From Candidatus Yanofskybacteria bacterium RIFCSPHIGHO2_01_FULL_41_21 (GTDB taxonomy: Bacteria; Patescibacteriota; Minisyncoccia; 2-02-FULL-40-12; GWA2-44-9), in the NCBI GenBank assembly GCA_001794025.1, contig MGJA01000012.1, positions 8,455 to 72,454 on the forward strand: 64,000 nucleotides of DNA, in the 5' to 3' direction. Shown in pieces: positions 1 through 64,000 of the stretch. The notes below the pieces were generated by a model. It saw nothing but the letters and a program-made list of their open reading frames with translations, did no database searches and was not told the origin of the DNA. Made by a program: the position numbers and the translations under genes. Every line of letters begins with the position of its first letter. Within the stretch, counting starts at the first letter, position 1.

Positions 1-555
1 GTTAGTGAACCTTTCAGTTAGATTCGTTTTATCTAGGAATGCTGCGATGATGAACAGTGGCAATGTCATGCCAACTACATAGGCCAAGGTATACAATGCA
101 CCCCAGACAATTGTGCCGCTTGCCACCGAGAGCGCGAGTACTCCGGCCAACACTGGAGCACAACAGGTGGTGGCGATGGCGGAAAAAATTCCAAGGACAT
201 AAATTGAAGAAACGTGTCGTTTCATTCCGTCACGAACCAAAGTCGGGGTGGCAAACCTCTTGCCAAATAGCATCGTCAATCCCAACACAATCAAGAAAAT
301 TCCGCCGACGGTAAAGATTACATTGTGGTACTGGCTAAATAATTGAGCTAAGAAAGAAGCCCCTAATCCGATTGGCAGAAAAACCGTCAGAACACCCAAG
401 AAAAATATAAAGGTCATAAAGAAAATTTTATATTTCTCTTTGAAGATATTGCCCAAGTAGGACGGGAGCAGAACCGTGATGCAACACGGCGCAAAGAGGG
501 CGGCCACGCCGGCCACAAAAGCCGCTATCAATGATGTGCCTACAAGTATTTCCAT
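1..555 (-). CDS. CcdA/DsbD-family cytochrome c biogenesis / thiol-disulfide transporter membrane protein; partial, C-terminus runs off the window start
   Basis: Minus-strand translation from ATG at 555..553 gives MEILVGTSLIAAFVAGVAALFAPCCITVLLPSYLG... with a paired-Cys motif in the first TM helix and a polytopic membrane profile. No in-frame stop before position 1. Confidence 0.55.
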   Translation of the reverse strand, partial: MEILVGTSLIAAFVAGVAALFAPCCITVLLPSYLGNIFKEKYKIFFMTFIFFLGVLTVFLPIGLGASFLAQLFSQYHNVIFTVGGIFLIVLGLTMLFGKRFATPTLVRDGMKRHVSSIYVLGIFSAIATTCCAPVLAGVLALSVASGTIVWGALYTLAYVVGMTLPLFIIAAFLDKTNLTERFTN

Positions 556-664
556 ATAGATTTTTATATATTTATTAATCCGAGTTGGTAAACGAACAAA
601 AATACCCTTGCTAAAGGATACCTAAAGACAGCACGAAAAAGCTTGCGCTTAATGCGTGCCGTTA

Positions 665-1057
665 CTACAAAGAGGGACTGTGCTCAAATAGAGCAAGCCA
701 GGATGTAATTTTTTGCTGATGACGAGGTCTTGTCTGATTTCTATATCTGTGGAATGAAAATACGGGTTGGGGATAGAATAAATCTTTTCTTAAGATGAAA
801 AATGAAATCACCATAAGAAGCAATGAGAATAATAAAATAGAGACCGTTGACGGTATCAATGCCTGCGAAAATGTTTGTAGTACCGAAATATGATGCAGGG
901 CCATATTTAAAATGTTTGTCGGGCACACTACTCCATCTATGACGGAAGCGACGCAATCACTGCTTGGATTATGCATACTATGATCAAAAATCGCAAAACC
1001 AAAAACAGCTATCCCGATAAAGCTTATTATTAGTAGTGATGAGGTCAAATATCTCAT
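665..1057 (-). CDS. hypothetical membrane protein
   Basis: 130-aa ORF with hydrophobic segments and a CxxxxxxxxxC pair. No recognisable family. Confidence 0.3.
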   Translation of the reverse strand: MRYLTSSLLIISFIGIAVFGFAIFDHSMHNPSSDCVASVIDGVVCPTNILNMALHHISVLQTFSQALIPSTVSILLFSLLLMVISFFILRKDLFYPQPVFSFHRYRNQTRPRHQQKITSWLALFEHSPSL

Positions 1058-1106
1058 AATTCTTTGTCTTTAAAATATACCATCTTTTTTCTATTTAGTC
1101 AATAAT

Positions 1107-1328
1107 CTATAGGATCTCTCCGTGTCTTTCAAGTATTATGTGGTGAATTGTTCCGATTGCAAGCCAAATCGCGATAAGAAGAAGAATTCCAGAACAAAGC
1201 AAAGCATCGACCTTCGTGATTCCGAATACAAGATTATCGGCACTGCCGATAATTGTGAATACAAATGTAACCACTCCAGTAAGACCCGCGGCAACGCTAC
1301 CAATGTGCATTAATTTTGATAGTTTCAT
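1107..1328 (-). CDS. small hydrophobic membrane protein (hypothetical)
   Basis: 73-aa ORF with two predicted TM helices. Co-oriented with the copper operon. Preferred over the overlapping plus-strand ORF, which reads as low-complexity. Confidence 0.35.
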   Translation of the reverse strand: MKLSKLMHIGSVAAGLTGVVTFVFTIIGSADNLVFGITKVDALLCSGILLLIAIWLAIGTIHHIILERHGEIL

Positions 1329-1332
1329 AATT

Positions 1333-1956
1333 TTATTTATACCAATTATTATACCATCCTTGCATTTTAGTTATTTCCCTTGATTGAGATTCGATAATAT
1401 TATTCGCGAGAGTTAGCATCTCAAACCTATTAGTGCCAGACCTCAGCATTTGTGCCATCATAATTGCCAACTGATGATGGGGAATCATACCTTCAATAAA
1501 TGCTTCATCAAAATCTGCTGCATTTTCTAGTATTTTGATATCTTCTTTGCCACCCATATGCATTCCGCCGACCGACATCATCCCTCCACCCATTATAGAG
1601 GTATTTGTTTTTGAAACATCTTTTCCAAACCAATTTTTATACCAACTTATCATGTTTTCTATTTCCTCATTCTGCTCTTTAATAATTGTATTGGCAAGAG
1701 TTTTAATTTCTGGACGCTTTGATTTTTCAAGAGCCAACGTTGCCATGGCAATAGCTCCATCATGGTGTGGAATCATCTGCTCAATAAAATGTTTGTCAAT
1801 GTTACTCGTAATCTGAGAATTGTCAGTATTTCGATAATTACCCATCATTCTGCCACTATTATTCCAAAATACTGGAGACATCATTGACCCAAAGACACTC
1901 GCCAAAACTAACCCAACAACAACTCCTCCTATCCCAAACGAAGTTTTATTGTTCAT
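1333..1956 (-). CDS. DUF305-family periplasmic protein; copper-resistance-associated four-helix family
   Basis: Two repeats of the MIPHH motif (FIEQMIPHHDGAI and FIEGMIPHHQLAI), an N-terminal TM/signal segment and a Met/Gly-rich linker. Lies immediately downstream of copA in the same orientation. Confidence 0.75.
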   Translation of the reverse strand: MNNKTSFGIGGVVVGLVLASVFGSMMSPVFWNNSGRMMGNYRNTDNSQITSNIDKHFIEQMIPHHDGAIAMATLALEKSKRPEIKTLANTIIKEQNEEIENMISWYKNWFGKDVSKTNTSIMGGGMMSVGGMHMGGKEDIKILENAADFDEAFIEGMIPHHQLAIMMAQMLRSGTNRFEMLTLANNIIESQSREITKMQGWYNNWYK

Positions 1957-2024
1957 GTTATTTTTGTTAATTATTTTAATAAATTATCTGTTTTTCGGAA
2001 ACTTATAAATTTTTAATAATCAAT

Positions 2025-4592
2025 CTACACTCTTAAACGCAATGAATTCAAAACAACGCTGATACTGCTAAAGGCCATGGCGACACCGGCGAAAATAGGA
2101 TTGAGCAAGATTCCAAAAAACGGATAGAGGACTCCGGCAGCGACGGGGATAAAAGCAATGTTATAGAAAAATGCCCAGAATAGATTCTGTTTTATTATTT
2201 TCATCGTTTGTTTTGAAATCTTTATTACCTCGGGAATAAGCATCAAATCCCCTCTCATTAAAGTGATATTGGCCGATTCCATCGCAATATCCGTGCCTTC
2301 ACCCATGGCGATACCAATATTGGCTTGGGTAAGCGCGGGAGCGTCGTTAATACCATCGCCAATCATGGCCACAATTTTCCCTTGTTCTTGAAGCTCACGC
2401 ACTTTTTCCGACTTTTTATCGGGTAATACCTCACTCATAATATTTTCTATTCCCACCTCGGCGGCAATAGCTTTGGCGGTGCGACTATTGTCTCCGGTAA
2501 GCATCCAGACCTCTATATTACTATTTTTGAGAGCCCGGACCGCTTCAACTGATTCTTTTTTTAACACATCAGCAACGGCCAGTGCACCTTTAATCTTTTT
2601 ATCAACCGCAAGAATCATTACCGTTTTACCTTCATTTTCAAGCTTGCTAATTTCAATTTCGTATGGAGACATATCGAGACCGATATCCGCAATCAAAGCC
2701 CTATTCCCTAAGTATGCTTCAACTTTTTGAGATTGGATTTGTAAAAATCCCCGCAGACCCTTCCCGGAAATGGCCTTAAAATCTTCAAGTTTATAGAGCT
2801 CAATTTTCTCTCTGGTCGCCTCATCTATAATGGCCCTGTCCAATGGGTGTGAAGATTTTTGATCAATGCTTGCGGCATATTGCAAAATAGCTTGAGCCAA
2901 AGGGTGCTCCGACCGTTGTTCCAATGAAGCGGCAAAATTAAGAATTTCCACTTGATGTTCATAATTGAATGCGACAATATCGGTTAATTGCGGTTTCCCT
3001 TGGGTAAGAGTGCCAGTTTTATCTAAAATTACCGTGTTTATCTTGTTGGCGATTTCAAGCGAAGCGGCATCTTTTATCAAAATTCCTTTACCGGCGGCGC
3101 TACCCGAAGAAACCATAATGGCCATTGGGGTAGCCAGACCCAAAGCGCAGGGACAAGCAATTATTAAGACAGCGACAAAGTTGATTAGTGCAAAAGTAAA
3201 AGCTGGAATCGGTCCGAAAAACAACCAAGTAATAAAAGTTAAAACAGCCACAATGAATACCACCGGAACGAAATATGAAGAGACCAAATCAGCTAGACGT
3301 TGAATCGGCGCCTTAGAACCTTGGGCCTCTTCCACCATTTTAATTATTTGTGAAAGCATCGTATCTTTGCCAATCTTTGTCGCTTGGAAAGTAAACGTTC
3401 CAAATTTGTTTATAGTACTGCCGATAACCGCGCTTCCAATTTTTTTATGGACCGGCATTGATTCTCCGGTAATCATTGATTCGTCAATTTCCGATTCCCC
3501 TTCCGTTATCTTCCCGTCAACCGGAATTCTTTCTCCGGGCCGAACAATTATCATTTCTCCCACTTGCACTTCAGAGATAGGTATTTCAATTTCTTTTCCG
3601 TCTCGCAAAATCTTCGCTGTCTTGGGCTGTAACCCAATAAGTTTTTTAATGGCTTCTGAAGCTCTTCCTTTCATCAAGACCTCAAAATACTTTCCTAAAA
3701 GAATTAAGACGATAATTATCGCCGAGGTATCAAAATATATTGCAGGCGCTATCCCGCCTTTTATGAAGAAAACGGGGAAAACTGTAACCGCCACGCTGTA
3801 AAAATAAGCCGCCAAGGTGCCAATGGCAATCAAGGTGTTCATGTCGGCCGTACGGTATTTAATAAGAAGTTTAAGTCCGCTATAAAATTGGGAGCCAATC
3901 CAGAATTGGACTGGCGTCGTCAAAAGGAGAAGTATCCAATTATTATTTAAAATCTGCGGCACAAAAGAAAACCACTCCGGGAAACTGCCCAGGAATATTA
4001 AAACAGAAAGAATACCGCCAATGATAAGCTTGCGTTTCATGGTTTTTATTTGCTTCTCCCGTATAACTTTCTCTTTATCCAAAATTTCTTCTGCTTCACC
4101 TTCCTCTTCAATCGGTTTGTAGCCAGCATCAACAATAACTTTAAAAATGTTATCAACCTTTACTAAGAACGGATCAAAAACTATTTTTGCTCGCCCGTTT
4201 GAAAAATCAACGTCAATATTTTTGATACCTGACAGATTTTTAAGAGCACCTTCAACAACCATTGCGCAATGAGGAGAATCCATCCCCAAGACCTTTATTG
4301 AAATTATTTCAAATTTATTCTTGGTAGTTATTTCTTCTTTTCTATTAATAACATCTTTGGTAGACACGATTGTTTCTTTTGTTTTAATCTCAAGGTGATA
4401 ACCAACGGATTCAACAATTTTTGCGAGATCCGATTCAGAAATGATATTTTCATCAAATTCAATTAAGGCTGATTCTGAAGCGAAATTAGCCGAAGCCGAA
4501 CGCACTCCGGCAGTTTTTAAAAGAACACGCTCAATTGTGGCGACACAACTCGCACAGTGCATTCCGTGAATTTTATATGTTTCTTTTTTCAT
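2025..4592 (-). CDS. copA: copper-translocating P1B-type ATPase
   Basis: 855 aa. Two N-terminal HMA domains (GMHCASC, GMDSPHCAMVVEG). CPC motif (IIACPCALGLATP), DKTGTLT phosphorylation site, GDGINDAPAL hinge and TGE actuator region. Confidence 0.95.
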   Translation of the reverse strand: MKKETYKIHGMHCASCVATIERVLLKTAGVRSASANFASESALIEFDENIISESDLAKIVESVGYHLEIKTKETIVSTKDVINRKEEITTKNKFEIISIKVLGMDSPHCAMVVEGALKNLSGIKNIDVDFSNGRAKIVFDPFLVKVDNIFKVIVDAGYKPIEEEGEAEEILDKEKVIREKQIKTMKRKLIIGGILSVLIFLGSFPEWFSFVPQILNNNWILLLLTTPVQFWIGSQFYSGLKLLIKYRTADMNTLIAIGTLAAYFYSVAVTVFPVFFIKGGIAPAIYFDTSAIIIVLILLGKYFEVLMKGRASEAIKKLIGLQPKTAKILRDGKEIEIPISEVQVGEMIIVRPGERIPVDGKITEGESEIDESMITGESMPVHKKIGSAVIGSTINKFGTFTFQATKIGKDTMLSQIIKMVEEAQGSKAPIQRLADLVSSYFVPVVFIVAVLTFITWLFFGPIPAFTFALINFVAVLIIACPCALGLATPMAIMVSSGSAAGKGILIKDAASLEIANKINTVILDKTGTLTQGKPQLTDIVAFNYEHQVEILNFAASLEQRSEHPLAQAILQYAASIDQKSSHPLDRAIIDEATREKIELYKLEDFKAISGKGLRGFLQIQSQKVEAYLGNRALIADIGLDMSPYEIEISKLENEGKTVMILAVDKKIKGALAVADVLKKESVEAVRALKNSNIEVWMLTGDNSRTAKAIAAEVGIENIMSEVLPDKKSEKVRELQEQGKIVAMIGDGINDAPALTQANIGIAMGEGTDIAMESANITLMRGDLMLIPEVIKISKQTMKIIKQNLFWAFFYNIAFIPVAAGVLYPFFGILLNPIFAGVAMAFSSISVVLNSLRLRV

Positions 4593-4605
4593 TTTTTATT
4601 TGTTT

Positions 4606-4881
4606 TTATTTTCTTTTAAGTTTATAAACCTTTAGGATTTCGTCTCTGGCTTTATCCGTCTGGCCGGCTTTAACTTGATCCAAAATACAACTGCCCAAAT
4701 GGTTCTCAAGTAATAAGTCCTCCACGTTTGAGAGACCTTGTTTGACGGCCGAGGTTTGCGTGATGACATCAATGCAATAAGTGCCTTCTTCCACCATTTC
4801 TTGCAGTCCCCGAATCTGACCTTCAATAATCTTAAGACGACGGACAATTTGTTGTTTGTTTTTGTTGTGAGAATGTTCCAT
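4606..4881 (-). CDS. csoR: CsoR/RcnR-family metal-sensing transcriptional repressor
   Basis: Conserved C-H-C metal ligand pattern (TYCIDVITQ ... HLGSCIL) in a roughly 90-aa all-helical protein. ORF track starts at a GTG at 4887; the ATG at 4881 is the more likely start. Sits 13 nt upstream of copA. Confidence 0.85.
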   Translation of the reverse strand: MEHSHNKNKQQIVRRLKIIEGQIRGLQEMVEEGTYCIDVITQTSAVKQGLSNVEDLLLENHLGSCILDQVKAGQTDKARDEILKVYKLKRK

Positions 4882-4892
4882 ATCCACAGTAT

Positions 4893-4910
4893 ATACCCCC
4901 TAGGGGGTAT
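4893..4910. promoter_or_regulatory. candidate CsoR operator: 18-bp perfect GC-tract palindrome ATACCCCCTAGGGGGTAT overlapping a -10-like TATATA that sits 8 nt before the csoR ATG (possibly leaderless transcript)
   Basis: Perfect palindrome seen directly. The architecture ACCCCC-N-GGGGGT matches known CsoR operator types. Position is 12 nt upstream of csoR ATG. Confidence 0.55.
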
Positions 4911-4946
4911 TAGTCAAGTCGCCCTGTGGAAAACCTAACATCAATC

Positions 4947-4975
4947 ATAAAACCGCCCTAGGGCGGTTTTATGAT
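4947..4975. terminator. bidirectional rho-independent terminator downstream of hup
   Basis: AAAACCGCCC-TAG-GGCGGTTTT hairpin with A-run and T-run flanks. Confidence 0.6.
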
Positions 4976-4991
4976 TGATGAATCGGAGTCC

Positions 4992-5057
4992 CCAGGTAGT
5001 GAAATTTCCAGCGGTCTAGACCACGCGCGAAGCGCAACTGGAAATTCTACTACCTGG
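4992..5057. mobile_element. Family C MITE-like element, compact copy (C-a)
   Basis: Termini CCAGGTAGTGAAATTTCCAG ... CTGGAAATTCTACTACCTGG, same TIR family as the 14748, 53885, 55125 and 58497 copies. Inner loop contains a GCGCGAAGCGC mini-hairpin. Confidence 0.5.
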
Positions 5058-5073
5058 TCCGATACAGCATTAA

Positions 5074-5358
5074 CTAGAGAATCGCTTCTTTCAAAAGCTT
5101 ACCAGGAGTAAATCTTGGTTTCTTGGAGGCCTTAATGTGGATCGTTTCGCCGGTGCGAGGATTGCGTCCTTCGCGGGCCTTACGGTCTGCAACCTTAAAG
5201 ATACCAAAACCAGTGATATTTACTTTGTTTCCTTTGCGCATTTCGTTGGTGACGATTTCTACAAATGCGTCCACCCATTCCATGCCCTGTTTCTTAGAAA
5301 CACCCATCTTTTCGCCTAAAACGGCGCCAAGCTGACTTTTCTTCATTGCATTTGCCAT
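5074..5358 (-). CDS. hup: DNA-binding protein HU
   Basis: 94 aa with GFGIFKV...R.AREGRNPRTGE, the classic HU/IHF arm motif. Confidence 0.9.
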   Translation of the reverse strand: MANAMKKSQLGAVLGEKMGVSKKQGMEWVDAFVEIVTNEMRKGNKVNITGFGIFKVADRKAREGRNPRTGETIHIKASKKPRFTPGKLLKEAIL

Positions 5359-5756
5359 AGTTTTATAACTTGTCGGGCGCTCGACCAGTCGCCTTTGGCG
5401 ACCAAGGCCGTACGCTTTTGACCAATTTCTTCGTTAAATCCTGCGTTTACTCCTCACCATATGTTTATATGGCTCGTCGTAATACTCGGATTTTCCTTGA
5501 ACTTGGTCAAACCGACTGCGTTCTAAATTATTTGTCTTTTTCAATAGTTAACGACCAGAACTATTGTTTTCCTTGGTTATTTTAACCCTGCTTTCCAATT
5601 GTCTAGGTTTTCCGCGAAAATTGCAACCCCCCTGTTGATAATGCCCATATGCGGTCTAAAAAAAACAGGACCCATCGCGGGTATTGTTTTAAAAAAAATA
5701 AAACTAAAAGCAAGGTTAGTATTCCTGTAAAAATACCATAAAATCGGCTGGAGAAA

Positions 5757-5870
5757 CTGAAAACCTACTTTTTGACCCAGTAGCGGAAGGGGTCCCGCGA
5801 AGCGGGGAAACCGACGGTCCGCCAACTGGCGGATGGTTTCCCGGGTCTGGGGCAAATGAGCAGGTTTTCA
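5757..5870. repeat. Family A GC-rich palindromic multi-hairpin element, copy A1 (variant flanks CTGAAAACCT / AGGTTTTCAG)
   Basis: Core GACCCAGTAGCGGAAGGGGTCCCGCGAAGCGGGGAAACCGACGGTCCGCCAACTGGCGGATGGTTTCCCGGGTCTGGGG is shared with the 7583, 42909 and 59798 copies. Compensatory changes preserve the stems (GGAAACC/GGTTTCC versus GGAACC/GGTTCC; CCCGCGAAGCGGG versus CCCAGCGAAGCTGGG). Confidence 0.6.
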
Positions 5871-5872
5871 GT

Positions 5873-7405
5873 TTATCTGGCGTATTCTAATGCTCGTGTC
5901 TCTCTAATAACATTCACGCGGATTTCGCCTGGGTATTTCATTTCTTCTTCAATTTTGCGGGCGACATCTTTCGCAAGCTTGATAGCACCGAGGTCATCAA
6001 TACGGGTTGGAGTAACGAAAATACGTAATTCACGGCCGGCTTGGATAGCGTAGGATTTTTCAACGCCTTCAAAACTGGTGGCGATTCTTTCTAATTCTTC
6101 CAGACGTTTTAAGTAAACCTCAACCGTATCTTTACGCGCGCCCGGTCGAGCGCCGGAGATGGCGTCGGCGGCCTGAACAATGCGGGCTTCCAAAATCGCA
6201 TAAGGATATTCATCGTGATGGGCCTCCATAGCTTGAATCACCCGCGGGTCTACATTGAATTTTTGCAGAACTTTTCGGCCAATTTCCACGTGCGTCCCCT
6301 GCACTTCATGATCAAGAGCTTTCCCGATGTCATGGAATAAAGCGCCTTTCTTTGCCAAAGAAACATCAGCGCCTAATTCCGAAGCCAGCATGCCCGCAAT
6401 ATGAGTCATCTCTACCGAGTGGCGCAAAATATTTTGTCCGAAACTGGTTCTAAAAGCCAAACGACCTAACAAAAAAGTAAGTTTTGGATCAACTGGGCCA
6501 ACGCCGGTCTCAAATAAAGCTGCCTCCCCTTCTTCTTTAATTTTGGCATTTATCTCTTCGTTGGCCTTTTGAACTTCTTCTTCAATCTTAGCGGGATGAA
6601 TACGACCATCAGCAATAAGTTTTTCAATAGCAATTCTGGCAATTTGGCGACGAACAGGATCAAAACCGGAAATAACCAAGGCCTCCGGTGTATCATCAAT
6701 GATTACATCTACTCCCGTTAAACGTTCAATAGTTTTAATATTACGTCCCTCTTTCCCGATGATTTTACCCTTTACTTCATCTGATGGGAGACCAACAACT
6801 GTGGTCATTGAATCGGAAATATGAGAACCGGCGTAACGCTGGACAGCGAGAGTGACAATTTCACGGGCTTTCTTTTCTATTTCTTCTTGATTATCAGTAT
6901 CGAGCTTGTGTATTTTACGATAAAGTTCATCTTTTGATTCTTCTTCAATTTTAGTAATTAATTCCGCTTTGGCGGTTTCCCGATTTAAACTGGCAATACG
7001 TTCAAGTTCACTAATTTGTTTGAGACGGGTCTCTTCAATTTGAGATTTTATAACCACAACCTCTTCGGCTTTGTTTTTTAGCTGTTCTTTTTCTTGGCCC
7101 AATTCTTTGGATTTTTGTTCCAATTCGGTCTCTTTGCGGATAAGTAAACTTTCAATACGCGAAAGCTGAGCCGAACGCTCTTTTTCTTCTTTCTTTGATT
7201 CTTCCAGGGTCTTTAAAGCCGTATTCTTGGCTTCAAGAACTATGTCTTGGGCCTGCGACTTACCATCGTTGATGATTTGCTGAGCTCGTGACTCAGCGTT
7301 GGTGGCTCGTTTAGAGGCGATGAACTGTCGAGCAAAGTACCCGATTCCAATACCGAAAAGTGCGCCCAAAAGTCCCGCTACAAGCGTGGATAATACAATA
7401 GTCAT
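5873..7405 (-). CDS. rny: ribonuclease Y
   Basis: 510 aa. N-terminal TM, long coiled-coil, KH domain (VVGLPSDEVKGKIIGKEGRNIKTIE) and HD domain (HSVEMTHIAGMLASELGAD...ALFHDIGKA). Confidence 0.9.
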   Translation of the reverse strand: MTIVLSTLVAGLLGALFGIGIGYFARQFIASKRATNAESRAQQIINDGKSQAQDIVLEAKNTALKTLEESKKEEKERSAQLSRIESLLIRKETELEQKSKELGQEKEQLKNKAEEVVVIKSQIEETRLKQISELERIASLNRETAKAELITKIEEESKDELYRKIHKLDTDNQEEIEKKAREIVTLAVQRYAGSHISDSMTTVVGLPSDEVKGKIIGKEGRNIKTIERLTGVDVIIDDTPEALVISGFDPVRRQIARIAIEKLIADGRIHPAKIEEEVQKANEEINAKIKEEGEAALFETGVGPVDPKLTFLLGRLAFRTSFGQNILRHSVEMTHIAGMLASELGADVSLAKKGALFHDIGKALDHEVQGTHVEIGRKVLQKFNVDPRVIQAMEAHHDEYPYAILEARIVQAADAISGARPGARKDTVEVYLKRLEELERIATSFEGVEKSYAIQAGRELRIFVTPTRIDDLGAIKLAKDVARKIEEEMKYPGEIRVNVIRETRALEYAR

Positions 7406-7582
7406 TGGTTGGTAGAGTTAGAAAAACCATTTTGGTACTTCTAGCTAATATTAAAGGAAAGTTAACTCTACTATACCTAAAAGTTTGGTTTTATGCAAAT
7501 TGGGTTGTTAACAGTCCATTTCGCCCGATTACCATTTTATTGCGGCTTCATTGCGAGAAGTCGCACAGTAATTTAATCTTAA

Positions 7583-7762
7583 GTCACTTGGGGGTATACT
7601 CTTAGACCCAGTAGCGGAAGGGGTCCCAGCGAAGCTGGGGGAACCGACGGTCCGCCAGCTGGCGGATGGTTCCCCGGGTCTGGGGATAAGAGTATGCCCC
7701 AAGTGACGTTGATACAATTTGAGGAGCAACTGAGTCGGGAGTTGGGTGGAGGAAGTGGAATC
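7583..7762. repeat. Family A element copy A2 with 22-bp TIRs (GTCACTTGGGGGTATACTCTTA ... TAAGAGTATGCCCCAAGTGAC) and about 55-nt conserved tail
   Basis: Near-identical core to A1 and A4. Flanking TIRs and the GTTGGGTGGAGG tail are seen directly. Lies between rny and gpmI. Confidence 0.6.
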
Positions 7763-7777
7763 TGATATACTGATGAC

Positions 7778-9370
7778 ATGAGACCAATCGTTCTGACAAT
7801 TTTGGATGGGTGGGGATATTCTACTAATACAAGCGGTAATGCAATTGCCAGCGCTGAGACGCCGGTTTTAGACGAAATTTTTCAAAACTATCCATCAATG
7901 CTCTTGCAGGCCTCCGGACCGGCGGTGGGAATGACTTATGGTGAACCCGGTAACAGCGAAGTCGGCCACTTAACTATCGGTGCCGGACGAATTATATTCC
8001 AATACCTGACCAGGATTAACAAAGCAATCAATAACGGTGATTTTTTAAAAAACCCGTCCCTTGAAGAAGCGTTCCATCATATTGAAACGAACAGTTCAAC
8101 CGTCCATATTGTCGGCCTTCTAACCTCCGGAGCAGTTCATGCCCACTTTGATCACCTTGTGGCTTTAATAAAATCCGCACAAGAAAGAAAGGTCCCCTAC
8201 AAAATTCACCTTTTTACCGACGGGCGTGACTCGGGTCTTAAAGAAGCCGGGGAAATTTTAAAAAAACTTTCCGACCAAATCGGCGGACTTGAACACCTGG
8301 CCACCGTTATCGGTAGGGATTTTGCGATGGACCGAAATAATAACTGGGGAAAAACCGAGATTGCTTTTAATCTTCTGACCCAAGGTGTTGGCACCACGAG
8401 CGAAGATATTTTTAAAACACTTGAAGAATATTATAACCAAGATATACGTGACGGCGGAATTCCGGCAACAAGAATGGTAAGTAAAGGTGGTTCGCCGGTC
8501 GAAACTTTAGTGAAAGATGGTGATGCAATTGTGTTTTTTAATTTTCGGGAGGACTCCATGCATCAAATTATTCAAGTGTTCACTGATGAAACATTTGATA
8601 AATTTCCCCGTAAACTTCCAGATAATCTTTATCTTGCCTCAATGACCCGCTATATTGATCTACCAGCTGGCGGACCAATTCTACATGTATTATTTCCACC
8701 GCCACCAGTTGACCACTGTCTTTCAGAAATTTTAAGCATTAACGGGAAAAAACATTTTCATATTGCCGAGACCGAAAAATACGCTCACGCCACATTTTTT
8801 TTCAACGGTCTCCGTAATGCACCCTACGAAAACGAAACTGATTTCTTTATTGAATCACTTGAAAACCCAATTGAGCATCCGGAAATGCGAGCCATGGATA
8901 TAGCTAACAAAGTTAGCGCTGAACTGGATCGCGATGGTTATGATTTATATGTTATCAATATCGCTAACGGTGATATTTTGGCTCATCTTGGAAATCTTGA
9001 ATCAGCCACCCAAGGTGTGCGAGCAGTTGATACTGCTTTAGGGGTTATTAAAGAAAAGGTTTTAGAAAAAGATGGAATTATGATTATTACCTCCGATCAT
9101 GGCAATGTTGAATCAATGATCTACAAAAACACGGGTGCTCAAGAAACAAAACATGATGATAATCCTGTGCCATTTTATCTCGTTGCCAACGAATATAAAC
9201 ATCAACGCACAACTGAAGAAACCACTAAATCTCTAGGTCAGGCAAATGGTCTCTTGTCCGATGTCGCGCCGACGATTCTGGAATTATTAGAAATTAAAGT
9301 GCCGGTCGAGATGACCGGCACCAGCTTGCTCTCAGTCCTCAAACCGGAACTTCTTCAAGAAAGGTACTGA
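7778..9370 (+). CDS. gpmI: 2,3-bisphosphoglycerate-independent phosphoglycerate mutase
   Basis: 530 aa, N-terminus MRPIVLTILDGWGYS typical of iPGM. Full-length alkaline-phosphatase-superfamily architecture. Confidence 0.9.
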   Translation: MRPIVLTILDGWGYSTNTSGNAIASAETPVLDEIFQNYPSMLLQASGPAVGMTYGEPGNSEVGHLTIGAGRIIFQYLTRINKAINNGDFLKNPSLEEAFHHIETNSSTVHIVGLLTSGAVHAHFDHLVALIKSAQERKVPYKIHLFTDGRDSGLKEAGEILKKLSDQIGGLEHLATVIGRDFAMDRNNNWGKTEIAFNLLTQGVGTTSEDIFKTLEEYYNQDIRDGGIPATRMVSKGGSPVETLVKDGDAIVFFNFREDSMHQIIQVFTDETFDKFPRKLPDNLYLASMTRYIDLPAGGPILHVLFPPPPVDHCLSEILSINGKKHFHIAETEKYAHATFFFNGLRNAPYENETDFFIESLENPIEHPEMRAMDIANKVSAELDRDGYDLYVINIANGDILAHLGNLESATQGVRAVDTALGVIKEKVLEKDGIMIITSDHGNVESMIYKNTGAQETKHDDNPVPFYLVANEYKHQRTTEETTKSLGQANGLLSDVAPTILELLEIKVPVEMTGTSLLSVLKPELLQERY

Positions 9371-9787
9371 TGACCGATTTCGAGTGACCTTGAGGACTAT
9401 CTGGGAATACCATGGAAGAGAGTTAACATTAGAGAGGCATTCTTTGTATTCTTCCCTAAGAATTTCTCTAGCTCTAACGGAGATAGAAGAAGCGCTTACT
9501 TTATTTGGGTTTCCTAAGTTCGATACTATCTCTTCAATAACCGCTAAAATTTCTATGATGTCGCTAATCTTCCACCCAAAACGACGTTCAAGCTCACGAA
9601 TGTTACTTCTTATAACATTCTTGAGCTGAGTAGGACGATCATTGTGTTTCAAAGAACCTTTCTTATAAAATAGGGCCATCGCGTCGGTCAATCTACAAAG
9701 GGCCCTTATTCTATTCTCCTCTTCACAGAATATCTGAATGGCTTCCATGTCGATTTCATCCAACAAGAAGAATGAGTCAGTGGACAT
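9332..9787 (-). CDS. hypothetical protein
   Basis: ORF with a strong SD (GGAGG) 5 nt upstream of the ATG at 9787 (MSTDSFFLL...). The ORF-track start at 9799 is probably 4 codons too long. No family recognised. Confidence 0.45.
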   Translation of the reverse strand: MSTDSFFLLDEIDMEAIQIFCEEENRIRALCRLTDAMALFYKKGSLKHNDRPTQLKNVIRSNIRELERRFGWKISDIIEILAVIEEIVSNLGNPNKVSASSISVRAREILREEYKECLSNVNSLPWYSQIVLKVTRNRSSVPFLKKFRFED

Positions 9788-9828
9788 AGCAACCTCCAAA
9801 AAGTTGTGGGGTGCACTTCAGAAACCTA

Positions 9829-11004
9829 TCACACAATAATTCCCCCGCCAAGCATTCGTTGTCCACTGTAAAAAACAGCTGACTGACCGGAAGTAACAGC
9901 CCGTTCGGGTTTTTCAAATCTTAAAATTCCTTTTTTATTTAGAGTTGCTTTAACCGATTTAGTCCGATATCGAACTTTGATATATAAACGAGCAGGTAAA
10001 ATTGGTCTATCTAACCAATTAAAATCTTCAATTCTGGCTTCATTCCCAACAACTTGAGCGTCCGGACCAACATAAATAATATTCTTTTTTATATCTTTAG
10101 CGATGACGTAAAAAGGGCCTTTGCTAGTTTTAATATCCAGTCCATGACGTTGACCAATAGTATAATAATAGACACCATCGTGTGTACCAATCTGCGCTCC
10201 GGAAAATTCGCCTATTCGCCTATTCGCGCGAATAGGCGAATAGGGGTTCTGCTTCTTGTCAAGAAGAATGATTGGTCCTTTTTTGGGTTTGATATATGTA
10301 AGTAAAAATTCTTTCATATCTAGGGGACCAATAAAACACACCCCCTGACTGTCTTTCTTCTCGGCATTCGGTAGTTTAAATTTTTTGGCCAATTTCCTAA
10401 CTTCCGGTTTTAGTAAGTCCCCAACAGGAAATAGACAGTATTTTAACTGTTTTTGGGTCAATGTCCATAGAAAATATGATTGATCTTTATTTTTGTCTTT
10501 CGCCTGATATAATTTGTATATTTCTTTTTTTTGTATTTTTGATTTATTTAGGATTTCGTATTTAGTATTTAAAATTTCCCGCTTTATGCGGGTATAATGT
10601 CCCGTCGCAATATAATCGGCACCTTCTTTTAAGGCCCGTTTTAAAAATAGTCCAAACTTAATTTCTTTATTACACATTACATCAGGATTCGGCGTTCGAC
10701 CGGATTTGTATTCCCGAATCATATAATCGGTTACTAATTTTTTGTATTCTTTGGAAAAATCCCAAGTCAATAACGGAATCCCAATCGCTGTTGCTACCCG
10801 CATCGCATCTTCTCGATCCGCTTGCCAAAGGCAAGCAGTTTCTATTCTAGAGTTTCTAGTTTCTAGTTGTGGACTCCAGGGACGCATAAAGACCCCAACA
10901 ACATTAAATCCCTGCCTTTTCAGCAGGGCTCCTGCCACAGAACTATCTACTCCCCCTGACATCCCGACATACACTGTTTTAATTTTATGTTGACTTTTTA
11001 TCAT
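9829..11004 (-). CDS. mnmA: tRNA-specific 2-thiouridylase MnmA
   Basis: PP-loop VGMSGGVDSSV, catalytic Cys region and C-terminal barrel. Carries an in-frame palindromic insertion (see the 10207 repeat). Confidence 0.9.
   Translation of the reverse strand: MIKSQHKIKTVYVGMSGGVDSSVAGALLKRQGFNVVGVFMRPWSPQLETRNSRIETACLWQADREDAMRVATAIGIPLLTWDFSKEYKKLVTDYMIREYKSGRTPNPDVMCNKEIKFGLFLKRALKEGADYIATGHYTRIKREILNTKYEILNKSKIQKKEIYKLYQAKDKNKDQSYFLWTLTQKQLKYCLFPVGDLLKPEVRKLAKKFKLPNAEKKDSQGVCFIGPLDMKEFLLTYIKPKKGPIILLDKKQNPYSPIRANRRIGEFSGAQIGTHDGVYYYTIGQRHGLDIKTSKGPFYVIAKDIKKNIIYVGPDAQVVGNEARIEDFNWLDRPILPARLYIKVRYRTKSVKATLNKKGILRFEKPERAVTSGQSAVFYSGQRMLGGGIIV
10207..10243. repeat. intragenic perfect palindrome (CCTATTCG x2 then CGAATAGG x2) inserted in-frame in mnmA
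   Basis: Sequence ttcgCCTATTCGCCTATTCGCGCGAATAGGCGAATAGGgg. Encodes extra residues (NPYSPIRANRRIGEFSG) at a position where E. coli MnmA, from memory, has only GDE. Confidence 0.6.
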
Positions 11005-11043
11005 CTAGATGTTTAAATGTACACGAAAGGATGGACTTTTACA

Positions 11044-11817
11044 ATGTATCACAGACCACTGCCATACGTAGGAATAACTGATTTCACTCATCCGGAACAA
11101 GTTGAGCAGATGCTCGCGATTTTCAAAAAATCACTGGCAAAGCATCAACTTATGGTTGGCGTCATGATGAGCTACAAAACACTCCATGGTCTGCCAACCA
11201 AATGGACAAAAGCTTTCCCACCAAAAGAAAGTATCGCTGACATTTTCTATTCGGACGATACCTATAATTGCCTGCACTATGCAGATTACAAGGACTATTC
11301 TATTAGGCTTTGGGAAAATCTAAGTCATGTCATCTCATATGGTGGTATCGGTATTCACGCCCTGCAACTGGATATGATCTGGCCCAACCCTAATGCTATC
11401 TGGCATTCAGTCCACTCATCAAGGAAACAGTTGGAAGTCATCCTCCAACTCAATACCAACGCACTGGCGGAGGTCGGAGATAATCCAGAAGCTCTGGTTA
11501 ATAGACTGGCTGAATACGAAGGTATAGTCCATCGTGTCCTTCTCGATAAGAGTATGGGACGAGGCCTGGGAATGGACGTGAATTTCTTGCGACCATTTCT
11601 TTATGCTCTCTCAACGAAAACGCCTTGGCTATCTCTTGGGGTTGCTGGTGGACTTGGTCCAAAGACGATGCACTTATTGGGAACCTTGCCAAAAGATTTT
11701 CCCAATTTGAGTATTGATGCTCAAGGTCAACTCCGTCCAAGCGGTTCTGCTCTTGACCCAATCGATTGGGATATGGCCAGGGACTACGTTGTACAAGCAT
11801 TAACAATTTTTAGATAA
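11044..11817 (+). CDS. hypothetical protein; weak TrpF/PRAI-like TIM-barrel C-terminal motif
   Basis: ORF 11017..11817, likely starting at the second Met (MYHRPLPYVGITDF). C-terminal AGGLGPKT...IDAQGQLRPSG weakly resembles the AGGLxPxN...VDxSSGVE motif of phosphoribosylanthranilate isomerase. Confidence 0.4.
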   Translation: MYHRPLPYVGITDFTHPEQVEQMLAIFKKSLAKHQLMVGVMMSYKTLHGLPTKWTKAFPPKESIADIFYSDDTYNCLHYADYKDYSIRLWENLSHVISYGGIGIHALQLDMIWPNPNAIWHSVHSSRKQLEVILQLNTNALAEVGDNPEALVNRLAEYEGIVHRVLLDKSMGRGLGMDVNFLRPFLYALSTKTPWLSLGVAGGLGPKTMHLLGTLPKDFPNLSIDAQGQLRPSGSALDPIDWDMARDYVVQALTIFR

Positions 11818-11837
11818 ACTTTATTTACCCGCATTAA

Positions 11838-11880
11838 ACAGGAGACCCGCGCTCCAACAGTGCGGGTTTTCTGTTTTTTA
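11838..11880 (+). terminator. rho-independent terminator
   Basis: ACCCGCG-CTCCAACAG-TGCGGGT hairpin followed by TTTCTGTTTTTT. Confidence 0.55.
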
Positions 11881-11904
11881 TAAATAATCAAGTGAGGTCG
11901 TAAT

Positions 11905-12065
11905 CCAATTCGAGACAATCTAGACGTTACAGGAGTTGGTTGATATAATTAACGGTCAGCAGACCGATCAACCAACGAACTGCAATGCGAGTTTAGCTGA
12001 GGTGACGAAGGTAGCCCGAAGGGTACCAAGGAACCGGAGGCGTGTCGAGAATGGGTTACGACTCC
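11905..12065. repeat. Family B about 160-nt structured element, copy B1, immediately 3' of the 12072..13445 gene
   Basis: About 90% identical to 49908..50068. On the minus (gene-sense) strand it forms nested hairpins GUUGGUUGAU[CGGUC-UGCU-GACCG]...AUCAACCAAC and GGUACCC-UUCG-GGCUACC (UUCG tetraloop). Confidence 0.55.
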
Positions 12066-12071
12066 GCTTGA

Positions 12072-13445
12072 TTATTGAGACAGAGTTGCCAGAGATGAGG
12101 ATTGGTGTTCTTGGAGCCAGCGGAGTTTGACCAGATAGCCCTTGGTTTCGTCTTTGAGACCACCGGTCTTGGAAGTAAGGGCGTTAACCCAGTCCTGAAT
12201 ACCGCCAAGAATTGAGGCGGTGAGGGTCTTATAAACCCACCGAGGCGCGCCATTATAAGAAGAGGCCAAATATTCTTCCAACTTAGGATCATTAACAATT
12301 TCTTTACCATGAGCCAACATCAGACCTCTTAAATTCTCGTCATACAATAAGATGGCGGCCTTCATGGAATTTAAATGATCCGCAGCCCCAGTTTTAAAGT
12401 CCTTAATCAATTTGGCTGAAGGATAACTTTTTACAATATTGGCATAAGTACGGGGAGTAAATTGGAGCCAACCACAGGCGCTTGAACTATTGCAGGTGGC
12501 ATTAAAGGCCTGGTCTTGATTCGCCCCAATTATGACTTGAGCTCGTTCAATAGTATTCTGCGGGTCAATTTGAAATTCAGTAAGATCGGTTTGCTCTAGA
12601 AGTGGAATCCGACTAAAAAAATCGGAACGTGATTTAAAAACATCAATCACTAGCGTTCCGGAAATCGCGCGGGACTTAACATTAGCCACACGAAGGTCAT
12701 CAAAGGCCTTACTAATAACTGTGTTGGTGTAATCTATGCCCGATTTTACCAAATCGGATGAATGTAAATCTGGACTATACGGTGAATATAATTGATATTT
12801 TATAGTTCGTTGAGTGGAATAAACCGTCCTACCTTTTACTTTCTTAGCAACCGTAGTATCTGTTTCGTTTGGATAAACATTGGCAATAACCACACTATCC
12901 GTAGGAATATTGACTTTATAAGCGGTATTCCAGCCATTCCAAATAATTCCATTCGGACGTCGCAGAATATTAATATTAAATCCGGATGGAGCGATTAATT
13001 CTGCCCCACGTTTTATAATGGTTACAATTTTAATCTCGCCTGATGAAATATTCAAAATCGCCAGAGCAATCTCTTTTTCCGGTTCCTTGAAACTTTTTAC
13101 TGTCAGGGCCAATTTCCCTTTAACCGATGTGTAACGTGTTTCCGTGTAAGCGATAGGTTTATTCCCGACGGTTAAAGTTGTATTTCTTAAAAGTTCTTTG
13201 GCTTCTGTAATTTTTTGAGATACAGTCCAAACCGGTGTTGGAATAGGTGTTGCGGTTATAACAGGAGTCGGTGTAACTATAATTTGGCGAGGCGAAAATA
13301 GACCCATTAATATTGGAATATTTTGGGCATAAACATTAAAACTCCCCACAACAATAATAACGCCAACAATGAGGACGCCTAATAATAATTTTGTATTATA
13401 AATTTTGTTCAATTCTATTAGATAGCGCTTGTACTTTATTAGCAT
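12072..13445 (-). CDS. secreted/membrane-anchored protein with C-terminal lytic-transglycosylase-like (SLT-like) region
   Basis: N-terminal TM. C-terminal SSSACGWLQFTPRTY resembles the GxxGLMQxxPxT motif of the SLT domain. The catalytic Glu context is not evident. Confidence 0.5.
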   Translation of the reverse strand: MLIKYKRYLIELNKIYNTKLLLGVLIVGVIIVVGSFNVYAQNIPILMGLFSPRQIIVTPTPVITATPIPTPVWTVSQKITEAKELLRNTTLTVGNKPIAYTETRYTSVKGKLALTVKSFKEPEKEIALAILNISSGEIKIVTIIKRGAELIAPSGFNINILRRPNGIIWNGWNTAYKVNIPTDSVVIANVYPNETDTTVAKKVKGRTVYSTQRTIKYQLYSPYSPDLHSSDLVKSGIDYTNTVISKAFDDLRVANVKSRAISGTLVIDVFKSRSDFFSRIPLLEQTDLTEFQIDPQNTIERAQVIIGANQDQAFNATCNSSSACGWLQFTPRTYANIVKSYPSAKLIKDFKTGAADHLNSMKAAILLYDENLRGLMLAHGKEIVNDPKLEEYLASSYNGAPRWVYKTLTASILGGIQDWVNALTSKTGGLKDETKGYLVKLRWLQEHQSSSLATLSQ

Positions 13446-14736
13446 AATTTACACAATCAGCCCGAGTACTTTTAGAATTACCGCAATAATAGGCCTTGGA
13501 TGCGGCAATTTCGCCGGCTCTGGTTTTAGAATTGGCTCCACCACGAGAAAGTTTTGCCGCCGCCGCGATAAAAGCATCTTCTATATTCCAGGGATTTGCT
13601 AAGGGACGACCCGTAATTCTGGCAACCTCGTCTTTATAGCCCATCCAAGTTGAGGGAATAAACTGGGCCGGCCCCATTGCACCACCCCAACCATTACCTA
13701 TCGGACAAGACACAGCTGTCGTTTCCGGATCCATCCCTAATTCAGATGTAATTTTTAAAAATGGTTGGATATCGCGAGTAGGTTTCATAATAACTCTATA
13801 ACCCTTTGAGGGTGGATCGCCAGCCCGATTACATTTGCCGACATTTCGTCCTAACCCGGATTCAAGTTCAAGTTCAGCAATAAGAAATGCCGGGCGAATA
13901 CCGGTTGCAATTGCGGCCAGATTACCAAATTTAACAGCATCGTCAGCCGTCACGCCATTTTGCTGTAAGTAAAAAATCTCGGCTTTAATTTTTTCTATCT
14001 TAGATTGAGATTGACTTACTAATGTCTGAAATTTTGATTCTTGACCCTTTGTCTCTTTTAAAAGTTTGTCTTTTTGGGCCTTATTTTGATCAACACTTCT
14101 TTTATTAATTTCTTCCAGACCTTTCTGTTTTTCAAGATCGGTTCGTTTGTCTTCCAGTTCTTGCCCCTTTTCTTCAAGTGACACTTTGAGAGCTTGAATC
14201 CCATCTATGACCACCCTCAACTCATCTTGGGTTGTTTTAATACTATTTAAATCAGTGAAAAAATCTGAAAGCGCTTCGTGTTTGAGTAAAACAGTGGTCA
14301 ATGTCTCTTGATCGTTTTGATATAAAATTCTTAAATACTGTCCCAAGATAACCTGATTCTTGGCAATTTCTACTTCGGCTTCCTTAATTTTTTCTTGAGT
14401 GCTTTGAACTTCAGAATTTGTCTTGGCAATGGAGAGACCCAAGCTTTTTATTTCTAAGTTAAGTTGATTTATTTTGGCGTTTAATTTAGATACCTCGCTC
14501 TGAAGCGTCACTTTTGTGGGTTGAATCGCATCAATTTGTTGCTGATATTGTTCTATTTCTCGTTGAATTGCATCAATTTCAGAATATTTTTTATTTACGT
14601 CATCAGTAACAGCTGCTTGAGCCAAAAGACCGAAACACAACCCCGACATGATTATTGCCGAAAACCCGCCCAACCAGATGATTCTGGTCATTCGGGCAGG
14701 TACTAAAAACCCCCGATATTCTAATACTCGTTTCAT
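13396..14736 (-). CDS. coiled-coil protein with C-terminal lytic murein transglycosylase (SLT) domain
   Basis: ELESGLG ... GAMGPAQFIPSTW is a classic SLT catalytic motif. Long N-terminal coiled coil after a TM helix. The ORF-track start 14865 extends through Family C element C-b; the start is probably Met at 14736 (MKRVLEY) or 14691. Confidence 0.7.
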   Translation of the reverse strand: MKRVLEYRGFLVPARMTRIIWLGGFSAIIMSGLCFGLLAQAAVTDDVNKKYSEIDAIQREIEQYQQQIDAIQPTKVTLQSEVSKLNAKINQLNLEIKSLGLSIAKTNSEVQSTQEKIKEAEVEIAKNQVILGQYLRILYQNDQETLTTVLLKHEALSDFFTDLNSIKTTQDELRVVIDGIQALKVSLEEKGQELEDKRTDLEKQKGLEEINKRSVDQNKAQKDKLLKETKGQESKFQTLVSQSQSKIEKIKAEIFYLQQNGVTADDAVKFGNLAAIATGIRPAFLIAELELESGLGRNVGKCNRAGDPPSKGYRVIMKPTRDIQPFLKITSELGMDPETTAVSCPIGNGWGGAMGPAQFIPSTWMGYKDEVARITGRPLANPWNIEDAFIAAAAKLSRGGANSKTRAGEIAASKAYYCGNSKSTRADCVNYANKVQALSNRIEQNL

Positions 14737-14747
14737 CCCAGGTAGTA

Positions 14748-14872
14748 GAAATCCGACCTGCGCTTTGTTTTGCTTACTAAAACGCAAGAATAATATCTCT
14801 ATTTTATCTATTAAATGCCACAAATAGTGAAGGTTAAGCGCATGCAAAACATGTCGGATTTTCACTACCTGG
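14748..14872. mobile_element. Family C MITE-like element, long copy (C-b)
   Basis: TIRs CCAGGTAGTAGAAATCCGAC ... GTCGGATTTTCACTACCTGG. Sits 11 nt upstream of the likely start of the transglycosylase gene. Confidence 0.55.
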
Positions 14873-15008
14873 CATCCTATTCATTGTATCATATATCTAC
14901 GAGTCAAGGGATAATTAAATTACCTTTAAATATTGGTCTCAAAATGAATGGTTGATAATTATTTGGTTTTACCGTGTCAAAAAGTTATAATATATATAAC
15001 AATCCAGA

Positions 15009-17225
15009 ATGATAAAAGTCCAAAATAATCTCCGACGTTTTGTCTGTTTTCTTTTAGTTATCTTAGCATCTTTTATTTTTGTAAATTCGGTCTCAGCTGT
15101 CACTCTTGGAATTTCCGGAAATCGTTTTACTCTTGATGGCCAAGCCAAATTTTTGGTCTTAAGTGGTTATTGGGATGGCTTGGATGCTCCTAATCCATCA
15201 GCTGACCTTAATTATCTTAAATCTAAAGGGTTTGATGGTATTAGAATATTTCCTAATTTGTGGGATTATTGTGCTGGTTGTTCTTCTGAATTTACACCTG
15301 GCAACAACCCAGTTATTAAACCCGATGGAACCATAAACCAATCTAGATTAAATCAATTAATTTCAATTATAGACACGGCAAATAGTTTGGGAATGATTGT
15401 TGATGTAACATTTGCCAGAGAAACAATAGCAGGAAATTGCCAAGCTAGCGCGGGGAATCCTGTTATTTGTATCACAGAATTTAAAAATGGAGTTATATCC
15501 GTCGTTAATGCTCTTAAAAATAAAACTAATGTTTTTTACGATTTATCTAATGAATACGATCATCCAGCAATAGATGTCCCTAATGCTGATATAATAGACC
15601 TCAAAAATAGAATCCGAAGTAACGTGGGGACAAACATAATTCTCTCTGTTTCTAGTAGCCAACCCAGCGGCTCTGTAGCAATAAATAATGCCCGTTCTAT
15701 GGGTATGAATTTAGTAAGTGTTCACTGGGCTTCTGGAACAACAGAATTAAATACCAGCCTTTATCCTGGTTCAATAATTTCATCTTTGCCGACATATGTG
15801 GGAGAGCCATATAATACCCACTCTGTGTCTGGTTACACTTCAGCGGAACTTATAAATGGAGTGGTAGAAGCAAAGAAGGCCGGTATCGCCGCTTGGTTGT
15901 TCCATTCAGATGCCACTTTCTTATCAAATGGTGAATATCCAATTAGATTTCAAAGCAATGAACAAGGATTTGTAAATAGTTTTTTATCGGCTTTACAAAG
16001 TGTAACTTGGGGTGGGGGTGGGGGCGGGGGTGGGACGGTACCACCGCCAACCAGTGGGGCTTGCATAAATCCGGCACCGGCCACATCAACTGTTCCGGAC
16101 ATGAAATCGGTTGTCCAAGGGGTAGCAGCGGCTCATCCAAACTGGTTACAAGACGTGTGTAATAGTTATGATTTTATAGACGAAGTAGTAAGACAATTAA
16201 GGGCTGGCCCAGGCGGGACGAGATGGGCTTATGAAGCGAAGCGGGCCAACTTAAGTGATCCTTGGCAGGAAGGAATTTCTTATTACTACGGTTCAGGAAA
16301 CGCACCAACTCCAGGAACAATGAGTCAATATGAGGTCTTTGCAATTGATATCGTTCATCAATATTGCGGTGTTGCCGGCGGAGGCACAAATACTGCTGAT
16401 TGGAATGTTGCAGATTGGCCTTATCGCAGTCCAAACTTAGTAGAAGTCGCTTATCTCTATCCAAGAAACGCCGGTGGCTCTCTGCCTGCTCCCCAACTTT
16501 GTACGGGGCAACCCCCTCCCCAGCCGCCACCGCCGCCCACCGGTCCGCCGACAATAACCGGTATCAGTCCTCTAAGAGCGGCTATCGGTCAAACAGTAGA
16601 AATTTATGGCACGAATTTAGTTGAAGATATTAAATTAGAATTATCGGATGGAAGATTTTACACGGTAACAGGAGTAGTTGATTTTCAAAGAACAACTCTT
16701 AGTTTCACAGTCCCCGATGCTCCCGCCGGTTCCTACAAAATATCTATCACCGGACCAAGTGGTTCAGCTACCAGTCCTCAAAATTTAGAAGTAGTTGCTG
16801 GTGGTTCCGGCTTCCCCCCTCCCCTTAACCTAGGTGTGCCTTCAGAAGGTCTACCAACTGATTTAGGACAGCTTATTGAGGCAATATTCAGTTGGTCTCT
16901 TTCTTTGATTGGTTTAGTTATCTTTGTCCGTTTCTTCTATGCCGGATTCTTATGGTTTACGGCGGCGGGTAATACAAATAGGACGGGACAAGCAAAAGAT
17001 ATAATGAAAAACGCCATTTATGGCGCTTTGATTCTTTTCTCGGCTTGGTTGATTCTTAATACTATCAACCCTGATTTGGTGGGAGGGGTCTTTGATTTAC
17101 CGGGGCTATCGGGGACGGCACCAACAAGCGGGACAGGAGGAACAGGAACAGCGGTCACTTGTAACAATGGTGTTTGCAGTAATGGTTTTACTGGGCCTTG
17201 TCAGGCCCCAACTGACTGTCAATAA
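15009..17225 (+). CDS. large secreted multidomain protein: signal peptide, GH5-like glycoside hydrolase region, poly-Gly and poly-Pro linkers, IPT/TIG-like domain, C-terminal two-helix TrbC/VirB2-pilin-like module, Cys-rich tail
   Basis: Signal peptide FVCFLLVILASFIFVNSVSA. LSNEYDHP resembles the GH5 NEP acid/base motif. ITGISP...VEIYGTNL is IPT/TIG-like. The C-terminal 100 aa (LIEAIFSWSLSLIGLVIFVRFFYAGFLWFTAAGN...AKDIMKNAIYGALILFSAWLIL) has two hydrophobic helices separated by a short loop. Confidence 0.8.
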   Translation: MIKVQNNLRRFVCFLLVILASFIFVNSVSAVTLGISGNRFTLDGQAKFLVLSGYWDGLDAPNPSADLNYLKSKGFDGIRIFPNLWDYCAGCSSEFTPGNNPVIKPDGTINQSRLNQLISIIDTANSLGMIVDVTFARETIAGNCQASAGNPVICITEFKNGVISVVNALKNKTNVFYDLSNEYDHPAIDVPNADIIDLKNRIRSNVGTNIILSVSSSQPSGSVAINNARSMGMNLVSVHWASGTTELNTSLYPGSIISSLPTYVGEPYNTHSVSGYTSAELINGVVEAKKAGIAAWLFHSDATFLSNGEYPIRFQSNEQGFVNSFLSALQSVTWGGGGGGGGTVPPPTSGACINPAPATSTVPDMKSVVQGVAAAHPNWLQDVCNSYDFIDEVVRQLRAGPGGTRWAYEAKRANLSDPWQEGISYYYGSGNAPTPGTMSQYEVFAIDIVHQYCGVAGGGTNTADWNVADWPYRSPNLVEVAYLYPRNAGGSLPAPQLCTGQPPPQPPPPPTGPPTITGISPLRAAIGQTVEIYGTNLVEDIKLELSDGRFYTVTGVVDFQRTTLSFTVPDAPAGSYKISITGPSGSATSPQNLEVVAGGSGFPPPLNLGVPSEGLPTDLGQLIEAIFSWSLSLIGLVIFVRFFYAGFLWFTAAGNTNRTGQAKDIMKNAIYGALILFSAWLILNTINPDLVGGVFDLPGLSGTAPTSGTGGTGTAVTCNNGVCSNGFTGPCQAPTDCQ
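16803..17110 (+). repeat. duplicated about 308-nt C-terminal module (copy 1) shared with 19264..19571 at about 93-95% nucleotide identity
   Basis: Direct comparison of the two nucleotide stretches; they differ only at scattered positions. Confidence 0.8.
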
Positions 17226-17256
17226 AACACCTTAGAGAAAATAACAAAATAAGATA

Positions 17257-19587
17257 ATGGCAAATCGTATCCTAAAATTACTCTTAATAACGTTTCTTTT
17301 TATATTTCCCATACAATTAGTTTTTTCCAGTATTCCTCAATCTCTTCCTGCTCCGACTCATTCTATAATGTTCGGATATTATCATGTCGACTCACAATAC
17401 GGCGACTTTAAAGATGAAGTAAAGGACTACACAAACACCCAACTTATTCTTCAAGAAAGTTTTTTGAGAAGCGACCTAAATAATATCCAAGAATTTAATG
17501 ATGCTTTTGATGAGACGATAACCTTGGGACATAAAATTGTCTATGTCTTGGGGACGGACTGGAATCAAGGTCTTAATGCCGTTAAGCCCTATTGGAATAA
17601 CGTTGAGTTTATTTACTTAGCTGATGAGCCGAGTTGGGATAAAGCAACAACAGAGACCAATATTACTAATTTTAAAAATTTAGTAACCCAAGCCGGACTG
17701 GCTCAAAAACAGATAGCTATCAATTATACCCCCCAACAAATCCAAACTGGCACCAGTTATCAAGCCGTTAATCTAGACATCATCGGATTTGAAGCATATG
17801 TAGATCCGGCCAAGCAAGATGACCCCAATATCCTGACAATTTTAGAAGATCAGATAGATGCTTCCAAGCAAAAAATAGGCAATAAAAAAATGTTTATTGT
17901 TATTCAGGCCTATGACCGAAACGGTGTCTGGAAAAACATGACCTCTATTCAGGATATCCAAATTACCCCATACTTAAAATCTTACAATGATAGTAATGTC
18001 ATCGGCCTGTTTATGTTTTCTTATGCCCGATCGGGCGGAACGAGAGACAACCCGACCCTAAAAACAGCCCATCAATTAATCAGCGATACTTTGCTCGGAA
18101 AAGGACCCATTGAATCAACAATTACCGACGTCACTACAGGTTGGGGCGGTAGCTTGGCTTTTAATCCAACAAATAATACATGGATGGTTGTTAGTCACCA
18201 TCATACAATGAAAGATATATTTGCTCGTTTACTCGATAATAATGGTAACCCCTTAACCGTTATGACTACCGTTGACCAAGAACCTACATTTCTTACGGGC
18301 GGTCCAGAAGTGGCTTATTCTCCTGATATAAATAAATTCTTAATTGTCTGGTGGCAAGAAAATATTACAGACACTTCCGCGGACATTTATGGTCGTTTCA
18401 TGTCAGCTGACGGTGCTCTCTTGGGGAATGCCTTTAATCTTACCCCAAATGACTCTCGGGTTCCCTATCTCGCCGAAAGTTCAATAATGCAATACGATTC
18501 CCGCAATAAAAAATTTGTCTTTGCTTTTGAAAACAGGGCCCCAGGAAATGTGTCGGTCTATTTAAAAACGGTCGGCATAGACGGAACTGTCGGACCAACT
18601 TTGATGATAGCTGAAAATCCGCCGGATTTTTTGGGCGCACCATCATTAGCGATAAATGAAACAGGAAATGAATATTGCATAAGTTACCAAAATGCCGGCG
18701 CCAATCAACCCAATAAATTAGCCGCAGAATCAAGTAGTTTGGCTGTAAAAAGGATTGATGCCTCCACCATGCAAGTCGGACCTGAAACATTTGTTTCTAA
18801 CGATATGTACTACAACGGTGGTATCGTTTACAATTCACAAGAGGATAAATATTTTGCCACTTGGACCAACTACGCTTTAAGCACCGGACTTGCAAAAACT
18901 CTCAACTCCTGCGACGGTACAGACACTGATGATACTGAAGATATTGATATTTCTACTTCGGGAGTTATTTCTTATAACCCAAAATCAAATACTTATGCTC
19001 TGATTGCTCAAGATTGTTGTAGTGTACGCAACAACTACATTATTTTTGACACGTCTTTAAATGTCCTGGAACAAGGAACCGTGTTCACTGATTCCAAAAA
19101 ATCTGAAATAACAGGTGACCCCGAAGCTGGCGGTAATTTTGCTCCAGTAATCATGGCTAACACTAACAACGGGACATATGGTGCCACTTCCAGTATGGAT
19201 TATGCTACCACAAGATTTGCCTCCAATGTTGGTTCGACTGTTCTGCTTGGTAGAACATATAGCGGTTCCGGCTTCCCCCCTCCACTTAATCTGGGTGTAC
19301 CTTCAGAAGGTCTACCAACTGATTTAGGACAGCTTATTGAGGCAATATTCAGTTGGTCTCTTTCTTTGATTGGTTTAGTTATCTTTGTCCGTTTCTTCTA
19401 TGCCGGATTCTTATGGTTTACGGCAGCTGGTAATACATCAAATACAAGTAAAGCAAAGGATATAATGAAGAACGCCGTTTATGGCGCTTTGATTCTTTTC
19501 TCGGCTTGGTTGATTCTTAATACTATCAATCCTGACCTGGTGGGAGGGGGCTTTGATCTACCGGGATTGAGTGGTGGGATGCCTTAA
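17257..19587 (+). CDS. large secreted protein: signal peptide, glycoside-hydrolase-like region (IYLADEPSW), beta-rich repeat region, same C-terminal TrbC/VirB2-like two-helix module
   Basis: Signal peptide ILKLLLITFLFIFPIQLVFSS. C-terminal 100 aa nearly identical to the preceding gene. Confidence 0.8.
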   Translation: MANRILKLLLITFLFIFPIQLVFSSIPQSLPAPTHSIMFGYYHVDSQYGDFKDEVKDYTNTQLILQESFLRSDLNNIQEFNDAFDETITLGHKIVYVLGTDWNQGLNAVKPYWNNVEFIYLADEPSWDKATTETNITNFKNLVTQAGLAQKQIAINYTPQQIQTGTSYQAVNLDIIGFEAYVDPAKQDDPNILTILEDQIDASKQKIGNKKMFIVIQAYDRNGVWKNMTSIQDIQITPYLKSYNDSNVIGLFMFSYARSGGTRDNPTLKTAHQLISDTLLGKGPIESTITDVTTGWGGSLAFNPTNNTWMVVSHHHTMKDIFARLLDNNGNPLTVMTTVDQEPTFLTGGPEVAYSPDINKFLIVWWQENITDTSADIYGRFMSADGALLGNAFNLTPNDSRVPYLAESSIMQYDSRNKKFVFAFENRAPGNVSVYLKTVGIDGTVGPTLMIAENPPDFLGAPSLAINETGNEYCISYQNAGANQPNKLAAESSSLAVKRIDASTMQVGPETFVSNDMYYNGGIVYNSQEDKYFATWTNYALSTGLAKTLNSCDGTDTDDTEDIDISTSGVISYNPKSNTYALIAQDCCSVRNNYIIFDTSLNVLEQGTVFTDSKKSEITGDPEAGGNFAPVIMANTNNGTYGATSSMDYATTRFASNVGSTVLLGRTYSGSGFPPPLNLGVPSEGLPTDLGQLIEAIFSWSLSLIGLVIFVRFFYAGFLWFTAAGNTSNTSKAKDIMKNAVYGALILFSAWLILNTINPDLVGGGFDLPGLSGGMP
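19264..19571 (+). repeat. duplicated C-terminal module (copy 2)
   Basis: See 16803..17110. Confidence 0.8.
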
Positions 19588-20531
19588 TTTTGAAGTTTTT
19601 TCTTAAAGTCCTCTATCTCAACAACAGCAAGCGGGTCGGTGTTATTTGTTGTCGCCAATTCCAGAGCGGTCCAGTGAGCTATAATTACTGAAGAAATAAT
19701 TTTTTCAATCAAAGAAACACCAACAAGAGGTATCTTGACTACCAACATACCATGCGATTGGAATAATTTAGCGGTTAAATCCATCCGCTGACTGATACGA
19801 TTATCAATATCGTCTTGAAGAAATATAGAATGGAATCCGGCCGCCCAATCTCCTTGAAAGCCGGTAATTTCATTATGGTCTGCTTCGGGAAAACAATTGT
19901 TAAAAGCCGGCATCTTGGCGGTCTCATTTAAAATAATCTTCCAAATATACCCAAGTTCTTTTAAACTTTCTGATGTATAAATAAGGGGAATAGCCAAACC
20001 AATCTGGCGAGCAACTTGAGTACCTCCAGATTTTAACGCTTCAGCGTCAATATGTTGACATGGTGTCAATTCGGTAATATCAAAATCAATGAGAGTGGCT
20101 AATGCTATTAAATCATGAAAAACCATCATTCGTGGAGGCAAATCGCTGTGGGGTAACACGATATGAGGAACCTGGTTTTGATTGGCAATATTAATCAATT
20201 CTCCGCCAGTGGAAACAACTACTAGATTCAACCCATTTTCAATTGCTATTTTCGCCCCCGAGATTGGCTCGGTTGTATTTCCGGAATGAGAGTTTGTAAT
20301 AATAAGTGCCGAGGTAAGTACTTCTTCGTCAAATAATGGTAAATCATAATCGGAATGGATATGAATATCTAATTCCGGTTTCACCATATTTAAAATTCCG
20401 GTTGCTAACCGGGAACCGCCCATACCTAAAACGATAATTTTTTTGAACGGCCGAATCTTTTCTTTTCCGATAATTTCCGGTTTATATTCAAATTGTTTTG
20501 GAACCCCTAAAATTCCTTCTTCGTAGGTCAT
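19584..20531 (-). CDS. bifunctional phosphoglucose/phosphomannose isomerase (SIS domain, archaeal-type PGI/PMI)
   Basis: GMGGSRLATGILNMV and overall SIS-domain architecture. The ORF-track start 20561 runs through the Family D cassette; the true start is the cassette-supplied ATG at 20531 (MTYEEGILG). Confidence 0.75.
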   Translation of the reverse strand: MTYEEGILGVPKQFEYKPEIIGKEKIRPFKKIIVLGMGGSRLATGILNMVKPELDIHIHSDYDLPLFDEEVLTSALIITNSHSGNTTEPISGAKIAIENGLNLVVVSTGGELINIANQNQVPHIVLPHSDLPPRMMVFHDLIALATLIDFDITELTPCQHIDAEALKSGGTQVARQIGLAIPLIYTSESLKELGYIWKIILNETAKMPAFNNCFPEADHNEITGFQGDWAAGFHSIFLQDDIDNRISQRMDLTAKLFQSHGMLVVKIPLVGVSLIEKIISSVIIAHWTALELATTNNTDPLAVVEIEDFKKKLQN

Positions 20532-20638
20532 CCCGTTAGAAATTTTACGACCACCCACCATTTTGCGATGGTGGCTATGGTTAGTAATTTTAGTTAATAA
20601 TTTAATAAGATATTCCCGTAGGGTTAATTTCTAACGGG
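20529..20638 (-). mobile_element. Family D 112-nt promoter/leader/start-codon cassette, copy D1 (15-bp exact TIRs ATCCCGTTAGAAATT / AATTTCTAACGGGAT)
   Basis: Shared with 22202..22314 and 27780..27891. Read on the minus strand it has an entry hairpin, an AT-rich promoter-like stretch (the -10-like hexamer is poorly conserved in this copy), a conserved CCACCA-N8-UGGUGG leader hairpin and UUUCUAACGGG-ATG. It begins at the stop codon of the upstream gene and ends with the start codon of the downstream gene. Confidence 0.6.
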
Positions 20639-20639
20639 A

Positions 20640-21023
20640 TTATTGATTCAGTTTTGATTTGATTTCTTTGATATCGTTTCTAACTTCGTGAACTAAATCA
20701 TAGAGATGTTTAATATATTCATCTTCCTCACGTAAATCAATTTCTGTTTTTTCATCAATTCGTTTGTCGGCCTTGAGACCGGAGATAATTATATTTTCAC
20801 CAATAAAAAATGAGACGAATGTACCCGTCAAAAGCATAATAATAACACTTCCGACCAACCACCAACCAGGATGGATATGAGGGGCTAAATCCGCTAACTC
20901 CCAAACCGCTCGCCAGAATAAAACTATTGATACGCCACCAATTAATGCATAAGGCACTGGATGACGACTTAAGGCGTGCCGGGTTTTATCTTCTAAACGA
21001 TCAAAAAAAGAGAATAACTTCAT
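20640..21023 (-). CDS. hypothetical membrane protein
   Basis: 127 aa with two TM helices and a charged C-terminal helix. No family recognised. Confidence 0.5.
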   Translation of the reverse strand: MKLFSFFDRLEDKTRHALSRHPVPYALIGGVSIVLFWRAVWELADLAPHIHPGWWLVGSVIIMLLTGTFVSFFIGENIIISGLKADKRIDEKTEIDLREEDEYIKHLYDLVHEVRNDIKEIKSKLNQ

Positions 21024-21092
21024 GTTTTCATTGTATAGAATTTAATCGTTTTTGCCAACCTATTTAGTAACAAGAGGATATTAAATATGGAT

Positions 21093-21722
21093 TTAATCTA
21101 ATTCAAAAAATTGTATAAGGTCAAGCCAAGTTGAGAGATCGGATTGTTTTTGAACATAGCCAAGAATATTGATAGTGGAACCAATATGAATGCCCAAATG
21201 AAGATGTTTACGCTCGCCATCAGTTTCAGTGGAATAACCCTTACCGAGAATACCGAGTAAATCCCCTTTTTTTAATGATTGACCAACAACAGGATTAATA
21301 CTTTGTAATTTCAGATGACCATAAATAACCGTAACGGATTCTCCATTTAAATTACACGACTGCACGGCCACACCACCATAACCAGTGGCGTATTTTTTCA
21401 GTAACAATTTACCATCACAGAATACTGGTACAGGAATATCAATACCCGCCTCAGCGGCCGTCGTTTCAAAATCCACACCCGTATGATAACCTGCGAATTT
21501 CTCGGGTTGAACCGGAGAATTTCCCGACGTTATATAAATTCCGAAAGGTTTTTTAGTAACTCTTGTTTTGTCAAAAATGGTGTTTGTTGAGTCAGTTGTT
21601 TTACCGGGGACTAAATTTGTCGGAACAACATCTTCCGGCGCTAAAGCAATTTGATTTTTATATATAAAAATCAAAACCGCCCCAATGATAAAAACTGTGG
21701 CAACAAGAATTGTTTTCTTCAT
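21093..21722 (-). CDS. M23-family peptidoglycan metalloendopeptidase
   Basis: N-terminal TM. HTGVDF and HLHLGIHIG motifs (HxxxD ... HxH) typical of LytM/M23. Confidence 0.75.
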   Translation of the reverse strand: MKKTILVATVFIIGAVLIFIYKNQIALAPEDVVPTNLVPGKTTDSTNTIFDKTRVTKKPFGIYITSGNSPVQPEKFAGYHTGVDFETTAAEAGIDIPVPVFCDGKLLLKKYATGYGGVAVQSCNLNGESVTVIYGHLKLQSINPVVGQSLKKGDLLGILGKGYSTETDGERKHLHLGIHIGSTINILGYVQKQSDLSTWLDLIQFFELD

Positions 21723-21739
21723 ACTCTGTAAATTCTAAA

Positions 21740-22204
21740 CTACTTTACAGTAAGATTACCCTTCATACCCTGCTGGCGATGAGTGCCAATTGAACAATAA
21801 TATTCAAATGTCCCCACTTTATTGGCAACAAATTGGATGGTTTCTTGCTGACCACTTTGAAGAATTTTTGTGGCGGAATTAAACTCGTCAATTTTCCAAT
21901 CATGGGTACCCGATTCGTTTTTGAATATAATTACAACCGTATCTCCTTTGTTTACGGTTATTTGAGAAGGAGTGAAAGAAAATGGCTTACCGACAACAGT
22001 GAATGTCTTTATACTTGAGACCACGGTGGCAGTTGGAGAAGCTGAAGGAGAAACCGAAACGGTTGGAGAAACAGAGGGACTAACGGAAACTTCCGGAGAC
22101 GGACTACCGGTCGGATTGGCAACTTCTTTCGTTCCAATCTGGAACATATATGCTACCACTCCCAATAATATAACTATTACCACGAAAATGATTAATTTTT
22201 TCAT
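21740..22204 (-). CDS. cupredoxin (type-1 blue copper) domain protein with Ser/Pro-rich linker
   Basis: GTHDWKIDEF ... YYCSIGTHRQQGMKG supplies His, Cys, His and Met ligands in plastocyanin-like spacing. N-terminal TM anchor. The ORF-track N-terminus (MVCKISNG) is encoded by the Family D cassette; true start MKKLIIF at 22204. Confidence 0.7.
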   Translation of the reverse strand: MKKLIIFVVIVILLGVVAYMFQIGTKEVANPTGSPSPEVSVSPSVSPTVSVSPSASPTATVVSSIKTFTVVGKPFSFTPSQITVNKGDTVVIIFKNESGTHDWKIDEFNSATKILQSGQQETIQFVANKVGTFEYYCSIGTHRQQGMKGNLTVK

Positions 22205-22314
22205 CCCGTTAGAAATTTTACAAACCATCCACCATTTTGTAGTGGTGGAACTGGCAAGTAATCTTAATTAGTGATTTATTATAATATTCCCGTAGGGTTA
22301 ATTTCTAACGGGAT
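22202..22314 (-). mobile_element. Family D cassette, copy D2 (contains TATAAT -10-like hexamer)
   Basis: See 20529..20638. Supplies the ATG of the cupredoxin gene. Confidence 0.6.
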
Positions 22315-22362
22315 TTATAGTTTTATTGTATAATGGCTTAAGATTAATTTCAATAGAAGACA

Positions 22363-22968
22363 ATGAACAAGACAATTATTAAGCACTGTATCACTATTTT
22401 TGCCTGCCTGGCAATTATTTATCCAATTTCAGTAAACGTCGGGAATATGTCGTGGACTCTAAATTCTTCTTTAATATTCAACCTTTTCCCGATATTTGGA
22501 CTGTTTGCTTTTACACTTTTATGGCTCCACACCATCAGTGGAGCATTTGAGTCATGGCTTAGAAAATACATTGACTTTGATCAATTTGTACAGAATACGT
22601 CTATTTTGATTCTTGTTTCTATTATTCTTCATCCGCTTTTACTACTGATTCCTGTTGGTTTTAATTTTAATCAAGTATTCACTTACGGAGAAAAATATAT
22701 CTGGTTGGCGATTATCGGATGGTTTTTACTGATTACTTATGACATCGCTAAATTCTTGAAGGATAAATATGACTTTTTTGCAAAAAATTGGACTAATATT
22801 TTAATAATAAGCAACATCGGATTTTTGATAACTTTTTTTCATTCCCTTGGCGTCGGCGACGATTTACAATCAGGACCATTGAGAACTGTTTGGATTTTTT
22901 ATGGCATAACCGCCATTGTAGCCATAGTGTACACTTACGGAATCAAAAAATATCGAGCAGATAAATAG
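22363..22968 (+). CDS. polytopic membrane protein (hypothetical)
   Basis: 201 aa with 5-6 hydrophobic helices. Confidence 0.55.
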   Translation: MNKTIIKHCITIFACLAIIYPISVNVGNMSWTLNSSLIFNLFPIFGLFAFTLLWLHTISGAFESWLRKYIDFDQFVQNTSILILVSIILHPLLLLIPVGFNFNQVFTYGEKYIWLAIIGWFLLITYDIAKFLKDKYDFFAKNWTNILIISNIGFLITFFHSLGVGDDLQSGPLRTVWIFYGITAIVAIVYTYGIKKYRADK

Positions 22969-22970
22969 AA

Positions 22971-23600
22971 CTATTTTTTATTCTTATTTTCTTTATCTGT
23001 TAAAGATAAACTGGCCCACATATAACGAGCGCCATGAGTCCGGTATGGTCTCCACGTCTCTACAATCTTTTGAACCTGCTTAATAGTTGGTTCTTTTTTG
23101 AAACTATAGACCTTCTTAACACCATTCCGGAGTCCCAAATCACCATAAGAAAATACATCTTCCCGTCCAAGCGAGAAAATCATAAACATTTCTACTGACC
23201 AGATGCCAATACCTTTAATCTCCGTCAAAAGTTTTATGACTTCTTCATCGGTCAGTTTATGAACTCGTTTTATTTCTTTCTCCCGTTCCATAAAAAATCG
23301 GGCTACATTTTTAGTGTAAGCCACTTTAGAATTAGAAAACCCTGCCGAACGCAACTTCATATCGGACATTTTTAAATATTCTTGCGGGGTTGGGAATTTA
23401 TTAGATTTAAATAAGGCGACCACCCGATTCAAAATTGTCTGGGCCGCCTTACCTGATAATTGTTGGTTGGCGACGGCCCGAATAAGGGCTTCAAAATAGT
23501 TCTTCCGTAATTTGAGCGGTTGAAGTTTAACCCGCTTCATAAGAGCTCGGAGAATAGGGTCAGATTTTGCCAGATGTACTTCATTTTTATTGCTCGACAT
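22971..23600 (-). CDS. HhH-GPD DNA glycosylase (3-methyladenine DNA glycosylase II / AlkA-like)
   Basis: HhH motif LTEIKGIGIWSVEMF followed by a GDLGL region; the expected catalytic Asp is not evident. Overall length and pattern fit AlkA/HhH-GPD. Confidence 0.7.
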   Translation of the reverse strand: MSSNKNEVHLAKSDPILRALMKRVKLQPLKLRKNYFEALIRAVANQQLSGKAAQTILNRVVALFKSNKFPTPQEYLKMSDMKLRSAGFSNSKVAYTKNVARFFMEREKEIKRVHKLTDEEVIKLLTEIKGIGIWSVEMFMIFSLGREDVFSYGDLGLRNGVKKVYSFKKEPTIKQVQKIVETWRPYRTHGARYMWASLSLTDKENKNKK

Positions 23601-23610
23601 GGCAAGATAA

Positions 23611-24609
23611 TTATAACGATGCCTGATACTGGTTGGAGATATGAATCGGAATTTTTTCCAAACGATTAATCTTGGAATCTTTCAACCATACTTTAACCGC
23701 CAATCCGGTCATTGTCTCAACTGAAAAATTTTGATCAAATACAAAATTACCCAAACTATAAACAATATACTTGCCCTTATATTGCTCAACATCTTCCACC
23801 ACATGAGGATGGTGCCCAATAATTAAATCCGCTCCGGCATCAATCGCTTTGTGAGCTATTTCTTCTTGTAAAGCATTATGTACGGGAATATATTCTTCGC
23901 CCCAATGGAAAGAAACAACTACCAGTTTAGAACGACTTTTCATCAGCTGTATATCATCAACCATTTTGACCTCATCCAGTACCGCTACTCCGGCACTGTC
24001 TCCCGTAGCCGATACGGACTTGGGCAGAAGATTGGTGTACCCAAGAAAACCAACGTCTGTCTTTCCAACTTTCTTTATTACTCCCGTATGCGCTTCATAT
24101 TCATTGTGACCACCACCGACATAAGAAATCCCCGCTTCGGCAAGATGATATAAAGTATCGCTAAAGGCATCTCGGCCATAATCCCAGGCATGATTGTTGG
24201 CTACCGATAAAATATCAAAACCGGCAAAAATTAAACCACTAACTACTTTTGGGTCACTTCGAAAAGAATAAATACTGCCAACTTTAACACCCCGATTTGA
24301 TACGGGTGTTTCCAGATTGGCAAAAGTCAAATCGGCTCCATTCAAAAAATCTGCAATTTGTCTGAATGGCCATAAATAATCATTTTTAGTGGTCATGAGT
24401 GCTCCCACTGAACGCGAAAGCATAATATCACCGACAAATAACATGTTTGTTTCTGAAGGCGCCGGTGTCGGCTCGGATGATTGAGTATTTATAAAATCAA
24501 CGGAAAAAACTTTATTTAAAAATATATTTCTTTTGATACCAAAACCGACAACGACAATAACGACGACGGTTGTGAAAATGATTAAATAATTTTTGAATAT
24601 TTTAGACAT
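23611..24609 (-). CDS. CapA/PGA_cap-family metallophosphatase (poly-gamma-glutamate biosynthesis-like)
   Basis: N-terminal TM. LFVGDIML, ANNH and GHHPH motifs of the calcineurin-like CapA family. Confidence 0.75.
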   Translation of the reverse strand: MSKIFKNYLIIFTTVVVIVVVGFGIKRNIFLNKVFSVDFINTQSSEPTPAPSETNMLFVGDIMLSRSVGALMTTKNDYLWPFRQIADFLNGADLTFANLETPVSNRGVKVGSIYSFRSDPKVVSGLIFAGFDILSVANNHAWDYGRDAFSDTLYHLAEAGISYVGGGHNEYEAHTGVIKKVGKTDVGFLGYTNLLPKSVSATGDSAGVAVLDEVKMVDDIQLMKSRSKLVVVSFHWGEEYIPVHNALQEEIAHKAIDAGADLIIGHHPHVVEDVEQYKGKYIVYSLGNFVFDQNFSVETMTGLAVKVWLKDSKINRLEKIPIHISNQYQASL

Positions 24610-24836
24610 AATTGTAATTTTTGCTTTTTTGATAGTCGCTTAATTGCCACTTCACGTTTTAACGCCGTTGACCGATTTTTACATTTTTCAGTGTACACTA
24701 TTTTAATCACCTTATGCGACCTGGTATAATTTCCACCCTTCCCAAATTGATGTTCCTTAAACCTCCGCTTCATATCGGTCGTAATTCCGCAGTATAAACT
24801 GCCATCAACGCATTTTAATATATAAACAAGATACAT
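24582..24836 (-). CDS. GIY-YIG nuclease family protein
   Basis: YLVYILKCVDGSLYCGITTDMKRRFKEH: GIY...YIG with conserved Arg and Glu. Confidence 0.75.
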   Translation of the reverse strand: MYLVYILKCVDGSLYCGITTDMKRRFKEHQFGKGGNYTRSHKVIKIVYTEKCKNRSTALKREVAIKRLSKKQKLQLCLKYSKII

Positions 24837-24930
24837 TTTAAGATCTTAGCACATTCTATCACACCCTTGTATTCTATTAACCTTTTGTTACCATAAGCGC
24901 GTCAGAATGCACGCTACATAATCTTAAAAC

Positions 24931-24962
24931 AAAAACCACCTTTTGGTGGTTTTTGTTTACCT
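24931..24962. terminator. bidirectional rho-independent terminator
   Basis: AAAAACCACC-TTTT-GGTGGTTTTT hairpin downstream of the helicase gene. Confidence 0.6.
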
Positions 24963-24988
24963 GTCTAAAAAACGGAATAATTGTTTAT

Positions 24989-26203
24989 TTATTCTATAAA
25001 TGTCAGGGCCTTACCGGTCTTGTTAGCCCGACCGGTTCGGCCAATACGGTGAACATAATCATCATAAGTTGCCGGCAGGTCATAGTTAATGACATGACTG
25101 ACATCAGGAATATCAAGACCACGAGCAGCGACATCCGTTGCAATAAGAATTTGGATGTGATTTTCTTTAAACGATTTTAATGCCTTCTGACGTCGAGCAT
25201 GGTTTTTGTCACCATGAATTGACTCAGCTTTGAATCCGCTGGTAACCAAAGTGTTATATAATCGTTCAACACCATGTTTGGTTCGTCCGAATATTAAAAC
25301 CTTATTAAAACCCGGTTGAGCCAAAAGCTCTTCCAAAACTTGTAACTTGCCCTTGCCATTATTAACCCGGACAATATCTTGATCAACATTTTTAGCTGTG
25401 TCTTGGGTTTTTACCGAAATCCGAACCGGTGTTCGGAGAAATTCATTAATCAATCCTTCAATTTCACGAGTGATGGTAGCGGAAAAGAATAAAGTATGTC
25501 GTTCCTTCGGCATCGCTGCCATCATTGTGCGCATATCTTTAATAAAGCCCATATCCAACATTCTATCAGCTTCATCTAAGACAACGGTCTTGAATCTGGC
25601 TAAATTAATAAACCGACGTTCCATTAAGTCCTTAATGCGACCAGGGGTGCCGATAATAAAATTGTGCTGACGACGAAGATTAGAAATCTGATAACCGATA
25701 CTCGCCCCACCCACACAACAAACGGAAAACATTCGCATTCCCAGAGCAAATCCACGAAGTTCATCATCAATCTGAATTGCCAGTTCCCGAGTTGGAACAA
25801 CAATCAAAACATTCTCTTGTGGATTCAAAAGAACTTTATTTATCAGCGGAATAAGAAACGCGGCTGTTTTTCCGGTACCGGTATTAGCAATACCCACCAG
25901 ATCAGAACCGCGCAAAATATGCGGAATGGTTTTATCTTGGATTGGTGTTGGCTCAACGTAGCCCTTACGGGTAATGTTTGTTTTCAATCGGGTATCCACA
26001 TTAAAATCCGCGAATTTGTGTTCGGGTACAAAAACTTCAACCTGCTCGGTGATGACAGCTTTTTTGACAAAACGCGTCGGATCAATACGTTGGCCTTGAA
26101 ATCCACCACGACTTGAACGAACAGGACGACTACCTGGTTTACGACTTCCAAAACTACTTGGGCGACGACCAAAAGCCGACGCTCGGTTAAAACTTCTCTG
26201 CAT
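24989..26203 (-). CDS. DEAD-box ATP-dependent RNA helicase
   Basis: Q-motif, Walker A-like NTGTGKTAAF, DEAD, SAT, HRIGRTGR. RG-rich N-terminus. Confidence 0.9.
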   Translation of the reverse strand: MQRSFNRASAFGRRPSSFGSRKPGSRPVRSSRGGFQGQRIDPTRFVKKAVITEQVEVFVPEHKFADFNVDTRLKTNITRKGYVEPTPIQDKTIPHILRGSDLVGIANTGTGKTAAFLIPLINKVLLNPQENVLIVVPTRELAIQIDDELRGFALGMRMFSVCCVGGASIGYQISNLRRQHNFIIGTPGRIKDLMERRFINLARFKTVVLDEADRMLDMGFIKDMRTMMAAMPKERHTLFFSATITREIEGLINEFLRTPVRISVKTQDTAKNVDQDIVRVNNGKGKLQVLEELLAQPGFNKVLIFGRTKHGVERLYNTLVTSGFKAESIHGDKNHARRQKALKSFKENHIQILIATDVAARGLDIPDVSHVINYDLPATYDDYVHRIGRTGRANKTGKALTFIE

Positions 26204-26338
26204 CCTTTAATTACTCTTTGAGACCTGATGAGATAGATAAGAAAAACGATAACTCCAGATACCAAATGAGATATATTGATTGTCCTTTAATTATATCAAA
26301 AAAATATTATAAAGTCAACCGTGGTTGTTGAAAAGGTC

Positions 26339-26908
26339 TTAAACCCCTAAAAGCTTATAAATAACGAACAAAATGACGTCTTTTCCTACAAACACATAGA
26401 GGGCACAAGATATACTCTCGCCTATAAAAACGCCCAGAAGAAATTTCCGAATGTTAACCCTTAATGATCCGCACATATAACACATCAGGTCTGTCGGGGT
26501 AAAAGGGAAGAAACTCCAACTGATAACAATGGGTAATTCATTTTTTTTAAGCACTAATCTTAGCTGGGCAATTTGACGAGAGTATCGACGTTCAAAATAA
26601 TTGGCCAAGCCCAAATATTCAGCAAAATAATAAATACAAGCCGAAGAAACCATTACACCAACCATTATTAAAATATAGGCCGGAAGAGCAGGTAAAAATA
26701 TCAGACCGAGAAAAATTATATATGTAACGGGAATTAGAGTAAAACCGCGCAGACATCCCAAAATCAGAAAAACAGCATAACGCCACGATAGAGGCCTACT
26801 CATTAACCAAGATACACCTAATCGGACTAAATCATTCTGAAAAAAATAAAAATAAAAAGCGGTCAGGATAACTAAGACCCACAACAAAAATACAATGCGC
26901 TTATTCAC
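26339..26908 (-). CDS. TVP38/TMEM64 (DedA-related) family membrane protein
   Basis: Polytopic. Pattern RGFTLIPVTYIIFLGLIF ... SFFPFTPTDLMCYMCG resembles VTT-domain proteins. Confidence 0.55.
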   Translation of the reverse strand: MNKRIVFLLWVLVILTAFYFYFFQNDLVRLGVSWLMSRPLSWRYAVFLILGCLRGFTLIPVTYIIFLGLIFLPALPAYILIMVGVMVSSACIYYFAEYLGLANYFERRYSRQIAQLRLVLKKNELPIVISWSFFPFTPTDLMCYMCGSLRVNIRKFLLGVFIGESISCALYVFVGKDVILFVIYKLLGV

Positions 26909-26923
26909 TTTTACGGAGATGCT

Positions 26924-27322
26924 TTATTCGCTCGTCACACCGTCAAAATGTTCATCTTCATCGGCAATAGCATCAGCTTTAGTTGTGTGCACCACACCGT
27001 CCCGATGATTAGGCGGGGAATAAACTGTATAAAGTTTAAGAGGAGTATCCGAAGACGTATTGATAATATTATGTTTGGCTCCAGCCGGAACTACGACTGC
27101 AAATCCATCTTTAACATCATGTTCCACTCCGTCTAAAATTGCTTTGCCTTGGCCGGCCTCAACCCGTATAAACTGATCCAGCTGATGAATTTCTTCACCA
27201 ATATCTTCATTGGGATTTAAACTCATAACTACAAGCTGACTGTTTTTGGCAGTGTATAAAACCCTACGAAAATTTTCGTTTTTAATTGATTCCTCCTCTA
27301 TGTTTATAATATATCCTTTCAT
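26924..27322 (-). CDS. cupin domain protein
   Basis: HQLDQFIRVEAGQG ... VVVPAGAKHNIIN: two cupin motifs, G(X)5HXH-like and PxGxxHxxxN. Confidence 0.7.
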   Translation of the reverse strand: MKGYIINIEEESIKNENFRRVLYTAKNSQLVVMSLNPNEDIGEEIHQLDQFIRVEAGQGKAILDGVEHDVKDGFAVVVPAGAKHNIINTSSDTPLKLYTVYSPPNHRDGVVHTTKADAIADEDEHFDGVTSE

Positions 27323-27335
27323 TTATTTATTTTTA

Positions 27336-27782
27336 TTATTTATTTTTTCTAAAATATTTTTCTAACCCCCAATAATTACCGGCCCTGAAAACGGCTAGTA
27401 CAATCAAGACCGCAATGTAAATAATATGCTCATCAACAATAAACGAATTTAAACTTGGAAAACCCGGGTAAGGAAACTTGAGAATTGGAAGATAATACAA
27501 AACCATAAGTAAAACCCCGAGAGGAGCACTCCAGCGAACAAATATACCTAAAATTAACGAAGCCCCCAGTAATGTTAAGCCCCATTCATTCATAAAATTA
27601 GTAATTGGCAACATTCCTGGAGAAGCAAACCAACTAAATAATTCCGGAAATGTTTTGGCCCCCTGTAAAAATTTCTCTGCTGACCAGGCCGGATTTAATA
27701 CCTTAGTAATCCCCGCCCAGAAAAAAACCCAGCCCAGCCCGATTCGTAAAACAAATAATGAAATTCTTTGTAATTTATTCAT
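27336..27782 (-). CDS. DoxX-family membrane protein
   Basis: LFVLRIGLGWVFFWAGITK is the DoxX signature. Start codon is the terminal CAT of the Family D cassette. Confidence 0.7.
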   Translation of the reverse strand: MNKLQRISLFVLRIGLGWVFFWAGITKVLNPAWSAEKFLQGAKTFPELFSWFASPGMLPITNFMNEWGLTLLGASLILGIFVRWSAPLGVLLMVLYYLPILKFPYPGFPSLNSFIVDEHIIYIAVLIVLAVFRAGNYWGLEKYFRKNK

Positions 27783-27891
27783 CCCGTTAGAAATTCACAA
27801 ACCGTTCACCATTTTGTGGTGGTAGGACCGGCAAGCAAATTTAATTAGTAATTTATTATGATATTCCCGTAGGGTTAATTTCTAACGGGAT
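27780..27891 (-). mobile_element. Family D cassette, copy D3 (CATAAT -10-like)
   Basis: See 20529..20638. Confidence 0.6.
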
Positions 27892-27952
27892 TAATTTATT
27901 GCTTGCTATAATTATAATACTAACAAAAACCCGACACAAGCTAAAAAAGTGG

Positions 27953-29350
27953 TTATTTTTGAGATGGTAAATTACGAACTTCTTTTCGTCTTTCTTTAAT
28001 ATCAATCGGGTATTTACCAGTAAAACAAGAAGTACAAAACAAGGACTCTTTAAGCCCGGTGGCTTTAACCATGCCCGAATATGATAGGAAGTTGAGCGAA
28101 GTTGAGCCAAGGTAAGTATTCATCTGTTCAATGGTTTTATCAACAACCAGAAGGCCATATTGCCAAGGTAAATCAATGCCATAAAAATCCGGGAATCGGA
28201 CCGGCGGCGAACTGACCAGAAAATGAACTTCTTTCGCGCCGGTTTCAAAAAGCATCTTTACGATTTGGCGTGATGTCGTCCCCCGAACAATAGAATCATC
28301 AATCACAATTACCCGTTTTCCTTTTATAATTTCTTTGAGAGGCGCGAGTTTTAATTTTACGCCCTGCTCCCGAATATGTTGTTCCGGCTCAATAAATGTC
28401 CGGTGAATATACCGACTTTTTATCAATCCCATTTCAAAAGGAATACCGGAAGCATTGGCATAACCGATTGCTACAGGGATGGCGGTCTCGGGAACCGGAA
28501 TGACTACATCTGCAGAAATTTTATTTTCTTCAAATAATTTTTCCCCGAATTTTTTTCTGACATCATAAACCGATTGTCCCAATAAAATACTGTCCGGCCG
28601 AGAAAAATAAACAAATTCAAAGATGTCCAGTTTTTGAATGCTTTTAACAATCTGTTTTTTGTGAATTCCATTTTTATCAACTACGACTATCTCGCCCGGT
28701 TTTACAACACCTATAAATTCTGCGCCAATTGGATGAAAAGCGCATGTCTCGGAAGCAAAAACATAACCCCCATTTAATTTACCGATGGAAAGCGGGCGGA
28801 TACCATATTGGTCACGCACGGCAATTAGTTTGTCTTTGGTCATAATTAAAAGCGAAAAAGACCCCGTCATTAGGGGAAAAATTTCTTCAAGGGCTTTTTC
28901 TATTTTCATTCCTTCCTTCGTGAGGCAATAGAGCGCTTCAGTGATGAGTTTTGAATCAGAAACATCCGACAAGACCACACCTTTTTTCTTTAAAAAACTA
29001 TTAAGCGCTTTTACCGACGGTAAATTACCATTATGAGCCAAGGCGATTGAATGATCGGCGGTTTCAATGGGTTGGGCGTGTTTTACATCAGTACCCGATG
29101 AAGTAGAATAGCGATTATGTCCAATGGCGCAATGGCCAAATAAACTCCTGATTATTTCTTCATTAAAAACTTGAGCGACAAGACCATTATCTTTATAGCA
29201 GTAAATATTATTGCCGTCAGTTGAGGCAATTCCGGAACTCTCCTGTCCCCGATGTTGTAAGGCATATAAACCAAAAAAGGTCAGGCGACTTACATCCAGA
29301 CCTTTCCCATAAATCCCGAAAACAGCGCATTTTTCTCCAATGCTTTTCAT
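27953..29350 (-). CDS. purF: amidophosphoribosyltransferase
   Basis: Propeptide then nucleophile Cys (EKCAVFGIYG), glutamine amidotransferase type-2 N-domain, PRTase motif VVIDDSIVRGTT and C-terminal Cys cluster CFTGKYP. Confidence 0.9.
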   Translation of the reverse strand: MKSIGEKCAVFGIYGKGLDVSRLTFFGLYALQHRGQESSGIASTDGNNIYCYKDNGLVAQVFNEEIIRSLFGHCAIGHNRYSTSSGTDVKHAQPIETADHSIALAHNGNLPSVKALNSFLKKKGVVLSDVSDSKLITEALYCLTKEGMKIEKALEEIFPLMTGSFSLLIMTKDKLIAVRDQYGIRPLSIGKLNGGYVFASETCAFHPIGAEFIGVVKPGEIVVVDKNGIHKKQIVKSIQKLDIFEFVYFSRPDSILLGQSVYDVRKKFGEKLFEENKISADVVIPVPETAIPVAIGYANASGIPFEMGLIKSRYIHRTFIEPEQHIREQGVKLKLAPLKEIIKGKRVIVIDDSIVRGTTSRQIVKMLFETGAKEVHFLVSSPPVRFPDFYGIDLPWQYGLLVVDKTIEQMNTYLGSTSLNFLSYSGMVKATGLKESLFCTSCFTGKYPIDIKERRKEVRNLPSQK

Positions 29351-29386
29351 ATAATTTCAGTATACCGCACTACTATAAAACAATAA

Positions 29387-29632
29387 TTAAATTAATTTCT
29401 TCGTCCTTCGGCCACGAAAATAAGCGACTAAAATCCAAATGATCAAAGAAATTATACACAAAATTCCAAAAATAGTCACGTAAATTAGGGCTACTACTGG
29501 CATAACAATTACGCCACCCAAACCTGCCTTACTTGACGGAGACGCTAAGTGATAAAAAACGTACACGATAATACTCAGTGAACCCAAAACAAAAACGATA
29601 AAATGATAAATGAATATTTTAGCTTTTTTCAT
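29387..29632 (-). CDS. small membrane protein (hypothetical)
   Basis: 81 aa with 2 TM helices. Confidence 0.4.
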   Translation of the reverse strand: MKKAKIFIYHFIVFVLGSLSIIVYVFYHLASPSSKAGLGGVIVMPVVALIYVTIFGILCIISLIIWILVAYFRGRRTKKLI

Positions 29633-29931
29633 TATATATTTTCCAACCTAGGTTTAAGCCACTTTATAAGCCGATCGTATAAATTAGTTAAATGTGCGTA
29701 TTCCTCAGGAGAAGTGCTTTGAAGAAAAGATTTTTCAACGAATAAAACATTGGAAAGGTTTTCCAGGGCCAGAACATCCTCTTCTTCTATTGCTCTAATA
29801 TGAACATTTTTGAGATCTTCACCATAACGGTCAGTTTTGTCCTTATATCGCCCTTCAACCCAAATTCTAAGGCCTTCCTTAGGAAGAGTTGGACCTAATT
29901 CATTTATTTCTATAGATTTTTCGGGAGACAT
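29632..29931 (-). CDS. hypothetical protein
   Basis: 99-aa soluble ORF. Start overlaps the stop of the upstream gene (operon-like). Confidence 0.4.
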   Translation of the reverse strand: MSPEKSIEINELGPTLPKEGLRIWVEGRYKDKTDRYGEDLKNVHIRAIEEEDVLALENLSNVLFVEKSFLQSTSPEEYAHLTNLYDRLIKWLKPRLENI

Positions 29932-29940
29932 GGATTGCTT

Positions 29941-30171
29941 TTAGGTATTATTCTTTTTAAAATATTTTTTCCAGAGATTAAGACAATTATTCTTTGTCTT
30001 TTGCCACCTCGGCCAACGGTCACCAAAAACCATATCCAGTCCAATAATAAGCAAGATTGACCCGGGCGTGAACGGAGTAATTAAAATTAGAAAACCAACG
30101 ATAATAAAAAAGATGCCGAGCAATTTTTTCGTCTTTGCTGGCTGGTTTATCTCTTGCTGGTAGGTCATCAA
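29941..30171 (-). CDS. small membrane protein (hypothetical)
   Basis: 76 aa with one TM hairpin. Confidence 0.4.
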   Translation of the reverse strand: MMTYQQEINQPAKTKKLLGIFFIIVGFLILITPFTPGSILLIIGLDMVFGDRWPRWQKTKNNCLNLWKKYFKKNNT

Positions 30172-30234
30172 AGATATTATATGTCTTTTAAATAATATCT
30201 CCTAGTGACAAATTATTCGTACTGGCTAGGTCTT

Positions 30235-30798
30235 TTATTTGTTTATCATTTTGCTTATCAATAATTTACTGACGAGAATTCCCAATACCAACAAAATAAG
30301 ATAGGTACCCGCAAAATATAGAATATGCGGTCTGAATGTCCTCGGTAATTGGGTAATCACGAATATACTGTACCAAGACAAAATTGAGACGGTTCCGGAA
30401 AACGCAAGTCGCCATGATATTTTTTTTATTTTTTCTGCAGTCAAAGAAGAATCAACCAACTGTTTCAATCTTGGAAAAATATAAAATTTAAAAAACAGTC
30501 CATTTAAAAATACGATCCCTACCAACGACAATTTCGTTTGCCAACGTGGAGAAGACAACAAGGCCAAAGAACCCTGCTCTGCATAAATCAAAGCGAAGAT
30601 AATCAATCCGGATACAATTAATAATCCCAGACCAACCCAAATAACTTTTGATAAAATGCCCAGAAACTCCAAATTTTCACGGGATAAGTATCGCTTCCGC
30701 AATACTTTGAAAAAAGTGATATCACTCACAGTTGCCCCGCCAAGACCAAGAGCAAACCCCACAAGATGCACAGCCAACAAAATTTTTTGTATATCCAT
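30235..30798 (-). CDS. membrane protein (hypothetical)
   Basis: 187 aa with 4-5 TM helices. Confidence 0.5.
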   Translation of the reverse strand: MDIQKILLAVHLVGFALGLGGATVSDITFFKVLRKRYLSRENLEFLGILSKVIWVGLGLLIVSGLIIFALIYAEQGSLALLSSPRWQTKLSLVGIVFLNGLFFKFYIFPRLKQLVDSSLTAEKIKKISWRLAFSGTVSILSWYSIFVITQLPRTFRPHILYFAGTYLILLVLGILVSKLLISKMINK

Positions 30799-30926
30799 AT
30801 TTATTAATACTTTAACTAAGTTATAACTTTAGCTGCTGCCGAGCCGCGATTCGAACTAATGTTAAATTTCCTCTTAAAACCTTGATTTTTTATTCTATAT
30901 TTCAGTTCAAATCTTAGACCCAGTCC

Positions 30927-32744
30927 TTATTTAAAAGTTGCTTCAAAAAAATCTGCTATTCTTTGATATAAAACTTTTTGATTCTTCGGTTTTGAAATTC
31001 CGTGCCCCTCATCATCAAAAATTAATTTTTCGTAAGGGATATCATACTCTTTTAGTTTCTCCTCGACCGCTTTTACATTTTCTGGAGTAACGTTTGGGTC
31101 TCGAGCGCCTTGAACGATTAAAAGTTTGCCTTTTATATTTTCAATAAAGTTAATTGGAGACCGTTCTTTATAAATTTCAGGAACTTGAGTCGGTGAACCA
31201 CCCATCATTTCCTCACCGTAAACCCTAAGGTCTGGTCGAGTTGTATTATAATCCACCACCAAATCGGTCATTCCACAAATAGGAGCTGCGACTGAAATAT
31301 ACTCCAACGGAAAATGAGTAATCGCATACCACGAAGAATACCCGCCATACGAAGTACCGGTCATGGCAACTTTAAATGGCTCGGCAATCCCATCTTTGAT
31401 TAATGCTTTAATACCCTCGAGTATATCCAGTTGTTCTTTACCACCCCAACTATCTTTTTTAATTAACTCTTGAAATTCTAACCCGAATCCCGTGCTGCCC
31501 CGGTAATTTGGGTCAAAGACATTAAAGCCACGAGAAACATAGTATTGGATTTCTCGATCAAAAGAATCATCACTATGGCTGGTTGGTCCACCATGAACTG
31601 AAACAATAGTCCCTCTTGTTTTTCCTTGTACCTTGTATAGCCATCCTTGAATTTTTAATCCATCAACTGATTGCCAATAGTACGGTTCTGCTTTAGCCAA
31701 GTCTTCTTGAGAATATGGCACATGTTTAAAAACATCGGTTATATTTTTAATAACTTGTCCTGAGTTAGTATTCCATAAAACCAAAGTGTCTGGCTGTTTT
31801 GAATTAAAATATCTACTTAACCAAGTATCTTCTAATACTGGGGTAATCGGTAGTATTGTTCTTGTTTTAGGAAGGGCTGTCTCTTTAAAAGAAATGGGAT
31901 TAACAAATAAAGTTTTATATTGAGCATCTTCGATTTCAGTAATTTTAAATAAATCAGTACCATATGGATTCACAATAGAAGTTATGTTTCTTTTGGGGTC
32001 ATCGACGATCCATTTGATTTGATCAGTTTCAATATTGTATATGCCGGCCCTACGAAATTTATTTTCTTCAGTGGTGAAAAGAATATCTTTGCCGTTGTTA
32101 TGCCAAGATGCCCAGACTTTTGAAGTTGGGCCAAAGTTTAAGATCTCTTTGTCTTTTTTGCCATCAATATCCACGAGCCAAATTTGGACACCTGCAGGAT
32201 TAATATCATTGCGAGTGTAGAAAATATAGATACCGGTATAGTTCATCTCGACATCTGTATATCCTGGTTTTTGAGGTTTAGCCAACGCAATCCGTTCATC
32301 TGTTTCGAGATTGTGTTTATAAATAAACGCTATTTCAGTTTCTTTCTGTTCTCCAAAATCATAGTTAGCAGCATAAACTAAAAATTTTCCGTCGGGAGTA
32401 ACCTGCCCGCCATGGATATAATAATTTGGGTGCTCTGGCGTTAATGGTTTTGTTTCCAATGTCTCGGTATTCACCAAATATAGCCGGGCGCGCTCATCGC
32501 CATCATAATCATGGCTTACTACCACATGTTTGTTATCTGTAAACCATGAACGGAATCTGGTATGTTGTTTAAAGTCAGTTATCTTTTTCGCAGGAGCAGA
32601 ACCATCACTTGGAGAAAAATATAAATCCCTTACTGGGGCAAGGTTAACCCAATTCCAAACAACCCATTTGGCATCTGGGCTCGTACTAACATTGCCGATC
32701 TTAGGTGTTTTTAATAAATTATCTAGATTTAATTCCATAGTCAT
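30927..32744 (-). CDS. S9-family serine peptidase (prolyl oligopeptidase / acylaminoacyl-peptidase-like)
   Basis: N-terminal beta-propeller region. C-terminal alpha/beta hydrolase with GTSYGGYSS nucleophile elbow and DDEGHG near the C-terminus. Confidence 0.85.
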   Translation of the reverse strand: MTMELNLDNLLKTPKIGNVSTSPDAKWVVWNWVNLAPVRDLYFSPSDGSAPAKKITDFKQHTRFRSWFTDNKHVVVSHDYDGDERARLYLVNTETLETKPLTPEHPNYYIHGGQVTPDGKFLVYAANYDFGEQKETEIAFIYKHNLETDERIALAKPQKPGYTDVEMNYTGIYIFYTRNDINPAGVQIWLVDIDGKKDKEILNFGPTSKVWASWHNNGKDILFTTEENKFRRAGIYNIETDQIKWIVDDPKRNITSIVNPYGTDLFKITEIEDAQYKTLFVNPISFKETALPKTRTILPITPVLEDTWLSRYFNSKQPDTLVLWNTNSGQVIKNITDVFKHVPYSQEDLAKAEPYYWQSVDGLKIQGWLYKVQGKTRGTIVSVHGGPTSHSDDSFDREIQYYVSRGFNVFDPNYRGSTGFGLEFQELIKKDSWGGKEQLDILEGIKALIKDGIAEPFKVAMTGTSYGGYSSWYAITHFPLEYISVAAPICGMTDLVVDYNTTRPDLRVYGEEMMGGSPTQVPEIYKERSPINFIENIKGKLLIVQGARDPNVTPENVKAVEEKLKEYDIPYEKLIFDDEGHGISKPKNQKVLYQRIADFFEATFK

Positions 32745-32843
32745 TAGTTTTAACTTTTTAAAACCTATGGGTCTAGGTCATGGGGTCTAGGACTAGAACC
32801 AAAATAACCCGCAATACACCTAGGTCCTCGATACTTCCAACCT

Positions 32844-32917
32844 TGGCTGCGGGGGAAGGAATCGAACCTTCATTTTAGGATTCAAAGTCCCGCGTCCTAC
32901 CGTTAGACGACCCCGCA
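32844..32917 (-). tRNA. tRNA-Gln (anticodon TTG), CCA encoded
   Basis: Minus strand: UGCGGGG-UC-GUCUAACGGUAGGAC-G-CGGGA-CUUUGAA-UCCUA-AAAU-GAAGG-UUCGAUU-CCUUC-CCCCGCA-G-CCA. Cloverleaf folds with a 7-bp acceptor, GG-containing D-loop, UUCGAUU T-loop and anticodon UUG. One C-A mismatch closes the anticodon stem. Confidence 0.75.
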
Positions 32918-32921
32918 AATA

Positions 32922-33617
32922 TTATTTTTTTGGAATAGAATTTATTATACCATTTGTCCAGCCAGAAATCTTTCTATTTAATTCAGAACTTGCCAATATG
33001 TTAATCCTCAATACCCCATAATAATCGTTACCAACATTCATTCTCCTTGTATTAATCTTATTCTTTTTAAAATAGATGTGCCTGAACTTATCCACCAAAA
33101 TAGATGTTTCTTTTGACCAAAACTTTATCACTGCCGGTATTCTATCTCTGTGACTTTCATGTATGTAGATTTCTGGAATAATCCTTTCTTTAGAAATACC
33201 GCATACTTTAACTAACCAAAACATGAAAAATCTTATCATATTTTGGTCAGAATTGCTAAATTTAGCTGAAGACCCCGGACGCAACTCTTTTTCTTTAGAT
33301 CCTTCTGCCCAATAAAGAGCAACGCCTATGAGCCACAATTCCCTTTTGGATAATACTCCTATTTCTTCTTCAGCTATTGTTTTAATTCTATAACTTCGTT
33401 CAATTCTTTGTTCCTTTTTTTTAAGGCCCCCTCGCAATGCAGAAGCTAATTTTTTGTCAGTAAGTCGTTGTTTCTGTTTTTTAGATAATCCAACGGACTG
33501 TAACCAAAGAGCTAAACTAGATTTTGCAACCGGAATTTGAGCAAGAATTTCAGAATAAGAAAGACCTTGTTTTCTCAATTCTACGGCCTTAATTTTTTCT
33601 GATTCTTTTTTAATCAT
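32922..33617 (-). CDS. HTH-domain protein with degenerate single-motif LAGLIDADG-like endonuclease fold
   Basis: N-terminal resolvase-type HTH (GLSYSEILAQIPVAKSSLALWL). WLIGVALYWAEGSKE ... FFMFWLVKVCGI parallels the LAGfvDGDGS ... fLdkLvdeiGvG of I-CreI-like proteins. Stop codon is 5 nt from the tRNA-Gln 5' end. Confidence 0.45.
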   Translation of the reverse strand: MIKKESEKIKAVELRKQGLSYSEILAQIPVAKSSLALWLQSVGLSKKQKQRLTDKKLASALRGGLKKKEQRIERSYRIKTIAEEEIGVLSKRELWLIGVALYWAEGSKEKELRPGSSAKFSNSDQNMIRFFMFWLVKVCGISKERIIPEIYIHESHRDRIPAVIKFWSKETSILVDKFRHIYFKKNKINTRRMNVGNDYYGVLRINILASSELNRKISGWTNGIINSIPKK

Positions 33618-33760
33618 CCGAACCTAGGTTATACACTTAAGTATATCATCTAGGTTTTTGGTTGCAAGTGTATAATTTTTATTATGCATTATTCTTAAAC
33701 TTCTCAAATAAATTTGACAGATGTTAATAATGATTATATATTCCACAAAGGGGGCACATA

Positions 33761-34030
33761 ATGTCAATATACAGTTTGGTCAGAACTAGAATATTGCAAG
33801 TTATTATATACTCACTCATTCTTGGTCTGGGTGTAACTTCACCGTTTCTTTCGTTTCAATTGGCGATTTTAATTATCGTTGCCGTATCAACGCTCTTCAC
33901 CACATACTGGCTTCGAGGCCGGTTCATGAGTTTCATTGAAATATGGATAATTCCCCTGCTGTTTTACTCGGGATTTATCTTGGGAACAATCGTAAAATTC
34001 GTTTTATACCTGTACTTCCCCTCTGGTTAA
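33761..34030 (+). CDS. small membrane protein (hypothetical)
   Basis: 89 aa with 3 TM helices. Preceded by SD GGGGG and an extended -10 TGTATAAT about 70 nt upstream. Confidence 0.45.
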   Translation: MSIYSLVRTRILQVIIYSLILGLGVTSPFLSFQLAILIIVAVSTLFTTYWLRGRFMSFIEIWIIPLLFYSGFILGTIVKFVLYLYFPSG

Positions 34031-34112
34031 CAAACCAGCAACCGCCCGGCGCATTGCGCCGGGCCATTTCTTTTTTAACTAAATTTGAAACTACCAATCA
34101 AGGATGAATCCT

Positions 34113-35183
34113 TTACAAGGACATCACCGCGAGTTCCAGGGGTAGTTGAGGAATAGGAGAGAATTTTATTTGGCTTCGGGCTAAAGTAAACGTATTTATA
34201 ATTTTGATGAGTTTTTCGTTATCTATAGTATTAAGGGCAGAGAATTGTTGGTGAGCTTCGGGACCTTCAATGGAGGCCGAGAGGGTTGGATTTACCCGTG
34301 AAAGCAAAGCGCTTCGGGCGTAAGATATAAATTCCTTAGTAAAATGTTCCAAGTCCATGCCCGCATCATGAATGGTATGAATAAGGGCTACAGCCGAGGC
34401 CTTGTCGCCCGAAGCAAGAAATCCTAATAATTTAGGATGATAGGAAATAGGTATTAAACCCAAGACATCTGCCACTTCTTTTTCTCCAATTGGACCCGAA
34501 GGAATCATGCTTCGGATTTTGGTTAATGCCACTTCGGCGTCACGAAGCGCGCCATCGGATGATTTGGCAATCGCCAACAAGGCCAAGTCATCAATCTGAA
34601 TTTTTTCGGCTTGAGCGATGGATTTTAATTTAGTGACCATTTCGGCGGGAGTAATGCGTTTGAAATCAAAACGCTGGACGCGGGAAAGAACCGTCGCTAA
34701 AATTTTATGGGGTTCGGTTGTGGCGAGAATAAACACCACGTGAGCCGGCGGTTCTTCAAGAATTTTTAATAAGGCATTAAAAGAATCCTTAGTAAGCATA
34801 TGAACCTCGTCAATCAAAAAGACCTTATATCCGCCCGACGGCGCAGAGACCTGGGCCGATTCTTTGAGAGCACGAATTTCATCAATTCCGCGATTAGAAG
34901 CGGCATCTATTTCAATTAAATCCAACGAGGTGCCATTATTGACCGAGAGACAGGCCTCACATGTATTACAGGGTAGGATAGTCCCCTTCTTCCCAAAATC
35001 TGCGCAATTGAGCGCCTTCGCAAAGATTCTCGCTATTGTTGTCTTTCCTGTCCCTCGCGGGCCCGTAAATAAATAGGCCTGACCCACTCGGCCAGACGAA
35101 AGCGCCCCTTCAAGAGTTCTGACCACATGCTCTTGTCCTACTAATTGTGAGAATACTTGAGGTCGGTATTTTCTGTACAGCAT
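34113..35183 (-). CDS. dnaX: DNA polymerase III subunit gamma/tau (short form)
   Basis: MLYRKYRPQVFSQLVGQEHV, Walker A GPRGTGKTT, zinc module CNTCEAC, SRC motif. Confidence 0.9.
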   Translation of the reverse strand: MLYRKYRPQVFSQLVGQEHVVRTLEGALSSGRVGQAYLFTGPRGTGKTTIARIFAKALNCADFGKKGTILPCNTCEACLSVNNGTSLDLIEIDAASNRGIDEIRALKESAQVSAPSGGYKVFLIDEVHMLTKDSFNALLKILEEPPAHVVFILATTEPHKILATVLSRVQRFDFKRITPAEMVTKLKSIAQAEKIQIDDLALLAIAKSSDGALRDAEVALTKIRSMIPSGPIGEKEVADVLGLIPISYHPKLLGFLASGDKASAVALIHTIHDAGMDLEHFTKEFISYARSALLSRVNPTLSASIEGPEAHQQFSALNTIDNEKLIKIINTFTLARSQIKFSPIPQLPLELAVMSL

Positions 35184-35188
35184 AAAAT

Positions 35189-35218
35189 AGTAATTAGCGA
35201 TTAGAACCTAGGACTTAG
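35189..35218. repeat. left inverted repeat / heptamer array (AGTAATTAG-CGATTAG-AACCTAG-GACTTAG) flanking the four-helix-bundle gene
   Basis: Matches 35573..35602 in inverted orientation, with the two middle heptamers swapped. Confidence 0.45.
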
Positions 35219-35558
35219 CCCTTTTTATCATACTATTCAACATTTTCCTAACTTCAGTAAGTAAGTTAACTATATCAGTATAACCTGACTTTATATAGTT
35301 CAGTTCATATGCCAATATTAATTGGGATTCAATTTCACTTGTTGAACCAAATGCCATAGAAAGAAACTGCTGTCCCTCTTTAAATGTTCTTCTACTAAAT
35401 CCTTCTGCAATATTGGACATAACTGAAACAGAAGCTCTTCTGAGCTGATTAGTGAGCCCGTATATTTCAGACCTAGGAAATGATTCTGTTACCCGATATA
35501 TTTCCTTAGTAAGGACCAGCGATTTCTGCCAAACAATTAGATCTTTGTAAGAATTCAT
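35208..35558 (-). CDS. four-helix-bundle protein (family commonly found in 23S rRNA intervening sequences)
   Basis: DLIVWQKS...E.YGLTNQLRRASVSVMSNIAEGFSR...E..QFL.MA.GS..E...QL.LA is the characteristic pattern of this family. Confidence 0.8.
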   Translation of the reverse strand: MNSYKDLIVWQKSLVLTKEIYRVTESFPRSEIYGLTNQLRRASVSVMSNIAEGFSRRTFKEGQQFLSMAFGSTSEIESQLILAYELNYIKSGYTDIVNLLTEVRKMLNSMIKRAKS

Positions 35559-35572
35559 ATCCTTCTGTTTTT

Positions 35573-35602
35573 CTAAGTCCTAATCGCTAGGTTCTAATTA
35601 CT
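35573..35602. repeat. right inverted repeat of the four-helix-bundle cassette
   Basis: CTAAGTC-CTAATCG-CTAGGTT-CTAATTACT. Confidence 0.45.
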
Positions 35603-36269
35603 TCCTGAAGACGGCGAGTTTGAAGCCGACGAAACTGAAGACCAAAGCTATTGCCGAACCGGCGACAGCACCGACGTTAGCCCAGATATGGGCGTTCAAA
35701 CCGGCAAAAGGTTGAATATAATTTACAACCAATGTGGCGATGCCAACATTAATAGAGAATGAAACAACAGTGACTATAAAAAACTTACCGAATTCAGTGG
35801 CTCCGCCTTCGTTATTTTTGGAGTGAAAAGCCCAATATTTATTCCAAATATAACTGGAACAAAGAGCAATCAGAAACGAGATTGATTTCATGGCCGAATA
35901 ACCCTTGCCGTCAACGAAACCAGTTTGCGAGATAAGAATATTTAAAATTCCAAAATCAACGGCAGCATTTGTAAAGCCAATAGCCGAAAATTTTCCGAAT
36001 TGGTTGAAAAATTCCAACCACTCCCCAAGAAGGTACCCCAACAATACACCAAGAATCCAAAGAACAGGAACCAGAAATATTAACCAAGTCCAAGAAATGC
36101 CATCTGTCGCAGACCCGAAACAATAACCCATATCACAATTTATTCCACTGGAAAGTAATTCCGGTATTTTTAAAAACTCAAATATCTTCCACCCAATCGT
36201 GCCCGTGAGCAATCCTGTCAACACCGCAAACCCCAGATCACGCTTAGTAAATTTTCGCAAAAAATTCAT
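35598..36269 (-). CDS. GtrA-like family membrane protein
   Basis: C-terminal half has the GtrA pattern (G..N...DF..LN.L ... NKYWAF) with 4 TM helices. N-terminal extra TM region. Confidence 0.5.
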   Translation of the reverse strand: MNFLRKFTKRDLGFAVLTGLLTGTIGWKIFEFLKIPELLSSGINCDMGYCFGSATDGISWTWLIFLVPVLWILGVLLGYLLGEWLEFFNQFGKFSAIGFTNAAVDFGILNILISQTGFVDGKGYSAMKSISFLIALCSSYIWNKYWAFHSKNNEGGATEFGKFFIVTVVSFSINVGIATLVVNYIQPFAGLNAHIWANVGAVAGSAIALVFSFVGFKLAVFRK

Positions 36270-36271
36270 GA

Positions 36272-36622
36272 TTAAATGTTATTCTGTTTTAATTTTTCTT
36301 TTTTCGCTTCATAAGCAGCTTGATACACTGCCTGTTTACGCCATAATTCTGTATTTAGTATATCTAACTCCTCTTTTCGTGGTCCAACCGCATTTTCCCA
36401 TTCTTCATAAAATTCATTATCGAGAAGCATGGTCTTTTTAGCATTAAGTTCTGCAGGGGAAGAATCTCCGTTTAATAATTCATTAAACAACTGAATCTCT
36501 TCAGCAGTCACTTCAAGTTTAAATATACTATTCTGGCGTTCATGCCACGCAAATACTTCTTTTAATTTTGTTGGGACTTCTTCTTTCTTTTCTGTTGAAT
36601 TGTCAGGCATTTCATGACTCAT
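36272..36622 (-). CDS. hypothetical acidic protein
   Basis: 116-aa soluble ORF translationally coupled (3-nt gaps) between the VirB4-like and GtrA-like genes. Confidence 0.45.
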   Translation of the reverse strand: MSHEMPDNSTEKKEEVPTKLKEVFAWHERQNSIFKLEVTAEEIQLFNELLNGDSSPAELNAKKTMLLDNEFYEEWENAVGPRKEELDILNTELWRKQAVYQAAYEAKKEKLKQNNI

Positions 36623-36625
36623 GAT

Positions 36626-39061
36626 TTATTTTGTTAATTTATTTTGATTGAATTTGGCTTTGATTTCGTCTTCAACTTCTTGGCGATGGCGGGCAAATTT
36701 GGAACGGGATAATTGCTTGAGGTACGCAGTCATCTCAGGATTGCCGGCGCCAAAGACCCGTTCGGTTTCCAATTTAATATTGAACGGTAAAGCGGTTTGA
36801 CCGCCGATAAGCAAATTAACATATGCGTTCAAATTATCAATGTTCATAATATCTTGGGCATTAAAAACGGGTTCAAATTTATTCTTCATAAACTCGGCAT
36901 CGTCGGGACCGATACGGAAGGAAGCAATTGAACCGACATTGCCGAAGACGGCGTCGCGAATCCCATCTTTTAATTGTTTGACGAACTGGTGGGCAATAAT
37001 CAAGTCCAAATGATATTTGCGGGCTTCGGACAGAATTGTGGAAATGCTGTCGGTGGTAAAGTTTTGGAATTCATCAATATACAAATACATGTCCTTACGG
37101 GCGGATTCGTCGGCAATATCAACCCGCGACAGCGCCGACATGAGAAGTTTGCCCACAATAATCATACCCAAAAGATTGGCGTTGAGGTCGCCGATGCGAC
37201 CTTTAGACAGATTGACGACCAAAATTTTCTGACTATCCATAACTTCTCGGAAATTGAATGAACTCTTTTGTTGATTGATAATCGGTCGGAGAAATTCATT
37301 AAAAACAAATGACGTAATCTTTGAGGTGATATACGGCGCCATACTGGCTAAACTTTGTTCACCTTGAGCTTTCTCGGCTTCAAGTTGCCAAAATTGAACA
37401 ACGAGCGGATTTGTTTCCCGAGTTAATTTGTCAGCCCGATAAGCGTCGTCCACTAACACGCGAGAAATATCCGCCAAGGTCGGCACTTCATGCGCGTAAT
37501 CATCCAACAAAAGTAAAGCTGAATTTTTGAAATATTTTTCAAACATCGGTCCGCCGGTTGTTTTTAAGTCGTACAATTTATCAAAAATCCCAAACAACTC
37601 ATCAATAACCATAGATTTTTGTTCGGGATGAGTCGGGTCAATTTCAAACATATTTAGACCCATGGGAAAATCAATATCACCGGGGTCAAAATAAATGACA
37701 TCTTCGGCCCGTTCGGGTGGAACGATTGAAAGGACGAATTCAGCAAAATCACCGTGAGGATCAATCACACAAACACCTTTACCATTCTCCACATCTTGTC
37801 TAAGCATGGATTTCATAAAGACGGTTTTGCCCGTACCCGTCTGTCCGATAACATACAAATGACGTCGGCGGTCGGCATCGGACATCCGAACCTCTTTTTC
37901 AATCCCCCGAAAAACACTTTTGCCAAGCACCACGCCTTCATTGGGAAGATTCAAGGGAGCGGGAGCGGATTTTGAATTGACAAATTTTACGCCCGCCGAA
38001 GTGGTGGAAATCGGAAAATGATATAAACTGGCGAGTTCTTCAGATGAAAGTAAGACCTTCTGACTTTCGTTAAACATTCGAAATGAAAAATTAAAAAGGA
38101 AAGAACGCAGATAGCGACCCGTCATTTTGTTAAGCGAAAATTCATTTTGATCAGTCGTTGAAAATTGAGCCAGCGCACCCGCCAAAATATCTAACAATTG
38201 ACTGGCCCGCGGTTCTGATTCAGCGGAGACAACCAATCGGATATTGGCATCAAACCATGGTTTGGATGCTTTCGTTTGAATACCTTTAATCACTTCTTCC
38301 TCAAAAGGCGTAACGACTTTGGGTGGTTGTTTGGCTAATTCTTCAGGAGTCGGTTCTTTGGGTGGATTCTTAGTCCGTTTTATGGCGTCTTTGAGTTGGT
38401 GGCCATGTTGCATTTGCCGAACCACTTTTTCCGCAAATTTACGTTGACCATCTTGATGAGATGGTCTGAATAAAATTTGAAGTGCGGCACCCTCTCCTTG
38501 ATGATTGATTTTAGAAAGACAAGCTAAAATTTCTCCCAGCGGATCGCTTTCTAATTTTTGATAGGTCTTGATAGGCAAGATTGAATCATTTTTCTGGGTG
38601 ACAGAAGCGCCTAGGGCCACACCTCCGGGATGAAAAACGGAATAATCCTGCACCGGTTCAATGTGGGCTTCGGGATACAGGCCGTGAATTTGTTTTTCAA
38701 AAATATCTTCAATGCTTCTGGGTACGGCCATATAGAATTGAATATCCTGGCCGATATGTCTCACGGCAATTTCTAAAACTAGATATGGCTCACCATATAT
38801 AAACTTGTTCCAACCCTTGGTGTGGATATTGGTAAAAGACCCGTATAACTGTTCCATGATGCCAATAAGTTCTTTTTCGGGACGTTGAGGAGCACCTTGA
38901 AAACCCGGCAATGTCGGTCGTGGAAGCGTAATTGAAAAAAGCGCCATATTCAGCGCCCGAGCGATTGAACCCTTAGAACGTAAAGAATTAAGCGTAACTA
39001 GCGCTGAAACAATAATCAAAACCAGAACGACACCATATACAATCAGAAGAAATATAGACAC
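36626..39061 (-). CDS. VirB4/TrbE/CagE-family type IV secretion ATPase-like protein
   Basis: 811 aa. N-terminal TM. Walker A GQTGTGKT at about residue 405, Walker B LYIDEFQNF, and downstream AHQ region. Placement of the NTPase domain in the C-terminal half is typical of VirB4. Confidence 0.65.
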   Translation of the reverse strand: MSIFLLIVYGVVLVLIIVSALVTLNSLRSKGSIARALNMALFSITLPRPTLPGFQGAPQRPEKELIGIMEQLYGSFTNIHTKGWNKFIYGEPYLVLEIAVRHIGQDIQFYMAVPRSIEDIFEKQIHGLYPEAHIEPVQDYSVFHPGGVALGASVTQKNDSILPIKTYQKLESDPLGEILACLSKINHQGEGAALQILFRPSHQDGQRKFAEKVVRQMQHGHQLKDAIKRTKNPPKEPTPEELAKQPPKVVTPFEEEVIKGIQTKASKPWFDANIRLVVSAESEPRASQLLDILAGALAQFSTTDQNEFSLNKMTGRYLRSFLFNFSFRMFNESQKVLLSSEELASLYHFPISTTSAGVKFVNSKSAPAPLNLPNEGVVLGKSVFRGIEKEVRMSDADRRRHLYVIGQTGTGKTVFMKSMLRQDVENGKGVCVIDPHGDFAEFVLSIVPPERAEDVIYFDPGDIDFPMGLNMFEIDPTHPEQKSMVIDELFGIFDKLYDLKTTGGPMFEKYFKNSALLLLDDYAHEVPTLADISRVLVDDAYRADKLTRETNPLVVQFWQLEAEKAQGEQSLASMAPYITSKITSFVFNEFLRPIINQQKSSFNFREVMDSQKILVVNLSKGRIGDLNANLLGMIIVGKLLMSALSRVDIADESARKDMYLYIDEFQNFTTDSISTILSEARKYHLDLIIAHQFVKQLKDGIRDAVFGNVGSIASFRIGPDDAEFMKNKFEPVFNAQDIMNIDNLNAYVNLLIGGQTALPFNIKLETERVFGAGNPEMTAYLKQLSRSKFARHRQEVEDEIKAKFNQNKLTK

Positions 39062-39079
39062 GGATTGAATTTATAAAAA

Positions 39080-39487
39080 CTACTTAACGACCTCTACTCG
39101 CTTCTGTTCCACGAGCATTTGATAGAGGTTGCCCGTCAGAGCGCTGTGAAATGCATCAATCAGAGCAATGTCATTAGAGTCCTTGGCAGTTTTAATCCCC
39201 TCGGCCAAACTTTTGGTAAAAGCGATATTAACCCAGCCCTGAATTTTTTCTTGAGCATCCGGAGGTAAAGAATCGTCAGTCGTGGTCGTATGAGACGAGG
39301 CCTTAAATTCCGGGACGTGTTGTTGAATCGCTCCCTCAATAACTTGAGACATTGTCTCATGTTCAGTTGGTGATGGTGCCTCGGCACCCAATTCGCCCCG
39401 TTCTTTCATTTGTTGCTCAATCTCCGCCCGCTTCTGCTGGTATTCCTGTTCCACTTGCTGTAATTGTTCGGCCGATGTTCCTTCCAT
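39080..39487 (-). CDS. hypothetical protein (Gln/Glu-rich N-terminus)
   Basis: 135-aa ORF, first gene of the minus-strand cluster ending at 35598. Confidence 0.45.
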   Translation of the reverse strand: MEGTSAEQLQQVEQEYQQKRAEIEQQMKERGELGAEAPSPTEHETMSQVIEGAIQQHVPEFKASSHTTTTDDSLPPDAQEKIQGWVNIAFTKSLAEGIKTAKDSNDIALIDAFHSALTGNLYQMLVEQKRVEVVK

Positions 39488-39568
39488 TCCTATATTCTAT
39501 AATACCAGCCAGAATTAACTATCGGTATGTGTGGATAAAAATCACGTAAATTCTGATATTATTAATAC

Positions 39569-41083
39569 ATGCAAAGATACTCGCACAGAGAAATATTAAT
39601 TATTGTTGGTATTCTTATTATCGCATCATTCTTCCGGTTCTATCAATTAGATAAATATCCGCCGGGTCTCTATCCCGACGAAGCCATGAATGGTTCCAAC
39701 GCTCTCGTCGCCAATGCTACGGGTGATTATAAAATTTTCTATCCTGAAAATTTTGGCCGAGAGGGCTTATTTATTAATATCCAAGCCCTCTCAATTAAGT
39801 GGTTCGACGTCAATTCGTGGTCGCTACGAAGCGTTTCCGCCATTTTCGGAATTCTAACTGTCTTGGGTCTTTTTCTGTTGGCCCGAGAACTATTTAGTTG
39901 GCAGGTTGGAGCAGTATCAAGTTTTTTGCTGGCAATTTCATTTTGGCATGTAAATTTTTCTCGGATTGGATTCAGGGCAATTATGTTGCCTTTTATTTTG
40001 GTCTATTTATTTTATTTCCTCTGGAAGGGTCTGAAACATTCAAGTTGGATAGATTTCTTTTGGGCTGGAATTTTAGGTGGATTGGGATTTTATACCTATA
40101 CCTCATACCGTATCGCGCCTTTAATCGCCATCCTTATCTTCATTAACTACTGGATGTTTATAAAAAAGGACTTTCATCACGAAAATTACGAACATACCCG
40201 CAATCGTTTTTTGGGTGGTTTCTCTCTTTTTATGATTACTGTCTTTTTTGTTGCTCTGCCAATTGGTATCTACTTCTTGAAAAATCCGGAAAACTTTATG
40301 CAACGCAACACGCAATCGGTGTTTGCTCAAGAACAATCATTTCGTGAGCTTGGGGGTAGCGTCATTAAAACACTAGGCATGTTTACCTTTCAAGGTGATG
40401 GTAATGTCCGCCATAATCTAGATAGTCAACCCATGTTGGGCTGGCCAATTGCTATTTTGTTTGCTATTGGATTTTTAAAAGAGTTATATCATTGGTTAAG
40501 ACGAAAACACGGTCATTTTTCACCCGTCCATACGTTATTGTTTGTCTGGTTCTTCGTGTTTCTTATTCCGGGATTTCTTTCAACCGAAGCACCTCACGCC
40601 TTGCGCGCTGTCGGCGTAATTCCCGTCGTTATGATATTTGCTGCGAGGGGTTTTATGTGGTTATTTAACGCCGCTGAAGGATGGGAAAAAATTACTCATC
40701 CCTGGATGGCCCAAGGCCACCGTCAATTTGTTTTACCAATTTTAGTAGCATTTTCCCTCTTGGGCGCATTCAGTTTCTACGAATACAACCGGTATTTTAA
40801 TATTTGGGGACCAAGCCAAAAAACGGCCGATTCTTTCTCTGTAAATTATGTTGAGATTGCCAATGAAATAAATGCCTCACCAATAACTAAAAAGAAATAT
40901 GTTATTGTAAGCCCTTCATCAGTTGATGCTTATGGTTTACCAATTCGTGCCGAAACGGTTATGTTTTTAACTGACACGGTTTTACCTCCCACTCAGCGCG
41001 CTAAAAATTTAACCTACCTAACAGTTGACCAAGCAAAAAATTATAAATTCAGCCCAAACGCTTCGGTTTGGTATGTTAAATAA
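39569..41083 (+). CDS. GT39/ArnT-like (PMT-family) polyprenyl-phosphate-sugar-dependent glycosyltransferase
   Basis: N-terminal YPPGLYPDEAMNGSNA (DE motif in first loop) and about 11 TM helices. Confidence 0.75.
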   Translation: MQRYSHREILIIVGILIIASFFRFYQLDKYPPGLYPDEAMNGSNALVANATGDYKIFYPENFGREGLFINIQALSIKWFDVNSWSLRSVSAIFGILTVLGLFLLARELFSWQVGAVSSFLLAISFWHVNFSRIGFRAIMLPFILVYLFYFLWKGLKHSSWIDFFWAGILGGLGFYTYTSYRIAPLIAILIFINYWMFIKKDFHHENYEHTRNRFLGGFSLFMITVFFVALPIGIYFLKNPENFMQRNTQSVFAQEQSFRELGGSVIKTLGMFTFQGDGNVRHNLDSQPMLGWPIAILFAIGFLKELYHWLRRKHGHFSPVHTLLFVWFFVFLIPGFLSTEAPHALRAVGVIPVVMIFAARGFMWLFNAAEGWEKITHPWMAQGHRQFVLPILVAFSLLGAFSFYEYNRYFNIWGPSQKTADSFSVNYVEIANEINASPITKKKYVIVSPSSVDAYGLPIRAETVMFLTDTVLPPTQRAKNLTYLTVDQAKNYKFSPNASVWYVK

Positions 41084-42897
41084 TGAAAAGATATTCGCTC
41101 ATCGCTGGCGTATTGATTGTTGTCACCAGTATTATCGCCATTGCCAGTGCTTGGCATGATTCCCCTATTGTTGACGAAATTCCTCACATCGGCGCCGGTT
41201 ATTCATACGTTTCCGGTCATACATATCAATTCAATCCCGAACATCCTCCGCTGGCAAAAGATTTTGCCGGTCTAGCCCTTCTGACACTCAAGATTAATCC
41301 CAACTTTCTTTCATCTTATAATATTTCTCACCAAGGAATAGTAAACGACCAATGGAATTTTGGACGACAACTGATATACCACTCCGGCGTTGATCCGGCT
41401 ACTATTGTTCATACTGCTAAACTCCCCCTTATATTATTCTTTATTTTATCCGGTTGGCTTATCTATGCTTGGGGAAAACGAACATATAATCACCGTACCG
41501 CTCTTCTGGCGGTATTTCTGTTTGCATTTTCTCCGACTATAATCGCTCACAGTCGATTTGTGACAACCGATGTCCCCGCTCTCTTTGGAATTTTATTCGC
41601 GACCTATTTTTTTCTTCGTTACCTGCGAGAACATAACACTTTAAATTTTTGGTTGGCTTCAGTCACATTCGGCGTCGCCCTGCTCACTAAGTTTTCAACA
41701 TTTCTCCTTATTCCCTACTTCTTACTCTTGGCTCTTGTTTGGGTCTGGATTCAAAACAATGAGTATATTAAACCCACTTTTCGTTTGCTTACAAGGACCG
41801 CCCTCGTAATGGTGGTGGGATTCGTTGTAATTGTTGGACCGATTTATCAATTACAAATTTTTAATTATCCACCCACTCAGCAAAAAAATGACACTGAAAT
41901 AATTCTTAGAAATTATCCCGTCCCCACCCTTTCTAAAGCCGTCATCTGGGCGTCGGACAAACCAGTACTTCGGTCATACGCTCAATGGGGTCTGGGAATG
42001 GCAATGGTTTTTCAACGCGCCGAAGGCGGTAACAATACTTATTTCCTTGGTCAATTCTCTAATAAATCATTTAAAGCATATTTCCCAGTTGTCTATGTCC
42101 TTAAAGAACCAATTCCGTTTTTAATTCTTCTTTTAAGCGCAATCTGGCTCGGTTGGAGGGCGTGGCGTAATAATCGCGAACCATTTAAAAATAAACTGCG
42201 TGACCGCTTTCCGGTTTTTGCTATGCTTCTTTGGATTTTTATCTATGTCGCCACAAGTATCAACGCCAATCTTAATATCGGCGTTCGCCATCTTATTCCA
42301 ATCTACGGATTTATCTTTATTCTAACGGCCGGGGCAATTGAAAAAATGATTACGGATTACGGATTACGGATTAAAACCGGATCGGGTAAATTCGTAATTC
42401 GTAATTCGCAATTCGTAATTGTTGGATTATTAATTTGGTATTTGGTTGAATTTATCTCCTTCTATCCTAACTACCTAACCTACTTTAATCAATTTGCTCT
42501 TTTCCGTCCTTCTTGGGTTTCAGAAGAACAAAAAAATTGGCCGAGAGGCGGATATAATTATGTCGTTGATTCTAATCTTGATTGGGGTCAAGATCTCTGG
42601 CGTTTGGACGATTTTATAAAACAAAATAAAATTCAAAAGATATATCTTGATTATTTCGGCTGGGCTGATCCAACCTTTTATCTCGGTGACGCCTTTGTTT
42701 GGATAGTGGGCGGAAAATACACCAGCGCCGAGTCCTTTCTTAAAGACAACCCCGCCGGCGGTTGGCTTGGCGTCTCCGCCAGTTTCTACCAAGAATCAAC
42801 CGTTAATCCCGCCAGTCCATATACCTGGCTTGAAAATATAAAACCGACGGCGATGGTTGGTAACTCAATTTTCGTCTGGCATATCACTCAACCTTAG
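41083..42897 (+). CDS. GT39/GT83-like membrane glycosyltransferase, second copy
   Basis: N-terminal HDSPIVDEIPHIGAGYSY...EHPPLAK, polytopic. Start overlaps the stop of the upstream gene. Contains an in-frame tandem/inverted heptamer insertion (see 42355). Confidence 0.7.
   Translation: MKRYSLIAGVLIVVTSIIAIASAWHDSPIVDEIPHIGAGYSYVSGHTYQFNPEHPPLAKDFAGLALLTLKINPNFLSSYNISHQGIVNDQWNFGRQLIYHSGVDPATIVHTAKLPLILFFILSGWLIYAWGKRTYNHRTALLAVFLFAFSPTIIAHSRFVTTDVPALFGILFATYFFLRYLREHNTLNFWLASVTFGVALLTKFSTFLLIPYFLLLALVWVWIQNNEYIKPTFRLLTRTALVMVVGFVVIVGPIYQLQIFNYPPTQQKNDTEIILRNYPVPTLSKAVIWASDKPVLRSYAQWGLGMAMVFQRAEGGNNTYFLGQFSNKSFKAYFPVVYVLKEPIPFLILLLSAIWLGWRAWRNNREPFKNKLRDRFPVFAMLLWIFIYVATSINANLNIGVRHLIPIYGFIFILTAGAIEKMITDYGLRIKTGSGKFVIRNSQFVIVGLLIWYLVEFISFYPNYLTYFNQFALFRPSWVSEEQKNWPRGGYNYVVDSNLDWGQDLWRLDDFIKQNKIQKIYLDYFGWADPTFYLGDAFVWIVGGKYTSAESFLKDNPAGGWLGVSASFYQESTVNPASPYTWLENIKPTAMVGNSIFVWHITQP
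42355..42420. repeat. intragenic tandem-inverted heptamer repeat (GATTACG x2.5 then AATTCGT x4) in-frame within the GT39-like gene
   Basis: acggattacggattacggattaaaaccggatcgggtaaattcgtaattcgtaattcgcaattcgtaatt, encoding ITDYGLRIKTGSGKFVIRNSQFVIV. Confidence 0.45.
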
Positions 42898-42908
42898 TGG
42901 TTTTCTTG

Positions 42909-43127
42909 CGGCTTCCGCTCGGAGTTCGCTCCCTCCACCCCAAACTCGATTATCCATCAAATTGTGTCAACGTCACTTGGGGTATACTCTTATCCCCAGA
43001 CCCAGGGAACCAGTCCCGTCGGTTCCCGAGGCGATTCTAGAGGCGGCTAAAGCACGCCTCCAAGAAACTTCGCCTTGACCAAAGGGTCCCCTTCCGCTAC
43101 TGGGTCTAAGAGTATACCCCAAGTGAC
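42909..43127. repeat. Family A element copy A3 (inverted orientation; GCGAAGC hairpin replaced by a 56-nt nested-hairpin insert)
   Basis: TIRs GTCACTTGGGGTATACTCTTA ... TAAGAGTATACCCCAAGTGAC. Core and tail match A2/A4 in reverse complement. Confidence 0.6.
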
Positions 43128-43171
43128 TTAAAATTAAATTACTCTCTTTTTTGGGTATTTTTTTAAATAAA

Positions 43172-43210
43172 AAAAGACCCCGTCGGAAGTCGCAATGTGG
43201 ACGGGGCTTT
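43172..43210 (-). terminator. rho-independent terminator (strong on minus strand)
   Basis: GACCCCGTC-GGAAGTCGCAATGTG-GACGGGGC. On the minus strand it is followed by UCUUUUUUUAUUU. Confidence 0.6.
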
Positions 43211-43700
43211 GTAGATTTTGGAGAGTAACGGGTCCGGACGGTGCGAACGAGTGATTTCCTCGTCGCACCGTCCGGCCGCCAGCCGGGCGATCGGCACGGA
43301 TCTTGGGCGCGGAGGTGTCACACCGCCCTCACCTTTAGCCGACCGCCCCGACTTCGTTTTCTCTGGCCGCCACAGAATTGTCATTGGTGCCGGTACGGGT
43401 ACGGGGAGCTCTCCCGACCCATGCGGCCCACCAAGCAATTGGTGAGGGCCAGACGTTCATCGCGATTGAGTCGCGACACTTACAGACCGGGTAAATAAAG
43501 GTCTCTATGAGAACATCGTCGAACCCCTCCTGGGGTGTACCTTTATCCACACACGGTCTTTTTAATGACCTGGGTTGCTGGAGACAGTTGGACGTCTCGG
43601 AGTTTTTTATTTCTCCGGCTCCCTTAGGCCCAGGTCAATTCATGAGCAACGGGCTCGCAAAAACCAATACCTACTCGCCCGTCCGTAGTTATACGGAGGA
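43211..43700 (-). ncRNA. GC-rich (about 60% GC) roughly 500-nt non-coding island with multiple stable hairpins; candidate structured ncRNA of unknown class, or a decayed GC-rich mobile insertion
   Basis: No credible ORF. Composition is very different from the roughly 38% GC surroundings. Has a 15-bp hairpin GGACGGUGCGAACGAG/CUCGUCGCACCGUCC and ends at the 43172 terminator on the minus strand. I tested tmRNA, RNase P and SRP consensus motifs by eye and could not place them. Confidence 0.3.
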
Positions 43701-44031
43701 GGGCTAACGCTCGCTATATATACGAACTTCTCTATGTTTCTATCGGCCTATTCAACTAAATAAAGTGATGATGCCTGAAAATAGCGTATTTACTGGTTTT
43801 TGCGAGCCCATTACTGGGCTCTTTATAAAGAACAGACCTATACAACCATTATAGCACCCTGCGCCTAGGAAGTCAACCCCGCCGTTGAGAAGCGACATTT
43901 AGGGCTAATTAATGGCTTTAAACCTATGTAAATTGTTCCCACCATTATTTTACCTATAGTCCATTTGAAGAATATTCATCGCTTCTCAACGGCGGGGTCA
44001 ATACCCCACAAAATTGGTATAACATAAGGGG

Positions 44032-44886
44032 CTATTTGAAGTATACTCGGTCATCAAAGCGTAAATCTATGTATTGGGGTTTAAGTGTTCCATTGGCCAT
44101 TTTCTGGGTTCTAAATATACGAAACGTATCAAGCTGGTTTTGAAGATTTGAATCAATACTAAACTTAACTAAATAACTTGCTCCAATCGGTAAGATGGGG
44201 TCATTAACCAGAACATCAAACTCTGTGTATGTATCAACGGGGATGGTAATATTTTTAACTTTAACACCTTGCTCAATCAAAATTGGGACGACAGTTTGGA
44301 TGGCTTTAAGAAATTTTGAATAGACCGTTAATGGAGACGTTGATGCCGATTGAATTCGCATATCATTAACGTTGAGTAAAAGCACGCCCGATGATTGAAT
44401 CGCTTGGCCAAACGTCACACCATCGTGGTCAAAGTATCGACAATCGGGAATTTCTTGAGATGAACCCGTAGAAACAAAACACCAGACCCCTTCTGCCCGA
44501 CGTTCGGTCACGGATATTTTTAAGGTATGCAAATATTTTTTCTTAACGGAAACATTCTCTATAAATGAGAATCGGGAAATTAATTCAGCGACTAAAGAAT
44601 CAGATTGAACAAAAAATATATCTCGTCCTATTGGAATACCGAACACTTTACGATTCAGATTCTCATCAATGACCCCCTGAACATCTCTCTGGTGCCCGTC
44701 AGTCAATCCTTCATATGAAATAGTGGTTACTCTCAACCACGGCGCATAAAAAAGAGCGTAACCAATGCCGACAAGAATAACGACAACAACAAAAATAATT
44801 AATCCTATTTTTATCTCAAAACGATGGCGTCGTTTAGACGCCAATTTATCGTTGTGTTTAAATTTTTTAATATCAACAGGACGCAT
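44032..44886 (-). CDS. ftsQ: cell division protein FtsQ/DivIB-like (TM + POTRA)
   Basis: Single TM (IGLIIFVVVVILVGIGYALF) followed by a POTRA-like region. The ORF-track N-terminus MAVMCG is encoded by the TIR of the 44885 element; start is probably MRPVDIKKF at 44886. Confidence 0.6.
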   Translation of the reverse strand: MRPVDIKKFKHNDKLASKRRHRFEIKIGLIIFVVVVILVGIGYALFYAPWLRVTTISYEGLTDGHQRDVQGVIDENLNRKVFGIPIGRDIFFVQSDSLVAELISRFSFIENVSVKKKYLHTLKISVTERRAEGVWCFVSTGSSQEIPDCRYFDHDGVTFGQAIQSSGVLLLNVNDMRIQSASTSPLTVYSKFLKAIQTVVPILIEQGVKVKNITIPVDTYTEFDVLVNDPILPIGASYLVKFSIDSNLQNQLDTFRIFRTQKMANGTLKPQYIDLRFDDRVYFK

Positions 44887-45022
44887 CCCGCACATAACAG
44901 CCATAAATTGCTTTAAGGCAGTACTACGTGTTTAGTACTCGCATGCAACTTCACTATAGCTGTGATTATTAAACTAAGTTAGTCCCGCAATTAGTACTGC
45001 AAATGGCTGTTATGTGCGGGAT
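44885..45022. mobile_element. about 138-nt element with perfect 20-bp TIRs (ATCCCGCACATAACAGCCAT / ATGGCTGTTATGTGCGGGAT) bridging the serS stop and ftsQ start
   Basis: TIRs seen directly. The right TIR contains the last 3 codons and stop of serS; the left TIR overlaps the ftsQ ATG. The interior has AT-rich -10-like hexamers on the minus strand. Confidence 0.55.
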
Positions 45023-46281
45023 TTGATTTCTTTGAATCCGCAATATTTTTGGAGGACTTTGGGGATTTTAATGGAACCGTTTTTTTGTTGGAAGTTTTCT
45101 ATGATGGCAATTGGCCAGCGACTTGAATAATTAATGGCCGTGCCGTTAAGTGTGTGAACAAATTCAGTATCGCCGTTTTCTTTTCGGTAACGAATATTTA
45201 ATCGGCGGGCCTGAAAGTCAGTGCAATTAGAAGCACTGGTAATTTCTCCGTATCCGCCGGTTGATGAGGCGGAGTCGCCTTTCATGACCATCCAGGCCTC
45301 AATATCAAATTTACGGTAAGCCGGCCCACCTAGATCTTGGCTCGCCACGTCTATCACACGATATGGGAATCCAAGTCCACTAGCAATTTCACGTTCAATG
45401 GTTAAAATTTCCTGATGCATTACTTCACTTTCTTCGGGTTTACAAAAAACAAACATCTCTAATTTCACGAATTGATGGACCCGATACATACCTTTTGAAG
45501 TCCGACCATAAGCTCCGGCTTCGGTACGAAAACAATGAGACAAAGCCACATATTTCTTTGGACCCTTAGAAAGATCTAGAATTTCGTTGGCGTGATATCC
45601 CCCGATTGTAATCTCGGCTGTTCCTATTAAAGATAGGTCATTATTATCAATTGAATATATTTGTGTTTCCGGGCCGCGGGGATTAAATCCGATTCCTTCC
45701 AAAATTTCGTCTTTGGCTAAATCGGGGGTCTCCATTAATTCATAACCATGTTTGGTAACAATATCAATGCCGTACTGAATCAGGGCCTGATTTAATCGGA
45801 CCAAGTCACCTTTAGAAAAGAAAAACTTATTACCGGCTACTTTGGTACCACGTTCAAAATCTATCAGACCTAAATCCAGCAAAATGGCTTCGTGGTCTTT
45901 TGGTTCAAAATTAAACTTTGGTATTTTGCCTTCGGTTGCCAGGACTTTGAAATCCTCCTCTCCACCGATGGGAGTTTCGGGATGGGTTAAATTGGGTACT
46001 GCTTTTAATAATTTATTATAATCAATCTCAATAGTTGCCAACTCTTTTTCAAGCGTCGCTATCTGATCACCGACTTGGCGCATTTTGGCGATATCTTCCT
46101 CGCTCGGTTTGCCTTTGGAACCCTGATTTCTTTGGGCCCGTAATTCTTCAATTTGAGCCATATGCGCCCGACGATCACGATCAAGCGTTAAAAGATTATC
46201 CAAATCCAAAACCACACCTCTGTTTTTCAAATTTTCTTTTATCAGTTCCGCGTGTTCGCGAATATATTTTATATCAAGCAT
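45010..46281 (-). CDS. serS: seryl-tRNA synthetase
   Basis: N-terminal coiled-coil arm. Class II motifs 2 (FRTEAGAYGR-like: CFRTEAGAYGRTSKGMYRVHQF) and 3 (GGYG...). 423 aa. Confidence 0.9.
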   Translation of the reverse strand: MLDIKYIREHAELIKENLKNRGVVLDLDNLLTLDRDRRAHMAQIEELRAQRNQGSKGKPSEEDIAKMRQVGDQIATLEKELATIEIDYNKLLKAVPNLTHPETPIGGEEDFKVLATEGKIPKFNFEPKDHEAILLDLGLIDFERGTKVAGNKFFFSKGDLVRLNQALIQYGIDIVTKHGYELMETPDLAKDEILEGIGFNPRGPETQIYSIDNNDLSLIGTAEITIGGYHANEILDLSKGPKKYVALSHCFRTEAGAYGRTSKGMYRVHQFVKLEMFVFCKPEESEVMHQEILTIEREIASGLGFPYRVIDVASQDLGGPAYRKFDIEAWMVMKGDSASSTGGYGEITSASNCTDFQARRLNIRYRKENGDTEFVHTLNGTAINYSSRWPIAIIENFQQKNGSIKIPKVLQKYCGFKEIKSRT

Positions 46282-46282
46282 T

Positions 46283-46322
46283 TTTTAGGATTTAGAACTT
46301 AGGAATTAGGACTTAGAACTTA
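46283..46322. repeat. tandem heptamer array NNNNTAG (GATTTAG-AACTTAG-GAATTAG-GACTTAG-AACTTAG) between serS and lysS
   Basis: Same heptamer family as the arrays flanking the four-helix-bundle gene. Confidence 0.35.
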
Positions 46323-46353
46323 GTTTCTGACCCTATGTCCTAATGGCTAATTA

Positions 46354-47688
46354 CTAGTGGCTATCTTTGGGTCGCATGGTTGGGAAAAGAATAACTTCGC
46401 GCAGGGAATGGGAATCGGTTAAAAGGGCGACGAGGCGGTCAATGCCGATACCGAAGCCGGCTGAAGGTGGCATGCCGTATTCAAGGGCTTCAATGAAATC
46501 ATTGTCCATGCGTTGAGCTTCTTCATCACCTTTGGCGCGCATATTTTCTTGGGCCTTAAATCTTTCCTGTTGATCAATCGGGTCGTTTAATTCGGTGAAG
46601 GCCTTAACTAGCTCTGTTCCGCCGGCATAAAATTGAAAGGCCTCTACGACATCCGTACCGGGCTTTAATTTAGTAAGAGGTAACATATCTTTTGGATAGT
46701 CCATAACAAATGTTGGTTCAATCAGTGTCCCCCGAATTTTTTCTTTAAAAACAGTGTCCTCCAAACTGCCAACGTCCTGCATGAGTTCTTTGTAGGTAAT
46801 TCGGCGAAATGGTTTTTTGAATCTTTCAGGCGCAATTGTAACCATTAAGTCCTCAATAAAATCCATACCCCAATTATAGTCCTTATAAGCGACATAAAAT
46901 TCTACGGCTGAAAATTCAGGATTGTGTTCTCGATCAATGCCTTCATTTCTAAAATTAGTGGTAAATTCAAAAACCCGATCTAACCCGCCAACCAAAAGAC
47001 GCTTTAAATATAGTTCCGGCGCAATACGAAGAAACATATCTTGATCAAGAGCATTTAAATGGGTCTTGAACGGGCGGGCAGAAGCACCACCATATAACGG
47101 TTGCAGAGTCGGTGTGGTTACTTCCAAAAATTCATGTTTCATTAAATAGTGACGAATGGCTTGGATAATCTCGGCGCGCTTGATAAATTTCTCGCGAACT
47201 TCAGTACTCATCAATAAATCAAGATAGCGTTTACGGAAACGTTCTTCCACATCAATCAATCCGTGCCACTTTTCCGGCAACGGCAAAAGGGTCTTGGTCA
47301 ATATCCCTATTTCGGTGGCTTCTATAGTGCGTTCGTCTTTTTTGGTTTTGAAAAGAGTTCCCCTAACCTCAATGATGTCACCAATATCAATCAGTTCATT
47401 AAAAAATTTAAACCCATCCGCGCCAAGGGTGTCTTCTTTGGCACAACCTTGGATTTTTGAACCATCTTCATTCAAGTCAAAGAAAATAAGTCCGCCATGT
47501 CCACGTTGGGCCATAATCCTGCCAGCTAGGGTTACCTCTTTTTTTGACTCTGCAAGTTCATCAAATCTTTCCAATGCTTCAACCACGCTCATTGAGCGTT
47601 TTGTTGTCGCCGGATACGGATCTATCCCCATCTTCCGTATTTCCTTCAACTTATCCATTTTTACTTGCCGAATATCATCAAGAGCCAT
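46354..47688 (-). CDS. lysS: lysyl-tRNA synthetase (class II)
   Basis: OB-fold N-domain and class II catalytic core (motif 2 FRNEG, motif 3 GIGIDRL). Start is likely the internal Met (MALDDIRQ) rather than the ORF-track 47727. Confidence 0.9.
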   Translation of the reverse strand: MALDDIRQVKMDKLKEIRKMGIDPYPATTKRSMSVVEALERFDELAESKKEVTLAGRIMAQRGHGGLIFFDLNEDGSKIQGCAKEDTLGADGFKFFNELIDIGDIIEVRGTLFKTKKDERTIEATEIGILTKTLLPLPEKWHGLIDVEERFRKRYLDLLMSTEVREKFIKRAEIIQAIRHYLMKHEFLEVTTPTLQPLYGGASARPFKTHLNALDQDMFLRIAPELYLKRLLVGGLDRVFEFTTNFRNEGIDREHNPEFSAVEFYVAYKDYNWGMDFIEDLMVTIAPERFKKPFRRITYKELMQDVGSLEDTVFKEKIRGTLIEPTFVMDYPKDMLPLTKLKPGTDVVEAFQFYAGGTELVKAFTELNDPIDQQERFKAQENMRAKGDEEAQRMDNDFIEALEYGMPPSAGFGIGIDRLVALLTDSHSLREVILFPTMRPKDSH

Positions 47689-47878
47689 CCGAGTAGTAGA
47701 AGTTCCGGAATAATAATACAGACCCAAGCAGCCGGAACTTCACTACTTGGTTCATAGTATTAAGTATATAGTATTACGTATTATGTATCCAGAGCTTTAA
47801 AATATCAAATAAAACTAAACGCCGTCTCGGAACACCTCCTTGTTAGTGATGGCGTTTAGTGAGACGGCGGAAATTTGG

Positions 47879-49222
47879 CTAAGAGGGGGTGGGCAACGAG
47901 ATTCCCAGTTCTTCAACAAGAACACGCTTTACTTCAGCGACTGGGTCTTTTTCGTTAAGGACTTGGCGACCTAACACGATGTAATTAGCACCGTTTTCAA
48001 TGGCCCGTTTCGGCCTAGCAATCTCATCTGACCTGACTCCCGGCGTGACAAAAATCTTATCGAACGGGAACATTGCTTTCAGGCGTGAAACCTCTTGCGG
48101 TGGGCATACAAAACCGTCTGTCCTACCATTGTCAGCTTCAGTTGCCAGTCGTTTGACAGTATTGAGCAAAGTTTTTCTGTAGATCATCTTGCAGTCATCG
48201 TCACTCAAAGACGTCAGAGCCGTAATTGCCAAGACCTTGGTATTAGTATTGAATAATGCTTCCTTAGCAGCCCTGACCATTCTCATACCGCCCGAGGCGT
48301 GAACTGTTACGGCCCACACATTATGTTTGGCCAGACGCCGACAAGTGTTTTCAACGGTATTGGGAATATCGTGACACTTGAGATCAACCATGATTCGTCC
48401 ATAGACGGACAGTTCCGGCAACAAGTGATCCATTCCTTCAGCAAACAATAAATCATTCACCTTAAGAATGCACCCCATTGTCCGCAACTGTTCTACGATT
48501 GGCAGAATTTCATCCCACGACTTGCCATCAAGGGCAACAATGATTGGGTTTTGTTCTTTGACCGCCTCGTCGCATTGCTTCATCTCGCCCATATTGATGA
48601 GCTCACGGCGGACGTCATGAAGTGTCATCCCAGACCAAACATCAACACCCAAAATTCGCATGGTTTCTTTCCAGCCCTGCTGACGATCAACCAGAACCAC
48701 CAGAGCCAGGACGTCAAGACCAAGATTGAAGCACTCATTACAAGGAATGAACTTCGTCGTGCCATCGGTAATAACGTCGTCAATCAGACAGACCTGTTCG
48801 CCTTTGACGGCATCACCAATCACTTTTGCATTGCCGACACGGCCTTCTTTGGCCTCGCCCCGAATCGTGAGATACGGGATATTTGAAGCCACCGATAGTG
48901 TTCCGGCAAAACAAGAAACCGAGTCCGGTATTTCTACGAACCGCTGAACATTGAGCCGTTGCAACGGCTCCATGAACAGTTCTGTAAGAAAACTGATAGC
49001 TTTGGAATTATTTCGCGCATCACGCAAGTTGATATAGATGTCCGTTTTGCCACCACTCGCCAAGGGTAGGTTCCGACCGTTATCAAACTCCAACAATCCG
49101 AAGTCAAGTAGACGCCTGACAACTTCCCGTTGGTGCTCGCGCGGAATCCACGGCTGTTTCATTGATAATAGTTTCAAGGTACACACTCCTCCAGCCAAAT
49201 TTGGCTGGCCATATTCTGCCAT
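47879..49222 (-). CDS. bifunctional orotate phosphoribosyltransferase / orotidine-5'-phosphate decarboxylase (PyrE-PyrF fusion, UMP-synthase-like order)
   Basis: N-terminal PRTase motif VCLIDDVITDGTT. C-terminal ODCase motifs IVALDG, DLKCHDIPNT, VHASGG, VTPGVR, LGRQV. Local GC is visibly higher than the surroundings. Confidence 0.85.
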   Translation of the reverse strand: MAEYGQPNLAGGVCTLKLLSMKQPWIPREHQREVVRRLLDFGLLEFDNGRNLPLASGGKTDIYINLRDARNNSKAISFLTELFMEPLQRLNVQRFVEIPDSVSCFAGTLSVASNIPYLTIRGEAKEGRVGNAKVIGDAVKGEQVCLIDDVITDGTTKFIPCNECFNLGLDVLALVVLVDRQQGWKETMRILGVDVWSGMTLHDVRRELINMGEMKQCDEAVKEQNPIIVALDGKSWDEILPIVEQLRTMGCILKVNDLLFAEGMDHLLPELSVYGRIMVDLKCHDIPNTVENTCRRLAKHNVWAVTVHASGGMRMVRAAKEALFNTNTKVLAITALTSLSDDDCKMIYRKTLLNTVKRLATEADNGRTDGFVCPPQEVSRLKAMFPFDKIFVTPGVRSDEIARPKRAIENGANYIVLGRQVLNEKDPVAEVKRVLVEELGISLPTPS

Positions 49223-49328
49223 TTCGTATAAATAAAATCAAGCAAACCCCTTAAAAATCCAAGGTGGAACCTTATATTTTTAAGTTGACATTATAACTAT
49301 CCTAGTATATAATACGCAACAGACGGCT

Positions 49329-49823
49329 TTGTTTCCGCCCACAATGGGCAAGGAGGTTGCGATGGGTTTGAAAAAGTTGAATCGGTTGACACCAGTGATG
49401 ATGGACGATATCGTTGCTGGTCAGACGTACATCAGAGTAATTGTAGATGTGTACGGCTGGATGAGATTGTCGTACCAAGTTTTCTACGGAAGGGCTTTCA
49501 AAGACAAAGCGATTGTTGTGGATTCTTGGTGGATTAGAATCTCTGAAAACGGGAGAGCAGTTCAGGTTCAGTCATTAACGGATATGGGTATGGATCCATC
49601 CCATTTTCACAACGACCATCGAACCTTCAGAAACACGGGGAAAAACGAGCAGAAGCTCAATGATCTCGTAGAACGCCAAGCTCTCGCCGAGTACCTTACT
49701 CTCATTGGTTACAGTGACCCAAAAGATGAGGTTGCCAAGATTAAGGTTCAAGGTGAAGATCACCGTAGATTCGCTCGCGTGTTAGACAGCATGAAATATG
49801 AATCGGATGATCTTTCGCTTTAA
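49329..49823 (+). CDS. hypothetical protein
   Basis: 164-aa ORF in the GC-richer patch. No family recognised. Confidence 0.4.
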   Translation: MFPPTMGKEVAMGLKKLNRLTPVMMDDIVAGQTYIRVIVDVYGWMRLSYQVFYGRAFKDKAIVVDSWWIRISENGRAVQVQSLTDMGMDPSHFHNDHRTFRNTGKNEQKLNDLVERQALAEYLTLIGYSDPKDEVAKIKVQGEDHRRFARVLDSMKYESDDLSL

Positions 49824-49907
49824 CCGAACCACCCCCCGGACGACTAGGACGTCCGGGGGTAAATTATTTTATACAAAAAAATCACTTAAAGTAACCAGGA
49901 GTCCTTG

Positions 49908-50068
49908 CCAATTTGAGACAATCGAGACGTTGCAGGAGTTGGTTGATATAATATTTGGTCAGCAGACCGATCAACCAACGAACTGCAATGCGAGTTTAGC
50001 TGAGGTGACGAAGGTAGCCCGAAGGGTACCGAGGAGCCGGAGGCGTGTCGAGAATGGTAAGGACTCTT
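49908..50068. repeat. Family B structured element, copy B2, ending 2 nt before the greA stop codon
   Basis: See 11905..12065. Confidence 0.55.
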
Positions 50069-50070
50069 GG

Positions 50071-50532
50071 TTACTTAACTTCCAAAATCTTGTACTGCTC
50101 TATACCGCGAGGGGTGCGGACTTCGACAGTGTCGCCTTTTTTGTGGCCGAGGAAGGCCTTACCAAGAGGTGACTCATTGGAGATAAACCCGGCGGTTGGG
50201 TTTGATTCGGTCACGCCGACAATAACAAATTGCTGAGAACCTTTACCGGATTCAACCTTAACATTTGAACCGACAACAACAACTCCACCGGACTTGGCGC
50301 CGTCAGATACAATAATGGCATTTTCAATGGTTTGACGGATTTCTTCTATTCGCCCTTCATTGATTGATTGGGCTTCTTTGGCGGCATCAAACTCGGCATT
50401 TTCGGATAAGTCGCCCTGTTCTTTTGCCTCTTTGATACGCTTGGAAATTTCCGGGCGAAGAACACTAGTTCTTTCCAAAAGCTCATTTTTAAGTTTTTCC
50501 AGACCTTCCTTGCTAAAATATTGGTTAGACAT
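50071..50532 (-). CDS. greA: transcription elongation factor GreA
   Basis: 153 aa. N-terminal coiled-coil with acidic tip (DLSENAEFD), C-terminal FKBP-like domain. Confidence 0.9.
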   Translation of the reverse strand: MSNQYFSKEGLEKLKNELLERTSVLRPEISKRIKEAKEQGDLSENAEFDAAKEAQSINEGRIEEIRQTIENAIIVSDGAKSGGVVVVGSNVKVESGKGSQQFVIVGVTESNPTAGFISNESPLGKAFLGHKKGDTVEVRTPRGIEQYKILEVK

Positions 50533-50701
50533 TCAATAAATGGGGTTATATTGCTTTTATGATACCGAACTATACTACGATTATTATCATTCTGCAAGAT
50601 GATGTGGATAAATATATCTTTCCTACTAATTACAAATATTTACTAATGTACAAATAAAGAATTCTGTATTCGTATATTTGTATTGATTAGTAATTAGTAG
50701 T

Positions 50702-52651
50702 TCATCGTGTGAAGTACCATTTCAAAACATTATTGGCGGTGCGGATGGCTAAACCATCAATGATGGGATTTTCCACCAATATTGTCATAGCGATTTGGGG
50801 ATGATCAAACGGCGCAAAAACTGTAAAAAGAGAATTGATTTGTTGGCCACTAACTACCTGTGTAGTACCGGTTTTGGCTCCGACCGTAACGGGTAAGTCA
50901 TTTAATAAGGTTGCGGTTCCTGATAAAATTGTTTCTCTCATATCTTCTTTCATGATTGTCATATTCTGATCACTGAAAGGAAGTTTACCGATAATTTTAG
51001 GATCAAAAGTTTCAAGAGTATCTTTATTATTATCAACGATCCGGCTCGCGACTTGGGGCTTATAAATTGTTCCACCATTTGCAATCGCGGAGAGATAGGT
51101 GTTAAGCCAAAGAGGAGTAACGGATAAATCGCCCTGACCAATAGAGATGTTGTAGGTGTCTCCTTGATACCATGGCTCGCCTCTTGTCTCTTCTTTCCAA
51201 TCCGGTGTAGGCACAAAACCACGGCCTTCACCGGGCAAATCAATACCCAAAACCTTATCAACAAAACTATTTTTAAAATATTGCACCATTTTGTTAACCC
51301 CGAGACCAACAATGTCACCGAATCCACCGCCCACAGAAGCAAAGAAAATATTGCAGGAATTAGCGATAGAACGACGCAAATTAAATGGGCCAAGATCTAC
51401 TCGCCAGTTATGAAAAGTATAGGCATCATCGGGATTAAATGGATTAAGAATAGAAATACTAATACAATCCTGAATTGTGGTATTAGGTGTAATTACATGC
51501 TCCTGTAAACCCATTAAACCGATTAAGGGCTTAATGGTTGAACCCGGATTATAGATACCGCTTACAACCCTATTAAATAAGGGTCGGCCTGGATTTTTAA
51601 ATATTAAATTATATTCGGCTTGAGATAGAGTGCCTGAAAAAATATTATTATCAAATCCCGGGAAACTGACCATTGCCAAAACTGCGCCCGTTTGAGGGTT
51701 TTGAATAATCGCTGCTCCCCGAGATAAACCCGCACCAACCAAAACACTTCGAAGTTCTTTATAAAGATGTTCCTGGAGTTCCGAATCAATATTCAAAACA
51801 ATATTCCCTCCATTTTTGGCATCAATATTTATTGTATTGGTTGTATCGCCAAAAAATATCCGACCATGTTCACCGCGAAGTATTGATTCATATTGGGCCT
51901 CAATACCCATTCGACCGATAGTGTCAGTGGCCATATAATATTGGTCTTCTTTGAGATCGTCTTTATTTACTTTACCAACATACCCAAGCACAGTTGAAAA
52001 TTCCGGCCCATTTACATAAACCCGCTGAACATCGGGAATGATATAGATACCCGGAGTATTAAGGCCTTGAATGGCCAGAATTTGTTCTTTTTTTAAATTA
52101 TTGGAAATGAAAAAGACATTTGCCTGTTGAACTTGTTCATTAAGCATCGTCCTAAGAGTATCGGCGTCCATATTCAAGGCCGAGCCAAGTTGCTCAAGGT
52201 TAAGTGTTTCATTCTTGAGAGCTGTTTTAACTTCCTTAGAAACAGCAACCACATCAAATTGAGGAATATTTTTAACTAACGGTTGACCAAGTTTATCAAA
52301 AATAATTCCCCGAGCCGGTGGAATGGAAAAATTTGCAGAGCGATTTTGAAAAGCAAGATTTGAATAATATGAATGGTTAATAATACTCAAATTAGCGCTC
52401 GCCAAAAACATAAACCCCAGTACTCCCGTCACGCCCCAAAATATCACCCTAAAGATAGTGGGGCGAATTGGCCGTTCAATATCCGAAAACGTACTATCAC
52501 CATCCAAAAGGGTCTCCTCCGGAGCAATGACATGATCCTCAATGTTGACATGGTATTCTTTAGGCATAGTTAAATTTTCACTACCCGGCATTTTTGGGGT
52601 AATAAATAAAACGAAATATAAAAAGTGCGACAACGAGCTCAATCGCGACAA
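50702..52651 (-). CDS. mrdA: penicillin-binding protein 2 (elongasome transpeptidase)
   Basis: SxxK (GSTIKP), SxN (ANSCN) and KTGT (GAKTGTTQ) motifs. N-terminal TM and dimerisation domain. N-terminal codons MPGSENLT are encoded by a Family C half-element, so the true start may be the internal Met at about 52561. Confidence 0.85.
   Translation of the reverse strand: MSRLSSLSHFLYFVLFITPKMPGSENLTMPKEYHVNIEDHVIAPEETLLDGDSTFSDIERPIRPTIFRVIFWGVTGVLGFMFLASANLSIINHSYYSNLAFQNRSANFSIPPARGIIFDKLGQPLVKNIPQFDVVAVSKEVKTALKNETLNLEQLGSALNMDADTLRTMLNEQVQQANVFFISNNLKKEQILAIQGLNTPGIYIIPDVQRVYVNGPEFSTVLGYVGKVNKDDLKEDQYYMATDTIGRMGIEAQYESILRGEHGRIFFGDTTNTINIDAKNGGNIVLNIDSELQEHLYKELRSVLVGAGLSRGAAIIQNPQTGAVLAMVSFPGFDNNIFSGTLSQAEYNLIFKNPGRPLFNRVVSGIYNPGSTIKPLIGLMGLQEHVITPNTTIQDCISISILNPFNPDDAYTFHNWRVDLGPFNLRRSIANSCNIFFASVGGGFGDIVGLGVNKMVQYFKNSFVDKVLGIDLPGEGRGFVPTPDWKEETRGEPWYQGDTYNISIGQGDLSVTPLWLNTYLSAIANGGTIYKPQVASRIVDNNKDTLETFDPKIIGKLPFSDQNMTIMKEDMRETILSGTATLLNDLPVTVGAKTGTTQVVSGQQINSLFTVFAPFDHPQIAMTILVENPIIDGLAIRTANNVLKWYFTR
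52573..52588. repeat. Family C half-element (solo TIR AATTTTCACTACCCGG) at the PBP2 start
   Basis: Matches the right-hand TIR of C-c and C-e. No partner TIR within 150 nt. Confidence 0.35.
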
Positions 52652-53102
52652 TAATAATTACTACCGGAGAAAATACAATCCGGAACAAAGTTGACGGACT
52701 AAGTCCTGATTCATATGCCAAACGACTTATTACCCACAGCGCCCCTTCACCAACAGCAAAAATAACAATTCCGAATAAAGTAAACGGGATAATAGTTCCG
52801 AAGAAATTATTTTCGTTCATTGATTCTATATTTAAAAATTTAAAAAAAACATGTCCGATCCATGCCATCACTAGCCATGTCCCTATAATCACACCGAAAT
52901 ATGCTCCAAGAATTAGTTCGGTAACGCCAGCGATAATTATTCCGGAACCAATCACCCAACGATGAACACCGAAAGTTATCATTAAAGCCAATAAAAACAC
53001 CAGTATTCCAAAACCAGCAGGTAAACTGGTTAACGCCGGTAGAATGATACCGTCACTGACAAAGATAATAAACCAAATAACAACAACTAGGAGACGTCTC
53101 AT
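52581..53102 (-). CDS. mreD: rod shape-determining protein MreD
   Basis: 173-aa polytopic membrane protein in the conserved position between mreC and mrdA. Confidence 0.55.
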   Translation of the reverse strand: MRRLLVVVIWFIIFVSDGIILPALTSLPAGFGILVFLLALMITFGVHRWVIGSGIIIAGVTELILGAYFGVIIGTWLVMAWIGHVFFKFLNIESMNENNFFGTIIPFTLFGIVIFAVGEGALWVISRLAYESGLSPSTLFRIVFSPVVIIIVAIELVVALFIFRFIYYPKNAG

Positions 53103-53884
53103 TACCGTATAACAACGACCGAACCTTGACCAGGTTGAACCGAAGGATTAACACTTATTTTTTTAAAAAGTTGGGTGTCATTATTATCAATATTCCGAAC
53201 AACCCCAATCACTAAACCGGCCGGAGTTGTATCGTCTCCTGTTGTAATAATTATATCTTCTTCCGAAATGACATCGACCTGGGTGATAAGGTTAAAATTC
53301 ATGCCATCAGCCAATGCGCCATGGATAATACCGCTGGTTTGACCGTTTAATACACGGGCGGTAACTGAAAAGGCGGGATCAGTTATAAGCATCACTCGAG
53401 ATGACGTTGAAAAAACTGAACTTATTTTACCGATAAGCTCTCCATTCAAAGAAACAGCCATTTGGTCCACAGTGACTCCATCCGTCAATCCCTTGTTAAT
53501 CAACGCGTAATGGCCATCGGGTCCAAGAGAGATGTTAAATATTCCGGCCGACAACAAATCACGTTTTAAACGGGTCTTCAGACCAATTGCTTTTTTTAAA
53601 ATATCATTTTCGTTTTGGAGCGCTTCAATAGTCGCCAAGGTTGAGACCTGATTGGCGATTAAATCACGGAGCTTGGCGTTTTCAGTAGATAAATTTTTCC
53701 ATTGTTTAACATATCCGAACCATTCCCTTGTCTGGCCGACAATATCAAATAACGAAACCCCCGCAGATATCCCCGGCGCATATTGACGACGCACAGCGTG
53801 AAGCAAAACAATGTTTAGGGCGATTAGGACCGTAAGAATTATGGCTGAAATAAATAATAGTTTAGAAATATTTTCACTGCGCAT
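53102..53884 (-). CDS. mreC: rod shape-determining protein MreC
   Basis: N-terminal TM, coiled-coil, then beta-domains with G-rich motifs (LINKGLTDGVTVDQMAV ... GQTSGIIHG). Confidence 0.8.
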   Translation of the reverse strand: MRSENISKLLFISAIILTVLIALNIVLLHAVRRQYAPGISAGVSLFDIVGQTREWFGYVKQWKNLSTENAKLRDLIANQVSTLATIEALQNENDILKKAIGLKTRLKRDLLSAGIFNISLGPDGHYALINKGLTDGVTVDQMAVSLNGELIGKISSVFSTSSRVMLITDPAFSVTARVLNGQTSGIIHGALADGMNFNLITQVDVISEEDIIITTGDDTTPAGLVIGVVRNIDNNDTQLFKKISVNPSVQPGQGSVVVIR

Positions 53885-54020
53885 CCGGGATAGTAGAAAT
53901 TCGACCTGCGCTTTAGGTTTTTATACCTAAATGCGTACTATCGAATATCATTAAAAACATAATTATGACAAATATTTAATCTAGGCGCCAAAAAAACCCA
54001 GTCGAATTTTCACTACCCGG
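53885..54020. mobile_element. Family C MITE-like element, long copy (C-c), abutting the mreC ATG
   Basis: TIRs CCGGGATAGTAGAAATTCGAC ... GTCGAATTTTCACTACCCGG. Interior shares GACCTGCGCTTTAGGTTTTT and AAACCCAGTCG with C-e. Confidence 0.55.
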
Positions 54021-54025
54021 CATCG

Positions 54026-55075
54026 TTAAAACAAATTATCGCTTTGCGTGGATAAAAGCATCGGACGAAGTTCATCAAGATGTTCAAGCACAAAACCACA
54101 ACCACGAGCGACCGCCGTCAGTGGATCATCTACAATTTTAACATCTAATTTTGTTTCATGAGAAATCAATTCATCAAAACCTTTCAGAAGCGCGCCCCCA
54201 CCAGCTAAGTAAATGTTGCGATTAACTAAGTCGGCCGTCAGTTCTGGTGGAATTTCTTCAATTGTATTTTTAATGGCGGACACAATACTCTTAACCGACC
54301 TTTGCATAGCTGTCCTAATTTCTTCTGAAGTAACCACAACTTCTTTTGGTAATCCCGAAACCAAATCCCGGCCTCGAATTCGGCCTTCAAGTTCTTCCTC
54401 CAGCGGATAGGCGGAACCGAGATGAATTTTTAAATTTTCGGCCGTTGCTTCGCCGACCAGCAGATTTCGTTCTTGACGCATATAACGAAGAATATCGTCA
54501 GTGAGCTTGTCTCCGGCAACCCGAAGAGAGCGTGAAGCAATCATCCCGCCCATTGAAATCACCGCCACTTCCGTAGTGCCACCACCCATATCAACAATTA
54601 CGTTAGCTACTGCATCTTGAACGGGCAGACGCGAACCAATCGCGGCGGCCATCGGTTCTTCAATTAAATAGACCTCTCGGGCGCCGGCGCTATAAGCAGC
54701 ATCTTCAACCGCACGCTTTTCCACTTCGGTCACACCTGATGGTACACCAATCACAACTCTTGGCCGAGGTAATAATGAAAATCGGCCCTGATGAACTTTG
54801 TCAATAAAATATTTGAGCATCTGCTCGGTAACTTCAAAATCCGAAACGACACCGTTCACCAACGGACGGGTAACAGTAATATAACCGGGTGTCCGGCCAA
54901 CCATGGTTCGGGCTTGAGTACCGATTGCCAGAATTTTTCCTGTTTTTTGATTTAAGGCGACAATTGACGGTTCATTGATTGTAATCCCCTTGTCATGCAC
55001 ATAAACCAGCGTATTTGCGGTTCCTAAATCAATCCCGATATCTTGTGACCAGAAGCTAAAAAGCTTATTTAACAT
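54026..55075 (-). CDS. mreB: rod shape-determining protein MreB
   Basis: Actin-fold motifs IGIDLGTANT, DMGGGTTEVAVIS, GGGALL. Confidence 0.95.
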   Translation of the reverse strand: MLNKLFSFWSQDIGIDLGTANTLVYVHDKGITINEPSIVALNQKTGKILAIGTQARTMVGRTPGYITVTRPLVNGVVSDFEVTEQMLKYFIDKVHQGRFSLLPRPRVVIGVPSGVTEVEKRAVEDAAYSAGAREVYLIEEPMAAAIGSRLPVQDAVANVIVDMGGGTTEVAVISMGGMIASRSLRVAGDKLTDDILRYMRQERNLLVGEATAENLKIHLGSAYPLEEELEGRIRGRDLVSGLPKEVVVTSEEIRTAMQRSVKSIVSAIKNTIEEIPPELTADLVNRNIYLAGGGALLKGFDELISHETKLDVKIVDDPLTAVARGCGFVLEHLDELRPMLLSTQSDNLF

Positions 55076-55124
55076 ATAAAAATAGTGTGCATTTTTATGA
55101 CAATCTCCAACGTGGATACCTTAG

Positions 55125-55191
55125 CCAGGTAGTGAAAGTTGTTGAGTATCTTCAGCGACTTTCAGTCGCAACAGCAACTTCTACTACCTGG
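55125..55191. mobile_element. Family C element, compact copy (C-d)
   Basis: CCAGGTAGTGAAAGTTG ... CAACTTCTACTACCTGG with internal GCGACTTTCAGTCGC hairpin. Lies between proS and mreB. Confidence 0.5.
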
Positions 55192-55233
55192 TTAGGATAT
55201 CAGAAAAAAGTGAGGAAACAAGAGGATAAAAAA

Positions 55234-56694
55234 CTAGTAGGACTGGGCAAAGAGCCACTTATGGAGAGCGGGTTTGCCACAGTGGACACAGGGCGTGTCG
55301 GAGAGAACTTCTTGGATGCGGTCCAATTCAAGACAACGGGTACCGGCTTTGGTTTCTTCCTTGATAGTCGCTTCGCAGGATGCATCTTCACACCAAGGAG
55401 CGCGAATAAACATTTTCTTATCGGTCATGACTGATTTAAATTCATCCCAAGTTGAAACTTCTGTAGTCAGGTCATTACGGGACTGCTCCGATTTTTTGTA
55501 TAAGTCCTTTTGAATAATTTCCAACAAAGCCGGCACTTCCAATGACAATAAGTCGGTGTTGGTCTGATGCTTCGCGAAAGTATCACGTCGGACTAGGGTG
55601 GTATTTTGGGCTTCTAATTCTTTACCACCGACTTCAATCCGCAAAGGCACACCTTTCAATTCCCAATCATTAATTCTAAAACCAAGTGTTTTTCTGAAAT
55701 CAATATCGGAGACCACACGGACACCGGCATCTTTAAGTATTTTATGAATATGGCCGACATAAGTAGCCACTTTTTCTTCCATTTCTTGATCTTTACCGGC
55801 TATACCAATAATTACAACTTGTTGGGGCGCGACAGCCGGAGGCAAGACCAATCCTGAATCATCACCGTGGACAAATATCAGTCCACCAATGGCCCGAGTT
55901 GAAAGACCCCATGATGTTTGATGGGCCAATTTTTTATTCCCTTCTTCGTCTAAATATTCAACATTAAAGACCTTAGTGAAATGGTCGGCGAGATAATGAG
56001 AAGTAGCCGACTGTAATGCTTTGCCGTCCGGGACAACAATTTCCACTGAATAAGTATCTTCTGCGCCGGCGAACTTTTCTGATTGACTTTTTAGACCAAC
56101 ATACGGGGCAATGGCGAAATATCCACGATAAAATTTGGAATACCATTCAAGCGCGGTCATAACCATAACCATGGCATCTTTTTTGTCAGCATGAACGGTG
56201 TGACCTTCTTGCCACAAAAATTCCGAGGTTCTTAAAAACGGATAGGTACGTTTTTCCCAACGGACAATATTGCACCATTGGTTAAGCTTCATAGGTAAAT
56301 CACGATGACTCTGAACCCAATCGGAGAATTTTTGCGTAATAACAATTTCTGAAGTTGGGCGAACGGCCAGTGGTTCGGCCAGTTCTTCTCCGCCGGCGTG
56401 AGTAACAACCGCCAGTTCCGGGGAAAATCCTTCCACGTGTTCTTTTTCTTTTTGAAACGCACTCATGGGAATAAAGACCGGGAAATAACAATTCTGGACA
56501 CCATCTTCTTTAAACCAACCATCTAACACGCTTTGAGTTTTCTCCCATAACGCATAACCGTGGGGTTTGATAATCATGCAACCCTTAACGTCAGCGTACT
56601 CCGCCAAACCAGCCCGCAATACGACATCATGATACCAATCCGAAATATTTTCGGATTTTTTGGTCAGACCTTTTTTTCCAAAAACTTTAGACAT
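55234..56694 (-). CDS. proS: prolyl-tRNA synthetase (archaeal/eukaryotic-type, C-terminal zinc-binding domain)
   Basis: Class II core, anticodon-binding domain, C-terminal CVHCGKP. No bacterial-type INS editing domain. Confidence 0.9.
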   Translation of the reverse strand: MSKVFGKKGLTKKSENISDWYHDVVLRAGLAEYADVKGCMIIKPHGYALWEKTQSVLDGWFKEDGVQNCYFPVFIPMSAFQKEKEHVEGFSPELAVVTHAGGEELAEPLAVRPTSEIVITQKFSDWVQSHRDLPMKLNQWCNIVRWEKRTYPFLRTSEFLWQEGHTVHADKKDAMVMVMTALEWYSKFYRGYFAIAPYVGLKSQSEKFAGAEDTYSVEIVVPDGKALQSATSHYLADHFTKVFNVEYLDEEGNKKLAHQTSWGLSTRAIGGLIFVHGDDSGLVLPPAVAPQQVVIIGIAGKDQEMEEKVATYVGHIHKILKDAGVRVVSDIDFRKTLGFRINDWELKGVPLRIEVGGKELEAQNTTLVRRDTFAKHQTNTDLLSLEVPALLEIIQKDLYKKSEQSRNDLTTEVSTWDEFKSVMTDKKMFIRAPWCEDASCEATIKEETKAGTRCLELDRIQEVLSDTPCVHCGKPALHKWLFAQSY

Positions 56695-56857
56695 ATATCT
56701 TATAATACTATAACGTAGCTGGCTTGACTAAGTTCGAGGCAAAATCGAGCACCAGGCCGAGCCATATAGACATATGGTGAGGACTGGGCGGAGATTTTAA
56801 CGAAGGAATTGGTCAAGAGCGTCCTCGCCAAAGATTGTGGCGAGAGCGGCCAGCAAG

Positions 56858-57940
56858 TTATTTGATAAAAAATCTAGCAATATCTTTATAGGTAATATAG
56901 AGCATAAGGACAATAAGAAGATAAAAACCGGCGATGTTAATCAAATTTTCAGCGCTCTTGTGAACCGGCGAACCCTTGGCTTTTTCAATCAAGAGAAGCA
57001 CGACTCGGCCACCATCAAGCGCGGGAAAGGGAATAATGTTTAGGACGGCTAAGTTAATTGAAATCATCGCCACGAACTGTAAAAGATAATTAAATCCCAC
57101 CCGAGCAGCTTGCCCCGTTAGGCCGGCGATACCAATCGGTCCTGAAACATCTGCAATCAATCTACCATGAATAAACAAGGTTTTCAAAAGCGAATAATAG
57201 CCCTGGACTGTGGCGATAGTCAAAAAAGCAGCATCAGAAATACCCCGCCAAATTGCCTCATGCCATGGATAAACAATTGTCCCCGTTAAAGCCAGCGAGA
57301 TTCCAATCGCTCCTTGACCCTCGGGTGGATTAACACGAGGAGTCAATGTCTTTTCCACGACGCCGGTTCCGCTTTCAATCTCCAATGTTAAAGGACGACC
57401 CAAATGAGAGGCGACGGCATCTTGAACATCTTGAGTTGTATGAATCGGCACAACGACGCCGTTTTCTTTATAACCCTCAATCGCATCAAGAGGTCGCAAA
57501 CCGGCAATTTCAGCGGGACTGCCGGCCGTAACGCTGACGATTTGAACTTTTATATTTTGGGCCGAACCGGTATCGCCGTCTATAAGACCAATCCGCAATC
57601 CGAAGAAATTTACAATCATCAGCAAGACCGCCGCCAAAAAGAAATTCATAACGACACCGGCTACCAACACCAGTAACCGATTTAAAAAAGACGCCGAAGC
57701 AAAACTGTGTGGAGCGCGTGTGTCACCGTCTTCTCCTAAAATTTTCACAAACCCGCCGAAAGGAATCCAATTAAAAGAATAAACGGTCTCACCTTTTTTC
57801 CAACTAAACAAACGGGGTGGAAATCCAAATCCAAATTCCTCCACTTTCATCCCCGCTCTTTTGGCCATTATAAAATGACCAAACTCGTGCACCAGCACGA
57901 GCACCCCAATCACAATAATAAAAATAATCGCGGTTAACAC
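56858..57940 (-). CDS. rseP: RIP metalloprotease RseP (site-2 protease)
   Basis: HEFGHF zinc motif in TM1, PDZ domain, C-terminal LDGG motif. Confidence 0.85.
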   Translation of the reverse strand: MLTAIIFIIVIGVLVLVHEFGHFIMAKRAGMKVEEFGFGFPPRLFSWKKGETVYSFNWIPFGGFVKILGEDGDTRAPHSFASASFLNRLLVLVAGVVMNFFLAAVLLMIVNFFGLRIGLIDGDTGSAQNIKVQIVSVTAGSPAEIAGLRPLDAIEGYKENGVVVPIHTTQDVQDAVASHLGRPLTLEIESGTGVVEKTLTPRVNPPEGQGAIGISLALTGTIVYPWHEAIWRGISDAAFLTIATVQGYYSLLKTLFIHGRLIADVSGPIGIAGLTGQAARVGFNYLLQFVAMISINLAVLNIIPFPALDGGRVVLLLIEKAKGSPVHKSAENLINIAGFYLLIVLMLYITYKDIARFFIK

Positions 57941-58518
57941 TAGCTTGTCATTAATTCTTGCTCTTTTTTCTTAACCATCTCGTCAATCTTTTTTTGGAGG
58001 TCGTCTACGATTTTTTGAAGTTCGTCTTTGGCTTTGAAGGCCTCATCTTCGCGGGCAGTTTTTTCTTTGACGGCGGTTTGAACTTTTTTAAGAATATCTT
58101 CACGGGTTTGGCGGATGCGGATGCGGACTTCTTCTATTTTTTGATGGAGAATTTTGGTGAATTCTTTGCGTCGTTCTTCATTTAAGGGTGGAATAGTGAG
58201 ACGAATAGTATGACCGTCATTAGCCGGATTCAAACCCAACGAGCTTTCACGAATCGCTTTTTCAATTAATGGCACGACAGTCGCATCCCAGGGTTGAATC
58301 ACAATCACCCGCGGTTCCGGCGCACTAATACTGGCCAGTTCTTTGACTCGTGAACGCGCGCCCAAATATTCAACTTGAATATCTTCTACCAATGATGGGT
58401 TAGCTCGGCCTGTCCGAATTGAGGCCGCTTCCATTTTGGCCATTTCTAAAGCCGAATCAAAATCCTTTTTCCTAGATGCGATTAATTCCTTATACACCAG
58501 GTAGTAGAAATCCGACAT
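57940..58518 (-). CDS. frr: ribosome recycling factor
   Basis: IRTGRANPSLVEDIQVEYLG and C-terminal helical arm. First 8 codons (MSDFYYLV) are encoded by the TIR of Family C element C-e. Confidence 0.85.
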   Translation of the reverse strand: MSDFYYLVYKELIASRKKDFDSALEMAKMEAASIRTGRANPSLVEDIQVEYLGARSRVKELASISAPEPRVIVIQPWDATVVPLIEKAIRESSLGLNPANDGHTIRLTIPPLNEERRKEFTKILHQKIEEVRIRIRQTREDILKKVQTAVKEKTAREDEAFKAKDELQKIVDDLQKKIDEMVKKKEQELMTS

Positions 58519-58632
58519 GCACCTTAGGTTTTAGACCTAACCATGCAACATCAAATTACTTGTTTATATTTAAATTCCCAGATAGTTGATATAATCGGTG
58601 CTACTAAAACCCAGTCGGATTTTCACTACCTG
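58497..58632. mobile_element. Family C MITE-like element, long copy (C-e), overlapping the frr start
   Basis: TIRs CCAGGTAGTAGAAATCCGAC ... GTCGGATTTTCACTACCTGG. Interior contains TTGATATAAT (a -10-like sequence). Confidence 0.55.
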
Positions 58633-58647
58633 GTACATAATCTTATC

Positions 58648-59502
58648 TTAGAGGTTTATTAAAGTATTTTCAAGGAGGGCGCGATGGTTGTATTGAGGTT
58701 GGTTTATGTACTGATGGAGCATTAAGAGCTGACTAAGAACGTGGTGGGCGTTGGTAAGGGTGGCGCGGTTGGTGTAGGCCCAAGCAAGCCAATAATTAAC
58801 CTGTTCTTGGTAGGGCTGTTTTTCAAAAAGTGTTTTAGCAAAAAGCATTCGTTCGGCGAGCGGACTTTTTAAAATCGTACTGAAATCGACGACGGCCTGT
58901 TTGATATCTTTTATATTTCCACTCTCACTGGCGGTAATAGCCCAGCCAATCCGACCCCGAGCCAAAGCGGTGACTAATTCTTGATCGGTTTTGGATAATT
59001 TAGTGATTACAAGTGATTGAGCAACAATTTTATCGTTGTGAGGCAAAAAAGAAATATGTTGACCACGAGAACTGATGGTCTGGAGTAATTCTTGGGGTTG
59101 GCTAGTAACTAATACGAAAACGACCTTGCCCGTCGGTTCTTCTAAAAGTTTTAAAAACGCATTTGACGCTTCAGGGGTCAGACGATGGGCGTCATCAATA
59201 ATCACAAATTGATAGGGGCCATAATAGGGCCGAAACGAAAGAAATGTTTTTAAATCACGGATGTCTTCTATGTATATTTTTGTATCCCCCTCGGTCACGC
59301 GCGGAGCGATATTAAATAAATCCGGGTCGGTAGAATCAAATTTTTCTCGCCCATTTACCTGTACAAATAAGTCCTGGGCAAACATTTTCTTCCCGATATG
59401 TTTGGGCCCCTGAAAAATATAAGCGTGCGACAAAGCACCTTGTTTAATCAGGTCTTCAAACGTCTTTTTCTGATTATCAAATCCGATTGTTCGCCAAGTC
59501 AT
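58648..59502 (-). CDS. holB: DNA polymerase III delta-prime subunit
   Basis: AAA+ fold with degenerate Walker A (GPKHIGKKMFA), hhhhDDAH box (FVIIDDAHRL) and SRC-like TISSRGQ. Confidence 0.75.
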   Translation of the reverse strand: MTWRTIGFDNQKKTFEDLIKQGALSHAYIFQGPKHIGKKMFAQDLFVQVNGREKFDSTDPDLFNIAPRVTEGDTKIYIEDIRDLKTFLSFRPYYGPYQFVIIDDAHRLTPEASNAFLKLLEEPTGKVVFVLVTSQPQELLQTISSRGQHISFLPHNDKIVAQSLVITKLSKTDQELVTALARGRIGWAITASESGNIKDIKQAVVDFSTILKSPLAERMLFAKTLFEKQPYQEQVNYWLAWAYTNRATLTNAHHVLSQLLMLHQYINQPQYNHRALLENTLINL

Positions 59503-59797
59503 ATGATAATTTAACCATATCTAGAATCACTTCGCCACTGGGTTTATTATCGCGGCTTCCTCTTGGACTATTTCTACTCGCTTCTCCTAATTTCTCTGAC
59601 CGCCCGAAGCAACTCCTGTCGGGCCATGCGGCTTCGCTTCGCTCACCCGTTCCCGACATCCTCGGAACGGTTCCCAGAGAAATAGCGTTGAAACTCGTGA
59701 AATAGAACCAATCGTGCAGATGCTCAATAAACCCAGTGGCTCAGTGCTTTTTCTAGAAAAACCCAAAGCGAGAAGTCACGTAGCAATTTAATTCTAA

Positions 59798-59958
59798 GTC
59801 ACTTGGGGTATACTCTTAGACCCAGTAGCGGAAGGGGTCCCAGCGAAGCTGGGGGAACCGACGGGACTGGTTCCCCGGGTCTGGGGATAAGAGTGTACTC
59901 CAAGTGACGTTGATACAGACGGATAATCAAGTCGGGGGTTGGGGTGGAGGGAGCGGAG
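59798..59958. repeat. Family A element copy A4 (TIRs + core + tail; tail overlaps the last codons of murG)
   Basis: Near-identical to A2, with a shortened central hairpin (GGAACCGACGGGACTGGTTCC). Confidence 0.6.
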
Positions 59959-61098
59959 CTATTGCAGCAAAATTTGGGCTATATTTTGGGCGGCGTTGGG
60001 TTTGGCGAAGGTTTTTATTTTGGCGCTTACTTCCGCATAACGAGTGGGCTCAAGGAGTTCTTGAATTTGGTTGACGATAATGTGGGGGGTGATATTGGCT
60101 TCTTCAATGACCACGGCACCATATTTATGAAATTCATTAGCGTTATCAATTTGGTCGCCCCGGCTAGCAGAAGTGGAAAGTGGAATAATAATCGCCGGTT
60201 TCCCAAGAGAAGCAATCTCAAATAAATTAGAAGCGCCACCCCGAGAAATAATAATATCTGTCACCGAATAAGCCATGCCCATATCTTGAGGATTTAAAAA
60301 CGGATAGAGACGATAGTTGGCGCTAATCATGGGACCATAGGAATTCTCTCCTTCTTTTGTATATTGGTCAACGACGGTCTTCACATTTTCGTATTGGGAA
60401 TCACCGCACTGATGAATAATTTGAAAATTCTGAACCAACGGAACTAGGGCCTCAAGGATGGCCTCATTGATTCGCTTGGCACCCTGACTGCCTCCGGTAA
60501 CTAGAATTGTTTTCTTATCCGCCAGAAAATTAAACTGCTGAAGAGCAACTGCTTTATCCCCCGTCAATAATTCCGGCCGGACAGGATTACCGACAAGAAT
60601 TGCTTTACCCGGTTTACCCCGCCCATCCGGGCGGGGCGAGAAATATTTGGCCGTGGATTCAAATGATGTAAATACTGTTTTTGCGACCTTACTGATAACC
60701 TTATTAGCCAGACCGGGAACAGAATCCGATTCGTGGGTATAAACGGGAATAAAATATAACCTAGCAACAAAAGAAGGCATTATTGATGTGTAACCACCCT
60801 TGGTAAAGATAGCGTCTGGCATATATACAAATAGAATCCAAAGAGATTGAAAAAATCCGATAATTGCCTGAAATGGCGCCAGAAAAGTCCAGAAACTAAA
60901 ATAACGACGAAGTTTGCCGGCTTTGACTGTTTTATATGGTAAACCAGCTGCTGTTACAGCATCAGCGAGAAATGGGCCATTACCAAGCACGAGGAGTTCA
61001 ACTCCTGCATCAGCCGTACGCAAGGCCTCCGCCACCGCTATGAGCGGAAAAACGTGGCCACCGGAACCACCACCGACAAGTAAGATTCGTTTAGACAT
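59959..61098 (-). CDS. murG: UDP-N-acetylglucosamine--N-acetylmuramyl-(pentapeptide) pyrophosphoryl-undecaprenol N-acetylglucosamine transferase
   Basis: RILLVGGGSGGHVFP N-terminal G-loop, GT28 fold. The ORF-track start 61209 overlaps ogt; likely start MSKRILL at 61098. Confidence 0.85.
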   Translation of the reverse strand: MSKRILLVGGGSGGHVFPLIAVAEALRTADAGVELLVLGNGPFLADAVTAAGLPYKTVKAGKLRRYFSFWTFLAPFQAIIGFFQSLWILFVYMPDAIFTKGGYTSIMPSFVARLYFIPVYTHESDSVPGLANKVISKVAKTVFTSFESTAKYFSPRPDGRGKPGKAILVGNPVRPELLTGDKAVALQQFNFLADKKTILVTGGSQGAKRINEAILEALVPLVQNFQIIHQCGDSQYENVKTVVDQYTKEGENSYGPMISANYRLYPFLNPQDMGMAYSVTDIIISRGGASNLFEIASLGKPAIIIPLSTSASRGDQIDNANEFHKYGAVVIEEANITPHIIVNQIQELLEPTRYAEVSAKIKTFAKPNAAQNIAQILLQ

Positions 61099-61102
61099 TA
61101 AA

Positions 61103-61381
61103 TTACTTAAATACTTTTTCTCCTTTAAGTAATTGTAACTTTTTATTGGGCCCGGACGCAAATCCTCCAATAGTGCCATCAGACCTGATAACACGATGAC
61201 ATGGGACATTCCCTCCCAAATTAAAAGAAAAAGGATTTTTATTTAAAACATTCCCGACAGCCCGATACGCTTTGGGTCTGCCAACCCCAACGGCGACCTG
61301 TTTGTATGTTAAAACTTTCCCTTTAGGAATTTTACGAACAAATTCATATACTTCTTTTTGAAATTGAGTAATAGATGGCAA
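61103..61381 (-). CDS. ogt: methylated-DNA--protein-cysteine methyltransferase (C-terminal DNA-binding domain only)
   Basis: PCHRVIRSDG active-site motif, 92 aa. Confidence 0.8.
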   Translation of the reverse strand: MPSITQFQKEVYEFVRKIPKGKVLTYKQVAVGVGRPKAYRAVGNVLNKNPFSFNLGGNVPCHRVIRSDGTIGGFASGPNKKLQLLKGEKVFK

Positions 61382-61384
61382 AAT

Positions 61385-62005
61385 CTAGGTAACCTTATCT
61401 GGTTCGGCTTTAACTTGACCTTGAGGAACTTTTTTCTTTAAGTCCTTAAAAATAAGAATTTGCATCAATCCACCGAAGATGGCAAAAATCCCGCCAATAA
61501 TAAATACGAAATTAAAACCGAATCTTTGGGCAATAATACCGCCCAAAGCGGCTGCGCCCGCCGCCGCTAAACCAATAGACACCGAATCAAGCGTCCATTC
61601 AAAACTTTCGTGCATTTTATCTAAGTGTCTGGAAAAAATCGCGTACCAAGGGGGCACGACAAACGCGATACCGACCCCATATATTGCCTGTATAATATAG
61701 ATGTGAATTATTGAATTAGCAAAAAGATAAGCAAAAGGGACCATAGCAATAAGGGTACTACCGATAATAAGAGAATAAAAATCATCATACTCGCCATGGT
61801 TTTTATCTAAAATTTTAGCCAAAGGTAACTCAACAATTATTTTACACAATTGAACAATGGCCGCACCAAAACCTATTGCTTCAATGGTTCCGCCGGAAAT
61901 TTGGCGGGTAATAAAAATCGCCACCACGGGCGCAAAGACACTAAATCCGGCATTCACAAAAAAATCAGCTAGAACTAAAGTTCTAATAACGCGATTAATA
62001 CGCAT
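61385..62005 (-). CDS. MFS-type transporter (6-TM half-size)
   Basis: 206 aa with 6 TM helices and MFS-like loops. Confidence 0.5.
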   Translation of the reverse strand: MRINRVIRTLVLADFFVNAGFSVFAPVVAIFITRQISGGTIEAIGFGAAIVQLCKIIVELPLAKILDKNHGEYDDFYSLIIGSTLIAMVPFAYLFANSIIHIYIIQAIYGVGIAFVVPPWYAIFSRHLDKMHESFEWTLDSVSIGLAAAGAAALGGIIAQRFGFNFVFIIGGIFAIFGGLMQILIFKDLKKKVPQGQVKAEPDKVT

Positions 62006-62104
62006 GCAAGTTTACGGTTTACAGTTTCTTGTTTACAGTATAGCAAAATTAAAACAGCCAGCAAATCGCTGATCTGTAAACTGTGAACTAGAAACTAGAA
62101 ACTT

Positions 62105-63295
62105 TTACAACTGTGGCATCCCCCAACCGGAATCGGAATCATCGCCGGAAGGAAGGATATCCAAAGAAAATTTATGTAAAAGTTCGCGCGTGGCTTGGGC
62201 TGGCTTTTTAGCATATGTCTCCCATTCTTTAGCGGCTAAGCCGGTAATGTGAGCAGCAGCCATAGAAGCACCGGATGAAGTCGTATAGTAACCATTGTTT
62301 GCGGTTGATTCAATATTTACTCCCGGTCCGACAAGTTCCAAATCGCCGAAATTTCTTTCATATGAAGTGGAGGCCTCATTATTCCCTCGAGCGCTCCAAT
62401 CAGGAACAACAAGAATTTCATCAACCACTCCGACACTTACAACATCTACGTTGGAGGCCGGATAATCAATACTGTTCTTGTAAGGGCCATCGTTGCCGGC
62501 GGCACCGATAATCATTACTCCTTTTTCTGTGGCATAAGAAATTGCATCATTAATAAGTGAGCTTTCGGAATCAGAACCCAAACTCAAGAGGATGATATTA
62601 GCTCCAGTGTCAACGCTTTGTCTGATTGCTTCGGCAACGTCATCCGTGAAACAAGTACCGTCATTATTACAGACCTTATAAATCATTAATCCGGATTGAG
62701 GGGCGACGCCATAAATACCTTTACCCATCGGTCCGCCATTGCCGGCGACAACACCCGCCACCAAAGTTCCGTGACCGTTTTTATCTTCGCAACTTTCTTC
62801 AACAAAGGAATCAAAGCCCGACAAATCGTTGCAAGCGATAATTTGATCTTTTAAATCAGGATGATTGACTAAAACACCCGTATCTAAGATTGCAACCTTA
62901 ATTCCATCGCCACCGGATGGTACTGCATCATTAAGAGTATCACCGTAAATGGCCTTAACACCCCAGCCAATCTGACTCGTTGGGGTCTTGATAACAGGTT
63001 TCGTAGTTGTCTTTTTAACTGCTACTGTCGTGGCTAGAATATTTAACCTTTTGACTGGAGTCACTTCAACGCCAAAGACCTTGGCGACTTTTAATTGCCA
63101 ATCTGTGAGATTAGCCGTAAATCCGGAATCAAAAACATTCCGTACTTGAAACGATTTTTTCCAGAATTGAGAGGTGGATTTTACGAAATAACGACTATCG
63201 GTCCCTTGGTTAGATTGACTAGCTGCCTGGACACCCGACGTCGCCACAAAAAACAAGGTAAAGACCAAGCAAACTAGGGCTTTCTTTATATTCAT
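62105..63295 (-). CDS. secreted subtilisin-like serine protease (S8 family)
   Basis: Catalytic triad contexts ILDTGV (Asp), HGTLVAGVVAG (His), GTSMAAAHITG-like GASMAAAHITG (Ser). Signal peptide MNIKKALVCLVFTLFFVATSGVQA; start is the internal Met at 63295 rather than 63454. Confidence 0.85.
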   Translation of the reverse strand: MNIKKALVCLVFTLFFVATSGVQAASQSNQGTDSRYFVKSTSQFWKKSFQVRNVFDSGFTANLTDWQLKVAKVFGVEVTPVKRLNILATTVAVKKTTTKPVIKTPTSQIGWGVKAIYGDTLNDAVPSGGDGIKVAILDTGVLVNHPDLKDQIIACNDLSGFDSFVEESCEDKNGHGTLVAGVVAGNGGPMGKGIYGVAPQSGLMIYKVCNNDGTCFTDDVAEAIRQSVDTGANIILLSLGSDSESSLINDAISYATEKGVMIIGAAGNDGPYKNSIDYPASNVDVVSVGVVDEILVVPDWSARGNNEASTSYERNFGDLELVGPGVNIESTANNGYYTTSSGASMAAAHITGLAAKEWETYAKKPAQATRELLHKFSLDILPSGDDSDSGWGMPQL

Positions 63296-63355
63296 GGTTA
63301 TGCTGGCTAGTATAGCATAATGGGGGCAAGCCAGCAATCCACAGGGGTCGCTCGA

Positions 63356-63546
63356 CCATTGTATTCTTCTCGCTGTTCTCTCCGCCTGTCTCGTAACCTC
63401 AATTTCCTCATTGCTTCCGAACAAATAGGCCACCTTGCCTTCAGCCACCCTCAAAGGGTGGCTTTCGGTTCCTATTTGTTACCGAAAGAATTTCGGAAAT
63501 TTTCGGACGAGAAGACGGCGTCGTTCAGCGCTCAAGAATACAATGG
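63356..63546. repeat. about 190-nt nested palindromic intergenic element (outer IR CCATTGTATTCTTCTCGCTG / CAGCGCTCAAGAATACAATGG with inner hairpins)
   Basis: Outer 20-bp imperfect IR, inner GAACAAATAGG...CCTATTTGTT and GCCACCC-TCAAA-GGGTGGC hairpins. Between the S8 protease start and the DedA stop. Confidence 0.4.
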
Positions 63547-63573
63547 CCTCACTCTTTTTAAAAAAGATGGTGT

Positions 63574-64000
63574 TTACGACAAAAACTTATCAATGCCGTC
63601 TCGGAATTTGTCGCCGAGGTCGTGGAGGTGTTCGGTGGTGGTGAGGGACTGGATGAATTTTGATTTAAATATCACTTTGAATACATAGACGAGGATAATG
63701 GCGCTGGCCAAGAAAAGCGCAATGTAACCGATATTATTAACGAGAGTAACCGCGCGATAGCCCTTCCCGAAAACATATCCCACAGTAAACGTGATCGTAA
63801 CCCAACCAAGACCGCCGATAAAATTGTAGTACGAAAATTTTCTAAAATTGTATTTAAATGAGCCGGCCATAATCATGGTTGCAATCGTGAGGGACCAAGT
63901 TAATTTTGTAAAAACAATAGCCCGCCCGCTATAGCGATGGAAATAACGTTCAACGGTCTCAATAATTTTTCGGCTCTTGGGATCTTTTCGTCCCCACTTA
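63574..64000 (-). CDS. DedA-family membrane protein (partial; N-terminus beyond window end)
   Basis: The reading frame stays open upstream of the listed Met to the window edge. C-terminal region FKYNFRKFSYYNFIGGLGWVTITFTVGY fits the DedA conserved segment. Confidence 0.55.
   Translation of the reverse strand, partial: KWGRKDPKSRKIIETVERYFHRYSGRAIVFTKLTWSLTIATMIMAGSFKYNFRKFSYYNFIGGLGWVTITFTVGYVFGKGYRAVTLVNNIGYIALFLASAIILVYVFKVIFKSKFIQSLTTTEHLHDLGDKFRDGIDKFLS

Follow-up and report, generated by a model that had tools for sequence, protein, structure and literature searches.

Orotate phosphoribosyltransferase (OPRT) and OMP decarboxylase (ODC), which catalyse the last two steps to UMP, occur as stand-alone proteins, such as PyrE and PyrF of E. 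coli, and as fusions, which have arisen independently several times (PMC2705460). Human UMPS, like the enzyme of plants and metazoa generally, carries both activities on one chain in the order OPRT-ODC (PMC2705460), whereas the cyanobacterial and kinetoplastid PyrF-PyrE proteins (NF004034 / PRK05500) fuse the same activities in the opposite order, ODC-OPRT. De novo UMP synthesis is generally considered absent from CPR bacteria, which keep the steps from UMP onwards (PMC9166423, PMC11608272). Here we describe a fused gene, pyrEF, in a 64-kb stretch of CPR DNA, referred to as the window. We consider it probable that pyrEF encodes a bifunctional UMP synthase of a CPR-wide fusion family, that the window carries a derived allele within a block of GC-richer DNA that entered an ancestor, and that the gene has moved repeatedly across CPR. 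The kind of enzyme is already known; the gene lies in an accessory insert and, in many relatives, is GC-richer than the host genome.

The maximal ORF of pyrEF spans 447 aa (47879-49222, minus strand). Its true start is probably the TTG at 49177, giving about 432 aa, because GGAGGA lies 9 nt upstream, homologues begin at KLLSMKQPW and residues 1-18 are modelled with pLDDT < 50. Just 3' of the stop codon, we read from the sequence a putative terminator-like hairpin (47810-47869, minus strand) with arms at 47820-47828 and 47861-47869 and a T-rich tail on the minus strand, whose large loop explains why an automatic scan made no call there. The two halves are identified as a divergent OPRT and a bacterial-type ODC by profile matches, by sequence searches of the PDB and by an AlphaFold model of high confidence (pLDDT 87.7). 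Pfam OMPdecase matches residues 226-433 and weak OPRT matches cover 32-222, confirming the OPRT-then-ODC order given in a first-pass annotation of this DNA. The four motifs quoted there are likewise all present: VCLIDDVITDGTT at residues 144-156 of the ORF (nt 48755-48793), DLKCHDIPNT at 280-289, VHASGG and VTPGVR.

The N-terminal half (residues about 21-215; 48578-49162, minus strand) is OPRT-like yet falls outside the curated OPRT models: TIGR00336 (pyrE) scores 50.9 against a cut-off of 106.8, NF010382 scores 58.6 against 208, and Pfam Pribosyltran gives no match to the pyrEF protein at E 0.01. Its substrate specificity therefore rests on similarity and not on a passed family threshold. When the N-half alone was searched against the PDB, 17 of the 19 matches were OPRTs, the remaining two being one 'phosphoribosyltransferase' and one PRPP synthetase, and Foldseek matched the model to the OPRTs 2wns, 3qw4, 3dez, 2aee and 4ohc. 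The closest solved relative is the OPRT of Leishmania donovani UMPS (3qw4; E 6.6e-15 with the single sequence, 5.7e-25 with the OPRT half of a 31-member family profile), and the same half-profile finds the human OPRT domain at E 4.7e-17; E. coli or Salmonella PyrE is far more distant (E about 1e-3). The PRPP motif VCLIDDVITDGTT (hydrophobic stretch, Asp-Asp, x-Thr-x-Gly), the flexible-loop Lys125 (R-x-E-A-K) and Arg180 (VDRQQGW) are invariant across the family in a 31-sequence alignment. By analogy with Salmonella and E. coli OPRT, the motif, Lys125 and Arg180, the last in what presumably corresponds to the OPRT 'DR.E.G' region, would have their OPRT roles. The N-half would be a type-I phosphoribosyltransferase of the orotate-specific kind, converting orotate and PRPP to OMP.

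Homologues of pyrEF number 841 at E <= 1e-5, and every named source belongs to the Patescibacteria/CPR. The 120 homologues listed are mostly 430-450 aa long and span both halves, and GTDB species genomes yielded 53 pyrEF loci, from Buchanan-, Taylor-, Falkow-, Jorgensen-, Moran-, Doudnabacteria and others. The window's gene is one of a family of fusions of about 435 aa spread across many Patescibacteria/CPR lineages; its enzyme type is ordinary, and the gene is not an isolated oddity. Literature searches on CPR OPRT or UMP synthase found nothing specific, and public records name the homologues "OMP decarboxylase" (PyrF) only.

The domain order had been called eukaryote-like, but since the fusion is the rule across the CPR family, the order is uninformative about origin here. 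If a bacterium had acquired a eukaryotic UMP synthase, the gene would have the order seen in plants and metazoa (PMC2705460), and the best solved relatives of the OPRT half are indeed the OPRT domains of Leishmania and human UMPS, the latter (2wns, TM 0.77) sharing its fold and PRPP motif. We nevertheless give such an acquisition almost no credence. PyrF of E. coli, Vibrio and Coxiella is nearest to the ODC half (163 bits, 34-36% identity), the best 60 PDB sequence matches and the best 50 Foldseek matches include no ODC from a eukaryote, and the human OPRT domain is only 24% identical. NF004034, the reverse fusion, matches the window protein over its OPRT part only (48.9 bits, cut-off 656). 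The named sources of homologues are all CPR bacteria, and a CPR-type pyrE also stands alone, after pyrF, on a viral contig. Such fusions have repeatedly arisen (PMC2705460), and the CPR fusion is most likely independent of eukaryotic UMP synthase. With an ODC half that is bacterial in type, the gene appears to have no link to eukaryotes, and the label 'eukaryote-like' holds as an analogy only.

The viral contig (IMGVR_UViG_3300027887_000043, L060) is AT-rich and phage-like, and encodes a 207-aa PyrE with the family motifs LPLKSGGTTDIYINLR, EVPDSVSCFA and VLVDRQQGW. Unlike in the window, pyrF and pyrE are there separate, overlapping genes in the order F-E, indicating that the components travel unfused too. 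Phages as the usual vector were rejected, as homologues lie on this one viral contig only, as two genes; a PHROGs search gave a weak match only.

The decarboxylase half and its gripper loop

The ODC half (residues 226-433; 47924-48547, minus strand) passes the cut-offs of Pfam OMPdecase PF00215 (129.5 bits, cut-off 27) and NCBIfam TIGR01740 (pyrF; 132.9, cut-off 92.3), and stays under that of the full-length equivalog NF001273 (175.8, cut-off 193). The 31-member family profile retrieves E. coli-type PyrF structures from the PDB at E about 1e-47, and in Foldseek the TIM barrel matches 1l2u, 3uwq and 3ru6 at TM 0.85-0.88 and rmsd 2.0-2.3 Å. E. coli PyrF (1eix/1l2u) aligns over the full length of this half (TM 0.85, rmsd 2.3 Å, 36% identity) with its catalytic residues conserved: Asp232, Lys254 and Asp280-x-Lys282-x-x-Asp285 are present, and invariant or near-invariant in the 31-sequence alignment, and Ser338 and Arg419 (GRQ) are conserved as well. 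These matches identify the C-half as a bacterial-type OMP decarboxylase, which would convert OMP to UMP.

In contrast to stand-alone PyrF, this ODC is fused to an OPRT, and its phosphodianion gripper loop is eight residues short, a near-invariant Asp-Gln being among those lost. In the family alignment, eight codons are missing in frame between Asp399 and Glu400, after VTPGVRSD (48023-48028, minus strand). This deletion was overlooked in the first-pass annotation, whose description of the ODC motifs as complete is incorrect. Among the 120 homologues listed, the short 28-residue loop occurs only in P0001 and P0002; the other family members checked keep the Asp-Gln. Of the alignment columns with a conservation of 93% or more, the window allele departs from the family in 12; six of these lie around the ODC phosphate site, where G367R, S374P and T403R cluster with the deletion. 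In the OPRT half, the near-invariant Lys55 of the family is replaced by Ala.

Together, the deletion and the nearby substitutions might point to an impaired enzyme or a changed substrate. At the extreme, the window allele would be crippled or re-purposed, with OMP decarboxylation abolished or its substrate shifted and the OPRT half weakened by Lys55->Ala. The deleted residues do hold a motif present in nearly all other homologues, the 12 departures are concentrated as described, and in yeast OMPDC the equivalent Gln is worth 2.2 kcal/mol, Q215A raising Km 60-80-fold (PMC12874384). The residue of larger effect, however, is intact, namely Arg419, whose yeast counterpart R235 is worth 5.6 kcal/mol (PMC12874384), as are Asp-x-Lys-x-x-Asp, Lys254, Asp232 and Ser338. 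Because the deletion is common to P0002/L006, the dN/dS of 0.17 for the ODC half against L006 applies to the time since it arose; with 0.12 for the OPRT half and 0.14 for pyrEF as a whole, the allele is still under purifying selection. The ORF is unbroken, with a ribosome-binding site and a putative terminator, and the AlphaFold model predicts a barrel that is kept, with pLDDT of about 80-90 at the loop region. The OMP decarboxylase of Methanothermobacter has a naturally short gripper loop, to which the 26-residue loop between Pro394 and Arg419 seems comparable. We therefore regard a crippled or re-purposed enzyme as quite improbable and favour a functional, derived allele, marked by the loss of the eight loop residues with their Asp-Gln and by Lys55->Ala, in which the deletion, by analogy with the yeast mutants, would weaken OMP binding and not remove activity. 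As a natural gripper-loop deletion, it offers a ready test of how well loop-closure models account for OMP decarboxylase catalysis.

An accessory block between greA and lysS

Between greA and lysS, the window carries a 2.3-kb block (47689-50070) that runs from the LysRS start (47688) to the GreA stop (50071) and contains pyrEF, a 153-aa gene and a repeat element termed Family B. L066/L067 are collinear with about 21 kb of the window (identity 83% for GreA, 85% for LysRS and 83% for SerRS), and there a spacer of 43 nt is all that separates GreA from LysRS, pyrEF, the 153-aa gene and the Family B element being absent; the block is therefore accessory. No integrase, transposase or tRNA gene lies in or beside it, the only tRNA gene found being at 32844-32917, which speaks against a transferred island. 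In L003, a relative about equally distant, pyrEF occupies this GreA|LysRS junction too (71% identical, against 53-88% for the flanking proteins), and in the sister lineage L006 (87% identical) the order pyrEF-ORF153-Family B is retained. The first-pass annotation had proposed horizontal acquisition. An accessory, compositionally foreign segment is supported, but since L003 shares the junction and L006 the layout, the acquisition was not recent.

The divergent neighbour, reported as a GC-rich 164-aa gene on the plus strand, is GC-rich but more likely 153 aa long (49362-49823, plus strand), with an AAGGAGG ribosome-binding site; homologue comparison places it in a small conserved family. Upstream of it is a perfect sigma-70-type promoter sequence (TTGACA, 17 nt, TATAAT; 49285-49313, plus strand), and the gene has an intrinsic-terminator-like hairpin at 49833-49859 (plus strand). 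Small divergent GC-rich ORFs upstream of pyrEF were considered as cassette partners and rejected, being lineage-specific and lacking mutual homology.

The Family B element is real (49885-50080, plus strand). Its invariant core, about 150 nt long (49908-50057) and 94% identical to 11905-12054, sits within an outer helix of about 20 bp whose 3' arm abuts the GreA stop codon (50071-50073). It had been read as the boundary of the transferred segment. A covariance-model search of about 50 other pyrEF loci gave no instance of it, and its other five copies do not adjoin pyrEF; not being a general companion of the gene, it marks no transfer boundary. As a known RNA it has no Rfam match at the gathering threshold or E <= 1, and a core-encoded peptide is unlikely because, in translation, the copies differ mostly by changes that would alter the amino acid. 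A 266-aa ORF that lies exactly at the 5' foot of a Family B element and is absent from the relative L063 gives a weak lead that the element serves as a landing pad for genes. Against this idea, the genes on the 5' side of the other copies are varied and unremarkable.

Base composition and descent of pyrEF

The claim that pyrEF and its neighbour are richer in G+C than the flanking genes was borne out. With a GC of 0.481 (z +2.2), pyrEF is the highest of 52 ORFs in the window, and the neighbour (0.509) and pyrEF (0.507) have the two highest GC3 values, the window ORFs averaging 0.366 ± 0.055 (z +2.6 for pyrEF). Codon statistics, proposed as a check, follow less strongly: by codon-usage distance, pyrEF is only modestly atypical, ranking third among the 30 genes with 250 or more codons. 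The same pattern recurs across CPR. pyrEF exceeds its flanks in GC at all 50 of 50 loci and has the top GC3 at 24 of 49, against 4.8 expected (P about 1.6e-12). The excess is one-sided over the 49 loci, pyrEF never being clearly GC-poorer (lowest z = -1.7), which random exchange among CPR lineages does not predict. The GC island is gene-sized. In L003, L004 and the window, the non-homologous DNA upstream of pyrEF is GC-rich too. Within the window's clade, L007 has a GC-rich genome and a pyrEF whose composition fits its host.

Neighbourhoods of pyrEF are not conserved across loci: L017 and L025 carry genes that are 82% identical and have no neighbour in common. Taken with the frequency of top GC3 and the gene-sized island, these unrelated neighbourhoods are read as recurrent transfer from GC-richer donors. 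Where synteny is kept, pyrEF is less diverged than its surroundings, with a dS of 0.25 against 1.6-2.5 for neighbours in L031/L037 and 0.46 against 0.67-1.48 in the Jorgensenbacteria-like pair L034/L033. The neighbour-joining tree is star-like and carries no support values, so transfers were not counted from it. For the window, we favour a block of GC-richer DNA that would have entered the ancestor of the lineage and be drifting towards the AT-rich composition of the host, in keeping with a gene that appears to move repeatedly between CPR lineages.

A purely vertical history would have pyrEF ancestral at GreA|LysRS and cleanly deleted in the L066 lineage, its GC excess being kept by a gene-specific force and not a relic of transfer. 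Candidate forces would be selection on synonymous sites and GC-biased gene conversion. The junction is common to the window and L003 and, judged by sequence divergence, pyrEF (71%) matches its flanks, which vertical descent with one loss in L066 would fit equally well. The excess also persists in both despite saturated synonymous sites (pS 0.75), the syntenic L034/L033 both have a pyrEF GC3 of 0.83-0.85 in hosts of 0.55-0.59, and both the one-sidedness of the excess and the exactly gene-sized island would follow. A maintaining force is not visible, however, in the window and L006, where synonymous changes since the split comprise 22 GC->AT against 6 AT->GC, counts that GC-rich outgroups bias toward GC->AT but that fit amelioration of GC-rich DNA. 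At third codon positions, A3 and T3 drop to the same extent and C3 and G3 increase, without strand asymmetry, indicating a different mutational background and not codon selection; the probably well-expressed greA, frr and mreB reach a GC3 of just 0.37-0.43. Close homologues in unrelated neighbourhoods and the GC-rich upstream DNA likewise count against a purely vertical history, which we judge unlikely. A uridine-sparing mRNA, depleted in U for UTP scarcity, was also considered and rejected, given the equal fall of A and T and the lack of strand asymmetry.

Repeated entry of GC-richer DNA, the preferred account, can be taken further. Less probably than not, pyrEF may be a recurrently transferred single-gene 'UMP autonomy' cassette whose GC-rich signature would point to a common GC-rich donor pool or, alternatively, to a gene-specific process that keeps its synonymous sites GC-rich and slowly evolving within reduced, AT-rich genomes. 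If either holds, a core step of nucleotide synthesis would be an exchangeable accessory trait in CPR symbionts, and CPR metabolic reconstructions would systematically miss a hidden OPRT half.

UMP supply in CPR bacteria

The pyrEF family would place the last two UMP steps on a single protein for many CPR bacteria. Since public records and Pfam annotate the decarboxylase half only, reconstructions would record pyrF but count pyrE as missing. No other pyr gene was found in the 64 kb, in agreement with the first-pass annotation, by Pfam scans of 30 further ORFs and, for the rest, by the called-gene table of L001, a contig near-identical to the window, and by reading of translations; a genuine purF lies at 27953-29350. 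pyrEF would thus supply UMP from orotate that is taken up or made elsewhere in the genome. Its presence and absence among near relatives, together with its composition across lineages, suggest that CPR symbionts acquire and lose the capacity for making UMP from orotate over short timescales, which bears on their dependence on hosts. When ORFs of 100 aa or more lying within 6 kb of pyrEF were clustered over 57 loci, no conserved pyr operon emerged, and a DHODH-like gene lies upstream in only 4 of them. In one relative, L005, and in keeping with the enzyme assignment, pyrEF follows both a DHODH-like gene and PyrC (TIGR00856, 393 bits).

The pyrEF fusion and its CPR family

Every OPRT (orotate phosphoribosyltransferase) and ODC (OMP decarboxylase) motif quoted in the first-pass annotation is found in the translation of the 447-aa pyrEF ORF (47879-49222, minus strand). 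Residues 226-433 match OMPdecase (Pfam, 129.5 bits) and the protein scores 132.9 bits against NCBIfam pyrF (TIGR01740, cut-off 92.3), while residues 32-222 give only sub-threshold NCBIfam OPRT matches (PRK13809, 58.6 bits; TIGR00336, 50.9 bits). A family profile built from 31 members was run against all PDB sequences: the C-terminal ODC half matched E. coli-type PyrF (E ~1e-47) and the N-terminal OPRT half the OPRT domains of Leishmania UMP synthase (5.7e-25) and human UMPS (4.7e-17); with the N-half searched alone, 17 of 19 matching PDB sequences were OPRTs. Foldseek searches of the PDB with an AlphaFold2 model made from the alignment (pLDDT 87.7, pTM 0.85) retrieved bacterial PyrF 1l2u (TM 0.85, 36% identity) and the OPRTs 2wns (TM 0.77), 3qw4, 3dez and 2aee. 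Family-invariant residues include Asp232, Lys254 and Asp280-x-Lys282-x-x-Asp285 in the ODC half, and the PRPP motif, Lys125 and Arg180 in the OPRT half. On these grounds we accept the predicted identity of a bifunctional OPRT-ODC. Because the curated OPRT models do not capture its OPRT half, public records name the whole protein "orotidine-5'-phosphate decarboxylase" only. The first ~16 codons of the ORF are probably untranslated; homologues start at KLLSMKQPW, GGAGGA lies 9 nt upstream of a candidate TTG start at 49177, and model confidence is low over residues 1-18 (pLDDT <50).

At E <= 1e-5, a protein search returned 841 homologues. Of the 120 that were listed, most have 430-450 aa and nearly all cover at least 90% of the query, and all named sources among the matches listed are Patescibacteria/CPR assemblies. 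Scanning GTDB with one genome per species located 53 pyrEF loci, in Buchanan-, Taylor-, Falkow-, Jorgensen-, Moran-, Staskawicz-, Doudna-, Sung- and Azambacteria, among others. With full-length homologues across the CPR, fusion is thus the family norm. The enzyme itself is of an ordinary kind; its fused form is CPR-wide and under-annotated. OPRT-ODC is the order of plants and metazoa; kinetoplastids, oomycetes and some cyanobacteria have ODC-OPRT. Fusions of both orders have independent origins (PMC2705460). The domain order is eukaryote-like, as first proposed, but since its ODC half is of the bacterial type, a eukaryotic import is disfavoured and the CPR protein looks, from its sequence, like one more independent fusion.

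The gene order at one related locus, L005 (a DHODH-like gene, then PyrC (TIGR00856, 393 bits), then pyrEF), ties the family to pyrimidine synthesis. Within the 64 kb, Pfam scans of 30 further ORFs and, for the remainder, the gene calls of a near-identical contig and inspection of translations revealed no pyr gene besides pyrEF, in agreement with the first reading. Most CPR classes are reported to be without UMP synthesis, yet to retain UMP to CTP conversion (PMC9166423, PMC11608272). The window also encodes a genuine amidophosphoribosyltransferase, PurF (27953-29350, minus strand; TIGR01134, 440 bits, cut-off 350), which is solitary, other pur genes not being found nearby. On an AT-rich, phage-like contig (IMGVR_UViG_3300027887_000043, L060, 10007-11294), pyrF precedes a CPR-type pyrE, the two genes being separate but overlapping and adjoining ORFs that resemble cell-wall hydrolases as judged by eye from their translation; the pair is possibly an auxiliary module for UMP synthesis carried by a virus.

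A natural deletion in the gripper loop

The window allele lacks 8 residues after VTPGVRSD, a feature missed in the first-pass annotation: the family consensus VTPGIRSxGxxxxDQxRIxTP becomes VTPGVRSD-EIARP. The loop segment is 36 residues long in 100 of the 120 listed homologues, among which the 28-residue form occurs only in the window protein (P0001) and the allele of the sister lineage L006 (P0002). A natural loop deletion in pyrEF is unusual. In alignment, the deleted Asp-Gln corresponds to the Gln of the OMP decarboxylase gripper loop. Replacing that Gln in yeast (Q215A) has a cost of 2.2 kcal/mol and gives a 60-80-fold higher Km, against 5.6 kcal/mol for R235A (PMC12874384; PMC8157535). 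Arg419, the counterpart of yeast R235, is retained, and the allele departs further from the family at Lys55 (to Ala) and at four sites near the phosphate pocket. Between the window and sister alleles, which have the deletion in common, dN/dS is 0.14 (OPRT half 0.12, ODC half 0.17). We infer that the enzyme would still function, with OMP bound less tightly.

GC content and history of the pyrEF block

The GC-richer patch reported earlier is real: pyrEF has the highest GC of the window ORFs (0.481) and its divergent neighbour reaches 0.453 (as a 164-aa ORF), against a mean of 0.404 for 52 window ORFs; GC3 is 0.507 for pyrEF and 0.509 for the neighbour, taken as 153 aa, against 0.366 ± 0.055 (n = 52). 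Across CPR loci, pyrEF is richer in GC than its flanks at 50 of 50 (mean +0.078), and its GC3 is the highest among local ORFs at 24 of 49 (4.8 expected, P ~1.6e-12), with z-scores >2 at 21 and <0 at 6 of the 49. The island is gene-sized (for example 34% to 63% in L002; 37% to 53% to 34% in L039), and at third positions G and C are both up, A and T both down. Neighbourhoods are unrelated across loci, and homologues 80-82% identical have zero neighbours in common. In syntenic pairs, pyrEF dS is 0.25 vs 1.6-2.5 for neighbours (L031/L037) and 0.46 vs 0.67-1.48 (L034/L033). In L007, from the window's own clade, the genome is GC-rich and pyrEF matches its host.

We read this pattern as repeated transfer of pyrEF from GC-richer CPR donors. 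The main rival, a gene-specific force that maintains high GC in pyrEF, accounts better than transfer for the one-sided excess and its persistence in syntenic pairs, but is contradicted in the window lineage by GC to AT drift: polarised synonymous changes since the split from L006 number 22 GC to AT vs 6 AT to GC, an excess that fits amelioration, although GC-rich outgroups bias the polarisation.

A 303-kb contig (L066/L067) is collinear with the window at ~34-59 kb (protein identity: MreB 89%, T4 coupling protein 88%, LysRS 85%, GreA 83%, SerRS 83%). Here GreA is followed by LysRS with 43 nt between, and pyrEF, the 153-aa gene and the repeated Family B element are all absent; the 2.3 kb at 47689-50070 is therefore an indel. 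L003, about as distant from the window (GreA 88%, SerRS 78%), also has pyrEF between GreA and LysRS, but its small upstream ORFs differ and a GIY-YIG gene is present. The L003 pyrEF shares 71% identity with the window's, inside the range of the flanking proteins. L006 (pyrEF 87% identical) retains the pyrEF-153-aa gene pair and the start of the Family B element. Absence in L066/L067 and presence in L003 and L006 thus make the block accessory but old. Of the horizontal acquisition first suggested, an accessory, compositionally foreign block stands, but it is old and its pyrEF is shared at the L003 junction; either a single gain plus a loss or two gains would explain its distribution.

The window ProRS (55234-56694), a ProRS-C_1-type protein of 486 aa, shares 25% identity with that of L066 (419 aa). 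LysRS (46354-47727) is 53% identical overall to L003 LysRS, with 78% DNA identity over the first 465 nt, which suggests that the latter is a mosaic. Aminoacyl-tRNA synthetases appear to be swapped in place among these otherwise collinear relatives.

The 153-aa gene, Family B and other repeats

The 153-aa gene has a perfect promoter (TTGACA-17-TATAAT), a strong ribosome-binding site, a terminator and a dN/dS of 0.40; its family is small (43 cluster representatives), with only weak resemblance to Phage_g100. Family B copies lie at 49885-50080 (+) and 11880-12078 (+) in the window, in L061, L062, L063, L064 and L065, and at 1-66 of L006; the element is multi-copy in related CPR contigs. Its invariant core of ~150 nt carries a perfect extended -10 box (TGATATAAT, within 49950-49958), and its ~20-bp outer helix differs wholly in sequence among four copy types with pairing always kept. 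The plus-strand fold is very stable (-93.9 kcal/mol, z = -10.6), and 16 of the 62 RNAalifold consensus pairs show compensatory changes. The apical hairpin is expanded by 49 nt in one copy, and a convergent gene has its stop codon directly against the 3' arm in 5 of 6 copies. An Rfam search gave zero family matches, and Family B appears to be a ~195-nt structured element not described before. Its proposed role as a transfer boundary found no support: it is a neighbour of pyrEF here, and a covariance-model search of ~50 other pyrEF loci gave no copy.

Beside the second copy, a 266-aa ORF (11017-11817, GC3 0.42; zero matches in Pfam, NCBIfam and PHROGs) and its terminator are missing from L063 (window 11046-11883 vs L063 2700-2730; DNA 83-88% identical). 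This indel falls exactly at the element's 5' foot, with T-rich sequence alike at both junctions (TTTTACAA / TTTTATAAA).

A second repeat family comprises GC-rich long hairpins with arms such as GTCACTTGGGGTATACTCTTAGACCCAG (7567-7742, 59782-59917, 42937-43143, 5766-5852), three of which score weakly against the Family B covariance model (27-35 bits), largely because their long closing helix resembles that of Family B. A third consists of hairpins with stems of ~20 bp (CCAGGTAGTAGAAATCCGAC ... GTCGGATTTTCACTACCTGG; 14734-14875, 53882-54023, 58493-58636, also 47689-47760), which are intergenic and directly upstream of minus-strand starts (mreC, lysS, others), the ATG touching the stem foot; lysS of L066 has no such hairpin in front. 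The ~1.1 kb at 42898-44031 holds no ORF of at least 110 aa, reaches a GC of 0.51, is in parts 85-86% identical to the L003 end, and contains a copy of a repeat as well as an inverted repeat of 30 nt (43645-43674 / 43786-43815); it has zero Rfam matches at the gathering threshold. Finally, a 300-nt direct repeat (16803-17102 and 19264-19563, 92% identical) makes up the C-terminal regions of two large secreted proteins encoded side by side (738 and 776 aa), each of which ends in a T4SS-pilin domain.
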